Part shown: piece after piece, positions 1-64,000 of the stretch
How positions within the stretch are numbered: the first letter of the stretch is position 1
Layout: every line of letters starts with the position of its first letter
Assembly (NCBI GenBank): GCA_000091205.1
Contig: AP006491.2
DNA: 64,000 nt
From: Cyanidioschyzon merolae
Lineage: Eukaryota
Reading direction: 5' to 3' (one strand)
Position numbers and translations under genes: made by a program
Notes under the pieces: generated by a model
Database searches by the model: none
Told to the model about the DNA's origin: nothing
The model's input: only the letters and a program-made list of their open reading frames with translations

Positions 1-425
1 AGTTTGTAGATGGGAATCAGAAGATTGCCACAGAACTGGGACGGCTGGCACCAGAACGCAACAGCTGCAAACCTTAGTACCTGAAACGACGTATCAAAAC
101 CCAGATTGATGAATGCCACCGACTCAACAAAATCGTCAACCGCACCGCCATACATGCCAACGCCGGAGACAAGGAAGCGATGGCAGCGCTACCGGCGCTA
201 CCGGCGCAACATGAAGAAGCTATCAAAAGAAAGAACAAACTTCCCAGAGAAGACAAACGAGAGCATCGAAACCGCAAAATCGCCTCCCTGACGAAATCTA
301 TGCTGGAGAGCACCAACGAAGATGAGACCTAGCGCTCCATTCGATCGAGACTGGACCCACCAAAAAAGTGTCTGGGGCTCACACCAATCGTTTATGAGGA
401 AGCGCTGAGGACGGAGCGTGCCTCA

Positions 426-857
426 GTGAATGAGGCCTGGATAGACCACGGGACAGAGCTGCATGAAGACGCAACTGGGCACTGCCAAGACCCAATCTAT
501 TGGCACCAGTATGCCGCAGAACTACCGCGCCTCGAACCGGTACCGGAATGGAACGACCCAATCTTCTGGCCTGAATCTGTTCGGGCCCTGTTAAGCTCAT
601 GCAACCGCAAAACACCTGGCATTGACGGTATCGCTGCCGAGTGGATGAAACTGGTGATCCCAAAATACGAGACAACAGGGACACCATCGATACCACGCCT
701 CAAGTCGACGCCCGTTGTGGTACGGCAACGCCGTTCTGTCTCCGTGCAGCGACCGCACCGGCGCTATAGGCGCTATTGCTGTCGCTTTCGGCAGGCACTA
801 GGCACACACGATAGGACGTATGAAACGACCAGAATATCCGAGATGAAGTATAGGTAA
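426..857 (+). mobile_element. Degenerate non-LTR (LINE-like) reverse-transcriptase fragment
   Basis: ORF 426..857 contains SCNRKTPGIDGIAAEWMKL followed by LVIPKYETTGTPSIPRL. These resemble RT motif 0/1 consensus (K.PG.DGI..E..K ; v.IPK....RPIsL) of non-LTR retrotransposon/retron-type reverse transcriptases. The rest of the ORF is not RT-like, so this is a truncated relic. Confidence 0.4.
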
Positions 858-959
858 TGTACCATGGAGGTAGGTGTAGATCGATGGATACTTCACCGCG
901 CACTGAAAAAACACACACAAAAAAAAGTAAGAAAAGAAAAATGCGCAGAATCGGAGAAC

Positions 960-1600
960 GCTGGCCTAAGTAAACGTTTTGTGAGTGGAAAAAAATTTGA
1001 TAATCGCCCATATCCCCTTGCGTGAGATTCCCGGGTACAGCGCAAACACGGCGCGTATCATGAAACGTTCGAGGTTCATCGTCACATGGTTCTTCAGGTT
1101 CGTCAGGTACTTGATGGCCCCGTATTCGTAAATATCCGCGTCACCTGTATACCGAGTACCATCGAAGCTGTAAAAGAGATGTTTTTCGTGGAGGACGTGC
1201 ACGCGTTCATTTTCCCTCCGCGCTTCCGCTGTACCAAGCATCAGGTGACGAATAAAGGTCTCGTCGAAAACTCGTTCGGAAGCTGGACCGTTTCCATGTG
1301 CGTCATTTCGGGATACATCTCCCCGCCAAATGCACTAGTCCTGACGACACCTGTATTATAGTCATGGAGTTCGGCTCAAAACGGTTTCGAATGGACTCTC
1401 GTAACTTTTTCTTGCACGGAACCTTGATCTGTCCAAGAAGACAGGCTTTCATAACCAGTTCGTTGTAGTGTGGTCTTTCTTGCAGCCATCGACGTAGGAC
1501 CTCCCTCCTTTCGGTCCTTCTTCTCTTCCTTTTCTTCTGGACTCGGTACTGTTTTTTGTTTTTTCTGGCAGCCAGCGACACCTAGGCCACCAGGATCCTC
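960..1600 (-). mobile_element. Truncated inverted copy of the N-terminal block of the TnpB/Fanzor-like repeat family (homologous to 12110..12690)
   Basis: Minus-strand ORFs 1303..1581 (VLRRWLQERPHYNELVMKACLLGQIKVPCKKKLRESIRNRFEP, KKRKRRRTERRE NLS-like tract) and 966..1241 (NLKNHVTMNLERFMIRAVFALYPGISRK) align with plus-strand 12013..12700 (LPQMLEERRRCDEMVVKACLRKQNKDPYKQALREAIRNRVES ; NLRNHLTKNLKRFVIRSIFALYPGLSRK). The copies have diverged and are frameshifted. Confidence 0.5.
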
Positions 1601-3189
1601 CACTTAATTCCCCATAGGTTTCCTACTTTATTTTTTTGAAAAGGAACGCTCTTTGAACGCTTATGTCATATAATGGGAAAAACACTTGAATACACTTGTT
1701 TGAGGTTTGAAACACGAATGAACTGAAAACTATGCTTTGCTACGACTACATCGCAAATCCAACTTGTTCGTTGGATCTACACACTCTATCTCGCCATGCG
1801 ATGCCGTTGTCATCCGTTCGACAAGGCCCCCAGCCACAGTGAACGCGCCTAATCTGGAGTCTCATGTCCCCCTAACAAGAAAACGTATTGTCAAGCTCGC
1901 GTTTCCCTTCAACGGCTACATTCGCGCCGTATCTCGTGACGGCCTGATCGCCCAGGTGCGCGTATCGAGTGCGCCACACAGAAAAAAGAACAGAGACTCT
2001 CGATTCACGAGCATGTAGATTTTGTTTTCCCTTTCGACGATAAACTTTGAAAGGAGAGAAAGCTTTCCGTATTTTAGAAACTTTACCTTTTACGCGTAAG
2101 ATCCCTAGAACTGTAAGAGTCTGCTAAGCTGGTGCTCGGTGTTCATCTAAAGTGGCTGGAGCAGCCGCGAGACCTGAGCAACTCGTCCCCAGAGCGGTTT
2201 ATTCCGGGACCAGGGGTGCTTAGGCAGCGTCTGCACGCCGCCCTGGTCGCAGCGTATCCAGTGGTAAGCCTAGACTGTTCTGTCTACGTGCCATGACCGC
2301 AGCGGCGCAATGGGGGCTACGGCGGGTGCTCACGGCATGCATTCGACACGCGATAGGGCGTGCGAAAGGACAATTATATCCGAGAAGAAGAATGGCTAAT
2401 GGAACGTGAAAGTAGAGTGCAACATGGTGGACGCTTTCCCCGAAGTCGCTGGCGGCGCGTCTCCATTCCATGCGAAAGTGCTGCACCGAGTTACTGGTAT
2501 CGATGACCCGAGTTCGATTAAACTTGAACAGTATATTGCTCGCCCTCTTCCTGCTTTTCGAATTTTAAAACTTTATTCCGATGGAAAGCCGCGGCATTCG
2601 AAAAGGGGCTATTGTGACTTACGCATTCTAACGAATATGCGGATCCTCGGCAGCGTTTTTGGAATGGCCTCCTCAACGCGTTACCACGGGAACTCTTTCA
2701 GTTCCGGGACGCGAGCTCATTTGCGAGACCCCCCGAGCGAGACTTCTTAAAATACCCGATACGATGATCCACCGCATACGCCCAAGTCTCCAAGCTTCCC
2801 TTTTTCTCACGATAAGTATGCTTCAACCATAAATGTTTCAAGGCGACCCGTTGACGCAGCAATGCACGTCACTAGATTGATGAGCAGAAAAATTCGACTT
2901 GCTCCACTGTGAGCATGTTCATGAGCTCGCACGGAAAGCTCTCTGAACTCATCAATTCAAATAATCGATTCTCTTCGAAAATGGACAAATGCTCCTCTAT
3001 TTGTGGCCATCAAGGAGGCCGCATTCGACAGCAGCACGATGCCTGTAATGGGATACGCTTCCAGAGCCATCCGCCTGCACAGTGTGAATGCAAAGGGGTC
3101 CTGCGCTCGGACCTCAGCCATCGCAGCGCTCGCTTCCTGCGGATAATGCGCAACCGTTTCGCATGATGGGGGCGTAGATGAACAGAGAT

Positions 3190-3460
3190 ATTACGACTTG
3201 ACCTCTAGCCTGTTTTTTCCCTTCCAGTGCCTTTTCAATGTAGACAACATCGCGTTCCACAAACCCCGTATCGAATGGGACAGCGTGCGCTTGCGTGTAC
3301 CTCGGACAGAGTCCTCGCCAAGGCGATCGCGCGGAAGAGGCCGGTGATCAGAGCGTACAGTAATGGGCACGAAAACGAAGAATGCGTCATGGGGAGCGCT
3401 CTGCACCCGTCAACTACTTGTACTGAGCGATGAAGCGAGCGGTCAAGCGCCACCAAGAAC
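3190..3460 (-). repeat. Fragment of dispersed repeat family C (inverted), about 210 bp 5' of SHMT
   Basis: Minus ORF 3235..3456 (LYALITGLFRAIALARTLSEVHASARCP) matches plus-strand 14433.. (LYATMTGFFRAIPSETTLSSAHASVCCP). Minus ORF 3191..3406 (GLWNAMLSTLKRH) matches 7621..8148 (SLWNAMLSLMKQ). Confidence 0.45.
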
Positions 3461-3669
3461 GCCTCAACCTAGTTGTCCAGTTTTCCTTGGGGGGCGAATG
3501 CGCTGCTCCAGGTGGAAACCCTCCTGAAGCGCGGCAAGTGGACGCGCGCTGCATCCTTCCAAAGCGATACATTTTGGGTCAAATCGTACGCTATGAACAG
3601 TATCCACCGCGGGCGCTCCGTCGAGCACCTGCGCTTCCGAACGCGGGTATTCGCGTAAACACAGAGGCC

Positions 3670-5244
3670 ATGTCGGGAGCGTGCCGTGTCACGGCATTTT
3701 GTTTCGCTTCTACTCATATCATCACAAGATCAGAAGAGCGATCGGCTAAAACAAGGTTCATATGGAGATGGCGCGTTCAATGGCGCGCTTCACGCTCTGC
3801 TGTGAACCGGCTTACTTGCACCGCGACCTCACCGTCGTCGCCCAAAACACCAACAACCTCTGCAGACGGGCACGCGCGGGACGGAACAGCGGGCCTGGAA
3901 CCCTTGCGCGTCTACGACCCGGAAGTGTACCAGATTCTCGAGAAGGAGAAAGAACGGCAACGGAGAGGACTCGAACTTATCGCATCGGAGAACTTCACCT
4001 CCGCCGCAGTGATGGAAGCACTCGGATCTGCCTTCACCAATAAGTATTCAGAAGGTTATCCTGGTCGCAGATATTATGGTGGAAACATGTATATCGATGA
4101 AGTTGAGCGGCTATGTCAGGAACGCGCACTCGCCGCGTTCTCCCTGTCGCCAACCGACTGGGGCGTCAACGTACAGCCGTACTCAGGGTCACCGGCCAAC
4201 TTTGCAGTCTATACGGCGCTGCTGAATCCGCACGATCGTATCATGGGCCTCGATCTTCCTTCCGGCGGACATCTAACCCATGGTTTTTACACGGCGAAGA
4301 AGCGCGTTTCGGCGACCTCGATCTACTTCGAGTCGCTGCCGTACCGAGTGAATGAAACCACTGGTTACATCGACTATGATGCGCTGGAGAAACAAGCCGC
4401 ACTCTTCCGACCAAAGCTGTTGATCGCTGGGGGCAGTGCGTATGCACGCGAGTGGGATTACGCACGTTTCCGGCAGATAGCTGACCAGAGCGGCGCGTAC
4501 CTCTTGGTCGATATGGCACACATCAGCGGACTTGTAGCGACCGGCGAAGCACAATCACCGTTCCCCTATGCAGACGTTGTGACGACGACGACGCACAAGT
4601 CGCTGCGAGGCCCCCGAGCTGGAATGATTTTTTATCGCCGGTCAGCGCTGGCAGAAATAGCACCGCGTGGTGCCGACCTCGAGCAGCGCATTCAGGAAGC
4701 GGTATTTCCGGCTTTACAGGGTGGTCCACACAACCACCAAATCGCTGCCTTGGCGGTGCAGTTACGCGAGGTACAAACGCCCGCCTTTCGAGCATACGCC
4801 AAGCAAATTCGACGGAATGCACAGGCCCTGGCCCGACGTCTTGTACAACACGGGTATGATTTGGTGACCGGTGGCACGGAGAATCATCTGGTACTGTGGG
4901 ACCTCCGACCGATCGGAATCACGGGAAGCAAGATGGAAAAGTTATGTGAATACGTGAGCATTACACTGAACAAAAATGCAGTACCCGGTGATACCAGCGC
5001 CCTGAACCCAGGTGGCGTTCGGATCGGCACGCCAGCGCTGACGACTCGCGGTTTTCGTGAGGCGGATTTCGAAAAGGTTGCAGACTTTCTGGATTCATGT
5101 GTGCGGATTGCACTCCGGATCCAGGAACAAAGCGGTAAGAAGCTTAATGACTTTGTCGCAATGCTTCCAGACGATCCAGAGGTGCAAGCGCTCCGTGAAA
5201 GCGTGGAGCGCTTTGCGAGCACCTTTCCTATGCCTGGTCGCTGA
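3670..5244 (+). CDS. SHMT: Serine hydroxymethyltransferase (glycine hydroxymethyltransferase)
   Basis: [61 protein letters not shown] and the PLP-lysine region [21 protein letters not shown] are SHMT signatures. The ORF opens at 3430, but homology starts about 80 aa downstream of the in-frame Met at 3670. That Met is taken as the start. It is followed by an R/S-rich presequence-like stretch, possibly organellar targeting. Confidence 0.85.
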
Positions 5245-6304
5245 TTCGTTACCCTCAAGCTGATTGCCCTGCTTGGACACGGACCCTCTATCTCTGTCGG
5301 GGGGTATGCACGAATACGGTGGAGGCACCTACACTCGCCCGTACTGTTTCCGGCGCATTCGACGAGAGCAGCGCCCTTATCTTTGTGAATCAGGCGTGGA
5401 CGTCTTCTCAAAGGCACCGCGATGACGCTGAAAGTGGTCACGAAACCCGTACGCAAGCAATAGATGCCGTCTATCGGAAACAGTTGTTCATCGGGGGATT
5501 TGCTCATCCACACGTCTGCACGCGTGGATGTTAGGGTGGAATCCAGCATGCCGGCATGGTAAAAATTCTCACGAATCGTTGATCCTCCGAACCGTCGGCA
5601 TCTGCACGTACAGGTACGGATACTAAAGTCGAATCCTTTATTTTCGTGATCTGTATCCACGCGTCTGGCAGCTCGTGCTCGTCAGCGCGTTTGCCGCAAC
5701 CTGCTGCTCCCTCTTCGGTGGTACGAATGTCGCCCAGCAGATCAGTTTCACCGTATCCGCCAGCCCAAAGTCGACGACGATCACAAAACAGGTCCCGGGT
5801 GCTCGTCACAACGGACCTCCGCTTTCGCGTCTGCGAACGCGAGCATCGAACGCGGAGCTTGCACGGCGCCAGGACGAGCGCTCGTTCATGCACAAACGCA
5901 AGCCTGTAGAAAAGCTTTCTGTGCTTCGTGCGACCTTGCGAAGCGATTTTGCAGGCCAGTGCCGGAACCTCGCCCAACTGATGTACGGCAACGCTGATTG
6001 TGGAAACGAGACAGCAAATTCAGCTGGATATCTGGACCTCTTCCCCTGGCATGTTTTACACGCCGTTCGATCATGACCAGAGCAGCGACTGCAGCGCTGC
6101 GATGCCAATGCGATCGCCAAGAGGTAGCGTCCCTCATCTGCAGGTCATCTAACAATCTAGGGACTGGTCTGTGGCAGCGGTGTGTGGCCCCCAGCGGTTT
6201 GCATTCCTTTGAACTGAAGAGGCACGAGCAGTAGTGGCGTGCAATGCATACGTCGGAGCCTCCTCGACATGAACGCCTTTCTGGGTAATACTCAGACTAG
6301 TGCC

Positions 6305-6362
6305 TTCTAGAGTGCCTGTACCAGCACGCCCGATTTGGTTTTGTTTGTTTTCCTGGCAGGAG
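6305..6362 (+). repeat. Copy 1 of a conserved 58-nt motif (stem-loop-capable, G/T-rich loop)
   Basis: ttctagagtGcctgtaccagcacgcccgAtttggttttgttTgttttcctggcaggag. It is identical at 55 of 58 positions to 21443..21500 in the same orientation, with unrelated flanks. GCCTGtaCCAG ... CTGGCAGG can pair. Confidence 0.5.
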
Positions 6363-7399
6363 GATCGAGTAGGATGACGAGGTCAGGACCCGTCTCGATG
6401 CTCTGGGTTCCTTTCCGATGAATGAGGACATTTTCTGCGCCTTATTTCGAGCGAATATTAGCGTCCAACTAGCGAAATCGGACAATCTCCGGCTGGAGTG
6501 CATGACATCGTGCACGGGACGCCAACGGTATCCGCAGTGCAGAGACAACAAGCGTGGATTCAAGTGTCTGCTCAATATGTAGGAAATAGAAATGACGAAC
6601 ATGACGTGTCGTTTGGTCGAGGCCCCTGGCTCTGGAGGTGCTGCAACGCGCTGAACCTGCACTTTTGCTCCGTCGACCAGCGCGCACAAAGTGAGCAGGA
6701 ACTGAATCTTTCCATCTCCCATCGATGCAATCCAGACGATTTGAGCGCATCACGAGCACAAGGGCACGTTGAGCGTGCTAGACGACAACAGCAACATCGT
6801 GAAGCAATGACGAATGCACCAGATGATGGAAAGTTAGTTGACCATCCGTTTATGGCGAGGCAGTCGGGGGCAAGAGACTTGCGATGATATGACTCTCCGC
6901 GCAACAGTACGCGCCATGACTTGATGCATCGTGACAGGAAGGCTCCCATCACGAGCGAGGGATGTCTCGTGCTTCCCGGGCGGACGTCCGTCGGCTCGGT
7001 ATCCAGCGAGCTTTCGCAGGAATCGTTTCGTACCAAGCGTGTGCGTTGTGCTGCGATGCGGAAGACTTGCGCTCACGAAATCAGTGCCTGGGAGAGGGTC
7101 ATAGATTCCCGTCTGGCTCAAGGCCCTGGCATGATACGGGGTCACCAATGCGGCAAGGCTGGTACGTTCTATGCATACATCGGGAACGGTTTCCCAGGTA
7201 ATCGGTGAACAAGAATGGTGCCATATCATTCAGTAGTACTGAATATTGGTATATATAGGCAGAACGTTTCACCGTAAACCTCTGATGGATTCCTAAAGCA
7301 ACGTCAGACTGAATCGGATCGGGTCCGTTCAGATAACCCGAGTGTTTACGCTCAACATGAGGGTCTCTTCTCCTTGTCATCAACATGAGCGTTTTGCGC

Positions 7400-8150
7400 G
7401 CTTCCACTGCGAATGCTTCCTTTTTCTCTCGCTTATATGCGGTTTTCAGTGTGCCGGTCTCTACGATCCCTCCAGCTCCGATGTCAGCTGTTGGGGAGAG
7501 TTCATGAGAGCGTGTGAGTCCCGCTCTCGTCGCTTCCTGCTGTTGTCGACGCATTGCATGCCGAGGCTCAAGTGACGATCTACATATCGATTCCCATTTT
7601 CACCGTCTTTGTAGATAGCCTTGATGCGCTCTTCGCAGCGCTGTTCATTCACTGAGCTCAGGTGCTCCCATCTGTCCACCGACTTTGCTTCTCAGAGCAT
7701 TGCCAACCTCTATAGTGTTCGAAAGCTTCGTTCATCTCGTTCGATGCCGTCCTCCGTTTCCGCGCTCGGTGCCGTACCGTGCGATCATGAGCAACTTCTG
7801 TATGAAAACTACGGCGACTGCGCTGTCCTCTGCACGTGGGAGCGCGCGCTGTTCCATGAAAGCCCGTCCTTGTGGAACGCAATGTTGTCCTTGATGAAAC
7901 AAGTACCGAGAAGCAAAATCCAGGATACAGAACATGATAACGAATTTCGATGTTCCGGTGCCCCGTTCGAGCTAAGCGATGCTGCACGCTCCACTGGAAA
8001 CAATCGCTCCGATGAATCTAGTCCGAGTCCGAGACGCTCTTTTACGAAAACAGCAGAAATGCGAGCTTCTCGCAACGTATCAGAGGAGAAGTATCATGCC
8101 GTTGTCGAATGGCGTCTTATCGATGGGAACAAAGATGGAAAAATCTAGTT
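7400..8150 (-). mobile_element. Degenerate copy of repeat family C (TnpB/Fanzor-like C-terminal block, coding sense on the minus strand)
   Basis: Minus ORF 7461..7679 (MDRWEHLSSVNEQRCEERIKAIYKDGENGNRYVDRHL...LTSELEGS) matches plus ORF 19954..20253 (MDIWESLILAMCHGCETHTDAVYKQDGNGKRSVDRNF...LTTQLEGI). Minus ORF 7732..7935 (MIARYGTERGNG) matches 19762..19944 (RIVWYGTDRGNG). The opposite-strand frames 7621..8148 match 14433..14744 at nucleotide level. Confidence 0.45.
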
Positions 8151-8860
8151 TTTGAACGGAACAGATGATTCAACTTGACAAGTTCCGTGAAGTTTCGGCT
8201 TATACTTGTGACCGAATCGTTCACGGACGACCTCGAGTATCTTTCCTCGTAAACCTAGCGGTGCAAAGGGCTGCACCCATGATTTGCCTTGAAATAAAGA
8301 GATCGAATCCCTGAAGGATTTGTGACATGCGCGTGCCTCATATAAAGAAAAGAGATGGGCGGAGGCTTTGCCTCATGAATTCGATGATGATATCGGTAAT
8401 TTCACGAACCTTCGTTCGGCGGCGTCGCCAAACATCCTGAATCCGGTGACGTAACAAAAGCCAACGGCAAAGCGTCGTAGCAGGCACTTCACCACTGAGA
8501 ACGCTGAGCCTACGTATGCATCCGCAAGCCCTTCGTGCAGCACTCGAAATTACAATTCTATACATGTACATACGGTTCGGAAAAAAATCTCAGGGCATGA
8601 ACAGTGCGACCAGTTCCATGTTTCAGTTTACTCTGACACGCGTCCTAGTGCAGGTAGCGGGGTGCGAGCTTCAGCGGCATCGTCCTCGCTTGACCAAGAA
8701 GCCTTGTAGTTACAGCGGGCGCGCTCCGATGCCTGAACGTCATCGCGAGCCCATCGGACAAGTTCCGCACTGAACGCCAATAACGCAACCCTCGTATTCG
8801 TCTTCTGCGTGTTGTGCAGGAGCCCGCCCTGGCAGCGGTTTCTGCAAAACTCGGCACCGC

Positions 8861-11341
8861 TCAGAGGACCTGTGGCACATCCACGGGACAAGGACATGAT
8901 ACGCGGGCAGCGGGTACCGGTCCTGGCCCTGGTTCCGCTGACGACGGCACCTCAGCCATAACTTGCGTACTGCGACGACGAAAGCGACGTGCTTGGTGGC
9001 ACACGCTGCGCACCATGGTGCCGCTCTCGGGTCCAAACAGATGCCGAGATATACCATCACGAAGCCCTGTTGCAGGACGTTCACAGAATGAGGCAGGTAC
9101 AGCCTGTGCTTCCCACTCAGTCCAAGTCGGGGAACGATTCAGCGCACCAACAAGCCCAGCGAGACGACGAGTCGCAGCCGTCCGAGCCACTTTTTCTATA
9201 TCCTCGACAGGCTCATGCCTGGTGTTGGTACCGCTCAGCGAACCAACAGCTGACGTACTCGAGGAGCGTGTGCGCACACCAGGTCCAGAGTGGCTCGCTG
9301 CATCCGCAGATGACGATCCGAGCGCTTGCGTTCCAGAAAGTGTTCGTGGACGCGACGCTGACGCCGTCACCGATCGGACATCGTCGAGGACTTTTCGAAT
9401 CTCTGACAAGTCCGTAGCATCGGGCAGCGCGCTGCGGCGTGTGCGTTTCTGTGGCGTTTCCGGCGGTGACATCACCGGCGTCGCCAGCCCTGCAGCCGGT
9501 GACGACTCCACATCCGAACTCGGGCACGCTGCCGTTGGTGCACCAGAATTCCGAGACCCGCCTGCGAGCGGCTGGGATAACGGCGTGCTCGACTTGACTG
9601 TCCGCTCAGGCGTTTTCAGCGCTGCTGCTGCTGCTGCTGCTGCACCTTTCTGTGAACGCAATGACCAGTGCGGGCCTGCCGTTTGCGCATGCGTCGAGAG
9701 CTCATCCAACATGGATGCGCTCGCAGGTGAATGACCTGATGAGGGAGTTTCGCACCTCAGGTCTCGCAATTTGGGTTCTATCTGGACCAGGTAATGCTGT
9801 TGGGCTCCGATCACAGATCCGGGGCGGCACAGCCGACACCAGGCAATGGCCTCCGTTGCCGTAAAGCCGTACATGTGCATCAAAGCACAGCACATAAGCG
9901 TTCCAGTGCGTCCAAGGCCGGCCTTGCAGTGAACCGCAACGGCACCCGGTTCATCCGCGCAAATCGCCAGAAAACGCTGGACGATATTCCAGTCCGGACA
10001 TGCACCGTCCGCAAAGTACAGATCGTAGTGACGAAATCCCGCTTGGCGAAAAACACGCGCGTCATAGCGTCGCCGGTTCAGACGTACCACAGCAGTGACG
10101 CCAAACTGCTGAAAGAGGCGAATAAAGTACTCGGGAGCACAGCCCACGCCGATGTCTGTTGCTTCCGGGCAGCTCGTCGGACCCGCGAACGCCAGCAGCT
10201 TACCCGGAACAATCCAGTTCAGGTCGCCGTTGTGTACTTGCTCCCAAAGCTCATATGATTCGATATCGAACGCATCTGGTGCGAAGAGGTGGCACACATT
10301 GGTCGCCCGATGCCAAGCGCTGATGCAGTCAAAGACGCCCAAAGGGAACGAGGATTCCGGACCAGCAGATGCATCGCGAAAGAAAACCAAAGAGCTTTTG
10401 AGACGCTGGAGTTTTGCATCGGCCTGTTCGGGGAGATCTCCAAGGCGAAGAACGCGATAGGCGCCCACCAGGGCTGCTGCGTTCGTCAAAGACTCTAGAT
10501 CATCTGTACAGAGCATGATGGCGATAGGAGACGCCCTGCCGGGGACATTGTCCTCCACGAAAGATCCTTCATCTCCGTCGCTAACAACAGTTTTCGGAGC
10601 GTATGCAAGATTGTGTTTCACTCCCTCGCCTTGGACTGCGTTGCCTCGCAGTGCTCCGTCGCACATACCCCGAGGCATCAAGACACCGTCCGTGCGTCCT
10701 TGCCAGAGATGCAGCTCTCGGACGATACTTTCAATACGCTGAATAAACCGCATGGTCTGCGCGAGATTGTATGGTCCAAAGTCGTTACAGAACGCCTCGT
10801 ACACAAGGTCGTCCTGGACGGAAAACAAAAGTCCAGCCAGGTGTCGAGTTCGGTTCGAGCGAGCGCCGCCACCTGCGGTGTCCGCAGCGTCCGCCTGCGG
10901 CCGGAGCGGCGTGCCGTTCGCAGTCGCTTCTGCGAAGAGCCCCAACAGCGTCGGCGGTGCTAACAACCGACAGTCCGGAGTGCGTCTTTCGCAGCATCCT
11001 CGATCGATGCTTTCAGATACTGGCCGGTCTTCAGGGTCTCGGGCGCGTACCGACCACGGAACCAGGTACACGAGACCAGGAACAACCTCAGCATAGAGCT
11101 CTAGACGAAGATGCGATCGCAGTTCTGGCCTCTGCTCCAAGGCAGAACGCAGCCAAGGAGACATCCAAGCCCATTCTTCATATGCACAGTGGGTTCTTTG
11201 TTCGTCGCCCTCAAAGCAACTGCTGCTTCGCTGCTCTGAGGGTTCCTCAGCTCCGCCCGGTCCCGCGCTTGTTCGCACGCGCTCCGACACAGACTGCGCC
11301 CTGCTCTGCTGGCGGGTGCGATGCGCAACACCGACCATCAT
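8861..11341 (-). CDS. CDC14: Dual-specificity protein phosphatase CDC14 with a long Ser/Thr/Ala-rich C-terminal tail
   Basis: N-terminal A-domain (YEAFCNDFGPYNLAQTMRFIQRI) and the catalytic B-domain P-loop AVAVHCKAGLGRTGTLMCCALMHMYGFTATEAIAWCRLCRPGSVIGAQQHYL are both present. The N-terminus has about 100 aa of extra sequence, so the start could be downstream. Confidence 0.8.
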   Translation of the reverse strand: MMVGVAHRTRQQSRAQSVSERVRTSAGPGGAEEPSEQRSSSCFEGDEQRTHCAYEEWAWMSPWLRSALEQRPELRSHLRLELYAEVVPGLVYLVPWSVRARDPEDRPVSESIDRGCCERRTPDCRLLAPPTLLGLFAEATANGTPLRPQADAADTAGGGARSNRTRHLAGLLFSVQDDLVYEAFCNDFGPYNLAQTMRFIQRIESIVRELHLWQGRTDGVLMPRGMCDGALRGNAVQGEGVKHNLAYAPKTVVSDGDEGSFVEDNVPGRASPIAIMLCTDDLESLTNAAALVGAYRVLRLGDLPEQADAKLQRLKSSLVFFRDASAGPESSFPLGVFDCISAWHRATNVCHLFAPDAFDIESYELWEQVHNGDLNWIVPGKLLAFAGPTSCPEATDIGVGCAPEYFIRLFQQFGVTAVVRLNRRRYDARVFRQAGFRHYDLYFADGACPDWNIVQRFLAICADEPGAVAVHCKAGLGRTGTLMCCALMHMYGFTATEAIAWCRLCRPGSVIGAQQHYLVQIEPKLRDLRCETPSSGHSPASASMLDELSTHAQTAGPHWSLRSQKGAAAAAAAALKTPERTVKSSTPLSQPLAGGSRNSGAPTAACPSSDVESSPAAGLATPVMSPPETPQKRTRRSALPDATDLSEIRKVLDDVRSVTASASRPRTLSGTQALGSSSADAASHSGPGVRTRSSSTSAVGSLSGTNTRHEPVEDIEKVARTAATRRLAGLVGALNRSPTWTEWEAQAVPASFCERPATGLRDGISRHLFGPESGTMVRSVCHQARRFRRRSTQVMAEVPSSAEPGPGPVPAARVSCPCPVDVPQVL

Positions 11342-12012
11342 CTCCGTCGTGCCTGTGCAGCTACTGAAAGCTGATAAGCACAGGACAAAAGTTCAGAGGC
11401 TACAAACACGTCTTTGCATCCACGTCCGAGCACACATTCGTCAGGGACGCTGCAAAATAGACCCCCGATGGATCCGCCTCCGATGCCGGGGAGTGTAGGC
11501 CCCGGTGCGCTTCGACGGCCTTGTTTCGTTGTTCGCAGCCGCAGCTCGATGCGCGATCTCCGGCGGATGCGCGCCTGCCGTGGACGTAACGGTCGCGCGA
11601 TGCTACTGGGCCTTGCATCGCATACGACTCAAATGTACAGAAATGTTCAAATTGATACGGCGATCGTTACGAGCGCGTGTGCGTGCGATTTGGCTGTGAT
11701 GGAAAAACGTGTCCATGGACTGTGGATGGCCCAAATTGCGGGATAGGTGAGCATTGACATTCGGGAAAGCGTCCATCATGCTGCGCAATACTCACGCCCA
11801 AGTTCTATTACCTATGCTTCCTATTTTCTATATGGTGCGCTTGATATTTGCACCTCCAGATCTGACATGCATTGAACACGTCGCGCATGTCGCCGCTTTA
11901 GGGAAACGCGATACTGATCATCAGCGTGACGCTCGAACGAACAAGTTGTATTTGCGTCAAATTCGTACCAAAGTAGAGTGTTTATCCCAATCGTGTTTCA
12001 ACCATCAAGTAC

Positions 12013-13941
12013 GTGTATTCAAGTGGTTATTTGCAGTTTGTATCAGAAGCGTTCAAAGAGCGATATAAAAAAATCAAAAAATGGAAAGTTTCGGAAGAGG
12101 AAGAGGAGGATCCTGGAGGCGGAGTATCACCGGCTGGCAGAAAAAAACAAAAGACAGTGCAGAGCGAAGAAGAACAGGAAAAGACGAAGAAGCAAAAAGG
12201 AGAGGCTCTACCTCAAATGCTGGAAGAAAGACGACGGTGTGACGAGATGGTAGTGAAAGCCTGTCTTCGTAAACAGAACAAAGATCCGTACAAGCAGGCG
12301 TTGCGGGAGGCCATTAGAAACCGTGTTGAGTCGTACTGTAGGAGTATTCGTAACGCTTCTTTTGGACATATGCATATAGCGAAGGAGATGTATCGTAACG
12401 TGACGCACATGGAAACAGTCGAGGTTCCGGATGAATTTTTCAACGAGAACTTATTCGTCGCTTGCTGGTTGGCACAGGGGAAGCTTCGACGAAAACAATG
12501 AGCGAGTGCATGCTCTCCACGAACATTGCGCCGAATTTCGCTTCAGCGATACTCGATACAAGGATGTCCGGCATATTTACACCTACGAGCCGATGTAGTA
12601 CCCGACGAACCTGAGGAACCATTTGACCAAGAACCTCAAACGCTTCGTGATACGCTCCATCTTTGCACTATACCCGGGCCTCTCTCGCAAAGTGATTGAG
12701 GATCATAGTCGATGGCATCGTTAACGATAGTAAGAATGAAGAGGAGAACGAATTCGTTGAGAAGAAGACATTACACAGGGGACAGAATGAAGCTTCTGGA
12801 ATCCGTGCGGCTATTCAAGAGCACCGTGTGGTCGTGGGCCTGTTCAACCCAGCAGAAATGGTATCCGATATGGAATAAGATTAAGAAAGATGCTATCCCC
12901 TAATCCTGCGGTTTTTCGTGTTTTTGGACCGAGAACTCGAACGTAAGGCGGAGATGGAGCTGGGTGTCGTAAAATGAAGAGTCGGAGAAACGGAAGGCTG
13001 CCCTAATGGGAACGCGCTTCAACGGCGTTCCATTGTGGAACATCAAGTCGCACATTGTGACCATCAACTCCAGAGTCCTTCACAGCTTAATGAAAGAGGT
13101 CACCCCAGTGTTCGATGTCCATGAGGAGGAGTTCAGCAAAGTGACAAGCCGCGGAGCGGACTTTCGAGCCTTCCGGGAATTCATGGAAGCTCAGGCTGCT
13201 CATGACTGCGAGATGTGGAAATGGTCCGGAAAGCCCCGGAGGGCCCGTCAGCATGTGAACCTGTATTGTGGCAAACAGCGTGCATTCACCAACTTCTTCA
13301 ATCAGTTGAGCGTCCTCAAGGTGGTCAAGAGTCAAAGGATTGTAATATCGTACGGAGCAGGGCGCTTTGTACCCGGAAGACGGAGCGCACCCGCTCCATC
13401 GACACGAGCGAACAAGGAGTGCGCATACCTGTTTATTCCATTTCCGATAGATGAGTTCCGAACGTCCTATGTGCACCATGAGCTGAGATGTGCATTCCAG
13501 AGAATCGAGTTGGAGAAGTGTCAGCAGAGCCCTGAGCAAATAGAAAAATACTGTGCGCTAACGGAAGTGCAAATGGAAAGGAGGGCGAAAGTTCGACGGC
13601 TACTCGCATTAGAGAGTACAATCAACGGCAAGAAACGTACGGAGTTTGTGAATCGTCAATTTCACGCTGTTATCACAATAATGAGATGTGCGGTGCTGGA
13701 GACGAGACCCGAGGAGTTGACGCGAACCATCTCTGTGGGGCAGCTCCTCAAGGTCGCATTGTACGGAGAGAAGTTGAAACCAGTAGTTGCAGGCCGGTCA
13801 AAAAAGGCTGGGAGGCGTCTGCACGTCGGTGGGAGACGTATTGTCTACGTCGGGCGGTTTGCAGCTCGCCACCACAGTACACCCGTTATGCAGCGTACGC
13901 CGACTGAAACGCAATCGCTTCTTTGTCACACAATTTTGTAA
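12013..13941 (+). mobile_element. Longest copy of a TnpB/Fanzor-like (RuvC/Zn-ribbon, OMEGA-family) element; degenerate and frameshifted, likely non-autonomous
   Basis: Adjacent same-strand ORFs 12013..12501, roughly 12600..12900 and 13006..13941 form one broken reading frame with NLS-like K/R tracts. The C-terminal part reads RIVISYGAGRF ... FIPFPIDEFRTSYVHHELRC ... NRQFHAVITI. Compare TnpB/Fanzor ...vDP.YTSq.Cs.CG... and RuvC-III hRD.NAA.NI. The Cys to His and Asp to Gln substitutions suggest an inactivated copy. The paralogue at 34658..34891 retains RDFDAAFNV. Confidence 0.45.
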
Positions 13942-14429
13942 GCATAAAGTTGAAATCGCTCCTTGAAGCATGCACTCGTGCACTCTGAATTTTGGGTATT
14001 GCCCCAGCGTTATCAAAATTGCCCCTTGGTGGATGGTTTTGCAGCTGCCTCCTTTTCTCTCCATCATCTCCGCGTTTGAAAACGTCGGTCTCTCGAGTCC
14101 CTACAGCTCTGCGGTCCGCAATCAAAGGTTCTTGATGGCAGCGTGCAAGTCCTTATTTCCCAGCTTCCAGGTGCAATCGACACCTTCTATTCACAGGCGA
14201 AAGTTGCGATACACGCATCGCTTGACATTTTCATTCGTTTTTTTGGACAGGTTCGGTGCTTCCTACGCAGCGGTGACATTAGAATGCTATCGGATGCTCC
14301 TACGCGTCCACCAATTTTCCTCATGCTCTGACCACCGACCTATGGCGCGTAAAGACTTGAGTCATCGCTCGGCACATACCATGGACGGCTAGACAAGGCG
14401 ATTCGCCTCGCGCTCCTCTGATTCCGAGC

Positions 14430-14850
14430 CCCGTGTTGTACGCTACGATGACGGGGTTCTTCCGGGCGATCCCTTCGGAGACTACTTTGTCCAGTGCACA
14501 CGCGAGCGTATGCTGTCCTCTTCAAGGGCGTATTTGTAGAACGCAATGCTGTTCACGATGGAACGAGTACCGGAAGCGAAAAATTCAGACTGTAGAAAAA
14601 CGTGACCCAAGAACTTCGATCCTGCTGCGTGCCCTTTGTGCAAAAGCGACGGTGCGCCCTCCAATGGAATCCATCTCGACGATGACTCAGGCCCGAGTCC
14701 GAGACTCTTTTCCATCGAATCACAAGAACTGGGAGCCCCTGTGACCATATCCCGTGATACACGTCATGCTCGTGTCGATTACCATGTCGTCGAGGGCTAC
14801 AAAGAGAAGAAGCATCAAATTTCGAACAGAGTCGATTATATGACGTGAGC
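14430..14850 (+). repeat. Fragment of repeat family C, about 640 bp 5' of MetRS
   Basis: Nucleotide-level homology of 14500..14720 to 7830..8050 (gtagaacgcaatgctgttcacgatggaacgagtaccggaagc vs gtggaacgcaatgttgtccttgatgaaacaagtaccgagaagc ; cccgagtccgagactcttttc vs tccgagtccgagacgctctttt). Residues 14433.. match the 3235..3456 copy. Confidence 0.4.
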
Positions 14851-15490
14851 CATTCACTTTTCGTTAGGCCTGAGCCCCCAGAGAGGCTTCCAAGGTTCGA
14901 AGCCGATCATGCGTCCGCGTCAACCCAGCGGAACGGAATCCTGGTCCCAGACGGTGCTCTGAACGAGAAAGAGTGAAAATTTGACGAGTGCATGATTGGT
15001 GGACGGTGCGCGTAAGGAGATATGTGTAGTCGTCTTCGCATGTAATGGATCATGATTCCTGATATTTTACGATTCCGTGTTCGTGGGCGTCGCGAGACAT
15101 CCTGATTCCGCAGACGTAACGCACTCCAGCGGCAACGCGTCGAATGACCCATTCCGATACGACGACAGCGCTTCTCCAAACGACGTATGATTCCATAATC
15201 CCTTCTCGCCGCACTTCGAATGTGGCGTCTGTGCGCCTAACCGATTTCGGAAATTATCGACAGACCGGAGCAAAGCGAGCAGTTCAGTGTCCCATTCTCA
15301 TTGGACCCGGGCCTCGGCACCGTCGACAAACAGTATGACGCAACCTCGTATGGACGTCGCCCGGCTCATGCCGCAACGCGACGATCGATCAAGGCCGTGG
15401 TCTGGACGATCGTTTGCGTCTGCAGCCTGCCGTAGTTTGTTTGTTTGTTTTGTACTTCCACAGGCGACGTGACCTTGTGCTTCGCGGTAC

Positions 15491-17959
15491 ATGTCTGCTG
15501 AGAGCGACCTGGCTGATGATTTGGACCGGCAGGCCTCATTGACGTCATCGAGGACGAAGAAGATACCCATTCAAGGAACTCGAAACGTCCTCGTTACGTC
15601 CGCGTTACCGTACGTCAACAACGTGCCGCACCTGGGAAACCTCATCGGTGCTGTGCTCTCCGCTGACGTCTACGCGCGCTACCTACGTCAGTGTGGAGTC
15701 AATGTGCTCTACATCTGTGGCACTGATGAGTACGGCACCGCCACAGAAACAAAAGCGAGAGAGGAAGGCGTATCGCCAAAGGCGCTTTGTGACAAGTACC
15801 ACGAACTGCACCGACACATCTACCAGTGGTTCGACATACGCTTTGATCACTTTGGACGAACATCTATCCCTCAGCAGACAGCCATCTGTCAGGAGATATT
15901 CTGGGATGTGTACAGAAACGGCTTCGTCGTCGAGGACACCGTCGAACAGCTCTACGACGCGGAGGCGGGTATGTTCCTCGCAGACCGCTATGTGCGGGGC
16001 ACGTGCCCGCACTGCGGCTACGCTGAGGCGCAAGGAGACCAGTGTGACGCGTGCGGGAACCTTCTGAACCCGACGGAACTGTTGGATCCTCGTTCCGCAC
16101 TGACCGGAAGCGTCCCAGTGCGCCGCACGTCCCGCCACCTTTTCCTGGACCTTCCGCGGCTGCGTGACGAACTGGAGGCGTGGATTGAGCGCTCTGCAGC
16201 TCGGGGGCAATGGAGCGAAAATGCCCTCACGATGACGCGGAGTTGGTTGCGTGATGGTCTCAAAAAAAGATGTATCACAAGGGATCTGCGTTGGGGCGTT
16301 CCAGTTCCACTAGATGGATTCCAAGACAAAGTTTTCTACGTCTGGTTCGATGCTCCGATTGGCTACCTGAGCATCACTTCGGACTACATGGGCGACAACG
16401 AGAGCTGGCGCTGCTGGTGGCAGCAGCCAGACGATGTTGAACTCATTCAGTTCATGGGCAAGGACAATACACCATTCCATACGATCATTTTCCCGGGAAC
16501 GCTACTCGCTACCCGGCGTCCGTTCACCATGCTTTGTCGCTTATCGACGACAGAATATCTGAACTATGAGAGCGGTAAGTTCAGCAAAAGCCGCGGTACT
16601 GGCGTCTTTGGTGACAGCGCATCCGAGACGGGTATACCCGCTTATGTGTGGCGTTATTATTTGGTGGCAAATCGACCAGAGCAAGCAGATTCTGTCTTTA
16701 CATGGACCGATCTGGCTGCAAAGAATAACAACGAATTGCTTGCGAACATTGGCAACGTCGTCAGCCGCGTGGTTGCTTTTGTTCAGAACCAAATGGGAGG
16801 CGTGCTGCCGGCGCTCGCGGACGCCTGGTCACCAGCGCCGCTCGATGAACGCTTGTTCGAGCAGGTTACGGCGGAGTTGCAGGTTTTTCATCAGGCAATG
16901 GCGAATATCGGCTTGAAGGCAGCGCTGCGCTCGAGCATGTCCATCGGAAGACTCGCGAATCAGTACTTGCAGGAAACAAAGCCGTGGGACCTCTTCAAAC
17001 AGGACTCGAAACGCGCAGACGGTGTTCGTGTTCTCGTCATCGCGAGTGCAGTTATCCGCTTGCTGGCTGTGACCCTCGAGCCGTTCCTGGGGTCGGGCTT
17101 CGCGAGGCTGGTTTTCCAACAAATCGGTGTACCCCATGCCGATGAGACAAATCGAATTCCGCAGCGTTTCGATCGATCGCAGCTTCAGGAATGGAACTAT
17201 GGCACCGAATCATTTGCGTTTGGCAAACCACAGCACCTGTTCACGAAGCTGGAACCCAGCTTCATAGAAGAGCTCCGTCGCCATTTCGCGGGACATGTTT
17301 CTGCCAACGAAGGCTCGGCATCGAGTGGTGTGGCATCTTCCGACAGCGAGCTACCTCTGGAACTTCGTCTCGGACGGATTATGCAGTGCAACAAGACAGC
17401 GCAGTCCGATCAATTGTATCAGTTGGTGCTGGATCTAGGCCCCGAGGAGGGATCTCGCCAAGCAGCGGCAAATCTCGGACATGCGTTTCCGATGACCAGC
17501 GACTTGCTCGGCCGCTTCGTTGTCGTATGCTGTAATGTGGAGCGCGCGGTGCTAGGCGGTGTGCAAAGCGAGGCTATGGTGCTCGTTGCAGAGAAGAAGG
17601 CGCGCACAGCGCTCCTAACAGTGCGCCACGCGAATGAGGCTATGCTAGGGGCAAGACTGCTCCCATGGTCAGCGTCTGAATCAGGAAATCCGCACACGGC
17701 ACTGATGAACGCAGCTCCGCTGTCACCCCTGGATCGGAAGGGTCTCCAGAGCCGTCTGAAGGAACTTCGTGTTCGCGACGACGGTGTCGTGATTTGGAAG
17801 CAAAACAAGCCGCTGGCAGCTGTCGTCCGAGATCCCGATGATCCACGTCCTCTTGGAACATCTAGCGACCCCGCGATGAAGCCGTCTACCGCATGGGTCG
17901 TAGTTAGCGCCGAAGCATCCCTGGATGTAGGATTCTGGAATAACGCACGTGTACGGTAG
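15491..17959 (+). CDS. MARS: Methionine--tRNA ligase (cytosolic type) with a C-terminal EMAP-II/Arc1p-like tRNA-binding domain
   Basis: HIGH-region LPYVNNVPHLGNLIG and KMSKS-equivalent KFSKSRG are present, together with the zinc knuckle CPHCGYAEAQGDQCDACG. The C-terminus LELRLGRIMQCNKTAQSDQLYQLVLDLGPEE...VVVCCNV is tRNA-binding-domain-like. The ORF is 822 aa with no interruption. Confidence 0.9.
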   Translation: MSAESDLADDLDRQASLTSSRTKKIPIQGTRNVLVTSALPYVNNVPHLGNLIGAVLSADVYARYLRQCGVNVLYICGTDEYGTATETKAREEGVSPKALCDKYHELHRHIYQWFDIRFDHFGRTSIPQQTAICQEIFWDVYRNGFVVEDTVEQLYDAEAGMFLADRYVRGTCPHCGYAEAQGDQCDACGNLLNPTELLDPRSALTGSVPVRRTSRHLFLDLPRLRDELEAWIERSAARGQWSENALTMTRSWLRDGLKKRCITRDLRWGVPVPLDGFQDKVFYVWFDAPIGYLSITSDYMGDNESWRCWWQQPDDVELIQFMGKDNTPFHTIIFPGTLLATRRPFTMLCRLSTTEYLNYESGKFSKSRGTGVFGDSASETGIPAYVWRYYLVANRPEQADSVFTWTDLAAKNNNELLANIGNVVSRVVAFVQNQMGGVLPALADAWSPAPLDERLFEQVTAELQVFHQAMANIGLKAALRSSMSIGRLANQYLQETKPWDLFKQDSKRADGVRVLVIASAVIRLLAVTLEPFLGSGFARLVFQQIGVPHADETNRIPQRFDRSQLQEWNYGTESFAFGKPQHLFTKLEPSFIEELRRHFAGHVSANEGSASSGVASSDSELPLELRLGRIMQCNKTAQSDQLYQLVLDLGPEEGSRQAAANLGHAFPMTSDLLGRFVVVCCNVERAVLGGVQSEAMVLVAEKKARTALLTVRHANEAMLGARLLPWSASESGNPHTALMNAAPLSPLDRKGLQSRLKELRVRDDGVVIWKQNKPLAAVVRDPDDPRPLGTSSDPAMKPSTAWVVVSAEASLDVGFWNNARVR

Positions 17960-19699
17960 CGCCGTTCGCATTCGATGATCGACGAGCTGCTACCTACCTT
18001 AGGATACCTAAACACCGCACTATTCAATCTCGCCCCGAGGATGGAATGTTCGAAGCGATCGAGCAAGAGCTGTTGACCCGGGCTCTGCAGCCTGAACACA
18101 AGTATGTGGACTAGAGCATGCGCTCTTCCATCTGTTGAAGTCGTCCATCATCGCGGATACTACAATTCTGTTGTTCGACTCGCTCCTGAACAGGACTGGC
18201 TATTCACATGGCAATCAATGGAAAAGCGGAGACCGACACTATCAAGAGCGGCTTGAGTCGTGCCCGGCATTCACCCGTTACGAGCACGATGCGACGCATG
18301 CGCGTCTGGCGAGGCCTCTACCAAGCGCGCACTGCAGACGGAACGCACTGCACGGGAGCCTGTCCACGCAGGGCGACGTTTTCGGTGGTGCACGTCGTTC
18401 TACCAGGCCCCTGAGCGCGCTTCGAACGATGTCGCCCTCCAAGATCCGCAGGATGCCGAGCGACTTGACCCGCGCGTACTGAGGTAAACGACGCGGTCCT
18501 AGACTGTAGCAGGTATCCGCGAATCACGCAAGCCTAAAACGCCAGTGCTGTAACTGCCGAGACTTTCCAGACGCATGTACGGATGAGCAAACTCGTTCAT
18601 CAAGTAGGACAGGGCCCAAAGATGCCAGCATTTGCACCAATCCAACATGTACGCGGTGTGCCGCTAGCCTCGAGTGCGTCCTCTCCGTCTGCTACGATGC
18701 GGTCGCTATGATTGTACAAAGGGTGTGCGCGGCTCTGCATGAGCATGCTTCCGCGACGACATATGATGACATTCATGAATCGTAGGCTGTTGGAATCTGA
18801 ACACAAGTGAAGAAAGGATAGACACTCTCCTGGATGCCGATTTTCATCCCGGAATCTCCGATCCCTGGTCAGTGTCGATGCAATACCCATCAAAACAATG
18901 ACTGGTGTGTGCGCGTACATCCGTAAACGTGCATGCTTCTATGCACTGGGAGCTCGCCTATATCCAGGTCACATGAACACGGAATACTGAACTGCTCGCG
19001 CTGTTACACCCTCGATATTGTTTCCGAAACTGTTATAGATGTCCCGACTCGACACACGAATTGCAGCAGTGGGGATTGCGGATGCCTAGGGCATTGCAGG
19101 ATTCCGGGCCTTGCTTCCCGAGTCGATCCTTTGACGCCCTGCCGCTGGAATTTCGTACGGTCATCGGAATCAAGATGACTCGCGTCGTCCGCGAACAAGG
19201 ATGCGTCAACGAAGAGAGTTCATGTTCAAATGCATATGTGCCAGCCTGAACGCCTCTCCATGCCTCATGTGTATCGTGGCTAGTTCATACAATTTTCAAG
19301 TTATCGGTTTTTCTGTTTCACGGCAACTTGTGGACACAGCAACGCTCACCGCTGGATTGAAGAGGAAAGCATGCGGCATCGTCACTTAAAGTCGTGTTCA
19401 CACGCGCACGACGAAATTTCACGGATCTCTTCGTGTCAACCGAGAATCCATTTCGATCGAAGGACAGCGTGTACCCGATTGTGGCCGTCGGAACCAACGG
19501 CATTCGACAGTAGCATGATGCCTCTCACTAGATATGCTACCAGAAGCGCTGGGCCCCTCTGGTTCCATGGAAAACCGTCTTGCACTAGAGTCATCGCAAC
19601 GATCTCTTCCAGCGGGGAGTGTGTCATTACGCTCTACGAAGATGCGTAGAAGGATCGATATTTCTCGATCTGATCCCCTGTCTGAATTCTTCTTCCGGG

Positions 19700-20400
19700 G
19701 CATGTTTCTTCATCATCAACGTTGCGCTCCATAACTCGGTTGCGTGTAACAACGTGCGATTGTGCGTACACCGGACAGAGCGCTTGTCGAGAGGATCACC
19801 CACGAGAAGAAGCTACGGATCGTATGGTACGGAACCGACCGTGGAAACGGTTGCGCGCATCGGCTGGAGTCATCTGCTCCCGTCACGGGCAGGCACCGTG
19901 CGATGACGCAAGCGTTCACGCGCCACAGCGTATTCCGCAGCTGAAGAATCGTTGTGGATATCTGGGAATCCCTGATCCTAGCCATGTGTCACGGTTGCGA
20001 AACGCACACCGATGCTGTCTACAAACAAGACGGAAATGGCAAGCGCAGCGTAGATCGCAACTTTTGCACCCACGTAATATGCATATACAACATCGGGAAC
20101 TATCGAAATCAGGAACCTAACGCTGCTGTCGATGTTCTTCAACTGCTGACAACACAGCTGGAGGGAATCGAGAAACGCCCGTCTGGAAAGCCAGAGATAA
20201 GAGACAGGAAAAGCAAGCAGTTCCATGCAGAGTTTGAAAAACACTGGTATTGAGTACCAGAAAAAAGAAACCCAAAGGTTGAAGTTCATGCCCGAGTTAC
20301 ACAAGTAGACCTGTTCTATTTGATGCTCACATCGCTAGCAGACTGCGCTGATCCAAGTCGCGTGAAACGCTGCTTCGCGCGCACACATCGTCGATTCGAT
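19700..20400 (+). mobile_element. Copy of repeat family C retaining a Zn-ribbon plus RuvC-III-like block (TnpB/Fanzor-like C-terminus), about 250 bp 5' of NDUFS7
   Basis: ORF 19954..20253 reads AMCHGCETHTDAVYKQDGNGKRSVDRNFCTHVICIYNIGNYRNQEPNAAVDVLQLL...LEGIEKRP. This is CxxC-(22)-C(x)4C followed 12 aa later by NAAvDvL. The upstream ORF 19762..19944 reads RIVWYGTDRGNG, which parallels RIVISYGAGRF in 13006..13941. The tail LEGIEKRP parallels LEKRPEEL in the 34658 copy. Confidence 0.45.
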
Positions 20401-20497
20401 GTTTCGCAACGATTCACAGCGTAAACAATTTCTTCTGTTGCCGCTACTGTTGAACGTTTCTGCACGGTAGACGCTGGTGCCTGCCCAGTCTTGAGAT

Positions 20498-21190
20498 ATG
20501 AGTCAGGTGTTCATCCTGAAGCGTGTTTTCAGTCGGTGTACGAGACCGCTTCTACCAGTGGTAGAACGAAACAGCGGAGCAGCGAGCTGCTTCGTCACTG
20601 GGTACCACGGGGCTGCGCTCTCGACGCAAGCGGACACGGTTCCGAGCGTGCGCCCCGGCACCGCTCCGCGGGTGCTCAAGTCGTCTGCTCCATCGCTGCC
20701 GGTGGGCATGCACCCGGAAGGAAAGTTAGAGTATGCCGTATCGAAGCTGGACGACTTGGTGAACTGGGCGAGGCGGAGCTCGGCGTGGCCGATGACGTTT
20801 GGTCTCGCGTGCTGCGCAGTCGAGATGATGCACGCAGCTGCCGCGCGCTACGACTTTGATCGATTCGGCATCATCTTTCGACCATCACCGCGGCAGAGTG
20901 ATGTTATGATCGTGGCCGGGACTTTGACGAATAAAATGGCACCAGCTTTACGGAAAGTGTATGATCAAATGTCGGAGCCGCGCTGGGTCATCAGCATGGG
21001 GTCTTGCGCGAACGGCGGTGGCTACTACCACTACAGTTACTCGGTGGTGCGCGGTTGCGATCGAATCGTCCCCGTTGACATATATGTACCGGGTTGTCCG
21101 CCGACTGCGGAGGCCTTGGTCTACGGTGTATTACAGTTACAGAAGAAGATGAAACGCCAACAGACTTTGCTCGCTTGGATGAAGAAGTGA
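20498..21190 (+). CDS. NDUFS7: NADH:ubiquinone oxidoreductase (complex I) 20 kDa PSST subunit / NuoB homologue, with an N-terminal presequence
   Basis: [107 protein letters not shown] is the diagnostic PSST/NuoB core with the Fe-S cysteines. About 70 aa of S/R/A-rich leader precedes it. Confidence 0.9.
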
Positions 21191-21442
21191 GCATATCCGC
21201 GCAGCGCATGCAGGATGAAGAGACCGTTTCTTTCCCAAAAGCAAATGCGTGCAGGCAGCTTTTGACGGCAAGGTATGCGACATGAGGCTGTGAATGATCC
21301 CCGCGACCAGGGTTATGGAGATGAGCGACCCGCCGGCGCCTCGAACCTGTGCACAGCACCTCTCGTAGAAGCAGGGGGTGTTCCGGCCCGACCGTGGAGT
21401 CGATGAACGCAGTCTGGTGACTGGCATGCCCAGAGCAGGACG

Positions 21443-21500
21443 TTCTAGAGTACCTGTACCAGCACGCCCGTTTTGGTTTTGTTCGTTTTCCTGGCAGGAG
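21443..21500 (+). repeat. Copy 2 of the conserved 58-nt motif, about 250 bp 3' of NDUFS7
   Basis: ttctagagtAcctgtaccagcacgcccgTtttggttttgttCgttttcctggcaggag. It matches 6305..6362 at 55 of 58 positions. Confidence 0.5.
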
Positions 21501-23953
21501 TCCAGTGAATGCAATGTATCCTGTGGATCGAAGAAAGGTCCTGGAGAGACTCTATGCTGTAACTGCTTGCTTGAGAAAAAGGCGACCGTACCCGTCCAGC
21601 GTAGCCATTCTACGCTCATCGTAGGGATTAACTGGCCTCCTCGTTCTCCGCAAGACGAGCGCCGTGCGCCCGAAACAGTACGTGTCACTCTCTATCGATA
21701 TGACGGTTTTATGGTCGATCCATTCCATACTGTCTCTAAAAGATATAATTGAAGTAGCCGCATGGTCTGAAGCTACCGTGCTGTTGATGCGTCCGGTGAC
21801 CAGGAGACAGCAACGGACCGAGAAGGAAGCACGCTTCTGCGAGAGACCTTCGCACATGAGATGCCACACACTTGACTCTGGTAGTGCGCTGCGAACGCTG
21901 GGTACAGGGCCGACGGGTGTTCGTCTCACACGCTGAGACTGCATTCGTGAGAAACGGTAGACCTGTATATACGTACTCAGAAATGAGCAGGCCGTCGTTT
22001 CTAAAGTAGAGACAAATGAGCGTTCCGAAAACATCATCTCCAGCGGCGATGCAGTCTTGTAGTCGCCTGCGAATCCCAAACCGAATAGAATCGCATAGCA
22101 CTTGAGCTTTCATCGAAACGCTTTGCGGCTCCTGCTTCCCACATGCTTCCGTCCTGTTATTAGAAAACGTCGCTTCCCATGACTCAAGAGCTATCAAATA
22201 GAGCGCTGCTGCTTCTGGCGTTCATCTGGTCTCCGTACCGGCCTCGGCTCAGTGGTTCAGTCTAGCCGAAGGCATCCTCTCGGCAGGCAAACGCCATGTT
22301 CATGATCGTAGAACAGTCGCTAAGTCGTTCGTGTCCACGATATCCCTCTTGGACAACTCGCTGCAAGCCTTCACCAGCGGGTGAGCTGCTGCTTTGCTTC
22401 TCTGTCAGTGCGCGGGAGGGAGCGGAAAGCCGCGCTTCTGTCTAGAGATACGTTCGCGCCGAAGCAACCGACGAAAACGCACTCGAAGAACCGCAGAGAC
22501 GCACAGACGTAGGAACTGCGGGGTTCGGAAACCGCGTTTAGCCGGCGCGTCCTAGTCCTGAGGGAAAACTTGGATATAGATTCCAGCGAACACATGCATC
22601 CTCCATCGCCAAGTCCAAAACGAAGACGAAGAAACCACCAGACAAAGGAGAAGAAGACCCGCCCCTAAACGCGGACGCAATTCGACAAGAAAGGAAACGT
22701 TCGGGGCGCGATGGTTAGTCTGAAGCGGTTGTCAGCGCCATCCTCCAACATAAAACACGAACGGGGAGTATCCTGCGAAAAGTGACATGCAGGAGTCCAT
22801 CAGGGGTCGCTTGACGCACCTCGTCGAGCACTTGCTCCCAGAAGTGGTGGACGCCGGGCTTCCAGCCGTCCATATTCTTCGCGAATTCTTGAGCCAATGC
22901 TTCGTGCAACTACACAGCTGTGATGCTGCTGAGAAGATACAAAACGGCATGAATTGCCAGGATTCCATGGTATCGGCAGTCAGGCATCATGAACGCTACG
23001 AGGCACACCAACAACTGGAATGATATCATCAGGACCGAACTTGACCTTCTGAAATACGTATCGAGCTGGGAGCTATGCCCTGTACGCTTCACCGAGAGCG
23101 TCCATGGTCGTCCAGCTCGCTCATTAGGACAAAACTTGGCAGAATACATGAGAGCACGCTGGTGTCGCCAACAGTTCCGATTGCGTGGAAGCAAGAAGCA
23201 TGCATTCGTCAGCCTGAAGAATGAGCTCGAGACAGAAGCAAACGACACGTCGCGTCCTTTTTATTGGTATCCTACGGCGCTGGCGTACCGTACCGTCAAC
23301 GCTGCACGCGTGCACCGTCGACCAGACCATGCAACGAGTGCAGGAATCAATTCAACGGATTCCCGTCGATGCACTCAGGACGGTACCACCGCATCATGAG
23401 CATGGATTCACGCTAATTCATGCACAAAAGAGAAATCTGAAACGGAAACGAATGCATGAGATGGTGTACGCTACGCTGATCCAACACCAGACGGCGATGC
23501 AATGGTGTATCGAAGCGTCTGGCGATGGGTTGCGTTCCACGAGCGGGGACGCGCAGGCACCTGCTGCACTCAAACTCGAACGCTTCGATCCTCATCCTGA
23601 ACGATTTCGCAATGCCTTAGCACCCAAAGGCTTTGGGTCTAGCCAACTTTCAAGATCTTGGTTTAGGATTCTCAGTAGGCATTGTGTTGCTACGCGGAAG
23701 ACTGGTGATGAAAAGAATACTGGGGCCAGGAAACAGGGTATTCGACGCTCGCCTGGATCCGGGTACTGGTGTGTGGTAGCGCTCAGCCAGCGCGAAACAC
23801 CGCAGCGGCATACGTACATCGACACGGGAAACAATTTTCCTGGGCAATCGATGAACGACCATGATGTTCCATGAGTCCACGGTACCGAGTATACCACGCT
23901 TCGACCTGGTCAACGCATCTCTCTGCCCTGGAAAGCATTCCCATGGAATACGA

Positions 23954-26641
23954 TCATTGCAGCGTTGACGGGACCGGCGAGCGGCTGAGCGCACGTGCCA
24001 CATACCCAACCCGGTCGGCAATAATCCCATCGACCTGCCATTCTATGAGCTGCATCGCACAGTCGGGTACCGTGTTCGACCGGCCATAGCACATGACCAG
24101 GAGTCGGTACTTGTGATGCGCTAGCCGAATCAAGGAAGGTCCCGCTGCCAGGAGGATCTCGTTGAAGAATACCACGCCGCTGAGGCGTGCCTGCGAGGCG
24201 AACTCGAGCGCGCGCTCAGCTCGCAACCGGCGGGGGTCACTGTATACGACGTCGCCGTCACGGTCCTCAGAACAGAGGAAAAAAACGCGACAAACGTTTT
24301 GCTTGCGACGCAGCAGCAAACAGACTTCAGGATCGAATGAAAGGAACGAAAGGCGAGAACCAAGGCGAGCTGAGGCGTCTGCACCCCCGCGACGTACGGG
24401 CGCGAAAGCGACGCTGAAGACGGTGTCTAGTACGCGGTCTACGAGGTAGTTGCGCTCGGGGGCCGGCACCTGCTCTCGACCTGAACCCTCGGGAAGTGGA
24501 TATTTGATCTCCACAAGCAGGTGGACAAACGCTGGCACCTTTCGCAGCACGTGCTCTAAGGTCGGCATAGAGTCGCGGATTACCGACTGGTGTTGTCGAC
24601 AGTGGACACAGAGGTGGTATCCGCTGCGCGTTGGCTTCGCTTTTTCGGGTGCAGCGCTTGCCTCAGCGGCGCTGCTTCCATCGAATTGGCTCGAGACTTT
24701 TGACGACTTGTTCGACTCGCTGGGTAGTGTAACGAGCGACGCTGCCACGGACGCACCTCTCGACGGATCGCACCCGAACTCGCTAGTGTTCAGTGCCCAG
24801 GGCGCCGAACTGTGATCCATATGCCTGTTCAGGGCTTGGAAGCGCTCGGTTGGAGACGCCCGCTGCGCGTGGACGAAGGTGGTGACACCCTGATCCCGGT
24901 CGGTTTCAAGTGAGCTTGGGAAATCCAAATCTTTTCGTCGCAGCAGCAACGCCGATGCTCGCTTCCATTCCTCGAGATCCATGGTGAAGATGGGGCGCGC
25001 TACACAACAGCGACTTGGTCTGGCGTTCTGCGGACAGCGAGGGCGATGTTGCGGCCTGGGCACGCCGTATCCGCGTATGAAGCAAGCTGCGGAGGAAGGA
25101 GATTTCTCGCTGTCCTCGTCGTCGTCGTCGTCGTCGTCGTCGTCATCGTGGTCGATGTTGTCGTCCAGAGCATTGGATAGATAGGGCAGCTGCTGCCCGC
25201 CCCAGTCTTGGGAGATTTCCGGGCCGCTTGGGCAAGGATATACGCTGACCGAAGAGGCACGCTGCGGAAACAGGCCCACCTGCAGAGGCTCAGACTTTGG
25301 CTCCCAAAAATTTGGCGCTGCTGACCAGTCCGCTTCGAAGCCGGACGGTCCAAAAATATCGGGTGGCGGAATCGATGCTGAAGCGCTAACCATATCTGGT
25401 GGCGCTCTCTGAGAGCTAACCAAGCGGCCAGAGGAGGCGGTGACGCTTGTGCTACCGAGCCTGCGCTGCGGGTGCGGTAGCCTCAGGACTGCATCGTGGT
25501 GCACCACCGGTACTCCGTCTCGAGTGAGCTGAACATCGAGCTCGACCGCCCGAACATTCTTGCCTCGGATAGCCGCAAGAAAGCTGAGCAACGTATTCTC
25601 CTGCAACAACGACGTTGTCTGTTCGCCGTCTCCCCGATGACCGATGAGCGGCGTGCAGAGCAGCATCGATTCTTCCGCGGCAGCAGCGACGGGAAACGGA
25701 GCTTCCTCTGCAGAGTCTCCACTGAGCGTCGGGTCCGTTGCAGCGAAATGCGCCAGAATGAACCTGGGCGGCTTACTCCCGGGTCCACGAGTTTGTTCGA
25801 GGGCAGCGTTGAACGCAGCGCGGCTGTGCTGTCCCTGATACGGCTCGATCAACATGTACGAAAAGACAAATTCACCAACAACACGACCAAGAGCGGTCAC
25901 AATTGGCCTTTTCATGCGGAAACCGAAGCGATTCCCGTCTGCTGCGCGATGATCATCTCTGAGGAGGAGCTCCGACCCGAGCACCGCCGCTCGACCAAGA
26001 TACATGCGTTCGCTAACATCCGATCCCGGCTGCAGTGCGAAGAAAGCCACGACAAAATCGAAAGCATGAGGTGTGCCCTGAAACGCCACTGTACCCGACG
26101 GCGTTTGGTGTTGGCCCTCTTGAGGCAGACCAGCGCCCCGACGCGCCTGCAGCTCGGCGAACTCTGCAGTTATGGACTCGGCGTATGGCTGCGCAGGCTC
26201 CCCAAGCGGTGCATGCAGCCGCACTCGCCACTTGTTCGCGCCAAACGAAGTCATGGAGACGCGTTCAGCAAAACTTTCGAGGCTGACTAGCTCGGCGTCG
26301 CTGATAACAAAGTCGAGCTCAAGGTCGGCGCCAACTACGGACCAGCCACAGCCAGCACGAAAGCGCACACTTGACGCCACACACGGAGCTGCTGGGGCAC
26401 CGAGTGTCACGCGCAAAGAGCGCACACACTGCACGCCGGCGTCGTCTACCCACAGAGTGCCGGTCACCGGAGACCGTCTCCCTTCCATATGCGGTGTAAA
26501 CCAGTCGCCCGGCCTCGAAGCGGTGCCCATGAGCACGGAACCCACACGGTGCTCGTGCCCCGACTCCATTGTAAGTGAAGTGCAACTCTCCAACTGCTCT
26601 TCCTGAATCGTTCCAAGAAGTATACGGTTTGTTCGAGCCAT
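23954..26641 (-). CDS. Glycerophosphodiester phosphodiesterase with an N-terminal CBM20-like starch-binding domain (GPCPD1/GDE5-like architecture); contains a poly-Asp tract
   Basis: GDPD motifs LIGHRGDGEQTTSLLQENTLLSFLAAIRGKNVRAVELDVQLTRDGVPVVHHD and LVEIKYP are present. The N-terminal part (GSVLMGTASRPGDWFTPHMEGRRSPVTGTLW...ANKWRVRLHAP) is CBM20-like. The tract DDNIDHDDDDDDDDDDEDSEKS is encoded by (GTC/CGA)n. The Met at 26641 was chosen as the start. The longer ORF to 26731 begins in a (CA)n-encoded CVCVW stretch. Confidence 0.75.
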   Translation of the reverse strand: MARTNRILLGTIQEEQLESCTSLTMESGHEHRVGSVLMGTASRPGDWFTPHMEGRRSPVTGTLWVDDAGVQCVRSLRVTLGAPAAPCVASSVRFRAGCGWSVVGADLELDFVISDAELVSLESFAERVSMTSFGANKWRVRLHAPLGEPAQPYAESITAEFAELQARRGAGLPQEGQHQTPSGTVAFQGTPHAFDFVVAFFALQPGSDVSERMYLGRAAVLGSELLLRDDHRAADGNRFGFRMKRPIVTALGRVVGEFVFSYMLIEPYQGQHSRAAFNAALEQTRGPGSKPPRFILAHFAATDPTLSGDSAEEAPFPVAAAAEESMLLCTPLIGHRGDGEQTTSLLQENTLLSFLAAIRGKNVRAVELDVQLTRDGVPVVHHDAVLRLPHPQRRLGSTSVTASSGRLVSSQRAPPDMVSASASIPPPDIFGPSGFEADWSAAPNFWEPKSEPLQVGLFPQRASSVSVYPCPSGPEISQDWGGQQLPYLSNALDDNIDHDDDDDDDDDDEDSEKSPSSAACFIRGYGVPRPQHRPRCPQNARPSRCCVARPIFTMDLEEWKRASALLLRRKDLDFPSSLETDRDQGVTTFVHAQRASPTERFQALNRHMDHSSAPWALNTSEFGCDPSRGASVAASLVTLPSESNKSSKVSSQFDGSSAAEASAAPEKAKPTRSGYHLCVHCRQHQSVIRDSMPTLEHVLRKVPAFVHLLVEIKYPLPEGSGREQVPAPERNYLVDRVLDTVFSVAFAPVRRGGADASARLGSRLSFLSFDPEVCLLLRRKQNVCRVFFLCSEDRDGDVVYSDPRRLRAERALEFASQARLSGVVFFNEILLAAGPSLIRLAHHKYRLLVMCYGRSNTVPDCAMQLIEWQVDGIIADRVGYVARALSRSPVPSTLQ

Positions 26642-26673
26642 GAATATCGTTAATGATTCGAACGCCAGCAATA

Positions 26674-26695
26674 ACCACACACACACACACACATA
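26674..26695. repeat. (CA)n microsatellite
   Basis: ccacacacacacacacacacat, read directly. Confidence 0.9.
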
Positions 26696-26804
26696 GACAC
26701 CGTATTTTTCGGATAAGCGAATCTGGCGCATACCGATGCAATCGGATCAGGCGCCAGCATCGCAGCATCGATGCGGCTTCGTATCCGGGATGCGCGTAGC
26801 CGCT

Positions 26805-27170
26805 GCGATTCCGCGATGATGGACTAGATGGATGACGGGATCGAGCGATGATGGACTAGATGGATGATGGGATTCTGCGATGCTTTATTAGACGGATCAT
26901 GGGATCGAGCGATGCTTTATTAGACGGATCATGGGATCGAGCGATGCTTGACTAGATGGACGATGGGATTCAGCGATGATGGACTAGATGGATGATGGGA
27001 TCGAGCGATGCTTTATTAGACGGATCATGGGATCGAGCGATGATTGACTAGATAGATGCTGCGATTCAGCGATGATGGACTAGACGGATGATGCGATTCC
27101 GCGATGATGGACTAGATGGATGATGGGATTCATCGATGCTTGACTAGATAGATGATGGGATTCCGCGATC
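26805..27170. repeat. Minisatellite: about 11 tandem 32-bp units, consensus GATG(A/C)T(G/T)(G/T)ACTAGA(T/C)GGATGATGGGAT(C/T)(G/C)AGC
   Basis: Direct head-to-tail units (gatgatggactagatggatgatgggatcgagc / gatgctttattagacggatcatgggatcgagc ...) with no unique spacers, in the intergenic region between the GDPD and EFL1 genes. Confidence 0.9.
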
Positions 27171-27955
27171 GAGGTACGCGCACACCCGGTGATTGGCAGT
27201 TAGCGTCACAGTACCTGGGATGCCGCCGCTGGCCCTCTCGGGTGGTTCTGCTAAACGCCCTTTGGTGCAGTACACGCTCTAGCGGGGTTTCCATAAAGCC
27301 CCGAGTCGCGACCCTCAATCCACGACACGCACGCTGCAGTGCACTCCCTGGTGTTGCTTCGTCTGGCGATGAAGCACACGCGCACACGTGTCGGGCACGC
27401 GGGCGTGCATGCGCGGCATCGAGCACAGCGTCGGACACGTTGCCAGCCGCGATGCACCTCATTGGCGTATCGATAGGAAAGCGCGTTCGTGTGGAGTACA
27501 GGGAGCACATCGCTCCATGCAAGGTGTCAGGCGATAACTGCATGAAAACCGACAAACAAATCAGGCGGAAAAACACGCAAGAGATTTAACATGCAAGTGA
27601 CTAACGTGCGCCGGGTGTCCACTTGTTGCCCGCGGCCTCATCTCGTGACAAGATAATGTGCATCGCGCTACGGTACGCAGCGGTCTGTATGCACAGGTAT
27701 CAGGAAACGATGCACGAACGAGTGTGTGCATCGTCTCTGGTGTCTAATGCTGCTCGAGAGCGCTCATCGGTTCGTTGCCACGCAGCGGCGTGCTGGTCCC
27801 TGTCTCTGCGTGGACACCTTTGGAAACCCTGAACGTATCGGGATATGCATTCATATGCGCTGAGAGGCGAACAGGCTTGCCTGTAGAAGCTGGATTCGAC
27901 GTCCAACACCGGATGGTTGCAGCGGCAACGACAGCGGCGTCTGCATCGCCGGTTC

Positions 27956-30900
27956 CTACTTTTTACGAGCGAGCGTTCGTTGCTTCTCGGCACGCTCGAC
28001 GAGTTTATAGGCAACCAGCCGGCCTTTGCGTGCTCGGACTTGCTCCATCAAGTTACGCGCCAAGTTATTCATGGACGCGGTGGTGTCCTCCACGCCCAGT
28101 AATTCGATATCCTCGGCGGTGGCCGGGTACCAGAAGGGATCCTCTTCGATCACCTTCCAGTCGCCGACGAAGCGCAGCTCGACATCACTGGCGACGCCGC
28201 TACTCGCCCGGCGTATCTTCTCTGCAAGACCGAAAATCGCAGATGCAGGGACTAGTGCGCGAATGAAGAACGTGGAAGTAACCTGATACTCTTTGATTTG
28301 TTCGCTGAGCACTTGGGCGCGGGCTGCTCGCAACACAGTGTGAACCCGACCGAGAGCATTGGACGAGCACTGCACCTCTGTCTGGAAGAGCGGCTCGACA
28401 AGTCGCGGGTTCGCAGCCAAAAGCGCCTGGCGAAGCGCCTCTGTCAGAAGCGAGATCAGGCTGGTAGCGTCCCTGGTGGAGGAGGCGCTCAATGAACCGG
28501 CCCGCGTCGCTGAGTCCGATGTCTCTTGACATTCGTCTGCAACATGCACCACGAAGCAGACGCCCTGGAGAGGCTCCTCCACAAGGGGACCGGCAGCACA
28601 AACCACCTGGAACGCCGAAACCAGCGCCCGATACACTGTGGTCGGCAACGATCCCTCTGCGGCTGCCGTGGTGCTCGGGAGCGGCTGGCCCCAGACCTGC
28701 CGAAAAACGTCGCGAATTCTATCCCAGTGACGCATTTCAGAGCGACTTGCAGCTCCTGCGGCGTGTTCTGCTTCCGTGTTGGCTTCAGGAGCATCGCTTT
28801 CAAGGTCTTGGGGCCGCTCATGATGCGTGTGGTACCCGGCAGTCGCTGCCGTTGCCGCTGCCGCTGTCGCCGGTACCACCAACACGTTCGAACCGCAGTC
28901 GTGCGGACCCAGCGCTGCAGCCTGCTCCACCAGCATACGGAATAACGTCGCAAGGCGACGCTGAGCGGTACCGTCCGTTATGCTGCATTCATGCGGTGAG
29001 CATTCGGCTCCCTGCTCGACTAGCGCTGACGGTGCTGGACGCTGATCCGCGGAACCCGCATCTTCCATAACGGCCCGGTGGAGGCGCACGAGCAACTCCG
29101 CTTGGAGCCGTGGCGCAGTGGCAGGTCGCTGGGAGGCAACCCCACGCTTCGGTTGGAGAAAGAGTGAGCGCAGCGCGCCTCGACTCGAGGATTCCCATGC
29201 TTGCACGAACGTTCTCGGCAGTGGAGCTGCATAGATGTATAGCGTGATATTGTGGGACGGCAACGGCACCGGCACGATGCCGCCACCGAGGAGCACGCGA
29301 TGCTGCTCTTCGCGGTATCCGCTCCATGAGGCCCACTTTTCCAGCGCCGCAGCGCCGCTGAACGTTGACGAAGCGTCCGCCATTGAACCGAGTGCTGCAC
29401 GCTCGTGAACACTCGTCTGTTCGAAGCGTTCCGCCAGCGACTCGAGTACAGAATCGGTGTTTTCCGTCGCAGTGCTCGACTGGCCTGCACCATGCACAGC
29501 GGCGCCACTGAGGCCACCGACACCAGCCGATCGCGTGAGCAGGACGACCCAGGGGTTTGCGGGACTCGTCGACACTCCACCAGCAACCGTTTCCCGTACT
29601 GCCGTCATCGGTGCAGAGCATTTGACCGGCACACCCGCGAAACGTTCTTCGAGGTCGCACAGGCAGCGCTGGAGGTGCAGTTCTCCGCTGACACCGAGCA
29701 CCATTTCGCCTGACCCTGAGATGAACGTCTCCACCGCTGGGTCCGCCTGATTGAGGAGACGCAGGCCCCGACGAAGTCGTGGCAGATCAGAGAGCTGCGC
29801 TGCCGGCTCCACAGCGAAAAAAACCACCGGACTCGTCTGTCCGTGGCGCAAGAGGTTCGCACACGGCAGACAACGCCCCGGCGGAAGTGTCGAAATCGTT
29901 GCCGACTTGAGAATCACCTCCCCGACACCATACAGTGCAACCACTGCACCAGGTACGAGCCGTTGTCGAACTGATGTCTCCGTCTCCATCCGGTCTCTGA
30001 GCGAGGCGACGTCTCGTCCATGCAGCAGAAAGGCTTCCAGACGCGCATCTGGAAGCCGCACACAGAAAGGTTCCGTGTGTGTCTCTGCATCTTCGGCGTT
30101 ATACCGAGGTCCGTACACGAACAGTTCACCAAACCGCGAGGAAACCTCCACTGCACCGCAGAGAATACGGCCCAGTGCGAGCTGGACCTGCTGGTCTCGT
30201 TCGAAACGCTGCTGGGGCTCCCAGCACTCGTCCTCCTCCTCCTGGGTGTCGGAACCCGCCGGAGGGCGCCTAGCCGGGCGTGCCGCCACGCCGAGTGCCG
30301 CAAGCGCAGCGCCCTCGACACCCATCACTTTGCTCACATAAATCATTACCGGGGCTTCGTCGGAGATGTCGCCCTCGCTGATCGCCCTGGCCAGTACCTG
30401 GGCCAAGGGATGCTGCGTAGCATCATGAGGCCACAGATTTCCCAGCCGCTGCCGGTTTGCGATCACGGCAGCGGGTACCAGGTCCACCACAGCGTCCAGC
30501 ACGGTCTGACTCAACGGCAACCAGCGAGAGAGCATACTCTGCAGCGCATAGCGCCCATCGCGATGAAAGAGGTCGCGCTCTGGAACGGCAATGCCGAGTC
30601 GCTCGACCAAACGTTGCCGCTCGGAGCGGTCGACCTGCTCATCATTGGCACTCTTGACCAATCGTTGATAGAGGTAAGCGATTGGTTCAAGGACAAACTG
30701 CGCAAAAAGACTCCGTGGTGGGCGTCCGCTCGCTGTCAGACTTTCCCGGATCCGCTGGACCCGTTTCTGCTTAGCATCAATGTAAAAGTCACCCCAGAGG
30801 GTGCGATCGAGCACCTCCTGGCGAATCCCAAAGCGCTGCGCCACGAACTGGACCATATCCGCGAGCCGAAACGCCCATCCGTCCAAGGCAGATGCGAACA

Positions 30901-31756
30901 CCACGTTGCCAGCTGCTGGTTCGAAGAGGGTTTCCTCCTCGTGGACTTCCGCCTGATCCGTTGGCATTGATGGGTGTATTTCGACCGCAGGCACTGCTCG
31001 CGCCGTCACCTGAGCACTGGTACAGGTCGTCTCTTGATCGGGGGCGCACGCCCAAAGCGAGGCCTGCTCTTCCAGGCGCAGCCGCTGCTCTGCGATATGG
31101 GCGCCAAGCACAGCATTGGCATCCTCGAGAACACGTCGCAGGTGCAGGTATGCTTCGGTGGCATCCAGTTGCAGTTCCAGGAACAGTCGATCGATCTTGT
31201 TCAACACCAGAATCGGCTGGAGTCCCTCGCTCAATGCCTGCCGGAGAACTGTGCGTGTTTGGCTGCAGACTCCCTCAACGACATCAACGACGATGAGCGA
31301 GCCGTCACTGAGCCTTGCAGCTGCCGATACCTCAGCTGCGAAATCCACATGACCCGGCGAGTCCAGCAACGTTACGACGTATTCGTCTGCGGCTTTCGTG
31401 TTGGCTTCGCGACCACCATAGCGATGATAGAGCGTGACGCCTGCCGACTTCATGGTGATGCCTCGATTCTGCTCATCGTCGCGAAAGTCCAGATATCGCG
31501 CTTTGCCTACGAGTCGCTGAGAGAGAAAACCGTTCGACATGAGCAGGGAGTCCGTCAGCGTGGTCTTTCCATGGTCTATATGACCAGTCACGCAGATGTT
31601 ACGCAGTCGAAGTGGAGCCTCCGTCAAAATTCGGCGAATGCGGTGGAGCCTCTCGAGCTCTCCGCCGGCCGGTGAGCGGCTTGGCTGACGGAAACGTCGC
31701 CCCGGCGGGTGCACTGTGGAGGTTTCCGGAATGCGTTCTTCCGCGGGTAACAACAT
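27956..31756 (-). CDS. EFL1: Elongation factor-like GTPase 1 (EFL1/Ria1; 60S ribosome maturation GTPase), unusually long at 1266 aa
   Basis: G1 NICVTGHIDHGKTTLTDSLL, switch DEQNRGITMKS, G3 LLDSPGHVDF and G4 LVLNKIDRL are all present. The EF-2-like domains carry large insertions. Human EFL1 aligns closely at IRNICVLAHVDHGKTTLAD...DEQIRGITMKS. Confidence 0.85.
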   Translation of the reverse strand: MLLPAEERIPETSTVHPPGRRFRQPSRSPAGGELERLHRIRRILTEAPLRLRNICVTGHIDHGKTTLTDSLLMSNGFLSQRLVGKARYLDFRDDEQNRGITMKSAGVTLYHRYGGREANTKAADEYVVTLLDSPGHVDFAAEVSAAARLSDGSLIVVDVVEGVCSQTRTVLRQALSEGLQPILVLNKIDRLFLELQLDATEAYLHLRRVLEDANAVLGAHIAEQRLRLEEQASLWACAPDQETTCTSAQVTARAVPAVEIHPSMPTDQAEVHEEETLFEPAAGNVVFASALDGWAFRLADMVQFVAQRFGIRQEVLDRTLWGDFYIDAKQKRVQRIRESLTASGRPPRSLFAQFVLEPIAYLYQRLVKSANDEQVDRSERQRLVERLGIAVPERDLFHRDGRYALQSMLSRWLPLSQTVLDAVVDLVPAAVIANRQRLGNLWPHDATQHPLAQVLARAISEGDISDEAPVMIYVSKVMGVEGAALAALGVAARPARRPPAGSDTQEEEDECWEPQQRFERDQQVQLALGRILCGAVEVSSRFGELFVYGPRYNAEDAETHTEPFCVRLPDARLEAFLLHGRDVASLRDRMETETSVRQRLVPGAVVALYGVGEVILKSATISTLPPGRCLPCANLLRHGQTSPVVFFAVEPAAQLSDLPRLRRGLRLLNQADPAVETFISGSGEMVLGVSGELHLQRCLCDLEERFAGVPVKCSAPMTAVRETVAGGVSTSPANPWVVLLTRSAGVGGLSGAAVHGAGQSSTATENTDSVLESLAERFEQTSVHERAALGSMADASSTFSGAAALEKWASWSGYREEQHRVLLGGGIVPVPLPSHNITLYIYAAPLPRTFVQAWESSSRGALRSLFLQPKRGVASQRPATAPRLQAELLVRLHRAVMEDAGSADQRPAPSALVEQGAECSPHECSITDGTAQRRLATLFRMLVEQAAALGPHDCGSNVLVVPATAAAATAATAGYHTHHERPQDLESDAPEANTEAEHAAGAASRSEMRHWDRIRDVFRQVWGQPLPSTTAAAEGSLPTTVYRALVSAFQVVCAAGPLVEEPLQGVCFVVHVADECQETSDSATRAGSLSASSTRDATSLISLLTEALRQALLAANPRLVEPLFQTEVQCSSNALGRVHTVLRAARAQVLSEQIKEYQVTSTFFIRALVPASAIFGLAEKIRRASSGVASDVELRFVGDWKVIEEDPFWYPATAEDIELLGVEDTTASMNNLARNLMEQVRARKGRLVAYKLVERAEKQRTLARKK

Positions 31757-33013
31757 CGCTCGGTTGAGCGTTTTAATCGCCTAGAGAAAGGAGCCCGGTG
31801 GTGCAAGAGCCTTGTTTGCTCGGTAGTTCGTCGAACAAGATGACAGGCTCGCGCCGCCACCTCTCGTACAAGTTGCCAGTATACTCAAGACCAGCACTGG
31901 CTTTGTGTTCATGGCCCTGAAGCCTTTCAGGGGCGGCTGCTCGTTTCGATACAACTTATGTATTTACGCGGTGAACGAGATACCTAGAAACGACTTGCGC
32001 GTACCACAATGGGAGAACGTCGAGAACGTTTGCAGAGCGTTTCAGGAAGACGTCCGATACGGACATCGTTCTTGGTAAGCGCTGGCAAGGGCACTGCTTC
32101 TCTGCGGTTATAGCAGCAGCTACCCAAGAGAAGAGGGTAGGTAGTTGAACGTTGGCGTTAAACTGCGACTGGTTTTCTGTTTTTATAAAAGCAGCTACTT
32201 CCGAGATGAAGGGAACTAGATGAACGTAAGCACCAGATAAAGCGACGACGCCTCTGGCGCAGTCGTAGCGCTTGCTCAGAGATAAACAGGGCTGGACACC
32301 ATCACTGGAGCACCAGTCCGTATGCTGTATCTCAACAAGGCGTGCTGTTTCGATTCACAACGAACTGCGGTGTGGTGGCCCGTTTGCGCGAGACGCCTAT
32401 CTGTGCACCAGCAAACGCTGCAGCGTAACAGTGCACTTGTCCGGAATACGTCTCCGCGTTGCAAGGCGCTGGTGCGGTGGCGTTGCGCCTCAGTGGAAAC
32501 CTTCAGCTCAGTCGTGGTGACTTGACGTTGCCTGAAACTCATAGGCTCAGAGAGAGAGAGAGCGGAACTTGTGGGGAACAACGATCGACTTCATGGTGCT
32601 CGGCTGGAGACGGTTTCCCTGCGCAGTTCCTGGTCCCGCAGAGGCCTGTGAGCATCGGCTCCGATAAAGAGCTCGTGGTACGCTCTCGGCTGCTCGCGGC
32701 GAACTTCAGATGTATCCATGAGACAGGTCGTTCCTTTGCTCACTAGAAGAGACGAGCAGTTACATAACAAATTCATTTATTCGTACCTGGATAGAGGAAA
32801 TGTTCAGACACACACCAGAGCGGCCGAGCAGCAAGCGCGATGACCCCGGCTGGAACAGCGTGGAACTCGTCATGCCTGTTCCAAGCGGTTTCGCAACCCA
32901 AAATGCGTTTGCAGTGGCGTCATCTGCTGAATTCGAGTCGAACAGAACGCTTCTATGTTGCGGTCGATCGTCGACATGGCTCGTTCTTTGGCAGGGAATG
33001 TCAAGGAATCTCC

Positions 33014-33014
<1 letters not shown>

Positions 33015-33044
<30 letters not shown>
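33015..33044. repeat. (GCT)10 trinucleotide repeat
   Basis: gctgctgctgctgctgctgctgctgctgct, inside the unannotated ORF 32760..33569 (poly-Ser on the minus strand). Confidence 0.85.
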
Positions 33045-33614
33045 AAGATGTACCCTGCAGACAGCAAAGAAAACGTTGATAACGAACTGTATGCGTTCCG
33101 TGCAGAGAAGACACGCGGCATTGCGTGAGATCTCCGAAGCACGACGATCAACGCCAAACAAAACGGCAGGCGGGCACGGTACCGACGAATCCGACACCCT
33201 CCGCATACACGACGCTGGACAGTGATCCGCATCGGAAACGGCCACGGCACACAGATGACGTGTTCGTGAGCGAGGCATGCTCAGGTGCCCTGTGTGTAAA
33301 AATGGACATTCAATACCTATTCCACCGGAACCATGGCCTACCGCATACTGAAATCCCATATTCAGTGTGTTTTCGGCCCGGAGACCTGTATTGCTGCTCT
33401 GCAGTCGCGAGCAAAGGCGCGTGATACCCAGATGAATCGACGAGCGCATCAACTCGTCAGGGTAATGCTCACGTTGCACTTGCCGGAGCGCGTGTATGTC
33501 CAGAATCCTGGCAACCTCTTGCGTCACGCTGACTCCGCGGTGCTCACGGGTCTGTTGCGCTGCGTCCATCGCAAGTTACGCAACAAAAGACTACGCAAGC
33601 GGATGCACTCCTGC

Positions 33615-34652
33615 TCAGGGGCCTGAAAGTATCCAGATTCGAGCATGCGTGGCGGCTCGTGACTCTCGTAGACGACCAAGATGCCGAAAAACATTCATCA
33701 GCGCTCTGCCCGTAGTATCCTGCTTCAGTGATGCAAAGGACTTGATATCTGTCTCGGAGAAAAAGTAGTGCCCGCGAGTCTCGTCCGTTTCCATGTCCTC
33801 ATAGCGGCAGCGCTGATCAAGCTGCGCAGAAGTGAGCTCATGCTTTGGACGACGCAAAAGCGCATACTTATAACGCAAGATGCTCTCAATATCGCTGATC
33901 GCTCTATGCAGACGCTCTATGGTGACGCGTCCGCGTATGTGCCCCGGAACTTGCTGGAGCGTCTCCTCAGTCACTGGCTCGACGCGTGGAGCGGCGTCAA
34001 CCGCCGGCGCTGCTCGGGGAAACGAGTCTCGCTTCCGTGGAACAGGCGAGACACTGTCGTTTACCCTGCCAGTGGGTGCTCCTTCTGATCCAGGTGGCTG
34101 CTGCGCGCTCGGTGGTGAAGCGTCCTCCGTACCAGCGCAAGTGCGCCCGGCGCGTCGCCGCTGCTGGAGCGCCACCTGCAAACGACGCCACTGCTGCCGC
34201 TGCTCTCGTACTCGGCGACAAAGCTGCTTCATTTGTCCGGCATATCGCAAGTCCTCCTCTAGCGCCTCTTTCAGCCAGTAGAAGTGCGTCTCCGCTGCTT
34301 GGAGCTGCGCCTCGGTGGCGTACAAGTGCTCATCCAACGCTGGCACTGCCTCAGCTGAGCGCATCAGCGCCAACCACTTGAGAGTACGCACCCGCCGGAC
34401 AAGAGTCGCAGCATCGGCACCCAGTTGACTCCCAATACCGAGTAGTCGTTGCTCATCGGGATGACCCTCAACCGGGACCTCTGAGCGTTCCCCGCGAGTC
34501 GACAGCATATGCAAAAGGTCCGACACGCGCCAGGGATTTTGAATGTCGCGGCCGCAATGGACGGTGCTTTGTTCCAATGCCGCACACGTCGATGAAACAG
34601 TCGATGCTCCACGAGCACGCAGGGTATATGAATACCGACGTGCAGACGCCAA
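33615..34652 (-). CDS. SKA1: Spindle and kinetochore-associated protein 1 (SKA1) homologue
   Basis: The C-terminal microtubule-binding domain aligns with human SKA1: TIERLHRAISDIESILRYKYALLRRPKHELTSAQLDQRCRYEDMETDETRGHYFFSETDIKSFASLKQDTTGRALMNVFRHLGRLRESRAATHARIWIL vs LNETVDKINTALTEKYKLLHQPKKSMNSVTRNLYHRFIDEETKDTKGRYFIVEADIKEFTTLKADKKFHVLLNILRHCRRLSEVRGGGLTRYVI. The N-terminal 50 to 90 aa may be over-called. Confidence 0.7.
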   Translation of the reverse strand: MASARRYSYTLRARGASTVSSTCAALEQSTVHCGRDIQNPWRVSDLLHMLSTRGERSEVPVEGHPDEQRLLGIGSQLGADAATLVRRVRTLKWLALMRSAEAVPALDEHLYATEAQLQAAETHFYWLKEALEEDLRYAGQMKQLCRRVREQRQQWRRLQVALQQRRRAGRTCAGTEDASPPSAQQPPGSEGAPTGRVNDSVSPVPRKRDSFPRAAPAVDAAPRVEPVTEETLQQVPGHIRGRVTIERLHRAISDIESILRYKYALLRRPKHELTSAQLDQRCRYEDMETDETRGHYFFSETDIKSFASLKQDTTGRALMNVFRHLGRLRESRAATHARIWILSGP

Positions 34653-34657
34653 CCAGT

Positions 34658-34950
34658 CTATGTCGACCGGCCAGCTACTAGTAGCTCCAACTTCTCCTTA
34701 TACGCCTCGAGTATCAGAGGCTGCCCCATAAAGTTGGTTCGCGCCAGCTCCTCGGGTCTCTTCTCCAGCACTGCACATCCCCTGACATTGAAGGCGGCGT
34801 CGAAGTCCCGGTACACAAATACGATACGTTTCTTCCCGTTGTTTGCACTTACGAATGCAAGTAGGCCTCGATTTTGGGCGCTCCATTCCATTTGCTCCTA
34901 CGTCAGCGCTGCGAACTTTTCTACATGCGCAGGGCTCCGCTTGCACTTCT
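34658..34950 (-). mobile_element. Fragment of the TnpB/Fanzor-like element retaining an RuvC-III-like RDxxAAxN motif, abutting the SKA1 start
   Basis: ORF 34658..34891 reads VSANNGKKRIVFVYRDFDAAFNVRGCAVLEKRPEELART. This is paralogous to 13006..13941 (INGKKRTEFVNRQFHAVITIMRCAVLETRPEELTRT). A second frame, 34698..34946 (MCSAGEETRGAGANQLYGAAS), matches 13686..13907 (MCGAGDETRGVDANHLCGAAP). An in-frame stop lies immediately upstream, so it is a fragment. Confidence 0.45.
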
Positions 34951-35380
34951 CCGTCTCGACTTTCTGAGGTGTACGCCCCAGCTCATTCCTGATTTTCTTG
35001 AAACTGAATGTATTTGTTCAAGACTTTGGGTGAAGACCTCCCGAGAAAGAGAGAAGGGCTTGCGGAAGAGAGGCGAAATTTGCCCTGGTGTCTCATTGTG
35101 TGCTGAACGAATCAGCGGTTCGCCCAGTGGAGCGATCAGTACGTTTCACGATAGAGAACATTTCCTCGCAGAGGATGCGCCACGATGAGCATGTAGGAAT
35201 GAAAAGCATCTCTACCTCAATAGAATCGGTAAAGGCTCGAACGCAAGTGGAATGGTCAAATGCCAAGTTGTCCAATAGAAGGAACTTCGCCGGACGTCAG
35301 TGACAGGTCTTCAACGATTCGACAAAGCGGGTGGTGCTGTTGTACGGGCCTTCACTACGACCGAAACTAAGGCCGCAAAA

Positions 35381-36160
35381 TCACTCCGCTGCCTCTAGAA
35401 CAGATGATGTCGTTGGTCTCTTGGAGTTTGATTCTACATACATCTTGGTCCCTGCTCCGGGATTACTCATATCCGCTTTGACCGTTTCACCCGAGGCAAG
35501 TCTCATCGACCGAGAAAACAAACCGACGTCGCTGTGCTGTATACGGATCGCCGAGTTCCGGGAACTTTCTTGTAGTTGCGATTTCGATGGAAGATGGCCA
35601 TATGTGAACAAGGACTCTTTTTCCGACTGTATCCCAGTGGTTTCAGGACCACTCGAACCAGCTGCTAAGAAACAGAAACGCCCATGGTGGCTCCTATCAT
35701 CGTTTTGCGCTTTCCCTAAAGTGATCAACGGGTCGTTCTGTACCACTGACTGCAAGCGATCTCGAAGAATATCTGACTTTGGCGCGGGGCGCGTGATCTC
35801 CGTCCTCTCAGTGTCCCTTAGCCATCTGAGAACTGTGGTATGACTGACCTGAATGAGGAATGCAGTCCCTGTTGCACTGGTCAGTAACGCGTACGTATCC
35901 CACAGGCAATTCTTCCACGATCTATGCGGCACATTGCATCGAGATTTCGGTTTCTTTGTACTCACCGCAGCGGGGGTGAAATAATACTGAGTTGAAGGAC
36001 TTTTACGCTTCAAATACCATCTTGGATGGAAATATTCAAGCGTCATGCTGGAGGCTTCCACATCCGCATGGAGTTCGGGCCACGTGCCGTGAGACGCTCC
36101 CGTCTTTGCGGGGCCAGCACGCAAACGATTGCATAGAGCCTGTAGATGAAACCTCGGCAA
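35381..36160 (-). pseudogene. Relic ORF with a Tc1/mariner-like paired HTH fragment
   Basis: Residues about 105 to 155 (nt about 35695..35848) read VSHTTVLRWLRDTERTEITRPAPKSDILRDRLQSVVQNDPLITLGKAQ. Compare the Tc1/mariner N-terminal HTH pattern vSrstV.R...rf.etG....rprsGRPrk...r.dr.i.r.v..nP..t. No DDE domain follows, so it is decayed. Confidence 0.3.
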
Positions 36161-37394
36161 ACGCGTGCAAAACGCTAATAAACCATGACAGTCGCCGCGG
36201 GTGGAAGTGCCTCAGCGTTCCAGCGACCCGCGAGGTGCCGAGTTCCTCGGAAGCGCTCGCCACGGCACCGGACACGTAGCGCCAGACGACGCGCGGCGTC
36301 AGCACCTCTAGGCGTTGCGTTTAGGGCCCTCGGCTCCATGCTGCACGATGCCCGTGCCGCACAGTGCGCTTCCTCGCCTGCTGCTGACGCCAGCGCTGGT
36401 GAAACAATGCCAGACATACCCACTCCGTGCCGTTACGTATTCGGTGCCCGCGGTGTTCACTGGTCAATGCATTCGATCTTCACAACAAAGCGGCTGCTGC
36501 GAATGCCAAAGGAACAGATCCAGCTTTGCACGCGACCCGTTCCGCTTGGTTGCCAATACGAGGAAACCGCTCAGGTCCGTGGCGCTGCACACTGCTAACG
36601 ATGCCTGGATGGTATGGAATGCGGGACGGCAATGCAGCCGCTTCGATAGAGTTTACATGCCCGATGCAGCTCGTACCTCAATTGATTCAGGCGCGGGGAA
36701 CCCAGGCTAGATGAATCCCTAATTGACTTCGGAATGCATCTCATTGTTCTCCAGGGGAGTTCCACGGTGTTCGTAGGAGAACGTATCGCCTCGCTGGCCG
36801 CACAGGAGCAATCCGCGGCGACTCCCCGTGCAGCTGATCCATGCTCGCCATCCAGCCTGCAATGATGGCATAAAGTGTTAGGTACCACGTTGTTTTTGGT
36901 GCGGTCTCGGTGCGAGATCGCGTTTACTCCTCTGAAACCCGGCTGTCTAGCCAACTGCGAACATTCGGCATGATCGTTCACAGGTGCTACCAAAATTCCG
37001 GCATGCGCGACGCATGTACTGTATAGGCAGCTGGCTTTCGGAAATCATCTTGCGTTTTGGAGCAGTAAGCATCGCACTCGGCCTCGGATAGAGACTGGGA
37101 ACGCTGGCATCGATACCGAATGAACAAATGGCAGCGTGCAGTCGAACACGACTGCTTCATACAAAACAGTCGATCGAACCGCACACAGAGCACACACAGA
37201 CGAGTCAAGAACGTATCGACTAGACCAGGGCGCCGGTTCCCATACACGCTGCAAGCACAGCATCGCACCCGCGGCAGACAGCTATTACAGGGTATCTCGC
37301 GCCAATGACCAGGCCACAGACCGGTGTGCAGCGCGGAATTCAGCAAGCCTGGCGGCCTTCTCATGCGTGTGGACAAAGTCGGCGGGGTTTGGAT

Positions 37395-38177
37395 TCACGC
37401 TTGGCGCCCAGCAAGCTGATCCGTGCTCTCCATCTGGACCCAAGCCTTGAAGCGTCGCCGCATCTGTGCCACAAACGCTCCGAAATCATTCGTTCGGTTC
37501 AGCGTTTCCACCATTTGTGCGAGACGTACATTCGCTGCTCCGGCCGTTGGCTTCATTACATCAATGTCAGGAACGCAGTCCTCGACTCGGAATAAATCTG
37601 CGTCCTCATCTACATACACTGTAAAAGCAAACTCGCGATCCGGCGCCCGCGAATCGATGTGTCGGAAAATCACGCGAACCTTGCCGTCAACACGCCCGGC
37701 CTCGGTCGCCGAGGCAGCGCCAACTCTCTGAAACCGCAGCCCCAGTCTATCTCGGTACCAAACAAGCGCCTTCTGGAGATGCAGCAGACGCGTGCGCCGT
37801 GCCTCTTCGCACGCATTCAAGAGCGCTCGACGGCGCTCAAACTCCTGCCGGCGCTCAGCGATCTCCTGCTCGAGTTCCTGCTGCCTCACCGGTAGCGCAG
37901 CGGCCCGTGCCTCGAGTTGCGCTATTCCACGCTCGAGGGCGTCCAGCTCCTCACGCTCTGCCTCTAAACGCTCCTGCAATCGTGCCGCTGCTGCCTCGAA
38001 TTGCGTGCGCCGCTGTACCAATGTCTCCGTTTCCCGTGACACCCGCGCCGTTGTCTCCTGCCAGGTCCGCTGTACCTCTTCCAGATTGCTCAAACGTCCT
38101 CTTGCCCAAACCTCAAACTGTGTCCTAGCGTGATGAAGGTTTTCATCGAGATGTCTCAAGTCTACAGTATCCATCAA
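37395..38177 (-). CDS. SPC25: Kinetochore protein SPC25 (NDC80 complex subunit) homologue
   Basis: An N-terminal coiled coil (EAEREELDALERGIAQLEARAAALPVRQQELEQEIAERRQEFERRR) is followed by a C-terminal RWD-like domain RLGLRFQRVGAASATEAGRVDGKVRVIFRHIDSRAPDREFAFTVYV...VRLAQMVETLNRTNDFGAFVAQMRRRFKAW. Human SPC25 reads [30 protein letters not shown]...ENVRKTNNFSAFLANVRKAF. Confidence 0.6.
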   Translation of the reverse strand: MMDTVDLRHLDENLHHARTQFEVWARGRLSNLEEVQRTWQETTARVSRETETLVQRRTQFEAAAARLQERLEAEREELDALERGIAQLEARAAALPVRQQELEQEIAERRQEFERRRALLNACEEARRTRLLHLQKALVWYRDRLGLRFQRVGAASATEAGRVDGKVRVIFRHIDSRAPDREFAFTVYVDEDADLFRVEDCVPDIDVMKPTAGAANVRLAQMVETLNRTNDFGAFVAQMRRRFKAWVQMESTDQLAGRQA

Positions 38178-38286
38178 CGGACTAAAAGCGTCGATGGCAG
38201 AAGGAGTCGCTCAGACCTGCGGCGCAGTGCTGCTTTGCGCGCCTTTCTGGTGGCGCTGATTTCAAATCGCCACGATGTGCAACGCT

Positions 38287-38322
<36 letters not shown>

Positions 38323-38344
38323 GTTTCGCGCTTCTCAACGCCCT
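38178..38344. promoter_or_regulatory. Short divergent intergenic region shared by SPC25 (-) and the MAD1-like gene (+), containing an (ACGC)n microsatellite at 38288..38323
   Basis: The two start codons are 167 bp apart and point away from each other. gcacgcacgcacgcacgcacgcacgcacgcacgcg lies in the middle. Promoter function is inferred from the arrangement only. Confidence 0.3.
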
Positions 38345-40036
38345 ATGCCTGGGTGTCAACCTGACGAGGATGCGCAACACATAGTGGCGAAACCTTCCAG
38401 TCCCCGCTTGCTGATGCCTTCTAGACCCCTGAGTGACATCCAGGAAAGCTGGGAGGATCGAGAGAACGCCCCACCGGCTGCAACGTGGACGCCTTTGGCG
38501 AAACATCTGCCGGCAGACGGCACGGCTGCTCCCAGTGACGGTGAGGTGGCCTCCAACACGCTTGTTCGGAAAACCGCGCGCAAGGGTTCGGAATATTCCG
38601 GTGTATCAGGTTGCATCTTCACGACGGCAGGAAGCACCACTAGCGCCGGAGTTTCCGAGTGCGGCGAGTCCACGGAGCGCACGGCTCTCGCTGAAGCGCG
38701 CCCAGTAGCTAGCCTGTCGACGAACGCTGGCGCCGTTCCGGGAACCCCAGCATCGCCTGTTGCCGCGGAGGCGTCGAAACACTCTGAAGTTAACGTTCGA
38801 CCAGACAAAGGAGACGCAGCGGCTTTCGACCAGCTGCTTCAAACAGAAGCACGAACAGCATCGCCGGCCGGCGCGGCGCAGGCGCAGGCGCGGCAACCTA
38901 CACCGCCAGCGAGGCATACAGCGGAAACGAGCGCTACTTCTCAGCTCGCATGGCGAGAGAACGATACGTCGAGAACGAGCCTAATCCGGCCCGACTGGGC
39001 TGCTCCTGATGAGTCGACACTTGACGGACAGCAGTCAGCACGCGATAGTCTACGCGGTGCGCGCACACCAGCGACACGTCGGCTCTCCGGTGGTGTGCGG
39101 ACCACCAAGAGTCGCATGCAGCATCGTCGCTCCAGTACTGCAGCGAATACGCAACTACCAGTACCGAGAATGGTTACCAACGAAGACAAGAGCGAGGCAG
39201 GGGTGCCAGCATCCAGGCAAGGCTCTGGCGCAGAGCCTCGCGCATTGCAGCAGGACACGTCGCCAGCGCAATTGCCTTCATCCGAACGAGCTGCTGGGAC
39301 ACAGGGCGCCCAGCGTTTACCAGCCACTACATTTCCGTGGAATGCAAATGGCACAATACAAGCAGCAGAGGCCACGCGTGCCTTCGAGGAATACCGTGCT
39401 AGCGTCGCAGTCCAGTTAGATGCCGCCGAACGGCTGGTCGAACGTTACAAGAGCGAAAACGAACAGCTGCGACAGCAGCTTGACCATGCAGAAGTGGCGA
39501 AACTGCGCCAACGGGTCGACGATCTCGAGCGCACCCGAACAGACCAACAGCTGCGATATCTCGAACTGCAGAAGCATGCGATTCAGCTAGAAGCTGACCT
39601 CGCGCGAGAACGTCTCGCACTCGAGCGCGAGCGATCACAACTCGCCCAGCTCGAAAACGACGCCGCACCAGCAGCAGCGCTTTTCCAACTATGTTCTGGG
39701 GCGACCCAGGTGAAACCCATACGCGTTCGCTACGAGTCCACGGGTACAACGCCAGAGACCGAAGCCAAACTCCCCGGGAACACACCGTCCACAGCGAATC
39801 GTCCACAGGCCATTTGGCTTAACGGCTACCAAATACTCCTAGAAAATAGCGCCTTGCAACGAAGAGCTCTCTTTCAACTCGTTCTCGATGACTCGGGCGA
39901 TGTCGAATACACGCCCCTGGAACTGATGCTCGGCGACGCCGCCACCGATGCACCAGACTTTCTCCAGGAGACCATCTACTTTCCGCGAAACGAGTTGCCC
40001 CTGTTCTGGCTGCGACTCGTTGGCGTTCTCTTTTAA
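38345..40036 (+). CDS. MAD1: Mitotic spindle-assembly-checkpoint protein MAD1-like (short form: disordered N-terminus, short coiled coil, Mad1 C-terminal domain)
   Basis: The coiled coil ERLVERYKSENEQLRQQLDHAEVAKLRQRVDDLERTRTDQQLRYLELQKHAIQLEADLARERLALERER is followed by a C-terminus IWLNGYQILLENSALQRRALFQLVL...FLQETIYFPRNELPLFWLRLVGVLF. Compare human MAD1 C-terminus [25 protein letters not shown]...ELIEVHLRRQDSIPAFLSSLTLELF. Confidence 0.5.
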   Translation: MPGCQPDEDAQHIVAKPSSPRLLMPSRPLSDIQESWEDRENAPPAATWTPLAKHLPADGTAAPSDGEVASNTLVRKTARKGSEYSGVSGCIFTTAGSTTSAGVSECGESTERTALAEARPVASLSTNAGAVPGTPASPVAAEASKHSEVNVRPDKGDAAAFDQLLQTEARTASPAGAAQAQARQPTPPARHTAETSATSQLAWRENDTSRTSLIRPDWAAPDESTLDGQQSARDSLRGARTPATRRLSGGVRTTKSRMQHRRSSTAANTQLPVPRMVTNEDKSEAGVPASRQGSGAEPRALQQDTSPAQLPSSERAAGTQGAQRLPATTFPWNANGTIQAAEATRAFEEYRASVAVQLDAAERLVERYKSENEQLRQQLDHAEVAKLRQRVDDLERTRTDQQLRYLELQKHAIQLEADLARERLALERERSQLAQLENDAAPAAALFQLCSGATQVKPIRVRYESTGTTPETEAKLPGNTPSTANRPQAIWLNGYQILLENSALQRRALFQLVLDDSGDVEYTPLELMLGDAATDAPDFLQETIYFPRNELPLFWLRLVGVLF

Positions 40037-40142
40037 ACCACGGTTACTCCACTCGTGCCGCTTGACACGTAACGACGACACCTTCTGGACACGACCCCAG
40101 AGACGCAGCTTCCGTCAATGCTCCAACCCGGCAACCTCGACG

Positions 40143-43100
40143 ATGTCGACGTTCAAACAAACCTGCGATGCGTTCTGCTCGGGCGCGACGCGTCCTCAGA
40201 CAAGCGCACAGGGACCACGTCTTGTTCTGGATCAACCTGGTAGCGTCGCGGCTTTCGGTCAGTGTTTGGACGCCATCAGCGTCGCTGGCTTGGCACTGGT
40301 CGTTACGGTGCAACAGGACGGAAGCGTTGCGCTCTGGGTTACTAGTGGACTGCGCTTTTATCGTCAGTTTTTTTGGAGTGCGCGACGTGAACGCATCATC
40401 GATGCGGATTGTCATTCCGTAACGTCTGCTGACGATTTTGATGCTGTGCTCAGTGCACGCTTTCGGAGACCGGACGGGGCGCTGGTTCTAGGGACGCACG
40501 CTGGACACGTGGTTTGTATTGAACACGGGTCGGGGGGCGGGTTGGCGAACCTGTATCGCCGCTGGCAGCTTGTAGGTCGCCTCGACGCTCCGGTGTGGCT
40601 CGTGGGCAGTGTCGCACCAACGCCGACGACACCCGTCGACACAACTGCTGCCAACAATGGCGACGGGGATCAGGGCAGCACGGGTGCCGCTTTGTCGACG
40701 GGAGCACCCGGCGAATCGCATACCCGCCCGTTACCCGCGTCTGTGTCGGTATCTGAAGCGAGGGCGTGCTCGCCTTTGGCAGCGATCAGCACGGGTGTGG
40801 TCGTGGCGTGGACGGAGCACGCGCTCTGGTGGTATGTGCCAGCGCTCCGCCGATGGCATCGTTGCCCACATCCAGAGGATTTCGAAGCGCAGCAGCAGCA
40901 GCAGCGCATACGCGATGCTCCTGCGATCTATCTGGGGGAGGTTAGTGCCTCAGGGTGCTTTTTTGCGTGGACGTTGCGGCATAGTGACGGGTGCTGGATC
41001 GGCGCATGTCCACAGTGGCATGCAGCTACGTTCCACGCTGCATCGGATACCGATACCAACGACAGTGCTGATGACAATGTTGATCAGCGTATGCACAGTG
41101 AAGCTGTCTTCATTCATACCTCAGATCCGCTGTGCAGTCTTGCTTGGAAACCGGCACCGATTCGCGGTGGCGAGGCGCTGCTCGTGGGCGATAGATGCGG
41201 CCGCCTGAGGCTCTTCTCTGCAGCGACAACGGACTGGCGCTCGATAGCCACGGTGAGCGGCATGCCGCTCGCGACGCAGGCGGTCGATACAGCTGCCTGT
41301 TTCGTGCACCAGTACGGCAGCGGAGGCATCGCTGAAGACGAGAATGACGCTGCTCTGGTGGTTCTATCCGAGTGGCATCTCGGGGGCGCTGCAGCCTCCG
41401 GCGATACACGTCCACATGCAAAGCGAGACGCTCAGTCCGCACAGGGCATCATCGTGCATCCATATCGAGCGTCGATTGCGGTGCACTATATTGGGCAATG
41501 GATTCCGGGGATGCCCACGCTCTGGTGCGTCTCGCACCTGAACGATGAACCGGTACCCCGGGTGGTACCGTTCCATCGGGCCTCAGATGGGGCGTCAACG
41601 CCCGTGGCGCCTCCCGAGACGGACGCCAACGTTGCAAGGAACGGCCCGCCGACGCCTGTTCTCGAGTCAGTTGAGGGCGCCGCTGCATCAACAGCAGCAT
41701 GCCTTGCGGTACGTATCGAGGCAGCAGCAGAGTCGTGGCGAGCGCCGGTCAGCGCCGCGTGTGCTCCGGCAAAGGAGCTGCGGAGCCAGCAGCCGCCGGC
41801 GCAACCTGCACAACTGAACTGGATCCTGCAGAGAGGTCAGGTTGTGGAACGTTGGTACCAAAACGGTCGCCCAGGCGATGCCCTGGAGTTCTGGTCGCAC
41901 GTTGTCAGACTGGGCAACGGCGATGTGGGGTCCATCGGCGCGCTCTCCTACGGCTCTCGAGCGCGCACGCTGGTAGCACTTACGAGCACGCAACGACTTG
42001 TGTGCTGGCCGCTACCAGGCTGGCCGGCGCTGCGCTCCGGATACGGTCCCCGAACGCTGCCGACCCTGACCCAGACTAGAGTTTCGCGACCAGGGTGGGT
42101 TCACTGCGCCAACCAGCTTACCGCTTGTGTGCGTTGCGCTCAACGCGTTGAGTTGGCCTTGTTCACGATGACGGAGGCAGGTCTGCTCCAGCTGTACGGC
42201 TGGCTGTCGCCGCCCGAAGTAGACGCTCGTGAAACGCAAGCTCGGATACCGGACGAGGCCACCGCTGCGCCGCTGATGTGTGTGCTATCCGCGTCGACAC
42301 CGCCGGGGGTCCAGGTCGACGACTGTGCCGTTTGGAGTCGTCATCAGCCGCAGATGCTCGATACGCTCGAGGCGGACCAGCCGCAAGAAACAGGCTTGCT
42401 CTGCTGGAGCGCCCTCGACATGGTCTGGTACGTCTCCAGGATCATTGGTGTTCGGGACGCGAATGCAACTTCCGTGGCTCATTCGGTGCCCGCCAGCATC
42501 GATTCGGAAACCGGTGATGCTGCCATTGCGCCATTGGTGCCTTGCGGAAGCGCAACGCCCGTGCAAGCCGCTCCCGCATGCAACCAGCACCAGCCCGAAG
42601 AGGGGCAGGCGACTGCCCGCGCCAGCTCACCGGCCCGCAACTGCCGACATCTTGCCCTGCATTGCTTCGACTTGTCGCCCTGGGTACGATTATGTGTTTC
42701 GGATCCGCCGCCTTGCGCCTTTGCGGTTCGTACAGACAAGGTATTCGTATGGCGGGTGGACGGAGTCCTCGCTGTGTACCGACTCGACACCTCCAGGTCG
42801 GTACTGGAACGGATTACGGCATCGCGCCTGGTGGCGGAAACGCTTCATGAACGCGCACACTGGCACCAAAGTCGCCTGGTGGTTTCCGCTGACGCCCAAG
42901 AGGTCGCCGTCTGGGATGCAGCGTCACGTCGACTGCACCTGTGTTCATTCGACGGTGCGGATATCTACGCATTAACTACTGTGGATGTGTCGGATACGCG
43001 GCCTGATGCGGATATCTCGTTCGCACGCTACCGTAGTTGCGCTTATCTCACGGTGGACCGGTGGCTCTATTATCGCCGGGGTTGCCGCTGGATCTCGTGC

Positions 43101-45638
43101 GGTCAGTTGCCTGGCGTCGTTCACCACACGATTTCGCTGCCGGAAGGTGTCGTCGTCGCTTCGAGGAACGACCAGCTCTTTGTGTTCGATGCGAGCATGG
43201 CAATGTCAAGAGCGGATCAGGAAACCGAGGCCCTCAGCGCTGACGCGCGTTACGAGATGGCGTTGATGGCGGGCATCGGGGCTGGACTCACACCGGATGC
43301 AGCTATGCGAATCGCGCAAAGCATCGACTCGGCGGCACTGGCACCTGGCGAGGACACCGGCACTGCCGCTGATGCGACAGCGCATCCCGAGAGCGTCGCT
43401 CTCGAGCAGCTGGGTACAGCGCGTAGCGCTTCGCCGGACCCGCACGCCCACTGCGCCGTCGATCGCGAGCACGACGGAATGCCGCCAACTGTAGCACCGC
43501 TGATGCGGAGCGTAGATACAGGCGCGGATGCCGGCGCTTTCGCTCGTGCTTGCCACGAGAGCTTTGCTGCTCACGCCAGAGCCTGCGCTGCTCTGGACGC
43601 TAACGGCTCCGTTTTCGTCATCCTCGCGGATGCATATCGGCGTCTTAATCTGGAAATTCCGCCGCAGGTCCTGCAGTTCGCGTTACACGCAACTTGCGAA
43701 GAAGCGATATTGCAGGAGCTTGGACTTTTGAGCGGGTCCGTTAAATGGCACATGGCGCGCCAATACGGCTGTGGCTATTGGGTGCGCTCGGAACTGCTCA
43801 TCCACCGTCTCGTCGAGGTCATTGCTCGCGCAACCTACAACGCATCACACAAGCCGCGGGATGCAGTGCTATGGTACGTGCTGCTGCGACGACCGCGCGT
43901 GCTGAGCACGCTCTTCCGTGCAATCGGCGAGCCGCGAATCGCGGGCTTCTTCGCGCAAGACTTTGGGGATGCCGCCGTTCGAGAGCGGGCCAATAAGAAC
44001 GCATTTGCAAGACTCGCCGTCCATGACTACGAGCTGTCAGCGGCGTTCTTCATCCTGGGTGCTGACCCATCCGCAGCCATGCAAGTCATCCGGGATCGCC
44101 TCGGCGACGAGCAACTGGCGCTATTGCTGTCGCGACTTGAACCGACGCTCCAAGCAGAGCAGGCGCTGGGGAATGCCCAGGAGCACCAGCAGGCACCGGA
44201 ATGGCAACTGCTACGCGCTTGCGTCATTGGCAAATACGACCATGCTGTAGCGATCGTAGAGCGTATGGACTGGTTGCGGAACGAATCGCAGGCCAGCGCC
44301 TGGCCCGCCATGGCTGGTGCTCTGCTCCAGACGAGAGCACTGCAGGCAGCACCCTCTGTCCAGCGTAGGCCGGATTTCATCGGAGCGCATCAGCGACTCC
44401 GGTTTCGAGTCGGCCATCTTTTGGCACAGACCGACCTTCTGCCCCTGGCTCAGCGACTGGTGCATCCGGCGTGGCGTATCCAGATGCAGAGCCACGCCCT
44501 CGGCCAAGCGCTGCTGCGCAACTCCACCGCGTGCACTCTCGCGCGCCCCGCACTGCGTGCCTGGGTGCAGCAAACGATAGCCGTGTCCGAGGAGCCGCTT
44601 CCCGTGCACGCCCTCGAGAGCGTCCTCGTGGCCACGGGGCAGTGGCTCCTGCACCAGGACGCGCCCCGTCTGCTCGGCTCGCTGAACGCCTGGATCGTCA
44701 TTCGCCAACTGCTGGAGTCGCACCGCTCTCGCGTTCACCGCATCTCGTTAGATGAAGGTTTCCTGGACAGCATACTCTCTTATCTAGTCGCCACTATCCA
44801 CCGAATCGCTTTGGGTGTCAGCGATCCCGACGAAGACATCAGCGAACCTCAACAACAACAACACGTCTGGTTGATGGACGCTGCAGTGCTCACAGAACGT
44901 CTCCAAGCCGCATCACCTCCAGTGGTACCCGAGGCAACGCGAGTTGCCTTGTCACAAGCAGCACAAGTTGCGCGTTTCCTCTGGATATGGCGGCATGCGC
45001 GCTGGACACCTATCAACGCGATGCACGCATCGTGGTGCGACGCGGCGACACGCATGCAGCGGACAGCACATGTTCCCGCCAAAGCGATTGAAACGGACAC
45101 GGCGATCGAGCCCCGACCCCCATCAGTGCCGTGCCTGCCGCGTCGTCGACAGCGCGCGCACTGCCTGTCCATGCTGCATGCGCTGTGCCTCGTCGACGCC
45201 CTGGATCGCTGTGCGGTGTGCCTGCAGACGACGACGACGGCGGCGGCGGCGCTGCGCTGGGCGACGGCGCTGCGTACCGCCATCCACCTCCTGATCGAGC
45301 GCATCGCTGGAGCGCCTGGGCAAGGCGATGCGCTCGCCGGACGCCATCAGCAGCAGTTGCCCGATGGCGATGAGGAGGCAGTGGAGCAGCTGTGGCGACG
45401 CTGCTGGCTTGCTGGTGGCTGGGTGCGTACGCAACTCGCGCGAGCGCTGCTCGCGGATCACGCGGCCGAAGCGGTGCATCCAGCGTCATGTGCAGCGGCG
45501 GCGGATGGCGTCTCCGGCACGACGTATCCGCTTGAGCGGACGCTCTATCCGGTGCGATTTCCGGTGCGGGAGATTCGACGGTACGTCGCTCGCAAATCAA
45601 GACGCGCCACAGCGTCCTGCTGCGCGAAGCGACCCTGA
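40143..45638 (+). CDS. RAV1: Rav1/DMXL (rabconnectin-3 alpha-like, RAVE complex, V-ATPase assembly regulator) large WD40 protein, main body
   Basis: The Rav1p_C-type region reads PRDAVLWYVLLRRPRVLSTLFRAIGEPRIAGFFAQDFGDAAVRERANKNAFARLAVHDYELSAAFFILGADPSAAMQVIRDRLGDEQLALLLSRLEP. Compare DMXL/Rav1 KDPLDCALFYLALKKKQVLWGLFR...KFLSNDF.EDRWRTAALKNAYALLGKQRFEHAAAFFLLAGSLKDAIEVC...DIQLAMVIARLYE. The N-terminal part is WD-like. The ORF opens at 39948, overlapping the MAD1 3' end. The first Met after the MAD1 stop (40143, MSTFKQ) is taken as the start. Confidence 0.7.
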   Translation: MSTFKQTCDAFCSGATRPQTSAQGPRLVLDQPGSVAAFGQCLDAISVAGLALVVTVQQDGSVALWVTSGLRFYRQFFWSARRERIIDADCHSVTSADDFDAVLSARFRRPDGALVLGTHAGHVVCIEHGSGGGLANLYRRWQLVGRLDAPVWLVGSVAPTPTTPVDTTAANNGDGDQGSTGAALSTGAPGESHTRPLPASVSVSEARACSPLAAISTGVVVAWTEHALWWYVPALRRWHRCPHPEDFEAQQQQQRIRDAPAIYLGEVSASGCFFAWTLRHSDGCWIGACPQWHAATFHAASDTDTNDSADDNVDQRMHSEAVFIHTSDPLCSLAWKPAPIRGGEALLVGDRCGRLRLFSAATTDWRSIATVSGMPLATQAVDTAACFVHQYGSGGIAEDENDAALVVLSEWHLGGAAASGDTRPHAKRDAQSAQGIIVHPYRASIAVHYIGQWIPGMPTLWCVSHLNDEPVPRVVPFHRASDGASTPVAPPETDANVARNGPPTPVLESVEGAAASTAACLAVRIEAAAESWRAPVSAACAPAKELRSQQPPAQPAQLNWILQRGQVVERWYQNGRPGDALEFWSHVVRLGNGDVGSIGALSYGSRARTLVALTSTQRLVCWPLPGWPALRSGYGPRTLPTLTQTRVSRPGWVHCANQLTACVRCAQRVELALFTMTEAGLLQLYGWLSPPEVDARETQARIPDEATAAPLMCVLSASTPPGVQVDDCAVWSRHQPQMLDTLEADQPQETGLLCWSALDMVWYVSRIIGVRDANATSVAHSVPASIDSETGDAAIAPLVPCGSATPVQAAPACNQHQPEEGQATARASSPARNCRHLALHCFDLSPWVRLCVSDPPPCAFAVRTDKVFVWRVDGVLAVYRLDTSRSVLERITASRLVAETLHERAHWHQSRLVVSADAQEVAVWDAASRRLHLCSFDGADIYALTTVDVSDTRPDADISFARYRSCAYLTVDRWLYYRRGCRWISCGQLPGVVHHTISLPEGVVVASRNDQLFVFDASMAMSRADQETEALSADARYEMALMAGIGAGLTPDAAMRIAQSIDSAALAPGEDTGTAADATAHPESVALEQLGTARSASPDPHAHCAVDREHDGMPPTVAPLMRSVDTGADAGAFARACHESFAAHARACAALDANGSVFVILADAYRRLNLEIPPQVLQFALHATCEEAILQELGLLSGSVKWHMARQYGCGYWVRSELLIHRLVEVIARATYNASHKPRDAVLWYVLLRRPRVLSTLFRAIGEPRIAGFFAQDFGDAAVRERANKNAFARLAVHDYELSAAFFILGADPSAAMQVIRDRLGDEQLALLLSRLEPTLQAEQALGNAQEHQQAPEWQLLRACVIGKYDHAVAIVERMDWLRNESQASAWPAMAGALLQTRALQAAPSVQRRPDFIGAHQRLRFRVGHLLAQTDLLPLAQRLVHPAWRIQMQSHALGQALLRNSTACTLARPALRAWVQQTIAVSEEPLPVHALESVLVATGQWLLHQDAPRLLGSLNAWIVIRQLLESHRSRVHRISLDEGFLDSILSYLVATIHRIALGVSDPDEDISEPQQQQHVWLMDAAVLTERLQAASPPVVPEATRVALSQAAQVARFLWIWRHARWTPINAMHASWCDAATRMQRTAHVPAKAIETDTAIEPRPPSVPCLPRRRQRAHCLSMLHALCLVDALDRCAVCLQTTTTAAAALRWATALRTAIHLLIERIAGAPGQGDALAGRHQQQLPDGDEEAVEQLWRRCWLAGGWVRTQLARALLADHAAEAVHPASCAAAADGVSGTTYPLERTLYPVRFPVREIRRYVARKSRRATASCCAKRP

Positions 45639-46987
45639 TGACGGCGCTGGCTGTTGCGCCGCATGAGCCGACGCGGCTTGTCGTCGCCACACTGAAGCCG
45701 CATCGAGGTCTGTATGAGCTCAGCTGGGAGCCCGCTGAGGGTGTCTCCACGGACGGCGAATCAGAGCGTCTGCCTCGATCGTCACCGAGCTCGGCATCGG
45801 CCGTCGTGCGTGACCTCCGCGCCGGCAACTGGCACGGGCGTGTACCCGACGCGCGGCATGCGGAGGCTGCGGCAGCGTCGCGCGGGCTCCGCTGGCGCTC
45901 CGAGGTGCTCGCGTCGAGTCTGGCGGCGCATCCCTTCTCAAATCGGTACATTTCCGGAGATACTGAGGGTGACTTGCTTTTTTGGACTTTTGGAGAGCCG
46001 TTCGCTCTAGCCCAGCTCACATGGGCGCACGCACGCGGCCAAGTGGTGCAGCGTGTTCGCTTCGCACCTTTTGGAGATGCCGTGGTTGCTGCCTACGCCT
46101 CAGGTCTGGTGGCGCTCTGGCGCGTGCCCGATAAGCTTGCCATCTGCACGCCAAGTGAGCCGGAACAGGTCTGGCGACCTTTCGGCGATGTCTGCGTACA
46201 TGATGTCTGCTTTGTCGATCAGGAGAATGTGATTGCGACTTTTGGTCGCGCCTATGACGGCAGCAATGCGACTGGCGGCGACATAGGTCCCAGTCGAATG
46301 GACACCATTCGAGTCTTCGATCTGCGGGCGGGGGCACTGAATCCACAGCAACAACAACAACAACAACGTTACCATCATCAGCCTGTGCTGTGTTTCCGGG
46401 CCCACACGCTCCCTGGTGGAGATTCGAGCGTGCGCGGCTCTTCGAGTTGCGAATCCCTCTGCGGACTCGTACTGGGCGATGGGACGCGGCTCCTGAGTGC
46501 GTCCTCCGAAGGCCACCTAGCCGTGTGTGATATGCGAACGTCTCGCTGTGCAGCCCAGTTCAGGGCACACTCGGACGGCAGCGCCATTCGTACGCTGGTC
46601 ATGGAAGAGCCGCGGGGACGGGCGCTGATCACCGGCACCGACAGCGGCCAGGTGCGGCTCTGGGACGCGCGTTCCCTGCGTCTGCTCGAGGAACTTGGTA
46701 CGGTGCATCGGCCAACGCGTCATTTCCGCGCTCGGGCACGTGCAAGTCAACATGCCTCCAGTCTCCGTCTGAGTGGCGGCACTGCACTTTTCGGGCTCTA
46801 TGGCGTGGAGTGTGCGCTGCTCACGGATTATAGTCTGATCACTGGCGGCGGTGATGGGTACCTGTACGCACACGGGCCCGGCTGGGGCGGCACTGCGAGC
46901 CCAGCAGTCAGTGATCACGTCAGCACTTTTGCAGACGATGTGGATACGCAACTGCGACGCGTGGAGAGCGGTCTTGCGCTCTTCTGA
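45638..46987 (+). CDS. RAV1: C-terminal WD40-repeat segment, most likely the 3' part of the same Rav1/DMXL gene (frame changes at an ATGA overlap)
   Basis: WD40 repeats (GDTEGDLLFWTF, ASGLVALWRV, SSEGHLAVCDMR, TDSGQVRLWDAR, GGGDGYLYAH) are present. DMXL-family proteins end in WD40 repeats. The ORF begins at the A of the preceding ORF's TGA stop (cccTGATGacg), a -1 offset. A (CAA)n-encoded QQQQQQQ tract lies at 46346..46367. Confidence 0.6.
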   Translation: MTALAVAPHEPTRLVVATLKPHRGLYELSWEPAEGVSTDGESERLPRSSPSSASAVVRDLRAGNWHGRVPDARHAEAAAASRGLRWRSEVLASSLAAHPFSNRYISGDTEGDLLFWTFGEPFALAQLTWAHARGQVVQRVRFAPFGDAVVAAYASGLVALWRVPDKLAICTPSEPEQVWRPFGDVCVHDVCFVDQENVIATFGRAYDGSNATGGDIGPSRMDTIRVFDLRAGALNPQQQQQQQRYHHQPVLCFRAHTLPGGDSSVRGSSSCESLCGLVLGDGTRLLSASSEGHLAVCDMRTSRCAAQFRAHSDGSAIRTLVMEEPRGRALITGTDSGQVRLWDARSLRLLEELGTVHRPTRHFRARARASQHASSLRLSGGTALFGLYGVECALLTDYSLITGGGDGYLYAHGPGWGGTASPAVSDHVSTFADDVDTQLRRVESGLALF

Positions 46988-49023
46988 GTGTTCGCGCCTC
47001 GCCATGCTTTCGATCAAGTGACGTGTCTGCACTTGAAGAGAAAAAAGGATCCGCAGAGTCTAGAAACAACACCGTTCGGTGTCACGGGGTAGCTCAGTAT
47101 ACGGTACAGGGTTTGCCGTTCCCTCACGAATGTCTTGCTCCCTGATTCGCACAGGCACTGTGTCATCGTTGAAGGAGTTGCCAAGCAGCGAAACCCGCCG
47201 TTGACGTGTCGAAACCTTGCCGTCTCTATCGACGCCGGAGTAATCGCGAGCCACCCGGTACGACACATGGTCAAGTGGGCTACGTTGCTGCGCTCGTCTC
47301 TGACGCATTAGCTGTCTGACGAAGCGCGATGTCTGCTGCGTCATTACACCTTGTTCGTGGCGTTTTGTATTCCGGATCTTTGGCCAAACTGCATGCTTGC
47401 ATATCGCATACCGTACTGTGGTTCTGAACGGCGTCCAGTGCACTAGGGTCACAATTTCACGTTCCTAACGATGCACCTGTATGGGCTCTTTGGGTTCGCA
47501 TTGCAGCTGAGTCTGATCCGATGCCTTCAAATGACACCGAGGCGTGAGCACACGATCCATGCTGGTCGTCCTCTCACTGCGAAGCGCTCCGCGAGGCATT
47601 CTTGCAGCCGGCGACACGCACATGGGGGCGGAAACACGCACAAGCCGCTGCACTAGTGCTCGAATGTTACTTTTGGAGGCGTTCGCACGTACAAGCACTC
47701 CATCCCAGCTGCTGTATAGGCTCGGAGCGATATTCATGAAGCGGGAAATCGTTCGTGCAGAGCAATAGCCGACGTTGAACCTACCTGGTTTCATCCTCTG
47801 AGGGTCAATGGCTCATCTGTCATCCCTTTGCAGGTTCATTGCACCCTCGAAAGCGCCGTGGCTAGCAGCTGAGGCCACTGTCGTCGTTGCTGGCAGACGC
47901 GCGCCGCCTTCAGCGCAGCAGTACTGGCGGTAAACGTTCGATTTCGTCGCCATGATGACTGGAGGTTGCTCGCCTCGCGTGCCGCATTGCACGCTTATCG
48001 TTGCGCAGTGCACCCGTTTCCACTGCGAAGCAGAGATACGACCTCTCCTGGAACTGGGTTACATGCACTTCGTGCTTATCGCATAGACTCCTTCAGCCTC
48101 GGAGCTATCATCACACTGGTGCTGCATCTGGGGCACCTGCACGCAGTCCTGTACCGTGCAGCGCTCATTCGTAACACATCAGCCGGTGTCGACACGCTCT
48201 ATGCACGTGCTGCCCTTGTTACCGGAGGTATTTGCGGACACGTGCCTAGTTGATACCTGGATGCCCGCTTTTTTATGTTGCCGTTTTGGGGTGTACCAGG
48301 GGCCATACGCGCGCACGACGTGCCGCGCAGTCAGCAACACCGCGTCCCATCTCGAATCGGCGAGTCAGAGGCACTCCGCATCCCTTGCATGTGGTGATGA
48401 AATATCGCGAGGAAAACGAGACAGCTGTGAACACGTTTTCCATTGGTGCACATGCCCGAACGCGAGCCCCGGCGAATCTGTGTGCTCCCTGCCGGACTCG
48501 CGGCATTAATGCGTCTCTACAACGCGCTGATGGAGCGTGCTCTGTTCAGCATCGCTGCGAGCATCCCCTGGAGATTTGGTACTCGGGGCTTCACCGGATG
48601 ACGCTTCGAGCTCATGAAACGAACACTGGACTGGGGAGTCGGGGTTCAGAGGCGTTTATGACGGCAGTGAAGAAGGTTCCCCGGATGCCGGCAACATTCG
48701 CGCTGTCGGGGGATGCCCGTTCAACGCATGGATCGTGCGTCAACTACAACATATTCTGTTCAAATGTATTCACTTATGTACATGATCGTTTGATCCTGAT
48801 CACCGTCACCTGTGCTCCCTGCTCTCTGCATGATCACAACACATCCTGTCCTATTATATCCATTTATAGAACGAATTGTTTGTTCCTGTATCACGGGTAC
48901 CAAGCAGATCTGCTCAATGCCGTCTGCACCGGATATCTGCACTTGAACCTCGATGCCTGCCCGTGGTCGCTTCTTGCGATTGCTCTAACTTGTGATATCG
49001 ACACGCTCGGGTTCTTCAGGGCC

Positions 49024-50385
49024 ATGAAGCTGCGCTACGACTACCAGTACGGGTTCGGGAACCATTTTGCAACAGAGTGTGTACCCGGAGCGCTACCAGT
49101 GGGTCAGAATAATCCCCAAAAGTGTGCATATGGGCTCTATGCTGAGCAACTATCTGGGACGGCGTTCACGGCGCCGCGCAGCGCGAACCAACGAACCTGG
49201 ATGTACCGCGTTCGTCCCTCTGTAGACCACGGGGCATACCAGCGGGTATCTTTCGCAGAGCGAGCGCCAGGTCTGGGCTTTCGAGGACAGATCGCGACAC
49301 CAGAGCGGCTGCGCTGGCAACCGCGCGACGACGCGGCCCCAGACAGGACTGCCGACGCCGCCGACGCCGACACCGACACAGACTTTTTGCGGGGCCTGTT
49401 CCGTATTGGAGAAAACGGGCTTCCCGAGGACCGAAACGGTCTCTCCATATATTCGTATTGGTGTAATACGTCCATGGACGGGGAGGCATTCTACAATGCT
49501 GACGGGGACCTGCTCATCCTCCCGCAACAAGGCGAACTCGTGCTCCAAACTGAACTCGGCATGCTGGAAGTGCCCGCTGGGCACGTCGCTGTAGTGCCGC
49601 GTGGCATCCGCTTTGCTGCACGTGTCGTTCCCATGAGTGACACTACGTCGACTAGCCGCGGCTTTGTTCTTGAGGTCTACGACAGGCACTTTGAGTTGCC
49701 CGACCTTGGTCCCATTGGCGCGAACGGATGCGCTGCACCCCGCGACTTCCGCTACCCGCTCGCCTATGTGGACCGCGATACCCTCCAGAGCTCTTGGCGA
49801 ATATGGGCCAAGTTCCAAAACCAGATCTTTATGTATGAGACGGATCACTCCGTCTTCGACGTTGTCGCCTGGCACGGCAACTACGCGCCATTTGCCTACG
49901 ATCTGGACCGCTTTTGTCCGGTAAATGCGGTTCGTTTCGACCACATGGACCCATCGATTTTCACGGTGCTCACTTGTCGCAGCGATGAACCTGGAGTGGC
50001 GCTAGCTGACTTTGTTATATTTCCACCGCGCTGGAACGTTCAGGAGCACACGTTTCGACCTCCGTATTTTCATCGAAACTGCATGACGGAGTTCATGATG
50101 AACCTAGCGGGAGAATACGATGCGAAGAGTGCGGCGGGTTTCCCACCGGGTGCCTGCTCGCTCCACTCGATAATGAGTGCGCATGGGCCGGATCTCGAGT
50201 CTTTCGCCCGGGCTGCCACGGAACAACTCCGACCGAAACGCCTACCGGACTCGACGCTGGCGGCTATGTTCGAAACCAGTCGTATGTTGCGCATTACCAA
50301 AGAGGCGCTAGAGCTGCTCCCTCTTGATCGAACGTATACGAGTTGCTGGCGCGATTTTCCGCCAGCAACGATACCTTCTTCATAG
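49024..50385 (+). CDS. HGD: Homogentisate 1,2-dioxygenase
   Basis: [66 protein letters not shown] aligns from the first residues of human HGD (ELKYISGFGNECSSE...[43 protein letters not shown]). The metal-binding region [21 protein letters not shown] and [31 protein letters not shown] are present. The ORF opens at 48250, but the 258 upstream codons have no HGD similarity and include an AT-rich, promoter-like stretch. Confidence 0.85.
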   Translation: [453 protein letters not shown]

Positions 50386-52437
50386 CCAGTGCTGGGGAAG
50401 CATTGAAGCATGCGTCTTGAATGGCGAAGGATCGTTGCATCTAATCCGGAATCCTCCGCGTCCAGATCGACCTCTTACCGTTTGGTCGCTGCGGCAGACC
50501 GCACGAGCTGCGAAGCGCTTCACGATGGAGCACGGGAGCCAGCTGCGTCGATGCCGCCCGGACTGCACTGCCTATCGGCAAGGTGTGTTTGGTTTTTGTG
50601 CACAGCACCAGAGACTGCACGTCAGCCCCGCAGTGCGATGGGCGCACCATGCCTATTCTGTGGTGTAGCCCGCAGGGCATACGCAGAAACGTCAATACAG
50701 GACGAGAAAACACGTTCAGCTGGATGCAAATCCCCGAGCGGCAACAACCGACGCACCGCATCGCGCAAAAGCCTCGAAGCATCCACACCCGCGTACGTCT
50801 CCGATTGGAACACGCAGAACTGCTCATTCTTGTCCTAGCTGGATATTTTCGACGTTGTTTTTTCGAGTTTCGAGCATCGGCATCCAAAGCGCGCGAAAAA
50901 TGACGTAAAAATTCAAAAGCATTCTAGGATTCTCGGTCATCTTTTTGGAGTGGGTGTTCGGAATCTTTGCTGTTGGCACTCGTCACATTACCGGAATCAG
51001 GATGATTCAAAATGCCCTCGACCAAGCGTTCGTAACATATACGATATCATTATGCATTTCATACGTGCAAGCATCCACACTTCGTCACCGAAGCTTACGT
51101 GTAGCATGTTTGATACGCGGATGTTTCAAGTTTTCGATCGTGCTGTCTCCATGAAACTCATGGGCAGACCAATGCACGCTTGAGGATTTACGAGGCAGAA
51201 AGTCGACGTCGTCCCCAGACGACTTGTTCATAAGCTCACGCCGACGCGCACGGAACTTTTCATGTGAAATCACTGATTCCGTTCGAAATACAAATCCGAG
51301 TCGGTTTGTTGCCATCATTGAAGCGACCTACAACGGCGGCGCCGACGGCAGCAGCAGCAGCAGCAGCAGCGTACCTCTCACCAGATATGCTCGCCGAGGC
51401 ACCCGTCTCTTCTGTTTCCATGGGAAAAAAGAAGCTTTGACACGGACTTGAATCATTGCAGCAATCGCCGGAAGCAGAGCGTACGTCGCCGCTTTGCACG
51501 AAGGGGGCGTAGACGACTCGAAATTTCTCGACTTGGTCTCGAGCTTGGATTATCCTTTCGGTTTTCGTTTCATCATCAGCAACATCGTGTTGCACAAACC
51601 CTCTGTCGAATGAGAGAGCGTGCACTTGCACGCCAAGCGTAGACGCCGAGGACATCGCCCAGAAGCGGCAACAAAGGCGTGTATCGAGAGGCAAGTCTTC
51701 TGGACCAGTCGAGTGCATGTACGAAGCGATGAAGCGAACGTTCACGCACTCCAGTGCAGTCATCGGAGAAGGAGGACGCTGAGGTGCAGCGGATACACCC
51801 GGACACCTAACCACATCCACGTGTCAACGCCGCGACGGGCGCCCCGACGCCGTACGCAAAGCAGTTGAAAATGACAAGCGCAGCGTGGATCGCAACTTCC
51901 GCCTCTGCAAGAATTGCGTGGAAAGCAGCCAGAAGCAACAATCCCGTTACCTGAACGCTGCCATATCATCCTCCGGGAACGTATTACGGAGCTGGGGCGA
52001 CAGGAGACCCTGACACAATTAACGCCGCAAATATGAGTGACAGAGAGGGATAGAGGAAAAGGCTGGTACTAGTGGCGATCGCAAGTAATCCGACGTTTAT
52101 TGTAGACGCCTGACTCAGGATAGTGGACTCGTTTCATTTCAGTCCGATACGGGTGTAAGATCTTTACGGTCCTTGCGTGTGAACGAAGGAGTCAGTGCTT
52201 CATTTTGGAGAAAGAATAGGCACGACCTGGCAACTTGTGCAGAGCAATGCCGCCGAGCATACCGTTCAGCTGTTGTGGGTCTTCCGGTGGCGGGCGGTAC
52301 GTGAAAGCGCCCTCAAGCAACGCGCTTTCCCTGACGAGACCGTGTACTACTCACTCTGTTCACAAATGGGAGCTTTCGAGCACTGTACTCGAGTTTGAAG
52401 GCTTGATACGCCAGAACCAGTCTCGAGCCTGCTCTGG

Positions 52438-54948
52438 ATGCGTTCCAACGGAACAATCACCACACCCGAGCGTCCGTACAGGCCATGGTGGAAAGCCGAG
52501 CAAGTCCAGCAAGCACTCGAGCGCGGTACAGTGGTGGCAGGAGAACTTCGTGTGAACGCCAAACAACCTGGGGAAGCTTTCGTGCGCAGCGTGCACCACA
52601 AAAGAGATATCTTTATCCAGCGGGAGCAGCTTCGCAACCGAGCGCTCGACGGAGACCTCGTTGCCGTGTTGGTAAAGACGCGTCCACGACGCAACAGCAA
52701 CTCAGCAGCAGTACCAGTAGCAGTTCAGGACTCGTGTTCCGAGCCGTCGACCTCTGACGGGTCGTCGCTCGGAGCCAGCGCCGAACTCGAACGTGACAAG
52801 GCGCTAGGAACACTGCCTCTGGGTCAACCGAGGACGCACCTGGAGCCGGCCGAAGGCCCAGAACCCGAACACCTATGCGGGCGAGTCGTTGCTGTTTTGG
52901 AGCGCCACCGACCCCGATACATATTTGGGCGAGTGGAACGACACGATTCACTTCTGTGTTTGTCACCAGATGATCGACGTCTACCAAGGTTTCAAATCGA
53001 GCTGGTTGGCTTCTGCGCTCGCGCTAGGGAACGCCTGTATCGAAGCGTTGGTCATCTAGCTGTCGCAACGTTCACGGGCCGTTGGCATACACACGACACC
53101 TTCCCGCGGTGTGCGCTCTTGCGACTCTGGGACGAGAGCGATGACCTCGCTGCTGGCATGTCGCTTATTCGCTACAAGTTTTCTGTACCACCGGCTACGG
53201 CCTCGTGCTGGATACCGCTTTCGAAAGCAGTTGCCTGGGATGCATCCGCTGCGGGTACCGCTTGGGATGCCTGCTCAAAAAGTCATAACATTCGTGACTG
53301 GCGCGACGCTGTTCGGGCGTTCACCATCGACCCGGAGACGAGTCGCGACCTCGACGATGCGCTGTCGGTGCGCTGGGATCCCGATGCAAATGGGTACCGC
53401 GTTGGCATCCATATCGCAGACGTGTCGGCCTATGTACAAACTGGGACCCTATTGGATGAGGAGGCAGCACGCCGAGGCACTAGTTTCTACTTTATGGACC
53501 ATGCAGTACCGATGTTGCCGCCAGCGCTTAGCGAAGACCTCTGCTCGCTGCTCCCCGGACGCGATCGACGAACCGTATCGGTAGAGATTCTGCTGACAAC
53601 AGATGGGACAGTGCAGGGTGAGCCCTGGATCGGTCGCGGGCTTATCCGGAGTTGCGCCAAGCTCTCGTATCAGCAGGTCCAGCGGATCCTGCGGGATCGG
53701 GATCCGTCTCAAGTTTCCGATCCGTTGATAGCGGACGTGCATCTCCTGTACCGTTTGGCAATGCAGAGGCGGCAACAGCGACGCGCTCGGGGCGCGCTCC
53801 TACAGTTTCAACGCCAGCTGTCGCTGGAGCGAGTGCGCGCTATTCGTTCATTCGCGAACCTGAAGAAGACGGGCGAACCAGACGGTGCACATTGGCTCGT
53901 GGAGGAATTCATGCTCCTGGCGAATGAACAGATCGCGAGGTTCCTCCAGCGGCACTGTCCCCGGGAGGCACTCCTGCGACGTCATCCGCCGTTCGATAAA
54001 ACGCTCGTGGAGCGTATTACCCAGTGGGCGACAAAGCGAGGCCTCGCATTCACAGCAAGCGATACGCAAGCGCTCCAAACGAGTCTGGATGCGCTAGCGG
54101 ACACAGCACCGATCGCAATGATCGTTCTCCGCAACAAACTTACCAAGGCGATGGCGACTGCTGAATACATCTGTGCTGGTGCCTTTGACGATGCAGCCGC
54201 TTACCGTCACACTGCACTCGACCTGGATGTGTATACGCATTTTACCAGCCCGATACGGCGCTATGCGGACATCATTGTGCACCGACAGGTGCTTTCGGTG
54301 TTGGACGCGCCAAGTGAGGCACGGTCTGGTTCCCAGAAGCCGGTTGCTCAGCAGGTCGAAGCCGTCTCCGCGATCGCTGCACACTGCAACCAGCGCAAGA
54401 AGGATGCCGACGCTGCGGAGTCGGCGGCTGCTTGGCTCCATCTCGCACAAGAGCTCCAGGTCGAGCCGCTCGAGTGCGATGCGATCATTGGGGGTTTCCC
54501 GAACAGTTGCCGTTGCTTGGATGTATATGTACCAGTTCTGGACCTGGAGGTCGTACTGGACTTTACAAGGGACCTCGGCGCTTCGGTTTGTCTGCAGACC
54601 AGGGATCCAGTGACAGGTCTGGAGGAGCTCGAACTCGAATGGCCAGTGCATATACTGAGACCGTACGGCCTGGATGAGGCGCGCACGTCGTTCATTGTGG
54701 GGCTCGGCAAGTCGAGCGGGACCCATCCCGCCGCCTCACTGGTGTCAGAGGCGTGGACGATCCGAGTGCGTCTCCGAGAACTCGATACCTGTCGAGTACT
54801 CGTTTCGGGGGAGACTCGACCCTATGTCCACGCTCGCGTGCAGCTGATTCTAGACAGATGCAGTCCAGCGGACGCGCAGCGATACGTTCTGCGAGTTGCA
54901 AGCGTGCCGTGCCTATTGACGGAAAGCGACCACGACTTGCTCGACTAG
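52438..54948 (+). CDS. DIS3L2: RNase II/RNB-family 3'-5' exoribonuclease, DIS3L2-like (cold-shock domains + RNB + S1; no PIN domain)
   Basis: The N-terminus reads WKAEQVQQALERGTVVAGELRVNAKQPGEAFV...DIFIQREQLRNRALDGDLVAV. The RNB catalytic motifs are RDWRDAVRAFTIDPETSRDLDDALSV, and HFTSPIRRYADIIVHRQ. No PIN domain precedes them. Confidence 0.8.
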   Translation: MRSNGTITTPERPYRPWWKAEQVQQALERGTVVAGELRVNAKQPGEAFVRSVHHKRDIFIQREQLRNRALDGDLVAVLVKTRPRRNSNSAAVPVAVQDSCSEPSTSDGSSLGASAELERDKALGTLPLGQPRTHLEPAEGPEPEHLCGRVVAVLERHRPRYIFGRVERHDSLLCLSPDDRRLPRFQIELVGFCARARERLYRSVGHLAVATFTGRWHTHDTFPRCALLRLWDESDDLAAGMSLIRYKFSVPPATASCWIPLSKAVAWDASAAGTAWDACSKSHNIRDWRDAVRAFTIDPETSRDLDDALSVRWDPDANGYRVGIHIADVSAYVQTGTLLDEEAARRGTSFYFMDHAVPMLPPALSEDLCSLLPGRDRRTVSVEILLTTDGTVQGEPWIGRGLIRSCAKLSYQQVQRILRDRDPSQVSDPLIADVHLLYRLAMQRRQQRRARGALLQFQRQLSLERVRAIRSFANLKKTGEPDGAHWLVEEFMLLANEQIARFLQRHCPREALLRRHPPFDKTLVERITQWATKRGLAFTASDTQALQTSLDALADTAPIAMIVLRNKLTKAMATAEYICAGAFDDAAAYRHTALDLDVYTHFTSPIRRYADIIVHRQVLSVLDAPSEARSGSQKPVAQQVEAVSAIAAHCNQRKKDADAAESAAAWLHLAQELQVEPLECDAIIGGFPNSCRCLDVYVPVLDLEVVLDFTRDLGASVCLQTRDPVTGLEELELEWPVHILRPYGLDEARTSFIVGLGKSSGTHPAASLVSEAWTIRVRLRELDTCRVLVSGETRPYVHARVQLILDRCSPADAQRYVLRVASVPCLLTESDHDLLD

Positions 54949-56017
54949 TTGCTGCTGAATGTTTGGTTCGTGTACTACTAGAACGCTGGGTGTTCAGCGG
55001 CTAGGACGCTGCTCAAGGATGCTGAAAGCGACCGCAACTCTCTCGACAAGCAGCAGTAAAAGCACCTGAGTTTGCATGTCTGACTCGTGTACCGCTGGAA
55101 TGATGTCCATTCAGCGGCTAGGGCACTGCTGCGCTACCGCATGGCGCGTACGCAGTTGCACCGGGTGCCGCGGAGCGAATTATAGACTATGTCGCCACGC
55201 TGTATGCTTGGCCGCTTGAAGCCGCTCCCTGAAAACAAGCACATACACACATACATAGACGCGTACACACACTGCGTGGTCAGGCAGGTCTGCGGCAGGT
55301 CACAAGGCGGCTGAACCGTAGAGCAAGCGCCCTTTTATTCGAGGTGCGTGCGCGCTGCACCCCAGACTTTGGCATAGACTTGTCCGACAAGCTTGGATTG
55401 CACTCCTAAGCGGAAAAGTGAGCAAGCTACGGCACCGGCTCTGCTTGAACGTAAACACACAGTACCTACTACAGCGGTCAACGTGACGCTGCAGGCCGGG
55501 GCCGCTATTTCGGGCACCGGGGGGGCTGCTGCGCGGCCCCGGGTAGCCCACAGACACCGCGGAAGCGACTCAGTTCCAGCGAAAAATTCCAACCTTTCCT
55601 CTACTATGCTTCTACTGCACAGTCTCAGTATCGATAAGAGAACAACACACTTGCCAATAGCCCTGGACACGTCCGTCTACGAAGCACCACGCAGTGCGTG
55701 TGTCTGCCAAAGTCTTCCACGGGGAGCAGCGAAACGTTGTGTCCGCTCATCAGGAAGCGTCCCTGGGTCTCGTCCGACGCTCCTGAGTGCACAGAGGCAG
55801 CCGAGCACCCACCGAGGGCAACCTCGAACACCGTCGAGAAGGCGTCGGGCGTCTCCACTGTGTTTCTCGAGTGCCCTGCCCTGGGCAGGCACTGGAAGAG
55901 CACTCACGGGCGACGCGCGGCGCGCTGTTCTCCTGTTTGAATACCCGCGGCAGCGTCAGAGGCGCCTTGTTCGCTGCTGAGCGTCCCTGACAGGCCCCTG
56001 GGAAGCAGTACGAAACG

Positions 56018-57166
56018 ATGGAAACGGACCGGCTCAAGGTCGACAGTTTAGACGCGGAGATCACTGCCACTTTGCGGATTATCGAGCTGAACTTTTTGAA
56101 TGCACTCGAGCAAGTTGACCGTATCCAGCGAGTGGCGAAACGCTACGTGCAGAGTGCAGAGAAACTGCGGGCGTTTGCCGCACCCTGGCGAAACCTCTTT
56201 CACTCCATAGCACGTGATACGTCTGGAGAGCGTCAGGTGGAGACGAGACCAGCTCCAGGCGGAGGTAGCAGTGAAAATAATCTTCACGAGAGACTCGTGA
56301 GTCTGCCTCAGTCGATGCGTGAGTCGTTGGCGCGGCTTCGCGCTTTCTTGCCGCACAAGCCGCGCACTGCGGACTGGGGAAACTTTTCAGGGCTGCTCGA
56401 GGACGATGTAGATGATGATGACGACGACGCTCCGTTTCTTTGTAGGGTTTCCGAACGCCGCGCGGATGCGGGCGACGCTTTTTGCGAGACCTCGTCGGGG
56501 CCGGTGCGAGCAGTCGGGACGCACGGACGCACGTCGTCTCTCGTGGAGGGCATAGCAGGAATGCCTGTCGCTTCACACGATGAAAGCAGTGCAGCTGCTG
56601 GGGAGCATGTTTTCTACAAGAGACCGTCGACGAACCCGAACTTGTGCGCGCGCTGGCCGCAGCAGACTGACGCCACCGGAGCAGCTAATACCCCAGCAGC
56701 CACAGTGCCGCGGCACGACCTCGTTGGTCCGGGTGTATATGAACCTATTCACGCCGATCGTGGACTTGGACGTTGTTCTCGTACGGCGGACAATAACGAA
56801 TTGGAACTCGAACGGTTTCCGGAAAAGTTTCGTGATGGTGATGGCGCTCGGCAGCTGCAACAGCTGTACGCTGTGTTTTGCCAGCATCCTTCTGTTGCAC
56901 TCAGTGCGGCGGATTTGGCCGCTATGCTGGACGGCTCACACAGTCTGGAGGTTTTGGAACTTGTCTGTGAACTACTGGCGAGCCGCAATTACCTGCTAAG
57001 CGTGCTTGGGTCGGGGTCAGTTCGGCAATGGATGCTTGCGCCACGGTATGACGAGCCGAGCTCGATAGTCACCGGCGCGCTGGGTGGTTCCAGCGAGACG
57101 CTCGACAGCATTGCCGCATCCAGTTTTTCCGTCATCGATACCGCCTTGTCGATAGACGAAATGTAA
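56018..57166 (+). CDS. Hypothetical protein (N-terminal helical/coiled-coil segment, acidic DDDDDD tract, C-terminal helical domain)
   Basis: Uninterrupted 382-codon ORF with eukaryote-like composition. No confident family assignment. The N-terminus reads METDRLKVDSLDAEITATLRIIELNFLNALEQVDRIQRVAKRYVQSAEKLRA. Confidence 0.3.
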   Translation: METDRLKVDSLDAEITATLRIIELNFLNALEQVDRIQRVAKRYVQSAEKLRAFAAPWRNLFHSIARDTSGERQVETRPAPGGGSSENNLHERLVSLPQSMRESLARLRAFLPHKPRTADWGNFSGLLEDDVDDDDDDAPFLCRVSERRADAGDAFCETSSGPVRAVGTHGRTSSLVEGIAGMPVASHDESSAAAGEHVFYKRPSTNPNLCARWPQQTDATGAANTPAATVPRHDLVGPGVYEPIHADRGLGRCSRTADNNELELERFPEKFRDGDGARQLQQLYAVFCQHPSVALSAADLAAMLDGSHSLEVLELVCELLASRNYLLSVLGSGSVRQWMLAPRYDEPSSIVTGALGGSSETLDSIAASSFSVIDTALSIDEM

Positions 57167-58511
57167 AAAGTGGTACACCGCAGGGCCTGTATGCACATGT
57201 AATCAAAAACATCCGGCTACAGCGTTGTTCGGTCGTTCACAGCATGATTCGGGTCTCGTGAGAAACATCTGGTGAACGACCTTTGCGGGATAATGGGGTT
57301 TCAGATAAGGTCTGTACCAAGATACGGTACAACGAAGCGTCTTGACCTGATGCAAGCGGCTTTATCATGGTCCAAATGGACAAATGGCGTGCCCGAAGTG
57401 GAATGCGCTCAAACCATGCTTCCTCCGGTGCATCATCCTGCATGAAGGACGGCATGCGTTGGAGCGTAGCGCTCGAGCACCGCACGAGACGCGCGACTGG
57501 TGCGCAGTATCTTCCAGGACTTACGCGATCCGCAACGACTGGCGGGTAGAGCTGGTGCACGGCAGAGCGGCAGCGTTCCAATTGTACTGAAGCGCGAGAC
57601 CACCCGACGGCGTACGAAGCGTCTCTACTCCGTTTATTGGCAGCGTGTGCACCCTCGCGGGAATGCTGCTTCGAACTGTGTTCCAGCAGATTTCGAAAAT
57701 GCACTGGCAACCAATCGTTCTGAGGCAACGACATCGAGTGCTGTAACAGTGGCCAAGCTATCGACACGCGCATGCAACCACGAAAGCGCACAAACGCTCA
57801 GGCGCTTCTGTGCAGAGCGGTGTACCTGCTCACGGGTCTGGGCGCTTTACTCAACCTGTCTTTAACACTTGGCGACAACTATAAACGACAAAATTACAAA
57901 CAAATGAAGGTCCAGCGGCCTCTCGTGGTGCGCGTGCACGCCTTGCACGGTGCAGCTGTGCTCGCGAGAGCGCCTTCCGGCAAACACCAGCAGCAACAGC
58001 GCAGTGCGCTGCTCTAACCTCCGTAGCCCGCTGAAGACGCGCGATCCCAGCTATCCATCCAAGACGGCCTTCGGACTCGTATCCCGTTGACGGAATGCAT
58101 GGAGGTATCGCAGGTATGCTCGTCGTAGCTGCCGCACCCAAGCGACGAACTCGAGGGCGTAGGCCGAGGCACGCGTACTCCTAGTCAGGGCTGGAAGACC
58201 CAAAAAAACAGAAATGTACAGATTACATGAGACCCCCGCCAGCGCCAGCGCCCGCGCCAGCGCCGCTCGTGACGCTGTCCCACGCTGACGCAACGTTTCC
58301 CTGCCCGAGGTACCATCGATGCGTCTCAGCGGGCATCTCGCCGCTGCGCTATGCTTATTTGGAAACGGAGAAGCAACCGCCAAACCACTCCAGAAACTCA
58401 CCCTGCCTGCTGGGGATTCTTTCAGAGAACAACCCCAGCGCGTACCCGTCGGGCGTCACGCTTGGTTCTTCAAGGCGTTCGCCAGGTGCGTGCCTTCCTG
58501 CATCACCGCTG

Positions 58512-58878
58512 CTGCTGATCTCTACTACAGATCTCTACTCATTGCTGATCTCTACTACAGATCTCTACTCATTGCTGATTGCTGATCTCTACTCATTGCT
58601 GATCTCTACTACAGATCTCTACTCGTTGCTGATTGCTGATCTCTACTCGTTGGTGATTGCTGATCTCTACTCGTTGCTGATTGCTGATCTCTACTCGTTG
58701 GTGATTGCTGATCTCTACTCATTGCTGATTGCTGATCTCTACTCATTGCTGATTGCTGATCTCTACTCATTGCTGATTGCTGATCTCTACTCGTTGCTGA
58801 TTGCTGATCTCTACTCGTTGCTGATTGCTGATCTCTACTCATTGCTGATTGCTGATCTCTACTCATTGCTGATTGCTG
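58512..58878. repeat. Minisatellite: about 15 tandem 24-bp units GATCTCTACTC(A/G)TTG(C/G)TGATTGCT, with some 13-bp variants
   Basis: Read directly (ctctactcattgctgattgctgat repeated). It lies inside ORF 58227..59030, where it encodes (DLYSLLIA)n. Confidence 0.9.
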
Positions 58879-59441
58879 CCGCTGCATCACCGCCGGGGAT
58901 CGGCGCCGATTGGCCGACGCGATCGAGAGGCCGTCGAGTCGGCGCCGTCGACCGCTCCTCCCATACCTCCTGCAACGCCTCGTGGTACGCCTCCATTGAG
59001 GTTCAACACACAGGACGCCATTACGCTTGACAGCTTGGGTAACGAAACAGTGTTCACTGCTCTAGCGGTTCGGTGTGGTGTCCACTGGTAGTAGGTAGAG
59101 CCAAGTGGGGAAACGCACACGTCTACGTTTCTGGAGGCCTTGCTCAAACGTGCGTTTTCTCGGAACGCAGAGGCGCTCTGGGGTACGACCAGCGCAAGCC
59201 TTTCCTGAGGTTGCCCGCGGTGCCGGGAGCGCGCTCGACACACGCGTGCGTCTGAACGCACGACAACGGGTAAGTTTCGCGGAACCTCGGTGTGTGGTGA
59301 CGGGAGCTGCTGCGGCACTGGAGCGCCCGGTCACGAGGCTTCGAGGACCTGCGTCTGCGTCAGGAACCTAACTGGTGTTGGTGTTCCGCGCGGAGGGCGC
59401 CTGACTTTTGCGTCAGTCCGTCAGTCTGTTAGTCTGTACTC

Positions 59442-61109
59442 GTGACTTGGACGCGCCAGGCAAGTCGTGAAGAGAGGATGCGCCTCGCCAGCGAGAGTTA
59501 CGCGACGCACGCACTGCCCGAGAGCAGTCATCTACCCGAAGACGACACGACCTGGGAACGTGGGACCGAACCCGTATCGCTTCTGGTCGCAAAACTGGAG
59601 CCGCTTCTGAGAGCCGGTGACGAAGGCAACTGGCGTGACATGGTATGTGTCAGAAAGCTGGCCGCATTGAAAGAGCGCCTCCTGGAAGAGCGGCAACGAG
59701 AGCAACGCCAGCAGCAGGCCGCTACGGTGCCTGGTGGCTACGAAAACGACCCCACTGGTGCGCAACTGCAGGCGCAAACGCTTCACACCGTGAATGCAGC
59801 GCTTGATAAAATTAACCGGCGCTTTGAGTACATGCGTCAACAGGGACATAACTGGGGATACGGGTCACGCATTGCAGAACCGCTTGCCACTCCATGGAAT
59901 GACGTGTGGCATGCACCGCCGGTGGAGGCAGCGCTCGGCACCTCGGCATCGAGAAAAGTTCGGGTGCTGCGGCGCAACAACTCCGCGCTGCGACTCGCCC
60001 TGGCAGGATCCCTCTTTATTGATCGCTTAGATGTTGAGGGTCCACAGGGTCGCAATTCTCCGGCCGGTGAGGGCGTTCGCGATGCCGTCCTCTACGAGTA
60101 CATGGACGCAGCAGAGTTTCGACAACGTCAGCTTCTGGAAATAGAGCGAGCGCGGCGGAGTGAGAGTCTTGACCTCGATGATGACGCATCGACGCCACAA
60201 GAGACTGGTGATTCCGAAGACAGCGAACACGGAGCACATGAACACCACGAATCCGTCAGCACCCAAGCAGACGCCGGACACTCCGATCCATCGCATGTGG
60301 TGAATGCGTCGCCACCGGAGCGCGAAACGCAGTCGAACCTGCAACGTGTCGCTCCGAGTTCCGGTATATTTGCACAATCGCATCTGTCCCGAATATACGC
60401 TAGCACCGAAGAGGAGTACCGAGAACAGCTCATGGCTGCATCGTTGCTCACCAGCCTCGATCGCCGCCGACGTTTTCGAGAATCCAGCGCGCAGCGTGAG
60501 CCCGTGACACCCTCGCTGCGTTCGGAGTCCACCACGACGCATACAGACCGGAGTGCAGAAGACACACAGCAAGTGGTTTATGCGATGCGCTCACAGAGCC
60601 CGGCCCCAGATCCACTGAGCAAGGCGCCAGGATCCACAGACGCCTCGGCTTGTCGTACGTCAGGTGTCTCCAGTGGGTCCAGCACGAACTCTGCTCCACT
60701 GGGTTCCGTTCAAGAGCTGGGGGGTTCCGGACGCTATCGACCCGGCAGCAATGCGGCACCATCACGTTTCTGCCACGTCTGCGCACGCACCAAGGACTTA
60801 CAGACTTGTGCAAACCTGCCAACTGGCTGCCGCAAAGTCACCTGTGCCAAGTGCTTTGAGGACCACGGCTGGGTACGTTCCGATGCCTGGGTGTGCACAC
60901 ATTGCCGCGGTGTGTGTCCAGAACGCTCGCAATGTCAAATTTATCGATTATCCAATCGCAACCGCAGCGCCAAGAATCGACGTCATGGACAAGGCAGATA
61001 TGCTGGTGCGAGGACACCAGCCGCCGCCGCCGCCGCCACGACCGCGTCGACTACAACTACTTCTACTACCACCAGCGGTGTTCATCGCAAGCGCGTGCGG
61101 CACTCGTGA
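59442..61109 (+). CDS. CDCA7-like protein with a C-terminal zf-4CXXC_R1 zinc-finger domain
   Basis: The C-terminus reads FCHVCARTKDLQTCANLPTGCRKVTCAKCFEDHGWVRSDAWVCTHCRGVCPERSQCQ. It matches the CDCA7/JPO zf-4CXXC_R1 pattern CHQCRQKT.DTKT.C.N..C.GVRGQFCGPCLRNRYGE.......W.CPPCRGICNCS.CR in Cys spacing and the W.C..CRG.C core. The N-terminal 450 aa are low-complexity and acidic. Confidence 0.5.
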   Translation: MTWTRQASREERMRLASESYATHALPESSHLPEDDTTWERGTEPVSLLVAKLEPLLRAGDEGNWRDMVCVRKLAALKERLLEERQREQRQQQAATVPGGYENDPTGAQLQAQTLHTVNAALDKINRRFEYMRQQGHNWGYGSRIAEPLATPWNDVWHAPPVEAALGTSASRKVRVLRRNNSALRLALAGSLFIDRLDVEGPQGRNSPAGEGVRDAVLYEYMDAAEFRQRQLLEIERARRSESLDLDDDASTPQETGDSEDSEHGAHEHHESVSTQADAGHSDPSHVVNASPPERETQSNLQRVAPSSGIFAQSHLSRIYASTEEEYREQLMAASLLTSLDRRRRFRESSAQREPVTPSLRSESTTTHTDRSAEDTQQVVYAMRSQSPAPDPLSKAPGSTDASACRTSGVSSGSSTNSAPLGSVQELGGSGRYRPGSNAAPSRFCHVCARTKDLQTCANLPTGCRKVTCAKCFEDHGWVRSDAWVCTHCRGVCPERSQCQIYRLSNRNRSAKNRRHGQGRYAGARTPAAAAAATTASTTTTSTTTSGVHRKRVRHS

Positions 61110-61459
61110 TACACGTCTGGGTTGTTGTGCTCGCACGACGGGTGCGTTCCTTATTTGACGCACTGTTCATGCGAATGCCTTGCGTCACGAGCGGTGCCCG
61201 ATAGATGCGCATGGGCATCGAATGCGTACGTCCGAGTCCGATATGCACGTAGCGGCCTGACGGCATATGCCAGTCTGCAAACGATCCACTGCACTGAACC
61301 GTTTTTAGAACGTCTAGATGCGTTTTGTCGCGAAAATGGTGTACGGATTCGGCTTGCATCGCTTGCACTCGTATTGGATGCGGCGGCTGCCTGTCCGAGG
61401 TTCGCGCTCCATCGCAACAGCGATAATGTTGGGTATTAAGGAGCCTGGTGACATTGGCT

Positions 61460-62980
61460 CTACTTGTTTGCTCCTGTTGCTGGTGCTTCCGCTTGCTGTG
61501 CGGCATCCACAAAGCCCGCTAGAACGTCAGCGATGCGTCGGGTTTCATCGCGAGCGCGTTCGTCATCACCAAGGAGCCGCTTGATCAGGGCCTGGAAGCC
61601 ATCATGCGCCGGGTCCGAGCCGCAAGTCGCCGCTATTCGCGCTGCGTACTCGAGCAGGCCAACCATCATCACCGCCTCGGCGGCTGCGCAGAGCGCCGGA
61701 TCCACGTCGTCAGCCGATACCTTTCCAATCCCCAGCTGCCGATACGCTCTCAACAGCGGACTCTTCTGAAGCGCGTCTAAAAGCAAACGTCTAGAGCTAG
61801 AGCACTCACAGCTCGTGTTTGCATCTTGAATCCGCAACGGGGTTACCGCCAGATGACGAGAGAGATGCAGCGTCCAGATTTGAATGAGCGTTTCCATGAA
61901 CTCGGCGAGCTGCTTCTCGTCCATTGCGATTGCATATCCCCGCATCAGGCCTCGAATCGTGATTTGTACCTCAGTTAGCGCTCTAGCGGTTTCCTGCTGC
62001 GTCGACAGACGTTTCATGTGGAGAAGACGCGGACGCCACGCACACGGGCGTACCGTGCTCGCGGAGGCATCCTCCGACGGCACCGGTGTGCGGTTTGAGG
62101 TGCCCGACGCCTCAACGACCGGCCGACGACGCACCATAGCGAGACCCCGGGGCATCCCTGTTGCCGGATCGAGGACGCTCATCGCTCGATACAGGTCCGG
62201 GAGTGCCACCCAGTGTGGTGGGTACTTGAAGCGCGCCACATCAAGGATCAGGGCACGATCCGACACCTCGTCGTATGCAGCAATCGGGGAAAAATGCCCG
62301 GTGCCTGTTTGCTGCAGGGCCTCGCGGGCGTAGCAAAGCACCAGGAACCCGCTACCGTTTCGGGGGTCCCGATCACTGCACATTCGTTGGAGAGACTCAC
62401 GGAAACGCTCGAGCGATAAATGCTGGGACGGTGCCACACCAGGTGCTGGTGGCTGTGCTGTCTCCACGAGGGCACCATTGCATTGACCCAGGCAGCGGAA
62501 CTCGTCCAGGGTGATGCCCTCGCGAGCGACGATATGCAGAGGCAGACAGCAATCGAGGAGCTCCTCAGAAAACCAGCGCCAGGGGCCTTTCCACGGACGT
62601 CCGGGATCGACCTGGAGCGCGTTGAGCACCATTGCGAGCGAGCCTAAACCGCAAAAGGCCGGCTCGCTTTGCGTAGTAAACTGGGATACCAAGGGCAGGA
62701 AAGGCTCTGCTAGGCCCGAAAAAAGGCTGCGCTCGAACAAAGCTCGACCCTCAGCAGAGTCCAGCGCGATGCACGTTGCCGGAAGCGGGCGACGATAGAA
62801 CGACACCGCCGGCGGAGGAGTTGCGCTCGGTATCCTCGTCGTCGTCGTCGTCGTCGTCACCGTTATCGTCTGTGGTGTCTGTGTACGCAGCACCGTGGCG
62901 TCATTCTCTGGTAGCGCAGGAGCAGGTTGTGTGCGACTCGACGGCGTCTGAACTGGGCACTGCTCAAGCGCTGGCGCCAT
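61460..62980 (-). CDS. PCS: Phytochelatin synthase (glutathione gamma-glutamylcysteinyltransferase)
   Basis: SFYRRPLPATCIALDSAEGRALFERSLFSGLAEPFLPLVSQFTTQSEPAFCGLGSLAMVLNALQVDPGRPWKGPWRWFSEELLDCC (catalytic Cys in AFCGLGSL) and QTGTGHFSPIAAYDEVSDRALILDVARFKYPPHWV (His/Asp of the triad) are present. The Met at 62980 (MAPALEQ) is chosen as the start. The ORF extends to 63181. Confidence 0.8.
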   Translation of the reverse strand: MAPALEQCPVQTPSSRTQPAPALPENDATVLRTQTPQTITVTTTTTTTRIPSATPPPAVSFYRRPLPATCIALDSAEGRALFERSLFSGLAEPFLPLVSQFTTQSEPAFCGLGSLAMVLNALQVDPGRPWKGPWRWFSEELLDCCLPLHIVAREGITLDEFRCLGQCNGALVETAQPPAPGVAPSQHLSLERFRESLQRMCSDRDPRNGSGFLVLCYAREALQQTGTGHFSPIAAYDEVSDRALILDVARFKYPPHWVALPDLYRAMSVLDPATGMPRGLAMVRRRPVVEASGTSNRTPVPSEDASASTVRPCAWRPRLLHMKRLSTQQETARALTEVQITIRGLMRGYAIAMDEKQLAEFMETLIQIWTLHLSRHLAVTPLRIQDANTSCECSSSRRLLLDALQKSPLLRAYRQLGIGKVSADDVDPALCAAAEAVMMVGLLEYAARIAATCGSDPAHDGFQALIKRLLGDDERARDETRRIADVLAGFVDAAQQAEAPATGANK

Positions 62981-63389
62981 GGTTGCTCGAGTCACCTGCG
63001 GTTGCGAACGAGTCCTCAATCTTTTAAAGCAGCCGCCACGCCCTTCGTTTTGCAGCACGCACTCAAGCGGACGCTGGAGCTTCTCGAGACGACACGCGAA
63101 CCCGTGGTAACCGCAACGTACCAACGGACGCCAAATGATCATCAGCGGCGACCAGCCTGTGAGGTGAGCACCGTCTTTCACTTGTCGTCTGCAACCCAGA
63201 CTCGGTGCTCACTAGTCAAACAAAACCCCCCTGAAGACAGTTCAACCCTTGTTTACAACACAACGACCTACAGCGCGTATCTGGCTAGGCTAGTTCGAAT
63301 CCCGTTCCCAAGTCCCGCCTGCAGACTCATGGCTTGGCCTGGGTGGTGGAGGGCGGCAGCGGCGGCGGCTGCCGCCTGGTCACGCGCGT

Positions 63390-63824
63390 CTACGAACGCA
63401 TGATGGCAAGCGCGCGTTTCGCTTCCTCCACATGGGAGAGAAAGTCCATCTGACTGTTGTGCACCTTCACAACCTTACCCTCCTTGTCAATGACGTAGGT
63501 TACTCTCCCTGGTAAAACACCTAACGTATTCGGAACGCCGTAGAGCTTGCGCACCTTGCCGCCAACATCTGCAAGCAGACGAAAGCGATATCCCTGTGCC
63601 TCGGAGAAGCGCTTCTGCTCCTCTACAGTGTTCGAGCTGATGCCCAGCACCACAGCGTCTACGGACTCGAAAGCGGCGAGATCATCTCGAAAGGCGCAAA
63701 GCTCTTTCGTGCAACCGGGACTCGACGCTGCCGGATAGAAGGCCAGTACCACGGGTTTACCACGCAGCTTGGACAGGGTCACTGCTTCTCCATTCTGATC
63801 AAGCAGCGTAAAGTCCGGCGCCAT
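63390..63824 (-). CDS. PRXQ: Peroxiredoxin Q / bacterioferritin comigratory protein (BCP)-type thiol peroxidase; reading frame stays open upstream to the window edge
   Basis: MAPDFTLLDQNGEAVTLSKLRGKPVVLAFYPAASSPGCTKELCAFRDDL carries the PrxQ/BCP active-site PGCT..C. The frame upstream of this Met has no stop for at least 58 further codons to position 64000 (...RSLFTLRSAGVTEGS-MAPDF). The true start and any targeting peptide may lie beyond the window. Confidence 0.8.
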   Translation of the reverse strand: MAPDFTLLDQNGEAVTLSKLRGKPVVLAFYPAASSPGCTKELCAFRDDLAAFESVDAVVLGISSNTVEEQKRFSEAQGYRFRLLADVGGKVRKLYGVPNTLGVLPGRVTYVIDKEGKVVKVHNSQMDFLSHVEEAKRALAIMRS

Positions 63825-64000
63825 AGAACCCTCCGTGACTCCAGCACTCCGCAGCGTGAAGAGCGAACGTCGAGCAGCGGCACCGTGGGAGCGTTTAACA
63901 GTCAGCAGGGCTGCTTGTCTTCCGTACCGAACTCGAGCGGGTACAGCCTGCTCGAATCCCTGGCTCGGGTAAGCTTGTGCTTGCCTTGCACCAGCCCTGA

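Follow-up and report, generated by a model that had tools for sequence, protein, structure and literature searches.

Copies of the Fanzor1 element CMe-1A are placed in a strongly non-random manner relative to host genes: they lie in promoter-containing spacers, and their 3' end is directed at a host gene start on the same strand, the distance to the start codon typically being no more than 50 bp. This placement was recognized in the course of examining an earlier note on the window (the whole stretch of 64,000 nucleotides of Cyanidioschyzon merolae analyzed here), which had claimed that copies of one TnpB/Fanzor-like family sit preferentially in the 5' flanks of housekeeping genes. All but one of the copies listed there belong to a second family, which is scattered at random relative to gene ends. 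The 5'-flank idea is therefore only partly supported, being wrong for the copies listed but right, and sharper, for CMe-1A, for which we infer rather than observe a mechanism. Taken as a whole, we consider it probable that a decayed chimeric family lies at random positions while CMe-1A is oriented at gene starts through retention in the sense orientation.

Host genes and repeat families in the window

The MetRS gene in the window (15491-17959, + strand) is 100% identical to that of C. merolae 10D, identifying the organism as this strain. Besides MetRS, the host genes named in the earlier note were all confirmed, namely SHMT (ORF 3430-5244, +), CDC14 (8861-11341, -), NDUFS7 (20498-21190, +), and SKA1 (ORF 33615-34652, -; first ATG, 34508). 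Self-tblastx, the DNA alignment A2, and the nhmmer map detected a dispersed and diverged repeat at the sites reported, but what had been regarded as a single family comprises the relics of two unrelated-acting transposon families, termed here family 1 and family 2, and the elements are larger than their former coordinates. The label "TnpB/Fanzor-like" fits the 3' third of each listed family 2 copy, but the remainder is derived from a mariner-type DDE transposase. Three of the former intervals (3190-3460, 7400-8150, and 19700-20400) largely coincide with Fanzor-derived segments, but that at 14430-14850 is mostly DDE-transposase-derived. The copy at 34658-34950 is real (34634-34986, -) but is a member of the other family, CMe-1A. 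The distances to the genes had been roughly right, except that the copy upstream of MetRS ends 176 bp, not 640 bp, from the ATG.

Family 1 is the Fanzor1 element CMe-1A

Family 1 is the known element CMe-1A, of approximately 2.7-3.4 kb with one Fanzor1 ORF of ~830 aa. The 3' end is sharp and bears a terminal hairpin, the 5' truncations are graded, and a T-run lies ahead of the 5' end; neither TIRs nor TSDs were found at the ends when we looked for them. The last ~240 nt, which end in the hairpin, are strongly conserved. RNAalifold gave no consensus pairs for 47 aligned 3' ends, and no Rfam match was found in the window.

Close homologues of family 1, 103 in number, carry the motifs GADPGNTN, VDEFRTS, and NRDFNAAINIR, and 1437 relatives were found in the representative library. 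In A3, the alignment (and profile) of 43 diverse relatives, the RuvC residues D248, E420, and D489 are invariant (GxDPGR, VDEFRT, and NRDLNAAxNI, respectively). The A3 profile matched the solved Fanzor1 structures of Parasitella (Fz1, 9cf0; E=1e-18), Spizellomyces (Fz1, 8gkh; 2.6e-10), and Guillardia (Fz1, 9cer; 6e-6), and single family 1 sequences and the shallow profile A1 showed no match to characterised Fanzor1. Only two Cys are present in the consensus between RuvC-II and RuvC-III, where a C4 zinc ribbon is expected; close members had no match in Pfam, and PF07282 was matched (best E=5e-4) by only 5 of the 43 diverse relatives. The AlphaFold2 model of P0016 based on alignment A1 was too poor to use (mean pLDDT 38, pTM 0.22).

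One CMe-1A copy (11826-13919, +) has its 3' end towards MetRS, at ~190 bp from the start of the gene once a nested family 2 copy is removed. It has lost ~590 model positions internally (model 2011 to 2602), including RuvC-I, and RuvC-III is mutated (VNRQFHAVITIMR; motif III reads VNRQFHAV); a 311-aa ORF (13006-13941) is a remnant within it. The other copy with a 3' part is a non-autonomous derivative of ~1.4 kb (34634-35996, -) directed towards SKA1; the matched sequence ends 125 bp from the SKA1 ATG. This derivative combines a Fanzor C-terminal coding fragment (34634-34986; model 2945-3300) with an upstream part of ~950 bp, and the same junction recurs in at least six loci. Judged from these sequences, the window copies are dead, the former with RuvC-I deleted and RuvC-III mutated, the latter reduced to a C-terminal fragment. 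Two further pieces were found by nhmmer, both on the - strand: a 5' part whose 3' part is lost (997-2447, model 115-1586) and a short piece of the 5' end only (654-896, model 125-373), which resembles TE-N2_CMe (PMC3627910).

The window also contains two relics of an older and distant Fanzor-like lineage that the earlier note had overlooked, each between two gene 3' ends. One (6373-6918, +; matched by 48 family proteins, with ~30% aa identity to family 1) sits in the convergent SHMT/CDC14 spacer, and the other (22896-23650, +; 134 matches) in the spacer where NDUFS7 and a 925-aa gene converge. As both occupy convergent spacers, the 3'-end rule described below is not universal to all Fanzor lineages.

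Family 2 is a decayed mariner-type element with a chimeric consensus

Five copies of family 2 were identified in the window. Copy A (2506-3453, +; nhmmer) is 3'-truncated, covering model positions 10-980 of 1388; tblastn of the consensus halves placed its DDE-derived part at 2625-3308 and the start of its Fanzor-derived part at 3233-3465, and the first ATG of the SHMT ORF (3430) falls inside it. The remaining copies are full length and were recovered by alignment, nhmmer, and tblastn of the consensus halves. Copy B (7301-8644, -; DDE part 8550-7812, Fanzor-derived part 7899-7392) lies on the 3' side of CDC14, at 217 bp from the stop codon, copy C (13937-15315, -; 15224-14452 and 14563-13987, respectively) sits as an insertion beyond the 3' end of the CMe-1A copy and ahead of MetRS, with its 5' end 176 bp from the MetRS ATG, and copy D (18957-20333, +; 19080-19807 and 19750-20220, respectively) ends 165 bp before the NDUFS7 ATG. 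Copy E (50789-52154, +), detected by self-tblastx as well and overlooked by the earlier note, is 404 bp from the stop of the preceding 662-aa gene and 284 bp from the ATG of the 836-aa gene that follows.

Altogether, family 2 is an ancient, fully decayed, non-autonomous mariner-type element of 1.4 kb with a chimeric consensus. Approximately 60 nhmmer matches occur in ~1.06 Mb of related loci, the pairwise identity is ~54%, and none of the 35 full-length copies has an intact ORF. The consensus of 33 copies restores two reading frames, in the order of an HTH and the N-terminal two thirds of a DDE_3 transposase of the IS630/Tc1-mariner type, a frame shift, and the end of a Fanzor1 protein, the last comprising ~190 residues with RuvC-II, a CxxC..CxxC zinc ribbon, and NRDLNAAINIL (RuvC-III). 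In Pfam, this consensus matched DDE_3 (PF13358; E=4e-10, 40.1 bits against a cut-off of 28.6, profile 3-113 of 146), the TnpB/Cas12f TNB zinc ribbon (PF07282; E=4.3e-8, 33.6 bits against a cut-off of 26.3), HTH_33 (E=4e-4), and HTH_Tnp_Tc3_2 (E=1e-3); single copies and a 5-copy consensus stayed below the cut-off. By hhalign, the C-terminal part matched the Fanzor1 profile A3 with a probability of 98.1% (E=7.7e-14, 132 columns), the match spanning VAYG..., the VDE-like motif, CxxC..CxxC, and NRDLNAAINIL. As the DDE_3 match ends at 113 of 146 and does not reach the third catalytic residue, the complete DD(E/D) triad is absent from the consensus; without that residue and without an intact ORF, the family is non-autonomous and dead. 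Since RuvC-I and the N-terminal domains are missing, the C-terminal part is a Fanzor fragment and not a Fanzor gene.

TIRs of ~25 bp (CACCC[G/A]TGTCAGATTAAAATGGAAC) are inverted at both ends of family 2. T/A are conserved just outside the ends among the 33 copies (left, 23/18 of 32; right, 17/19 of 28), TA as part of the TIR being indistinguishable from a TSD in copies this old. Only one relative of the DDE part, itself decayed, was found in the databases, and no full-length parent carrying both mariner and Fanzor parts. In the simplest reading, family 2 would be an internal-deletion derivative of a mariner element with a downstream Fanzor1 gene on the same strand, presumably mobilised in trans before it decayed.

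CMe-1A is oriented towards gene starts

A map of the elements against gene starts, which had been suggested as a genome-wide check, was made on related loci and gave a clear enrichment for CMe-1A and none for family 2. The sample comprised the window and 54 non-redundant related metagenome loci (55 sequences, 836 kb, and 194 distinct host genes), so that the placement statistics below refer to metagenome contigs of related Cyanidiales (MetRS ~71-72% identical) rather than to C. merolae itself, the window itself contributing just two informative copies of CMe-1A. The gene calls are ORFs that run from ATG to stop and were scored for codon bias, and the true starts may be downstream of the first ATG.

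In 49 independent loci, the intact 3' end of CMe-1A faces a gene 5' end, on the same strand as the gene start, 41 times and a gene 3' end 8 times (binomial p=2e-6); of 157 ordinary gene 3' ends, 61 (39%) have a gene 5' end opposite them (Fisher p=2.7e-8). Both window copies that keep the 3' part point at gene starts as well (MetRS and SKA1). The distance from the 3' end to the first ATG is 50 bp or less in 21 of the 41 loci, and the median is 49 bp, against 418 bp for family 2 (p=1e-6). Divergent, tandem, and convergent spacers with CMe-1A number 22:15:1 (n=38), against 15:36:40 for TE-free spacers, and the nearest gene end is a 5' rather than a 3' end in 41:10.

This distribution suggests that CMe-1A inserts into promoter or 5'-UTR-proximal DNA and may persist only in the sense orientation. 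TnpB/Fanzor systems need read-out at the 3' end to make an omegaRNA with the flanking sequence as its guide, and we propose that transcription out of the CMe-1A 3' end could keep the downstream gene expressed, which would be the reason for sense-only persistence; an insertion there in the opposite orientation would shut off an essential gene and be lost to selection. A bolder version, which we advance only tentatively, is that CMe-1A-type Fanzor1 elements are oriented "upstream cassettes," landing or surviving only tens of bp ahead of a start codon and in the sense orientation, with the host gene transcribed from or through the predicted omegaRNA-bearing 3' end and the 5' UTR of an essential gene serving as the natural guide of the omegaRNA. 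If true, read-out transcription from Fanzor elements would be coupled to the expression of host genes, and transposase-less Fanzor1 elements would have a testable rule of targeting or retention.

Target choice alone could account for the same pattern. Strand-specific integration into the DNA opened at transcription start regions would fix both the site and orientation, be it by a rolling-circle (Helitron2-like), single-strand "peel and paste," or target-primed reverse transcription mechanism, and selection for promoter donation would be unneeded. The sharp 3' hairpin end, graded 5' truncations, T-run before the 5' end, and absence of TIRs and TSDs agree with such mechanisms and resemble the ends of the Helitron2 Fanzor1 elements CRe-1/2/3 (PMC3627910). 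The 5' end of CMe-1A also favors promoter-containing spacers (gene 5' against 3' end, 26:9; p=0.006), and the copies, with a column majority of about 0.9, are young relative to family 2, favoring insertion bias over long-term sorting. On the other hand, no transposase or Rep gene, defined target motif, or pair of empty and filled sites was found for CMe-1A, which Bao and Jurka, who defined Helitron2, left unclassified (PMC3627910). Moreover, an element inserted so close to the start codon of an essential gene (50 bp or less) should in most cases be lethal if it did not itself restore expression, and selection is thus hard to omit. We regard target choice without retention as possible but doubtful.

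Far less plausible is that ORF-based gene calling, metagenome assembly, or non-independent (orthologous or duplicated) loci created the bias as an artefact. In favor of this, the gene models came from ORF calls instead of an annotation, repeats frequently interrupt contigs, and the first ATG is possibly not the true start. Nevertheless, near-identical loci had been collapsed before counting, all 194 flanking genes are distinct, and the only two called genes that were Fanzor-like had been removed. The bias was stable across four gene-calling stringencies (68/85, 75/90, 65/85, and 55/80), and family 2, an internal control in the same sequences and pipeline, is unbiased. The ORFs abutting CMe-1A are diverse real genes: ten of them have ordinary Pfam domains that start near the N-termini, with the first domain at residues 11-27 in several (Tim17, UFD1, DnaJ, and GPR).

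Family 2 shows no preference for gene 5' flanks

For family 2, the earlier note had considered insertion into promoter or nucleosome-free DNA, or retention of fragments as promoter sequence. The gene start is indeed the nearest neighbor of four of the five window copies, at 165-284 bp, but this proportion is not significant (one-sided binomial p=0.19), and when independent copies in the genomes of relatives were counted (24-37 copies), the nearest gene end was a 5' or 3' end in 13:11 (p=0.84), the element ends faced gene 5' and 3' ends in 12:15 and 17:20, and divergent, tandem, and convergent spacers numbered 5:12:7, about 1:2:1. There is no orientation bias, distances from gene stops (217 bp for copy B) are similar to those from starts, and family 2 on its 3' side is always at least about 160 bp from an ATG. 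Retention for a function predicts some conserved segment, but none stands out in this very old family. In a sample of this size, a 5'-flank preference of family 2 is thus highly improbable, and its copies are scattered at random relative to gene ends.

The window copies of family 2 are close to gene starts because the genome is compact. Roughly three in four spacers of such a genome include one gene start or more, and the spacers in the window, minus the elements, are only ~0.2-1 kb. The qualifier "housekeeping" adds nothing, as nearly every gene in the 16.5-Mb genome qualifies.

Comparison with known systems

Tc1/mariner elements that carry Fanzor1 genes are known, namely PGv-1, PUl-1, and PUl-4 (Bao and Jurka, 2013; PMC3627910). 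Family 2 shares with them, at the consensus level, a mariner-type transposase and Fanzor1, TIRs, and a TA target duplication, but is a 1.4-kb chimera that lacks the transposase end and the N-terminal ~70% of Fanzor including RuvC-I, with all copies decayed and no full-length parent found.

CMe-1A was described as a C. merolae element of ~3 kb that encodes only Fanzor1 and has neither TIRs nor detectable TSDs, its copies matching the consensus at ~80% identity, and TE-N2_CMe as a short family consisting only of the 5' ~635 bp (Bao and Jurka, 2013; PMC3627910). Family 1 agrees with these in organism, size, coding content, identity, the absence of TIRs and TSDs, and the 5'-only short family. The position and orientation relative to host genes, the rule relating the 3' end to the start codon, and the internally deleted derivative of ~1.4 kb go beyond that description. 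CRe-1/2/3 of Chlamydomonas are Helitron2-borne Fanzor1 elements that are 5'-truncated with intact 3' ends and insert after TTTT (Bao and Jurka, 2013; PMC3627910). Similar to them, CMe-1A is non-autonomous and Fanzor1-only, is frequently 5'-truncated with an intact 3' end, and has a 3'-terminal hairpin and T-rich sequence before the 5' end. In contrast, neither an asymmetric TIR beside the 3' hairpin, where there is only a 10-nt complementarity ~85 nt from the end, nor variable TSDs were found for CMe-1A, and no RepHel partner is known.

With the bacterial TnpB-omegaRNA systems of IS200/IS605 and the Fanzors SpuFz1, GtFz1, and PpFz1 (8gkh, 9cer, and 9cf0), family 1 shares the RuvC D-E-D core and a profile match. 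As in TnpB-omegaRNA systems, the omegaRNA is expected to lie 3'-terminally in the gene or element and to take its guide from the flanking DNA, which is a prediction for family 1. Unlike TnpB and characterised Fanzor1, the window copies are dead, and the C4 zinc ribbon of family 1 appears degenerate; for the predicted omegaRNA, RNAalifold gave no consensus structure.

Promoter-targeting transposons of compact genomes, such as Tf1 of S. pombe, the P element, and Mutator-like elements, carry genes for an integrase or transposase and generally insert with little or no regard to orientation. CMe-1A resembles them in its enrichment in promoter-containing spacers, with divergent spacers ahead of tandem and far ahead of convergent ones, but differs in that it encodes only a homologue of an RNA-guided nuclease, is 84% oriented, and ends tens of bp from the start codon.

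Host genes and dispersed repeats

The window DNA is eukaryotic, bears few introns and has a G+C content of approximately 56%. The ORF of MetRS (15491-17959, plus strand, 822 aa) is 100% identical to the methionine-tRNA ligase of C. merolae 10D, found on an 810-kb chromosome. All of the gene identities in the earlier note were confirmed at their loci, namely MetRS, SHMT (ORF 3430-5244, plus strand; Pfam E = 3e-189), a CDC14-type phosphatase (8861-11341, minus strand), NDUFS7 (20498-21190, plus strand), and SKA1 (33615-34652, minus strand; first ATG at 34508). No match was found in the window by a tRNA scan or an Rfam scan. Two ORFs on the same strand but in different frames, 38345-40036 (563 aa) and 39948-45638 (1896 aa), overlap by 89 bp, and a third (45638-46987) begins precisely where the 1896-aa ORF stops; these could represent very tight gene packing or frameshifts. 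Tandem arrays were found at 26772-27233 (period of 32 bp, approximately 10 or more units) in the spacer after a 925-aa gene, and at 58500-58926 (period of 24 bp, approximately 11 or more units, 94-98% identity) inside the ORF 58227-59030.

Self-comparison of the window, both at the DNA level and after translation, revealed several diverged dispersed repeats. Thus, the repeat copies reported earlier are real, but what had been regarded as a single TnpB/Fanzor-like family split into two families with different histories. The intervals originally assigned to the copies largely correspond to the Fanzor-derived segments of 3233-3465, 7392-7899, and 19750-20220, while 14430-14850 is mostly transposase-derived. 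The domains of the families were identified only by consensus reconstruction and diverse profiles.

Family 1 is the Fanzor1 element CMe-1A

Family 1 is represented in the window by a copy at 11826-13919 (plus strand), which includes a 311-aa ORF (13006-13941), a 5' fragment at 997-2447 (minus strand), and a piece adjacent to SKA1 at 34634-34986 (minus strand). The last is part of an internally deleted derivative of approximately 1.4 kb that recurs in at least six loci. We found 103 close homologues in the database, which share GADPGNTN, VDEFRTS, and NRDFNAAINIR, while the window copy at 11826-13919 has lost the RuvC-I region and carries a mutated motif III. No match was detected by Pfam with single window ORFs and the close homologues, or among PDB sequences with single sequences and shallow profiles of the close homologues, and the AlphaFold2 model of one family 1 protein (P0016), calculated from a shallow alignment, failed with a pLDDT of 38. 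An exhaustive profile search recovered 1437 relatives. In the alignment of 43 diverse full-length sequences, exactly D, E, and D were invariant, and its profile matched Fanzor1 proteins with solved structures from Parasitella (E = 1e-18), Spizellomyces (E = 2.6e-10), and Guillardia (E = 6e-6).

The element is 2.7-3.4 kb long with a single ORF of approximately 830 aa. Its 3' end is sharp, being marked by a hairpin plus TT[TC]G approximately 60 nt past the stop codon, while the 5' ends are graded. Neither TIRs nor TSDs of 8 bp or more were found, and a TSD search for the longest word common to both flanks gave no signal for either family. RNAalifold predicted no pairs, and hence no consensus structure, for 47 aligned 3' ends. 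These features match CMe-1A and TE-N2_CMe of C. merolae, described as unclassified elements with approximately 150 copies (Bao and Jurka, 2013; PMC3627910); CMe-1A has been called puzzling since 2013, as intact Fanzor ORFs are kept despite its age. We rejected the 3' end as a splice acceptor (TTTGTTTCCAG|G), which occurs in one subfamily only. The two families lie side by side in convergent orientation at 6.4-8.6 kb and 11.8-15.3 kb, but a single composite element was also rejected because intact copies of family 1 abut host genes without family 2 (loci L003 and L004 of related Cyanidiales) and family 2 is found alone with its own TIRs.

At many 3' junctions (e.g., L082:11640-11660, L059:3120-3131, and L080:4475-4489), a variable G/T-rich tail (TTGTTGGTG... 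or GGTGGTGGTG...) extends past the terminal hairpin and precedes unrelated host DNA. Together with the graded 5' truncation and the absence of TSDs, the tails recall one-ended rolling-circle or retro-type copying. The family 1 consensus has …ATGACAAAACGTTTAC… at the 5' terminus and …GGAGACGTTTTGTCTAGG… approximately 85 nt before the 3' end, and the 5'-terminal GACAAAACGT has 10-nt complementarity to the subterminal 3' ACGTTTTGTC. Helitron2 has similar asymmetric terminal inverted repeats, although the complementarity in CMe-1A lies farther from the end than described there. In L003:130-1902, L004:2680-4244, and the protein P0024, the Fanzor1 ORF runs, or almost runs, into the host gene downstream; P0024 is a chimeric gene-caller protein with an unrelated C-terminal sequence appended, and gene calling in L026 and L084 likewise gave two ORFs that are Fanzor-host fusions.

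Family 2 is a mariner/Fanzor1 chimera

Five copies of family 2, alignable over approximately 1.3 kb with approximately 56% column identity, were mapped in the window by nhmmer: copy A (2506-3453, plus strand, 3' end truncated), B (7301-8644, minus strand), C (13937-15315, minus strand), D (18957-20333, plus strand), and E (50789-52154, plus strand), the last of which had been overlooked. No Pfam match was found for the window ORFs from these copies, and the frame-corrected consensus of the five gave sub-threshold matches only (DDE_3, E = 2e-5; PF07282, E = 0.23). In a large protein database, the family 2 protein had a single relative (P0104), itself a decayed ORF. The family is common in related algal contigs (approximately 60 hits in approximately 1.06 Mb) with a median pairwise identity of 54%, and none of the 35 full-length copies there retained an intact ORF.

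The consensus of 33 copies encodes, in the first frame, an HTH and the N-terminal part of a DDE_3 transposase (PF13358; E = 4e-10, 40.1 bits against a cut-off of 28.6, profile positions 3-113 of 146). Beyond a frame shift, a clean frame of 190 codons follows (VIVGYGTGRG... VVDIWEHLTTVKCHRCEG... CMKC... NRDLNAAINIL). This C-terminal part matched the Cas12f1-like/TnpB zinc ribbon (PF07282; E = 4.3e-8, 33.6 bits against a cut-off of 26.3) and the Fanzor1 profile (probability of 98%, E = 7.7e-14). On the basis of the 33-copy consensus, we rejected a pure DDE transposase with a chance "RDxNAAxNI" resemblance. The termini are inverted over approximately 25 bp, and the flanking TA is conserved. From the consensus domains, the inverted termini, and the flanking TA, we conclude that family 2 is a non-autonomous mariner-type element, the interior of which fuses a truncated transposase with a Fanzor1 tail. 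The most economical reading is that the family arose by internal deletion from a mariner carrying Fanzor1, albeit no full-length parent combining the two was found.

The first in-frame ATG of SHMT (3430) falls within copy A, and the Pfam domain of this protein does not begin until residue 160. This means either that translation truly starts downstream (3670 was used in the earlier note) or that the transposon contributes part of an N-terminal extension or transit peptide. A practical matter for annotation is that transposon relics contain or abut some start codons and 5' regions of C. merolae, such as this ATG.

Other relics and orthologous loci

The relics at 6373-6918 and 22896-23650 belong to an older, distant Fanzor-like lineage. 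Upstream of each lies a copy (6288-6362 and 21426-21500) of a 58-75-bp stretch common to two spacers, which is 87-95% identical and conserved far above any nearby transposon relic; this stretch had no match to tRNA or Rfam and no counterpart in related loci. Comparing orthologous loci for presence or absence of the copies was uninformative, as L001 represents the same locus at strain level (99.2%) and carries identical relics. L024 was considered as an orthologue of window 1-982 (88-90% match) and rejected, the match being another repeat. The similarity of 1-982 to L024:7060-8024, on a contig from a related alga (88% identity over 984 bp), reaches past the family 1 model, which spans only 654-896, and suggests that the left edge of the window carries either an additional repeat of fairly recent origin or an extended form of TE-N2_CMe.

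Positions of the two families relative to host genes

The earlier note had claimed that the copies prefer the 5' flanks of housekeeping genes. For a wider sample, we took from metagenome contigs 80 loci (of 452 candidates) that encode relatives of family 1, and collapsed near-identical loci, which left 55 sequences of 836 kb including the window. Both families were masked with profile models, host genes were defined as ATG-to-stop ORFs with a codon-bias score, and two Fanzor-like gene calls were removed. All 194 flanking genes proved to be mutually different.

The preference was not supported for the copies listed. In the window, the gene ends nearest to copies A-E are 5', 3', 5', 5', and 5' (one-sided binomial p = 0.19), and the spacers bearing any relic (two convergent, one divergent, and three tandem) agree with the 1:2:1 expected for random gene orientation. 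Family 2 was unbiased in the wider sample as well, regardless of whether spacer types (5:12:7 for divergent:tandem:convergent), gene 5' versus 3' ends faced by its 3' end (12:15) or 5' end (17:20), or the nearest gene end (13:11, p = 0.84) were counted. The window copies lie 165-284 bp from the adjoining gene end, start or stop alike, and the spacers are approximately 1 kb once the elements are subtracted. Any intergenic relic in a compact genome ends up as near to gene starts as the listed copies are; such adjacency is the default there.

In contrast to family 2, CMe-1A was strongly biased. Its spacers were 22 divergent, 15 tandem, and 1 convergent, against 15:36:40 for TE-free spacers. The intact 3' end is directed at the 5' end of a same-strand gene in 41 loci, compared with 8 loci in which it faces a 3' end (p = 2e-6). 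Of the 3' ends of ordinary genes, 61 of 157 face a 5' end (Fisher p = 2.7e-8). The ratio was 26:9 for the 5' end of the element (p = 0.006) and 41:10 for the nearest gene end, and the bias was steady at four gene-calling stringencies. The median distance from the 3' end to the first ATG was 49 bp (50 bp or less in 21 of 41), whereas that of family 2 was 418 bp (p = 1e-6). The ORFs that adjoin the element are a varied set of ordinary genes (glutaredoxin, macro domain, Tim17, glutamyl-phosphate reductase, UFD1, zuotin-type DnaJ, RsmB-type methyltransferase, ATP synthase beta, and phosphoglucomutase), and the first domain of several starts already at residues 11-27, implying that the true start is not far downstream.

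Both window copies with a 3' part follow the same orientation. The copy at 11826-13919 points at MetRS with a family 2 copy nested between them (approximately 190 bp without the nested copy), and the piece at 34634-34986 points at SKA1, the ATG of which is 125 bp from the last matched base, or closer if an unmatched tail of approximately 95 nt is allowed for. Altogether, we regard the bias as genuine in the data set sampled, namely relatives of C. merolae with ORF-based gene calls, with good but not final confidence.

Possible causes and comparison with known systems

The bias of CMe-1A may combine a preference for spacers that contain a promoter with a strict filter on orientation. An attractive cause of the latter would be that TnpB/Fanzor elements need outward transcription across the 3' end to obtain a guide from the flanking DNA. 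Through such transcription, a sense insertion lying some tens of bp upstream of a start codon would keep the gene expressed, while an antisense insertion would not. Alternatively, the cause could be purely mechanistic, with a rolling-circle or related process integrating the element strand-specifically in regions where transcription starts, which fits the 5' truncations, the terminal hairpin, the absent TSDs, and the young copies. General intolerance of convergent spacers does not explain the bias, as family 2 is tolerated there.

Under the orientation rule, the guide-proximal 3' end of 84% of the copies is directed into the start codon of a host gene, the median distance being 49 bp, while a co-resident mariner-type family is unbiased. 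This rule bears on how Fanzor1 elements without a transposase spread and persist. It renders two ideas directly testable, transcription-coupled targeting and promoter donation by omegaRNA read-out. C. merolae is a genetically tractable alga, the genome of which is complete and for which homologous recombination and plentiful RNA-seq data are available.

The Fanzor1 element CMe-1A itself is already known. So are mariner-borne Fanzor1 genes (Bao and Jurka; PMC3627910), among which the chimeric 1.4-kb derivative is new. In the papers searched, no rule of this kind, oriented and proximal to the start codon, was found for a Fanzor1 element that lacks a transposase.

Promoter-proximal targeting is a familiar strategy of transposons, as in Tf1, P, and MULEs.

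Follow-up and report, generated by a model that had tools for sequence, protein, structure and literature searches.

Non-coding islands exapted from old repeats, the transposon-derived conserved elements, are known mainly from animal genomes. Conserved ends of about 50-80 nt on otherwise unrelated or diverged bodies are found in the 3' tails of LINE/SINE partners and in the termini of non-autonomous transposons. The minimal model eukaryote Cyanidioschyzon merolae has 27 introns and a reported content of 0.7% transposable elements. An interspersed repeat described from this species carries a truncated ORF that resembles WSV486 in BLASTX, is about 3.2 kb long and is present in 253 copies (Nozaki et al. 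2007, PMC1955436).

The sequence analysed here, referred to as the window, comprises 64 kb of C. merolae 10D and is part of a chromosome of 810,151 bp. It contains a 58-nt element twice on the plus strand, at positions 6305-6362 (copy 1) and 21443-21500 (copy 2). The exact base comparison agreed with the first-pass annotation: the copies are identical at 55/58 positions in the same orientation and differ at exactly three sites (G/A at position 10, A/T at 29 and T/C at 42). None of 100 dinucleotide shuffles yielded two matches to the element. Like the exapted islands, the 58-mer is a short, sharply bounded block of high identity within repeat DNA that has decayed to near-random similarity. Unlike them, it is known from sequence alone, as two paralogous copies in one species and with no orthologue in a sister taxon, so that constraint is not demonstrable by cross-species conservation. 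The window is rich in old repeats which, like the WSV486-like repeat, are C. merolae-specific, intergenic, dispersed and kilobase-sized (R1, R2 and others, see below), and the WSV486-like repeat is described as transcribed. In contrast to that repeat, with which we compared them by its description only, R2 has no coding frame and an ORF in R2 has no relatives.

Both copies are real sequence, since independent assemblies from metagenome and SRA data, about 99% identical to the window, contain each of them with the three bases that distinguish it. Copy 1 had the same sequence in four independent metagenome contigs and copy 2 was invariant across 21 population sequences. Within the 64 kb no further copy was detected, either as a 20-mer of the element with up to three mismatches on either strand or by an nhmmer profile search, which beyond the known pair gave nothing below E=1. 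A metagenome scan with an 18-nt core, which detects intact 18-mers alone and whose unspecific pattern gave mostly chance bacterial hits among at least 120 matches, returned seven true matches among those listed, all of them at the two known loci. The assemblies JGI24721J44947 and Ga0080006 each possessed these two loci and nothing else among the matches listed. The true core matches listed included neither a third locus nor an organelle contig, the latter being indirect evidence against an origin of the fragment from organelle DNA, and scans of viral and prokaryote genomes gave nothing relevant. A literature search for the sequence of the element found no match.

The two copies lie 15 kb apart in spacers between convergent genes. 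Copy 1 is located in a 3.6-kb spacer, 1,061 nt beyond the stop codon (5244) of the SHMT gene (BAM79985; 3430-5244, plus strand, although a start near 3670 would follow from the annotated length of 524 aa) and ahead of CDC14, which is on the minus strand with its stop codon at 8861. Copy 2 lies in the 2.8-kb spacer between NDUFS7 (BAM79988; 20498-21190, plus strand) and GDPD. It begins 252 nt past the NDUFS7 stop codon, where a distance of about 250 bp had been noted. The products of NDUFS7 and SHMT are probably mitochondrial proteins. In Cyanidiococcus the gene order is retained, and the equivalent spacers are only 554 and 168 bp long and do not contain the element. The same is true for a second sister lineage, which has kept the gene order with an NDUFS7-GDPD spacer of 159 bp lacking the element. 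Any function of the 58-mer would therefore be young and lineage-specific.

It had been stated that the sequences around the two copies are unrelated. This is correct for the immediate flanks, which share no significant similarity, but not for a block of about 800 nt further downstream, which is homologous in the same orientation at 58% identity. Upstream, the 17 nt before each copy (6288-6304 and 21426-21442, plus strand) agree at 10 positions, which alone is not significant; together with the 58-mer they constitute a 75-nt repeat (family D7) of 87% identity. An anchored alignment of the 45 nt upstream of the copies was marginal, with p about 0.03-0.09. The downstream block, R2, occupies 6373-7246 at the first locus and 23020-23892 at the second, both on the plus strand, and copy 2 of R2 ends 62 nt ahead of the GDPD stop codon. 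Its BLAST core (6449-7246 versus 23096-23892) is 58.1% identical over 819 columns, with E values of 1e-26 to 1e-28. The leftward extension to about position 6373 may belong to R2 as well, judging from a weak alignment whose score was reached by 10 of 300 shuffles. R2 differs between the loci by 135 transitions and 165 transversions (ratio 0.8), a spectrum of saturated old divergence and not a signature of hypermutation. A reading of R2 as a gene was rejected: its two copies have no coding frame in common, a protein search with the 217-aa ORF in copy 2 of R2 found no relatives, and population SNPs in this ORF comprise eight nonsynonymous changes and one synonymous change.

R2 follows copy 1 of the 58-mer within about 11 nt. 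At the second locus the two are separated by a block of 1519 nt (21501-23019, plus strand) without a match elsewhere in the window, so that either an insertion at locus 2 or a deletion at locus 1 has taken place. Pfam gave nothing in the ORFs of this block. The order and orientation of 58-mer and R2 are the same at both loci, and both 58-mers are part of one diverged duplicated unit. R1, which adjoins R2 at locus 1 (copy a, 7297-8640, plus strand), belongs to a separate 5-copy family and is for this reason context and not part of the unit. Neither R2 nor the 58-mer was found again in about 9 kb past the right end of the window.

The contrast between the 58-mer and the rest of the unit is pronounced. 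In 58-column windows of the R2 alignment a mean of 33.5 ± 3.0 positions were identical, and the best window reached 40/58; at an identity of 0.58 the probability of 55 or more matches is 2.4e-10. The observation that the pair is conserved far above the old transposable element copies was likewise upheld, the old repeats of the window being 57-73% identical. Such preservation calls for either constraint or recent copying. The unit, made up of the 58-mer and about 0.88 kb of R2, is restricted to the C. merolae lineage and occurs once in each of the two expanded convergent spacers; only its 58-mer is well preserved, and the remainder has drifted to saturation (58% identity). Our best reading, to which we give a probability of roughly 40%, is that the 58-mer is a short cis-acting segment, 58 nt at the 5' edge of the unit that purifying selection would have held since the duplication. 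In this role it would be recognised by a protein, as DNA or in the transcript, and would not act as a folded RNA. That selection and not late copying caused the identity is something we infer, as we do the bound partner. Two points should be kept in mind. An unbroken stretch of 58 bases under constraint would be long for a site bound by a protein, which counts against this reading, as does the absence of the element from both sister lineages, and a sample of two copies is compatible with selection and with a single late copying event alike.

Population data bear on both possibilities. In 25 environmental sequences no site was variable in the 2 x 58 nt of the element. The flanking 2 kb showed 42-43 variable sites per 2058 nt, from which 2.4 would be expected in the element (P about 0.09), and the deficit in polymorphism is not significant. 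Every strain has the same three differences between its copies; homogenisation of the copies is consequently not ongoing. It might be thought that the identity reflects nothing more than a patch without function, a tract of 58-75 nt which was moved from one locus to the other long after the duplication of the unit, by short-tract ectopic conversion or by template switching in break repair, and which then acquired three neutral substitutions. The boundaries of the element are sharp, with immediate flanks lacking significant similarity, and the structural breakpoint of the 1519-nt block falls at the right-hand end of copy 2. A divergence of 5% is a few times the approximately 1% seen between strains and fits a single older event, and no functional signature emerged from the fold, Rfam, UAAA or branch-site tests described below. 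We nevertheless regard a late patch as somewhat doubtful. By that time the flanks were already about 40% diverged and hence too dissimilar for ordinary homologous recombination, whereas an insertion independent of homology would hardly be expected at the equivalent position and in the same orientation beside R2 at both loci. Moreover, neither hybrid nor re-homogenised copies were seen in any strain of the population and metagenome sequences.

Within the homologous unit the conserved piece is situated at the outer edge or close to it, a position that would also suit the terminus of a mobile element. The element would be nearly extinct and of low copy number, and two members of diverged subfamilies would have inserted separately and fairly recently at the two loci. 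The bodies would have differed before insertion and the shared, cis-required end would be a promoter at the 5' side or, on the minus strand, a 3' tail to which a reverse transcriptase responds. The 1.5-kb block difference inside the unit resembles that of deletion derivatives, both spacers are lineage-specific expansions rich in dispersed repeats such as the five copies of R1, and a transcribed interspersed repeat averaging 3.2 kb is reported in 253 copies from C. merolae (PMC1955436). Several observations speak against this possibility and we consider it unlikely. Inverted matches to 20-mers of the element, with up to three mismatches allowed, were absent from the 64 kb, and around the unit or the 1519-nt block there was no terminal inverted repeat beyond a 6-bp match, formed by the ends TCCAGT...ACTGGA of the block. 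The longest word shared by the flanks was 5-6 nt, within the distribution of the shuffles, so a target-site duplication is not above chance. A poly(A) or simple-repeat tail is absent, and Pfam detected no transposon-type domains in ten long intergenic ORFs, five of which lie within these two spacers. Together with the lack of a third locus among the true core matches listed and of any R2 or 58-mer in the 9 kb past the window, these results also leave the MITE or solo terminus proposed in the first-pass annotation without support. In addition, if the weak similarity that may run about 45 nt upstream of the 58-mer is real, the element would be internal and not terminal.

Specific kinds of termini fared no better. 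A solo LTR would be at least 100 nt long, with TG...CA ends and a target-site duplication; the element measures 58-75 nt, begins with TTCT (or ATAC/ATGC), ends with GGAG and is not accompanied by a duplication. Helitrons begin with 5'-TC, end with CTRR-3' after a subterminal hairpin and insert between A and T. On the minus strand the element ends with ...GGCACTCTAGAA, which contains CTAG, but the shared sequence continues for 2 nt beyond it, with a following base other than T; on the plus strand direct reading showed that the TC is preceded by T instead of A. With the LINE/SINE tails and transposon termini mentioned at the outset the 58-mer shares a conserved short end, diverged bodies and an inner content that differs between its loci. 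It differs from them in that a target-site duplication, a tail repeat, an inverted terminal repeat, a partner element and a reverse transcriptase are all missing, and the matches listed contain no further copies.

Size (58-75 nt) and sharp edges would also be appropriate for an embedded small RNA, and the first-pass annotation had proposed a small structured RNA with a stem enclosing a G/T-rich loop. The stem can indeed be drawn, yet the fold is no better than that of shuffled sequences: on the plus strand the two copies have minimum free energies of -9.4 and -9.2 kcal/mol (z-scores +0.91 and +0.72), and for the minus strand the z-scores amount to -0.30 and +0.26. The three substitutions lie outside the proposed stem and are therefore uninformative with regard to covariation, of which there is none. 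Rfam gave no gathering-level match in the window and nothing overlapping either copy at E up to 5; no tRNA or tmRNA was found, and direct reading found no C/D or H/ACA boxes common to both copies. Furthermore, C. merolae is stated in PMC11376382 to be without RNA interference machinery. A different role in RNA is suggested by the end of the element, TTTTCCTGGCAG/GAG, which resembles a 3' splice site, and both copies have a pyrimidine-rich tract followed by YAG (GTTTTCCTGGCAG/GAG) as expected for the 3' end of a spliceosomal intron. However, the ACTAAC(C) motif present in all 26-27 known C. merolae introns (PMC2483917) was found upstream of neither copy on the plus strand. The sole WCTAAC, in a TCTAACA at 6148, precedes copy 1 and is some 210 nt away from its CAG, and copy 2 has none. 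An RNA gene or an intron end, with polypyrimidine tract and CAG, is thus hardly credible. Coding potential was no more informative, as five of the six frames of the 58-mer are open and the three substitutions are mostly nonsynonymous whichever frame is read. An exhaustive HMMER search with a spurious 183-aa ORF across copy 2 found this ORF alone, and also missed the copy-1 ORF intended as positive control.

Finally, both copies are situated 3' of plus-strand genes in convergent spacers, which would fit an element for 3'-end processing or termination of these genes, with the GU/U-rich tract GUUUUGUUUGUUUU behaving like a downstream element. Direct reading revealed T-runs similar to terminator tracts, and between the NDUFS7 stop codon and copy 2 there is no UAAA. 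Since the first one is at 21737, copy 2 probably lies inside the NDUFS7 3'UTR and would hence be transcribed. The poly(A) signal of C. merolae is UAAA, located 3-35 nt upstream of the cleavage site and used by 93% of the primary poly(A) sites (PMC8831791). TAAA is absent from both strands of the element and from the 35 nt ahead of each copy, and the nearest ones on the plus strand are at 5624 and 7275 for copy 1 and at 21737 for copy 2. SHMT has its UAAA sites at +316 and +380, and copy 1 is found about 700 nt beyond them. In addition, the short NDUFS7-GDPD spacers (159-168 bp) of the sister lineages, in which the element is missing, argue against a conserved NDUFS7 3' signal. The suggestion of a 3'-end or terminator-type signal is consequently not supported, and as an explanation we find it very doubtful. 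The 58-mer is comparable to the GU/U-rich downstream elements of poly(A) sites in its GU/U-rich central tract GGTTTTGTTTGTTTT and in the probable 3'UTR location of copy 2. It is distinguished from them by the missing upstream UAAA, the distance of copy 1 from a gene end and its absence from orthologous 3' regions. For a Pol III gene with its terminator a run of at least four T would be expected right behind a recognisable gene of this class. TTTT occurs twice, but neither copy follows a tRNA, a 5S RNA or another Pol III RNA, and the copies do not share the sequence ahead of them.

In sum, nothing found here marks the 58-mer as an RNA gene, the end of an intron, a signal for polyadenylation or a mobile element, and it is a minor curiosity. 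More ambitiously, it could be a young regulatory sequence of the C. merolae lineage, exapted from repeat DNA and selected at two convergent gene boundaries. A protein might bind it in the NDUFS7 3'UTR and, past SHMT, in read-through or unannotated transcripts, or it might serve as a roadblock or insulator between converging units. On the present sequence evidence so specific a proposal is improbable. Should the constraint on the element be genuine, it would offer a rare example of a new cis-element from repeat DNA that is accessible to experiments, because gene targeting works in C. merolae (PMC3764038). If it is a relic of late copying its value would be that of a marker of how the spacers were built. 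The spacers themselves may matter more than the 58-mer: all of those among the five genes of this region are 4- to 16-fold longer than their Cyanidiococcus counterparts and are filled with ancient dispersed repeats.

The two copies of the 58-nt element lie on the + strand at 6305-6362 and 21443-21500 and differ at three positions, exactly as the first-pass annotation had it. Both are situated between convergent genes. Copy 1 follows the SHMT stop codon by 1,061 nt in the spacer between SHMT (BAM79985; 3430-5244, +) and the gene of a CDC14-like phosphatase (BAM79986; 8861-11341, -). Copy 2 lies 252 nt past the stop codon of NDUFS7 (BAM79988; 20498-21190, +), close to the earlier estimate of about 250 bp, in the spacer before the gene of a GDPD protein (BAM79989; 23954-26731, -). 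Together with MetRS (BAM79987; 15491-17959, +) these genes form an unbroken series of GenBank entries, and exact protein matches place the window on the 810,151-bp chromosome of C. merolae 10D. Among 100 dinucleotide shuffles of the window, none yielded such a pair. No further copy, full or partial, was found on either strand of the 64 kb (20-mers, up to 3 mismatches), and a profile search of the window yielded nothing besides the pair below E=1. The right edge of the element is abrupt; upstream, 17 nt more match at 10/17 positions (family D7), which alone is not significant. The repeat is no assembly artefact, since the copies recur unchanged in 25 independent contigs from metagenomes or SRA, which match the window at 98.5-99.6% identity. 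One metagenome contig (Ga0080006_1274078, 7821-9519) follows the window as far as position 9286 within CDC14, beyond which its sequence is unrelated; a structural variant or a chimeric assembly may be the cause.

The flanks of the two copies had been described as unrelated, which proved incorrect. Sensitive self-comparison of the window aligned 6449-7246 with 23096-23892 at 58.1% identity over 819 columns (E about 1e-26 to 1e-28), and this diverged block, termed R2, has the orientation of the 58-mers at both loci. On its left side R2 can be extended to about 6373 and about 23020 by a weak alignment, whose score was reached by 10 of 300 shuffles. At locus 1 (around copy 1) R2 would therefore begin within ~11 nt after the 58-mer; at locus 2 a 1519-nt block (21501-23019) separates them. 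An old unit, composed of 58-mer and R2, is thus common to both loci. R2 has a saturated substitution spectrum (135 transitions, 165 transversions) and no reading frame consistent between its copies. Searches against 5.8 or 1.8 billion proteins found no relative of a 217-aa ORF in R2 (23221-23874), whose population changes were 8 nonsynonymous and 1 synonymous. Seven of these nine SNPs fall at codon position 1 of the spurious ORF (P about 0.025 for any one phase); no alternative open frame spans the nine sites, and the excess may be due to chance or CpG-driven. The 1519-nt block, which starts directly at the end of the 58-mer, occurs in locus 2 only, has no relatives elsewhere in the window and gave no Pfam match. 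Its ends, TCCAGT...ACTGGA, form a 6-bp inverted match and carry no further terminal repeats.

Gene order and orientation are the same in Cyanidiococcus yangmingshanensis and in a second sister lineage, with which only coding DNA of C. merolae could be aligned. The SHMT-CDC14 spacer measures 3.6 kb in C. merolae, 554 bp in Cyanidiococcus and about 1.5 kb in the second relative; the NDUFS7-GDPD spacer measures 2.76 kb, 168 bp and 159 bp, respectively. Both the 58-mer and R2 were absent from the two relatives. Therefore both copies sit in DNA that the C. merolae lineage has gained, and the element cannot be an ancestral NDUFS7 3' signal. The 58-mer is the best-preserved remnant of an old, lineage-specific intergenic duplication within a repeat-filled region. 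Although its setting is ordinary, this repeat is genuine and, statistically, striking.

In 58-column windows of the R2 alignment there were on average 33.5 ± 3.0 identities (maximum 40), and the 55 of the 58-mer have a probability of 2.4e-10 at the R2 rate. The least strained reading, to which we would give a probability of roughly 40%, is that selection preserved a putative short cis-acting segment of the unit. No variable site was found in the two 58-mers among 25 environmental sequences, where 2.4 were expected from the 2.1% variable sites in the surrounding 2 kb (P about 0.09); as a sign of constraint this is suggestive only. A non-functional patch copied late between the loci is a somewhat less likely alternative. 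By then the flanks would have diverged by about 40%, which makes ordinary gene conversion implausible, and homology-independent insertion is not expected twice at an equivalent place and orientation beside R2. Each of the three inter-copy differences is fixed across all strains; the copies are therefore not undergoing active homogenisation. Any function of a selected segment would be young, and a regulatory element that was recently exapted at the boundaries between convergent genes is an improbable candidate.

None of the specific identities first proposed, a small structured RNA, a 3'-end or terminator signal and a mobile short element, passed its test. The minimum free energy of the 58-mer was no better than that of shuffled sequence on either strand, Rfam searches were negative both at the gathering score and with E relaxed to 5, as was a tRNA search; none of the three inter-copy substitutions falls within the proposed stem. 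At its end the element has a pyrimidine tract followed by CAG, as an intron might, and every known C. merolae intron contains ACTAAC(C) (PMC2483917); no suitably placed ACTAAC(C) was present. An RNA gene or intron is thus extremely unlikely. A coding role was rejected, the substitutions being mostly nonsynonymous in all open frames. In C. merolae the poly(A) signal UAAA precedes the cleavage site by 3-35 nt (PMC8831791), and neither copy has UAAA within the element or its 35 upstream nt. SHMT has UAAA sites at +316 and +380, long before copy 1. Copy 2 is probably inside the NDUFS7 3'UTR, because the first UAAA there is at +547. A 3'-end element is very unlikely.

That the 58-mer is the terminus of a mobile element would account for its sharp outer edge and for the internal content differing between loci. 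This is nevertheless unlikely, as additional copies and insertion hallmarks are lacking: no inverted partner, no target-site duplication above chance and, in ten long intergenic ORFs, no Pfam domains were found. A metagenome scan with the 18-nt core shared by both copies returned mostly chance bacterial matches; seven of the matches listed contained the whole element, four orthologous to locus 1 and three to locus 2. Among them, two assemblies had exactly locus 1 and locus 2 each and nothing else. An equally sampled third locus with intact core would have a ~6% chance of escaping seven matches, and five extra loci <0.1%, which argues against a multi-copy family; diverged copies may exist. The ~9 kb past the right end of the window contained no further copy.

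The four spacers that separate the five syntenic genes (5245-8860, 11342-15490, 17960-20497 and 21191-23953) measure 2.5-4.2 kb in C. merolae versus 0.17-0.95 kb in Cyanidiococcus, and the extra DNA consists of old dispersed repeats missing in the sister lineages. Such repeats are consistent with the interspersed repeats published for the C. merolae genome (PMC1955436, PMC11050394). Among them is R1, a discrete non-coding family of about 1.3 kb with common ends and five copies at 57-60% identity (7297-8640 and 14040-15310 on the + strand; 2483-3453, 18964-20336 and 50803-52050 on the - strand), fragments of which also occur beyond the window (L145:705-927). Four of the five copies lie within ~0.4 kb upstream of a gene start (SHMT, MetRS, NDUFS7 and ORF 52438-54948). 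An ATG-bearing motif derived from R1 is found at 3400-3448, 19873-19921 and 51699-51747; in SHMT its ATG at 3430 is in frame and gives the 604-aa ORF reported by metagenome gene callers, the annotated protein having 524 aa and those of sister taxa 525-527 aa. Three more old repeat pairs comprise 1012-1785 with 11923-12696, 13478-13830 with 34634-34986 and 12228-13119 with L145:2513-3404; two are inverted (71% and 73% identity) and one direct (77%), and one lies within an unannotated 311-aa ORF (13006-13941) for which Pfam gave no match. Tandem arrays were present at 58500-58926 (24-nt period), within ORF 58227-59030, and at 26772-27233 (32-nt period), immediately 5' of the start codon of the GDPD gene, whose protein is 895 to 935 aa long depending on the strain.

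Follow-up and report, generated by a model that had tools for sequence, protein, structure and literature searches.

The region is almost certainly a decayed copy of CMe-1A, a Fanzor1-bearing transposable element of Cyanidioschyzon merolae. It lies in a window of 64 kb, by which is meant the whole stretch of DNA that was analysed. Fanzor1 proteins are the eukaryotic homologues of the bacterial RNA-guided TnpB/Cas12-type RuvC nucleases. The host is C. merolae 10D, because the adjoining MetRS and CDC14-like proteins match BAM79987.1 and BAM79986.1 of that strain exactly in a protein look-up. The initial annotation had proposed a dispersed, mostly dead family of TnpB/Fanzor type, and consensus alignment, the family profile, the fold of a relative and the RuvC triad all bear this out. 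The CMe-1A family itself was published by Bao and Jurka (2013, Mob DNA 4:12, PMC3627910); it has been known since then and is not a new discovery.

The published consensus measures 3169 bp and the CMe-1 protein 734 aa (supplement, PMC3627910). About 150 copies are reported, roughly 80% identical to the consensus; the element lacks terminal inverted repeats (TIRs), and its 5′ 635 bp are common to TE-N2_CMe at 95% identity (PMC3627910). In blastn, the main-locus copy aligns with the consensus at 76.8–81.6% nucleotide identity across 2.2 kb, in three segments: 11698–11822 (consensus 2–115, 76.8%), 11826–13135 (consensus 638–1950, 81.6%) and 13135–13883 (consensus 2394–3138, 77.7%), with the final ~30 nt assigned by eye. 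This level fits the ~80% reported for genomic copies, and at the protein level the segments are 63–75% identical to CMe-1 (tblastn). Copy number, missing TIRs and the 5′ end shared with TE-N2_CMe also fit one and the same family. That CMe-1A is a repeated mobile element is evident from five consensus-matching pieces within the window and from 179 confirmed loci in metagenome contigs. The copy differs from the consensus by two internal deletions, frameshifts, stops and a D-to-Q change (Table 1).

The reading frame of the pseudogene runs in the order +1, +2, +3, +1, +1 with in-frame stops (tblastn). Its kinship is strong all the same: it matches family profiles with E down to 4e-86 in a six-frame hmmsearch, phmmer gives matches at E 2e-134, and the window translation matches a 60-sequence family profile at E 1e-47. 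The strings RIVISYGAGRF, IDEFRTSYVHHELRC and NRQFHAVITI, singled out in the initial annotation, are present in the ORF at 13006–13941, in the reading frame with homology to Fanzor proteins. The 443-bp deletion takes out the RuvC-I motif GADPGNTN, including its catalytic Asp; with Gln at the RuvC-III position, the copy keeps only the Glu of the D/E/D triad. The copy is judged dead and without element function because RuvC-I is deleted, the RuvC-III Asp has become Gln, and the coding sequence is interrupted by several in-frame stops and by three or more frameshifts.

Table 1. CMe-1A remnants and Fanzor1-like relics in the 64-kb window
Feature	Position	Strand	Basis and remarks
Whole decayed CMe-1A copy	11697..~13913	+	blastn with the 3169-bp consensus; 3′ terminus may reach ~13925
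5′ module remnant	11697..11822	+	blastn; full module is consensus 1–635, here 116–637 deleted
Fanzor1 (CMe-1) pseudogene	12109..13845	+	tblastn; matches residues 7–349 and 492–734 of the 734-aa protein
443-bp deletion junction	13135	+	consensus 1951–2393, residues 350–491, lost
RuvC-II catalytic Glu, kept in IDEFRTS	13453..13455	+	tblastn; column E in 60/60 relatives
RuvC-III catalytic Asp replaced by Gln	13657..13659	+	NRQFHAVITI vs consensus NRDFNAAINI; column D in 59/60 relatives
Non-coding 3′ terminal segment, degenerate here; candidate omega-RNA scaffold or transposon right end	13846..13913	+	
Second copy of CMe-1A, limited to the 5′ half (consensus 61–1525)	997..2440	-	blastn, tblastn, hmmsearch
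N-terminal Fanzor1 pseudogene within second copy	~999-1648	-	
Isolated 5′-module fragment, TE-N2_CMe-like (consensus 70–262)	692..888	-	blastn
CMe-1A 3′ fragment (consensus 2737–3092), C-terminal Fanzor1 region	34634..35017	-	blastn, hmmsearch, tblastn
59-bp 5′-module fragment (consensus 17–75)	18817..18875	-	blastn, weak, E 8e-6
Very divergent Fanzor1-like relic around RuvC-II	6382..6780	+	hmmsearch, A2 profile, E 1.8e-9
Very divergent Fanzor1-like relic	22935..23502	+	hmmsearch, E 5e-15 (A2) and 6e-13 (A4); tblastn

The RuvC-I-less form might itself be a propagated derivative, either a non-autonomous element mobilised in trans or a nuclease-dead RNA-guided DNA-binding protein like TldR, the bacterial TnpB-derived regulators. 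The breakpoints (consensus 1950|2394) are identical in the window copy and in L085, an environmental copy, though the two are just 72.9% identical to each other; they also have derived residues in common past the junction (FRAFREFME-QAAHD-EMWK), and P0001, the ORF of L085, remains open for 562 aa. However, the junction occurs in only 1 of 317 fetched proteins, frameshifts and stops run throughout the window copy, and P0001 has also lost its RuvC-II Glu (DMFRTS), as neutral decay would predict. The same deletion could also arise twice through microhomology at its breakpoints. A propagated derivative is distinctly unlikely.

That 12013–13941 is instead a live Fanzor gene, its two long ORFs serving as exons or being joined by a programmed frameshift, is highly improbable. 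The ORFs at 12013–12501 and 13006–13941 do lie in the same frame, and C. merolae has very few introns, but the homologous frame between them passes through +2 and +3 with in-frame stops, and the losses in RuvC-I and RuvC-III count against it as well. The copy is moreover ~20% diverged from the consensus, and the exact ORF product is absent from a collection of 15 billion proteins.

The decayed copy belongs to a family whose Fanzor1 character can be followed in better-preserved members. Public data hold 284 homologous proteins, the full-length ones carrying DPGNTN, DEFRTS and NRDFNAAINI; 3008 cluster representatives found at E<=1e-3 are annotated as DUF8286 only. The catalytic D/E/D residues occur in 60/60, 60/60 and 59/60 relatives at RuvC-I, RuvC-II and RuvC-III, respectively, and among 36 environmental copies codon constraint is visible as third positions conserved at 0.81–0.84 vs 0.90–0.94 for first and second positions. 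A profile of the 60 relatives matches Fanzor1 entries in the PDB (PpFz1, 9CF0, at 1.9e-25; SpuFz1, 8GKH, at 1.5e-17; GtFz1, 9CER, at 8.5e-14). An AlphaFold model of the relative P0114, which is 41% identical and not CMe-1 itself, reaches pLDDT 87.4 and pTM 0.86. In a Foldseek search of the PDB, Fanzor1 chains fill its top seven places (TM up to 0.72, E 7e-17 to 2e-14), and Cas12f and Cas12o come next; the RuvC-fold check proposed in the initial annotation, applied to this relative, finds Fanzor1 structures first. The Pfam check proposed with it gave a divided result: PF07282 (Cas12f1-like TNB) is matched by 28 of the 60 relatives, whereas a Pfam scan of the window ORFs themselves gave no match and the close homologues gave just a weak PF07282 match (E 0.12).

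A coincidental resemblance, with the repeat encoding an unrelated transposon protein or nothing, can be virtually discounted: the missing Pfam match of the window ORFs, the shallow A1 profile built from 13 close sequences, with no Fanzor match in the PDB, a first AlphaFold model of low confidence (pLDDT 41, from 20 sequences) and a motif set at 19954–20253 that is indeed chance would all suit it, but it is refuted by three concordant results, namely the PDB matches of the deep profile, the outcome of the fold search and the direct alignment to the Fanzor1 consensus of 2013. The good profile–PDB match and the confident model came once diverse representative sequences were added.

One feature sets the family apart. 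The C4 zinc finger between RuvC-II and RuvC-III is conserved in SpuFz1 and ISDra2 TnpB, and it forms part of the Fanzor family motif of Bao and Jurka (2013, PMC3627910). The initial annotation likewise read the conserved block as a Zn-ribbon end, which does not hold: CMe-1 has THHELGC...EKC in this segment with no CxxC pair, any CxxC at all is found in only 4 of the 60 relatives, and the C4 finger is missing in the other 56. Nor does the HHELRC string of the main copy record Cys-to-His decay, as had been supposed, since it reflects the family consensus THHELGC. On these alignments the CMe-1 lineage has lost the finger and is best described as an atypical Fanzor1 with a degenerate one. Fanzor1 membership is nevertheless kept, because the authors of the family placed CMe-1 there and because sequence homology and modelled fold are judged decisive despite the missing finger.

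The CMe-1 lineage is part of a large Fanzor1 branch, made up of the 3008 DUF8286 representatives, which has lost the C4 finger and keeps an invariant D/E/D triad and codon-level constraint. Were its members active, they would be RNA-guided nucleases that do without a zinc finger and travel on an element lacking a transposase gene; that they are active in this way, and that the RuvC-I-less form has been propagated in addition, seems unlikely.

The initial annotation grouped seven loci under one family. Three of them belong together: 960–1600(-), 12013–13941(+) and 34658–34950(-). The first of these is homologous to the 5′ half of the main copy far beyond chance (11933–12696 matches 1775–1012(-), 72% nt, E 3e-105), and the last, recognised by VYRDFDAAFNV, is truly homologous too (13478–13830 matches 34986–34634(-), 73% nt, E 3e-55); the fragment containing it retains the RuvC-III motif YRDFDAAFNV but has an in-frame stop. 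The other four loci (3190–3460, 7400–8150, 14430–14850 and 19700–20400) are an unrelated repeat. They match only 13927–14870, which is outside the element, and neither the CMe-1A consensus nor Fanzor profiles find them (six-frame hmmsearch, filters off). The proposed zinc ribbon CHGC-22-CTHVIC-12-NAAVDVL stands literally at 19954–20253(+), yet it is a chance string with no relevant Pfam match, and the 19700–20400 locus resembles the main locus on the opposite strand only (13927–14626 to 20325–19648). The homology between copies had also been called coding-level; all three frames score alike, which makes it DNA-level repeat similarity.

The full extent of the main copy (11697..~13913), the fragments at 997–2440(-), 692–888(-) and 18817–18875(-), and the two divergent relics are additional to what had been listed. 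The relic at 6382–6780(+) is invisible to a search with the CMe-1A DNA consensus and shows 31% identity to P0114 (tblastn, E 1e-8); in that at 22935..23502(+) IPVDALRT is what is left of the RuvC-II motif. Both may be remnants of another Fanzor1 lineage in C. merolae, older than CMe-1A. The stretch 6373–8477 is collinear with 13066–15142, which could stem from an old duplication or from an insertion context that is repeated.

Better-preserved copies exist elsewhere, as the initial annotation had predicted of an intact master copy: environmental relatives (P0057) are intact or nearly so, and C. merolae itself carries intact CMe-1A copies according to Bao and Jurka (2013, PMC3627910). The environmental copies help to delimit the right end. 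Codon-level constraint runs up to the published end of the ORF. Over the last ~92 nt, codon periodicity is absent from 36 environmental copies, yet conservation stands at 74% vs 37% in the flank, and it extends ~12 nt beyond the published CMe-1A 3′ end, the extension TTTGTTGTTG following the consensus terminus GAAAGGCG. The sequence from 13927 to 14870 was considered as a 3′ UTR of the element and ruled out: the published consensus ends at ~13913, host genes begin 200–500 bp past the ORF in two environmental loci (L002, L003), and multi-copy conservation stops there.

The 3′ 181 nt of the consensus fold with z = -3.1. With its default settings, RNAalifold yields no consensus structure for the element 3′ end; in a relaxed structure 85% of cells are paired vs 84% in shuffles, its compensatory counts equal those of slid controls, and its covariation is no higher than in these controls. 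These figures do not speak for a structure. An Rfam scan gave no match at the element, and tRNA scans likewise gave nothing. A T-rich GATT...TTTT(C) tract recurs before the element 5′ end. The idea of a terminal direct repeat or self-targeted insertion was dropped, since 5′ flanks set against the 3′ end of the element gave a weak signal (mean z = 1.0).

CMe-1A is an element of ~3.2 kb whose single ORF encodes a Fanzor1 protein. An intact copy would most likely make a protein of ~730–780 aa that acts in the nucleus. Its partner would be an omega-RNA, bound by the protein and copied from the end of the ORF together with the non-coding right end of ~90 nt, and a guide drawn from flanking sequence would direct its D/E/D RuvC site to cut matching DNA. 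In TnpB systems, such cleavage promotes transposon retention or homing. CMe-1A lacks a transposase gene: there is a single ORF, with no second gene in the ~2.7–3.2-kb unit in the window or in L001–L003. The predicted nuclear localisation draws solely on basic N-terminal tracts in frame, GRKKQKTV in the window and GKKRKTV plus KTKKQKREARRQR in CMe-1. Of the two tracts cited in the initial annotation as nuclear localisation signals, GRKKQKTV belongs to the Fanzor frame and is the counterpart of GKKRKTV, whereas the KKRKRRR-like one (RKRKRRI / NRKRRRSKK) lies outside the Fanzor frame. RNA guidance, omega-RNA and nuclear action would follow by analogy with Fanzor1 and TnpB (Saito et al. 2023, PMC10432273).

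For annotation, the main locus and several neighbouring intergenic pieces are CMe-1A relics and should be masked, not called as genes. Reading motifs straight from the letters picked up a genuine RuvC-II/RuvC-III signature; it over-reached in taking up a wrong-strand "zinc ribbon" and in lumping two different repeats. Points for Fanzor specialists are the C4 loss, the conserved non-coding right end of ~90 nt and the same-breakpoint deletion in two diverged copies.

Compared with the solved Fanzor1 proteins (SpuFz1, PpFz1 and GtFz1), the CMe-1 family shows profile homology at E 1e-25 to 1e-13, shares the D/E/D motifs (DPG..., DEFRTS, NRD.NAA.NI) and N-terminal basic tracts, and likewise sits on a repeated mobile element with an ORF that almost reaches the right end. 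The modelled CMe-1 relative has the same overall fold over ~600–700 residues (TM 0.5–0.7). Sequence identity is just 13–15%, however, and CMe-1, like most of its clade, lacks the CCCC zinc finger in the NUC/TNB domain. To our knowledge, no transposase superfamily is associated with CMe-1A. Omega-RNA, TAM and activity are predicted for the family solely by likeness to the solved Fanzor1 proteins.

Bacterial TnpB (IS200/IS605 and IS607; ISDra2) and Cas12f have the same RuvC-based architecture. The CMe-1 family differs from them in its eukaryotic nuclear host, in a much longer N-terminal REC-like half, and in being without a TnpA partner and without the zinc finger. CMe-1 is a homologue of TnpB and not a member of the IS200/IS605 or IS607 TnpB group, because its host is eukaryotic and its element has a single ORF with no adjacent TnpA (Y1 or serine recombinase).

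The repeat that begins at window position ~11,698 belongs to CMe-1A, a Fanzor1 family of Cyanidioschyzon merolae known since 2013 and the only one reported there for this species (Bao and Jurka 2013, PMC3627910). That study describes about 150 copies, each ~80% identical to the consensus, and an element of ~3 kb without TIRs, whose TSDs were not defined and whose 5' 635 bp are 95% identical to TE-N2_CMe; intact copies are still present (PMC3627910). The RNA-guided nuclease activity of Fanzor1 was demonstrated in 2023 (Saito et al. 2023, PMC10432273). Two sequences from the supplement of PMC3627910, the consensus (3169 bp) and the protein CMe-1 (734 aa), were aligned to the window. The main copy ends near 13913, its final ~30 nt being degenerate. 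Exactly matching C. merolae ORFs flank it, one on each side, so the window (G+C ~55%) is nuclear DNA of this nearly intron-less red alga. The initial annotation had proposed a TnpB/Fanzor-type repeat family from the raw sequence alone, and consensus alignment, profile and fold all agree with it.

Coordinates of CMe-1A pieces, repeat X and flanking genes in the window
Feature	Position	Strand	Correspondence
Main copy, 5' piece	11698-11822	+	CMe-1A consensus 2-115
Main copy, middle piece	11826-13135	+	CMe-1A consensus 638-1950, 81.6%
Main copy, 3' piece	13135-13883	+	CMe-1A consensus 2394-3138, 77.7%
Second CMe-1A piece	2440-997	-	consensus 61-1525
CMe-1A piece	888-692	-	consensus 70-262
CMe-1A piece	34986-34634	-	consensus 2737-3092
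CMe-1A piece	18875-18817	-	consensus 17-75
Degenerate repeat X, directly 3' of main copy	14053-14868	+	
Repeat X	7422-8198	+	
Repeat X	19648-20325	-	
Repeat X	3240-3383	-	
CDC14-like phosphatase BAM79986.1, ORF	8861-11341	-	exact match, C. merolae 10D protein
Methionine-tRNA ligase BAM79987.1, ORF	15491-17959		exact match, C. merolae 10D protein

The CMe-1-matching reading of the main copy changes frame repeatedly: +1 (12109-12495), +2 (12479-12697), +3 (12705-12965, with stops inside), +1 (12973-13137) and +1 (13120-13845). CMe-1 residues 350-491, which hold the RuvC-I motif GADPGNTN, are missing; the RuvC-II Glu is retained (IDEFRTS, 13453-13455), and Gln stands in place of the RuvC-III Asp (NRQFHAVITI, 13657-13659). 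The main copy is a dead pseudogene, and the CMe-1A-family copies within the window are dead relics, as had been anticipated for most copies. The peptide strings quoted earlier do exist in the window; among the NLS-like strings, one was wrong. Rfam gives a weak match, below threshold, to the C/D-box snoRNA family snoZ163 inside the element's 5' region (11929-12014(-), E 0.25, 21.3 bits where the gathering score is 39); it is probably due to chance.

Window 13135 and L085:1481, a metagenome-contig locus, both carry the 443-bp deletion of RuvC-I (consensus 1951-2393), with exactly matching breakpoints. Since these two copies are only 72.9% identical despite their common breakpoints, the deletion probably predates their divergence. 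The junction occurs in 1 of 317 fetched proteins, and the L085 ORF (P0001, 562 aa) is still open, with DMFRTS instead of DEFRTS. The RuvC-I-less form may have persisted or spread.

Window self-comparison pairs 11933-12696 with 1775-1012(-) (72% nt, E 3e-105), 13478-13830 with 34986-34634(-) (73% nt, E 3e-55), and the stretch 13927-14870 with 7422-8198(+), 20325-19648(-) and 3383-3240(-). In comparisons between copies no reading frame scores better than the other two. What the copies share is therefore the similarity of DNA repeats in decay and not coding conservation, contrary to the coding-level homology first claimed. A six-frame hmmsearch of the window with family profiles, filters off, found Fanzor-like coding only at 996-1536(-), 6382-6780(+), 12169-13764(+), 22935-23502(+) and 34697-35011(-). 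Three of the seven loci originally assigned to the family (960..1600, 12013..13941 and 34658..34950) thus stand. The other four (3190-3460, 7400-8150, 14430-14850 and 19700-20400) gave no Fanzor-like coding in this search and are a different repeat that adjoins the element. The motif CHGC-22-CTHVIC-12-NAAVDVL (19954-20253(+)) is read from one strand, whereas the only homology of its locus is on the other; it has no relevant Pfam match and is a chance string.

The ORFs of repeat X have no Pfam match. The stretches 15039-15142 and 8374-8477 also resemble each other. Over their whole length 6373-8477 and 13066-15142 are collinear, always ~6650 bp apart, which points either to a segmental duplication of some age or to a context in which insertions recur. 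A 58-nt element, TTCTAGAGTGCCTGTACCAGCACGCCCGATTTGGTTTTGTTTGTTTTCCTGGCAGGAG, occurs twice (6305-6362 and 21443-21500, both (+), 95% identity), with sharp limits where similarity ends abruptly at either side; neither Rfam nor tRNA searches match it, and the 85 fetched loci lack it. Internal tandem or overlapping direct repeats of 80-88% identity were seen in the self-comparison at 26801-27169 and 58513-58878.

The segments 6382-6780(+) and 22935-23502(+) are very divergent Fanzor1-like relics: aa identity to the relative P0114 and to CMe-1 is ~30-36%, the RuvC-II site reads IPVDALRT, and a search with the CMe-1A consensus DNA misses them. Because Bao and Jurka give only one Fanzor1 family for C. 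merolae, they may be what is left of another, older lineage.

Element anatomy was read from 85 environmental loci, and conservation from 36 non-redundant copies. In the coding region, conservation by codon position is 0.91, 0.94 and 0.83, the expected excess of third-position variation, and this pattern holds for as far as the published ORF extends. The next ~92 nt show no periodicity yet are 74% conserved, and the flank drops to 37%; conservation runs ~12 nt (TTTGTTGTTG) beyond the published consensus end. A T-rich GATT...TTTT(C) immediately precedes the 5' end, and the element has one ORF and no transposase. Compared with shuffles, the 3' 181 nt of the consensus have a more stable fold (z = -3.1, -67.1 kcal/mol). 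RNAalifold at default settings gave no structure at the 3' end, and covariation in a relaxed structure was not above controls. An omega-RNA there is plausible on the analogy of Fanzor1 (Saito et al. 2023, PMC10432273). The P0057-type copy (L001/L006) is the sole nearly intact one among the fetched loci. Seven environmental loci (L082:1363-1442, also L035, L041, L053, L067, L077 and L015) carry an extra copy of the element's final 60-80 nt ~750 nt upstream of the core, followed by a common ~700-nt segment missing from the published consensus; remnants in tandem, nested remnants or a longer variant could account for this.

The family's place in Fanzor1 was tested through relatives. The conceptual translation of the main copy retrieved 16 homologues (best E 2e-134), and full-length ones have DADPGNTNI, VDEFRTS and NRDFNAAINI. 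Local Pfam searches gave no match for window ORFs, the precomputed label was PF26935 (DUF8286) only, and no PDB relative came up with a profile built from 13 close sequences. HMMER, run over all 1.84 billion cluster representatives, yielded 3008 relatives, from which 60 diverse full-length ones were drawn. Their profile matched Fanzor1 of Parasitella (9cf0, E 1.9e-25), Spizellomyces (8gkh, 1.5e-17) and Guillardia (9cer, 8.5e-14), and 28 of the 60 matched PF07282 (Cas12f1-like TNB). An AlphaFold model built with this alignment for P0114, a relative 41% identical to the CMe-1 group rather than CMe-1 itself (pLDDT 87.4, pTM 0.86), had Fanzor1 chains as its top seven Foldseek matches in the PDB (E 7e-17 to 2e-14, TM up to 0.72), followed by Cas12o and Cas12f. 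The catalytic columns are D in 60/60, E in 60/60 and D in 59/60 relatives.

The branch holding CMe-1 (relatives of P0114 and P0016 among the 3008 representatives) carries DUF8286 as its only Pfam label; the C4 finger is mostly lost, D/E/D is kept and an RGLLWC.ST motif is conserved. The zinc ribbon initially ascribed to the family does not hold: CMe-1 has no C4 finger, reading THHELGC...EKC without CxxC, and only 4/60 relatives have any CxxC in this segment. The supposed Cys-to-His decay is not decay, HHELRC being the family's own consensus. In contrast, the C4 zinc finger between RuvC-II and RuvC-III is a defining feature of Fanzor1: it is part of the family motif (Bao and Jurka 2013, PMC3627910), and both SpuFz1 and ISDra2 TnpB conserve it.

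Follow-up and report, generated by a model that had tools for sequence, protein, structure and literature searches.

Three consecutive annotated genes on chromosome 9 of Cyanidioschyzon merolae 10D (locus CMI099C-CMI102C) all encode kinetochore proteins: SKA1, SPC25, and a Csm1/Pcs1-like protein previously taken for MAD1. The cluster is real, if only mildly curious, and consists of known genes, one of which was misnamed; it most likely reflects retained ancestry and one bidirectional promoter. The neighbourhood looks like an old inherited arrangement, and nothing in it points to a dedicated regulatory unit. The whole stretch of DNA analysed, 64 kb in length, is referred to below as the window.

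Genes of the cluster

The ORFs of the three genes reported in the first-pass annotation are all present in the window at the positions assigned to them. Their limits rested on bacterial start codons, and eukaryotic ATGs shorten SKA1 and SPC25. SKA1 (CMI099C, BAM79991.1; 33615..34508, minus strand, 297 aa) has its true ATG at 34508; the longer 345-aa ORF, extending to 34652, opens with TTG. Its product is identical to BAM79991.1 of C. merolae 10D, and the gene ID was taken from PMC12112623. Residues 83-333 of the ORF match Pfam PF07160 (125.8 bits, cutoff 29.6) along profile positions 9-241 of 243, and the C-terminal microtubule-binding domain corresponds to the solved human and C. elegans domains (human SKA1 4ca0_A/4c9y_A, E 1.1e-16; 2lyc_A, E 2.6e-6). 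SPC25 (CMI101C; 37395..38174, minus strand, 259 aa) belongs to the Ndc80 complex and is 100% identical to the 10D protein BAM79992.1. It matches PF08234, the C-terminal RWD domain following the coiled coil, at 59.6 bits (cutoff 22.3), as well as Spc25 chains in PDB (8ppr_G, E 1.8e-12, also 8q5h_5 and 2ve7). Both names are thus borne out. The CDC14-type phosphatase also reported in the window resides at 8861..11341 (minus strand) and features DSPn (PF14671, 78.3 bits) and DSPc (PF00782, 41.5 bits) domains; it lies outside the cluster and is given as context.

SKA1 and SPC25 are separated by a C. merolae-specific spacer of 2.9 kb (34509..37394), which measures ~0.5–1.0 kb in relatives. ORFs found in the spacer, such as 35381..36160 (minus strand), have no Pfam match and no counterpart in relatives. 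Protein accessions are consecutive across the spacer and CMI100C is absent from gene tables, and therefore no annotated gene is located there. The SPC25 and Csm1-like genes are divergent and closely spaced, as first described; the distance from ATG to ATG is 170 bp (38175..38344) rather than 167 bp, because the eukaryotic ATG of SPC25 is at 38174.

The third gene is Csm1-like

The product of the third gene (CMI102C, BAM79993.1; 38345..40036, plus strand, 563 aa) had been described as MAD1-like, a claim which fails. The Mad1 Pfam PF05557, which covers the long Mad1 coiled coil, finds nothing in CMI102C even at E<=1, and the sole Pfam match is to Csm1_N (PF18504; 30.2 bits, cutoff 26.3, residues 347-403). 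One orthologue scores above the Csm1_N cutoff (P0019, 28.9 bits), another below it (P0020, 21.4 bits). Residues 1-330 form a low-complexity extension, common only to the close relatives Cyanidiococcus and Cyanidium. A long helix, of only ~110 residues, is predicted at residues ~340-450, and a small beta-rich domain (residues ~494-563) marks the C-terminus. Judged by fold, the latter is predicted to be of the Csm1 type (RWD-like), the closest solved folds being those of Csm1, and the Mad1 C-terminal domain not being the closest in the fold comparison. Foldseek E-values are weak (0.015–0.14), with a consistent ranking. CMI102C has no direct match to the C-terminal Csm1 Pfam PF12539; its remote homologue P0022 (profile E 6e-5) scores 20.3 bits against it, below the cutoff of 22.6, and 36.6 bits against DUF5094 (cutoff 33.2). 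A profile search against PDB retrieved Csm1 at E 0.07.

In the supplement of PMC12112623, the authors' annotation assigns Mad1 to another gene, CMP244C. This annotation, the missing PF05557 match and the non-Mad1 fold all speak against CMI102C being Mad1. Csm1 and Dsn1-N are each scored 1 for all four red algae in Plowman 2019 (Table S1, PMC6823300). CMI102C is a protein of the Csm1/Pcs1 family (yeast monopolin, plant TITAN9) with a lineage-specific N-terminal extension. Though wrong at the family level, the MAD1 label points to the right structural class, in which an RWD-like kinetochore domain comes after a coiled coil. The coiled coil noted as unusually short in the supposed MAD1 is explained by the Csm1/Pcs1-like nature of the gene. 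Of the three genes, one was moved to another family, itself a kinetochore family, and none to non-mitotic ones.

A probable Ask1 gene nearby

CMI108C (BAM79998.1; 56018..57166, plus strand, 382 aa) sits ~16 kb past the Csm1-like gene, at a distance of five annotated genes in the downstream direction. This ORF had been indicated as a further kinetochore candidate. Its UniRef name, 'DASH complex subunit ASK1', agrees with the suggestion; the match to DASH_Ask1 (PF08655; residues 9-64 aligned with positions 2-58 of the 64-position profile) is sub-threshold (17.8 bits, cutoff 20.7; E 0.003), and a PDB sequence search gave no match. CMI108C is a probable DASH/Dam1 Ask1 subunit, and as such a fourth night-induced kinetochore gene in the neighbourhood.

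Expression in the diel cycle

Expression was monitored in a public diel microarray (PMC6606799 Data Set S1, replicate 1; h0/4/8/12/16/20/24). Signals are 544/350/266/545/3459/3458/1046 for SKA1, 1065/736/558/792/2735/2584/1017 for SPC25, 684/288/247/2517/23280/19836/5285 for the Csm1-like gene, and 105/141/68/139/678/489/170 for the probable Ask1 gene. The signals of all four are highest at h16-20, during the nocturnal S/M phase, with 5- to 94-fold changes in this one replicate; mRNAs for S and M phase build up at night (PMC6606799). The peak is absent, in the same replicate, in the flanking and interspersed genes CMI098C, 103C, 105C, 106C and 107C. Amplitudes across the divergent pair are ~20-fold apart (SPC25 4.9x, Csm1-like 94x), and Csm1-like mRNA is already up at h12. 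The trio is co-expressed, and the co-expression extends to CMI108C. The suggested co-regulation of SPC25 and the third gene finds support in the coincident h16-20 peaks of this replicate, as in the conserved promoter block described below. The Ndc80-complex/checkpoint genes CMG078C, CMB012C, CMG186C, CMK144C and CMP244C reside on other chromosomes, and are reported to be induced with SKA1 and SPC25 (PMC12112623).

Putative promoter elements

The divergent spacer hosts the block TGGCGC…TTYRAATCGCC, also written TGGCGC/TTCAAATCGCC, present as TGGCGCTGATTTCAAATCGCC at 38251..38271 and containing invariant columns in a four-lineage cyanidiophycean alignment. It is followed by a (CGCA)8.8 microsatellite (38288..38322, TRF) and by TTTCGCGC (38324..38331), a candidate site fitting the E2F consensus. 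Putative cis-elements mark also the region upstream of SKA1 (34533..34745, minus strand), where an E2F-like GGCGCGAA is found at 34738..34745, and TTCAAAATCCC followed by TGGCGCG at 34533..34543, ~30 bp before the ATG. Single copies of the strict 11-mer TTYRAATCGCC are found in the window and in one relative locus (L007), each within the SPC25/Csm1-like spacer; a second relative locus (L008) has two copies, one within this spacer and one 39 bp ahead of SKA1. When a pattern was built only from the SPC25/Csm1 and SKA1 promoters of relatives, the window gave one match (0.32 expected in 64 kb), the putative element TTTGAATACCC (55936..55946, plus strand), which precedes the Ask1 ATG by 72-82 bp, in the context GGCGCGC-N13-TTTGAATACCC. 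Allowing one mismatch, the motif is not enriched in the window (13 matches, 12.9 expected).

The distance between the SPC25 and Csm1-like ATGs is ~100–320 bp in relatives, and in C. merolae it is within the 1 kb limit for head-to-head pairs. The two genes probably share one bidirectional promoter, and the elements at the trio and Ask1 promoters may be regarded as E2F-like and CHR-like. We know of no earlier description of red-algal cell-cycle cis-elements.

Conservation and chance

The order HgmA-Rav1-Csm1like<->SPC25-SKA1-EFL1-GDPD was found in Cyanidiococcus, in a contig with an SPC25 that groups with Cyanidium caldarium, and in one further relative. SKA1 directly follows SPC25, and the trio is strictly adjacent, in these relatives. 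The arrangement is common to at least three genera, and thus not specific to one isolate. Adjacency of the trio beyond background collinearity was not found, as HgmA, Rav1, EFL1 and GDPD are equally collinear in the same loci.

In simulations placing 30–60 kinetochore/checkpoint genes among 4,775, three consecutive kinetochore genes have a nominal probability of 0.001–0.009, and four within eight genes of 0.0002–0.003, for a category picked after seeing the data. Widening the category to ~200 cell-cycle genes raises both probabilities to ~0.3. The caveat raised at the outset, that the genes may cluster by mere chance, has not lost its force. Non-mitotic neighbours are equally collinear, further kinetochore genes are dispersed over other chromosomes, and SKA1 and Ask1 each have a separate promoter. 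Pure accident is not a comfortable explanation either, because the nominal probability is low if the narrow category is accepted.

Origin of the arrangement

The data are probably to be read as three kinetochore genes with ancestral adjacency, similar promoter elements and one shared divergent promoter. SKA1 is the microtubule-binding Ska subunit, SPC25 is part of the Ndc80 complex, and the third gene encodes a Csm1/Pcs1-like protein. All would be ordinary separate transcription units, save the head-to-head SPC25/Csm1-like pair with its putative shared promoter. Co-expression would derive from common trans-acting cell-cycle factors working on E2F-like (GGCGCG[AA]) and CHR-like (TTYRAATCGCC) elements, and not from a shared chromatin domain or operon-like unit. 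Adjacency would be ancestral to Cyanidioschyzon, Cyanidiococcus and Cyanidium, and collinearity of these compact genomes at the locus may account for its retention; the shared promoter may also hold the head-to-head pair together.

Selection could instead have kept a kinetochore 'mini-regulon', in which proximity, by means of a chromatin domain or enhancer-like elements, matches doses and timing of outer-kinetochore proteins in a short S/M phase. Low nominal chance probabilities, the presence within 23.5 kb of four tightly co-expressed genes amid flat neighbours, conservation in at least three genera with strict adjacency in relatives, and related promoter elements at each gene are all in line with it. 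Yet the non-periodic Rav1, CMI105C, HgmA and Dis3-like genes lie between the Csm1-like and Ask1 genes, so that the region is not one co-regulated domain, and a 2.9-kb insertion separating SKA1 from SPC25 was tolerated in C. merolae. Moreover, non-mitotic flanks show the same degree of collinearity in all relatives, other Ndc80-complex/checkpoint genes are induced together with SKA1 and SPC25 from elsewhere in the genome, amplitudes differ 20-fold (5x against 94x) across the shared promoter, and the category is post hoc. Such a unit is unlikely. Quite unlikely is also that Csm1<->SPC25->SKA1 and the nearby Ask1 represent an ancient selected outer-kinetochore cluster of Cyanidiophyceae, driven by a composite E2F-like/CHR-like promoter element TGGCGCG…TTYRAATCGCC.

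Two further readings are highly improbable. A short MAD1-like checkpoint protein, making the locus a meeting point of attachment and checkpoint functions, would suit the coiled coil and RWD-like plan of CMI102C, and is already refuted at the family level. SPC25 and the Csm1-like gene might be tandem duplicates, RWD paralogues produced by local duplication and inversion, as their overall architecture and head-to-head position could suggest, kinetochore RWD proteins being ancient paralogues; but the two proteins are related in BLASTP only at E 0.04, along the coiled coil only, and match different Pfam and PDB families. In Arabidopsis and yeasts, moreover, Spc25 and Csm1 are not known to be encoded side by side.

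Significance

No current view is overturned by the locus. As the genes were already annotated or catalogued, the chief practical result is the correction of CMI102C from MAD1 to Csm1/TITAN9-like. The 94-fold night induction indicates that this gene is strongly cell-cycle-regulated and worth localising. A phylogenetically footprinted putative bidirectional promoter of 170 bp serves two S/M kinetochore genes in an alga in which gene targeting is routine, and hence the spacer lends itself well to the testing of cell-cycle cis-elements in red algae. An ancient selected cluster with a composite element, if true, would imply DREAM/MuvB-type control of red-algal mitotic genes, and offer a compact handle on the running of Ska and Dam1 couplers side by side. 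Co-expression of SKA1 and probable Ask1 bears on the debated near-exclusivity of the two complexes.

Comparison with known systems

The Csm1/Pcs1 family includes the S. cerevisiae monopolin Csm1, S. pombe Pcs1, Arabidopsis TITAN9 and Dictyostelium Cenp-68. As in these proteins, a Csm1_N coiled coil precedes a small beta-rich C-terminal domain in CMI102C, and collinearity with yeast Csm1 extends to either end (PDFLQETIYFP against PEYLFETLSFP). For red algae, both Csm1 and its Dsn1-N receptor motif are on record (PMC6823300). CMI102C differs from yeast Csm1 in chain length (563 against 190 aa), and in the ~330 low-complexity residues ahead of the coiled coil. The Csm1/Pcs1 partner Lrs4/Mde4 has no known counterpart outside fungi.

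CDE/CHR or E2F+CHR cell-cycle promoters are bound in animals by DREAM/MuvB. Similarly, the algal elements are found near the starts of S/M-phase genes, and feature a GC-rich TGGCGCG[AA] a few to ~26 bp upstream of a TTYGAA-type core, TTCAAA in the C. merolae copy. In contrast to CHR promoters, the two elements are anywhere between 0 and 26 nt apart, and a TCGCC/ACCC tail is conserved on the core. This is a resemblance to DREAM/MuvB promoters, and no membership is claimed.

The SPC25/Csm1-like pair resembles head-to-head bidirectional pairs, the genes being 170 bp apart on opposite strands, with products acting in the same machine and coincident mRNA peaks, and arrangement and spacer block being kept across genera of Cyanidiophyceae. 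As far as the general description in PMC4089025 goes, features such as co-expression are the usual behaviour of these pairs. The ~20-fold amplitude gap and the earlier rise of Csm1-like mRNA (h12) across the putative shared promoter set the pair apart from a typical co-expressed one.

Ska and Dam1/DASH are analogous microtubule couplers, and the window hosts one subunit of each, a clear SKA1 and a probable Ask1. Dam1 complexes of red algae are reported as partial only. The two complexes are reported as nearly mutually exclusive, coexisting in only 7 of 102 species (van Hooff 2017, PMC5439489); unlike in this reported pattern, the SKA1 and probable Ask1 genes of C. merolae reside 21 kb apart and peak together.

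Identity of the kinetochore genes

ORFs in the window, where the G+C content is ~50-65%, are long and mostly uninterrupted. Three consecutive annotated genes, with consecutive accessions (BAM79991-79993), encode kinetochore proteins. The translations of the SKA1, Csm1-like and Ask1-like genes match exactly the 10D proteins BAM79991.1, BAM79993.1 (CYME_CMI102C) and BAM79998.1 (CYME_CMI108C), carried alike by the 810,151-bp record, and SPC25 is 100% identical to BAM79992.1. SKA1 and SPC25 correspond to CMI099C and CMI101C in the transcriptome paper (PMC12112623), so that the window belongs to chromosome 9. Environmental contigs 99.1-99.3% identical to the window occur in JGI and ENA metagenomes.

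The identities proposed in the first-pass annotation for SKA1 and SPC25 are secure. SKA1 scores 125.8 bits with PF07160 (cutoff 29.6), and is similar in its C-terminal domain to the human microtubule-binding domain of known structure (E 1e-16); SPC25 scores 59.6 bits with PF08234 (cutoff 22.3), and matches Spc25 chains in the PDB (E 2e-12). The limits of both ORFs, drawn from non-ATG starts, differ from the annotated ones, which set the start of SKA1 at 34508 (33615..34508, minus strand, 297 aa) and that of SPC25 at 38174 (minus strand, 259 aa). The 167 bp thought to separate SPC25 from the third gene become a spacer of 170 bp (38175..38344), measured from ATG to ATG. CDC14, also reported in the window, is confirmed by its Pfam domains; it lies 22 kb off from the trio, and is no kinetochore component.

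The third gene, CMI102C, had been read as MAD1-like. This reading is rejected, as the protein has no match to Pfam Mad1 even at E<=1, structural ranking points elsewhere, and Mad1 is listed as another gene, CMP244C (PMC12112623 supplement). The sole Pfam match is Csm1_N (PF18504; residues 347-403, 30.2 bits, cutoff 26.3), and the UniRef name is already 'Csm1 N-terminal domain-containing protein'. Among PDB sequences, yeast Csm1 is the only family-specific match, weak (E 0.9) and collinear at both ends, the second aligned stretch being PDFLQETIYFPRNELPLFWLRL against PEYLFETLSFPLSSLNQFYNKI. When a profile combining residues 330-563 with two close relatives was run by HMMER against 1.84 billion representative proteins, it retrieved cyanidiophycean orthologues, two distant proteins (P0021, P0022) and nothing else. 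P0022 matches DUF5094 above cutoff; its score for PF12539, the C-terminal family of Csm1, is slightly under cutoff. Residues 330-563, modelled with AlphaFold2 on a six-sequence alignment (mean pLDDT 76.9), are predicted to form a ~110-residue helix and, past a disordered linker, a small beta-rich domain with a terminal helix. When the model was compared by Foldseek with 350,542 chains, ranks 1-14 were all taken by Csm1 chains of S. cerevisiae and C. glabrata.

Csm1 and the Dsn1-N receptor motif were scored as present in 4/4 red algae sampled by Plowman et al. 2019 (PMC6823300). In Supplementary Table S1 of that paper species names and four-letter codes of the Rhodophyta rows are out of register (as in 'Chondrus crispus CMER' and 'Cyanidioschyzon merolae PPUR'), which makes the per-species Mis12 and Zwint-1 values ambiguous. 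Since Csm1 and Dsn1-N are 1 in 4/4 rows, the conclusion is unaffected by the shift.

The short coiled coil, noted before as an oddity, is simply what Csm1-type proteins have. What sets CMI102C apart is a low-complexity N-terminal extension of ~330 residues, common only to the Cyanidiococcus and Cyanidium orthologues. Amid this divergent extension the genera share a short motif at residues ~21-36 (within 38345..38644, plus strand); it reads SRxL…(R/H)PL(S/G)DIQE in the window, in the relative on the JGI contig and in Cyanidiococcus, ALREIQ in the Cyanidium-type sequence, and is not a canonical RxxL D-box. SPC25 and the Csm1-like protein share similarity in the coiled coil alone (BLASTP E 0.04), and their origin as tandem or recent duplicates is rejected.

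Whether ORF 56018..57166 (plus strand; CMI108C), five genes beyond the Csm1-like gene, and other ORFs nearby also encode kinetochore components had been raised as a question. CMI108C is probably Ask1: its N-terminal 56 residues match DASH_Ask1 at E 0.003, with 17.8 bits, under the 20.7 cutoff, and it is called DASH complex subunit ASK1 in UniRef. A metagenome scan with this single protein, in which one pattern was the low-complexity EDDVDDDD, found no Ask1 orthologues. For the other unknown ORFs of the window (13006..13941, 23221..23874, 48250..49050, 58227..59030 and 59442..61109) Pfam gave no match at E<=1.

Gene order in related algae

Loci around SPC25 homologues were compared. In Cyanidiococcus yangmingshanensis, where SPC25 is 69% identical, the order is HgmA, Rav1, Csm1-like, SPC25 (divergent from the Csm1-like gene), SKA1, EFL1-like GTPase, GDPD. 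The same order is found in a contig whose SPC25 (53% identical) clusters with Cyanidium caldarium, and in a third relative, represented by a JGI contig of 166 kb. In all loci a short spacer (~100-320 bp) parts the head-to-head genes. SKA1 lies ~0.5-1.0 kb beyond SPC25 in 3/3 relatives, and 2.9 kb beyond it in C. merolae. The arrangement is thus common to relatives and old, rather than specific to one isolate. Apart from cyanidiophycean proteins, a SKA1 profile search retrieved a single marine SKA1 (Tara), whose neighbours on a contig of 3.4 kb are uninformative; a metagenome scan with the SKA1 alignment retrieved C. merolae-type contigs only.

The SKA1-SPC25 interval (34509..37394) is a C. merolae-specific 2.9-kb insertion, to which nothing in the relatives' loci corresponds at either the protein or the nucleotide level. 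No gene is annotated in it; the locus numbering passes over CMI100C, which two genome-wide expression tables also lack. Searches were negative for tRNAs, for Rfam families (E<=0.1) and for repeats of note, and an RNA gene or repeat element was accordingly rejected. The largest ORF in the interval is 35381..36160 (minus strand).

Rav1 (40143..46987, plus strand) is split in the window by a 1-bp difference in a T-run at ~45557..45561, which reads TTT in the window and TTTT in three independent environmental contigs. The frame of CMI103C is broken into ORFs 39948..45638 and 45638..46987; metagenome contigs encode Rav1 as a single ~2,285-aa protein. The difference is either a sequencing error in the reference or a frameshift of the laboratory strain.

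Expression through the light-dark cycle

Expression was read from microarray data on a culture synchronised by 12-h light/12-h dark (Miyagishima et al. 2019, PMC6606799, Data Set S1; replicate 1, column headers verified). Co-expression is real: the three genes are all highest at 16-20 h, at night, when according to that paper dividing cells predominate and S- and M-phase mRNAs accumulate. Values at 0, 4, 8, 12, 16, 20 and 24 h are 544, 350, 266, 545, 3459, 3458 and 1046 for SKA1; 1065, 736, 558, 792, 2735, 2584 and 1017 for SPC25; 684, 288, 247, 2517, 23280, 19836 and 5285 for the Csm1-like gene; 105, 141, 68, 139, 678, 489 and 170 for the Ask1-like gene. No night peak was seen in replicate 1 for EF2-like CMI098C, Rav1 CMI103C, CMI105C, HgmA CMI106C and Dis3-like CMI107C, nor in the microarray for CMI109C and CMI110C; non-periodic genes lie between the Csm1-like gene and Ask1. 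In rapamycin controls (PMC11376382, Table S1, sheet 1) the genes are unresponsive.

The Csm1-like mRNA changes 94-fold in a day (247 at 8 h, 23,280 at 16 h); it is up already at 12 h, and its rise is earlier and far stronger than that of its divergent partner SPC25 (4.9-fold). Only 107 bp (40036..40143) separate its stop codon from the Rav1 ATG. This interval, a sharp expression boundary, must accommodate the 3' end of the strongly periodic Csm1-like gene as well as the promoter of the flat, weakly expressed Rav1.

Ska and Dam1 complexes are reported to be nearly mutually exclusive, both occurring in 7/102 species (PMC5439489), and red algae are reported to have only partial Dam1 complexes. 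The probable Ask1 gene lies 21 kb from SKA1, and both peak at the same night time points; C. merolae would hence express parts of both couplers jointly.

Origin of the clustering

As three consecutive genes, the cluster is a slightly stronger observation than the one originally made, which had allowed for chance. Chance was measured by assigning K genes to random positions in a genome of 4,775 genes and 20 chromosomes. The probabilities of three consecutive genes and of four within eight are 0.0011 and 0.00024 for K=30, 0.0027 and 0.00075 for K=40, 0.0090 and 0.0034 for K=60, 0.29 and 0.32 for K=200. Adjacency of kinetochore genes is nominally unusual, but the category was chosen post hoc, among many of like size that might have been noticed. 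As 454 genes of C. merolae are cell-cycle-dependent (PMC7401142), adjacent co-expressed cell-cycle genes are to be expected.

We consider it probable that these are independent genes, that SPC25 and the Csm1-like gene form a pair with a shared promoter, and that the remaining adjacency is ancestral order kept in compact, collinear genomes. Promoters in the locus would answer to the same cell-cycle factors; the divergent pair would use one bidirectional promoter, and such sharing may also resist separation by rearrangement. From the shared spacer induction is 5-fold one way (SPC25) and 94-fold the other (Csm1-like). A kinetochore cluster maintained by selection would also account for an old, nominally unusual arrangement; it seems unlikely to us. 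Since the non-mitotic genes on either side are collinear to the same degree, conservation gives no proof of selection on the cluster. Co-expression is usual for kinetochore genes wherever located: other Ndc80-complex genes, Bub1/Mad3 and Mps1 reside on other chromosomes, and nickel stress is reported to induce them along with SKA1 and SPC25 (PMC12112623).

The genes were known already from UniRef names, the 2025 transcriptome paper and phylogenomic tables. We found no paper with CMI102C in its main text, and none describing kinetochore genes as neighbours. The present analysis adds a corrected identity for CMI102C, together with a testable promoter lead.

Candidate elements of the putative shared promoter

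The 170-bp spacer contains TGGCGCTGATTTCAAATCGCC (38251..38271), a putative cis-element, a (CGCA)8.8 microsatellite (38288..38322), and, 14 bp ahead of the Csm1-like ATG, TTTCGCGC (38324..38331), a candidate E2F site which fits the consensus TTTSSCGC. Alignment of orthologous spacers from four lineages revealed one clearly conserved block, which reads TGGCGCGAAAGCAAATTCGAATCGCC in the relative on the JGI contig, TGGCGCGAATGCGAAATTCGAATCGCC in Cyanidiococcus and TGGCGCGAATTTTGAATTTCC in the Cyanidium-type contig. The block is followed in all four lineages by a purine-pyrimidine repeat tract, made by (TGCG)n in Cyanidiococcus and (GC)n in the Cyanidium-type contig; the alternation is kept in kind, not in sequence. 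Microsatellite copy number varies, the spacer measuring 174 bp in a wild contig (L001) vs 170 bp in the window.

The 64-kb window and the 21-kb locus of the JGI relative each contain a single copy of the strict 11-mer TTYRAATCGCC, located in the spacer; the Cyanidiococcus locus has two, of which one is in the spacer and the other 39 bp upstream of SKA1. Upstream of SKA1 the JGI relative features TGGCGCGC-N26-TTTGAATACCC, the window GGCGCGAA (34738..34745) and, immediately before the ATG, TTCAAAATCCC-TGGCGCG. The pattern TTYGAATHBCC, built only from the relatives' sites, has 1 match in the whole window vs 0.32 expected; the match, TTTGAATACCC, is located 72-82 bp upstream of the Ask1 ATG, 13 nt after GGCGCGC. 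Enrichment of the CHR-like motif across the window was dropped as an argument, since with one mismatch allowed 13 matches were found vs 12.9 expected. The evidence is hence positional and phylogenetic, not statistical, and positions and conservation are only suggestive of a functional motif.

The locus is a further case of co-functional neighbouring and head-to-head genes. In its layout the spacer recalls the E2F/CDE-CHR promoters of animal G2/M genes, a resemblance which we regard as an analogy, with no claim that the spacer belongs among them.
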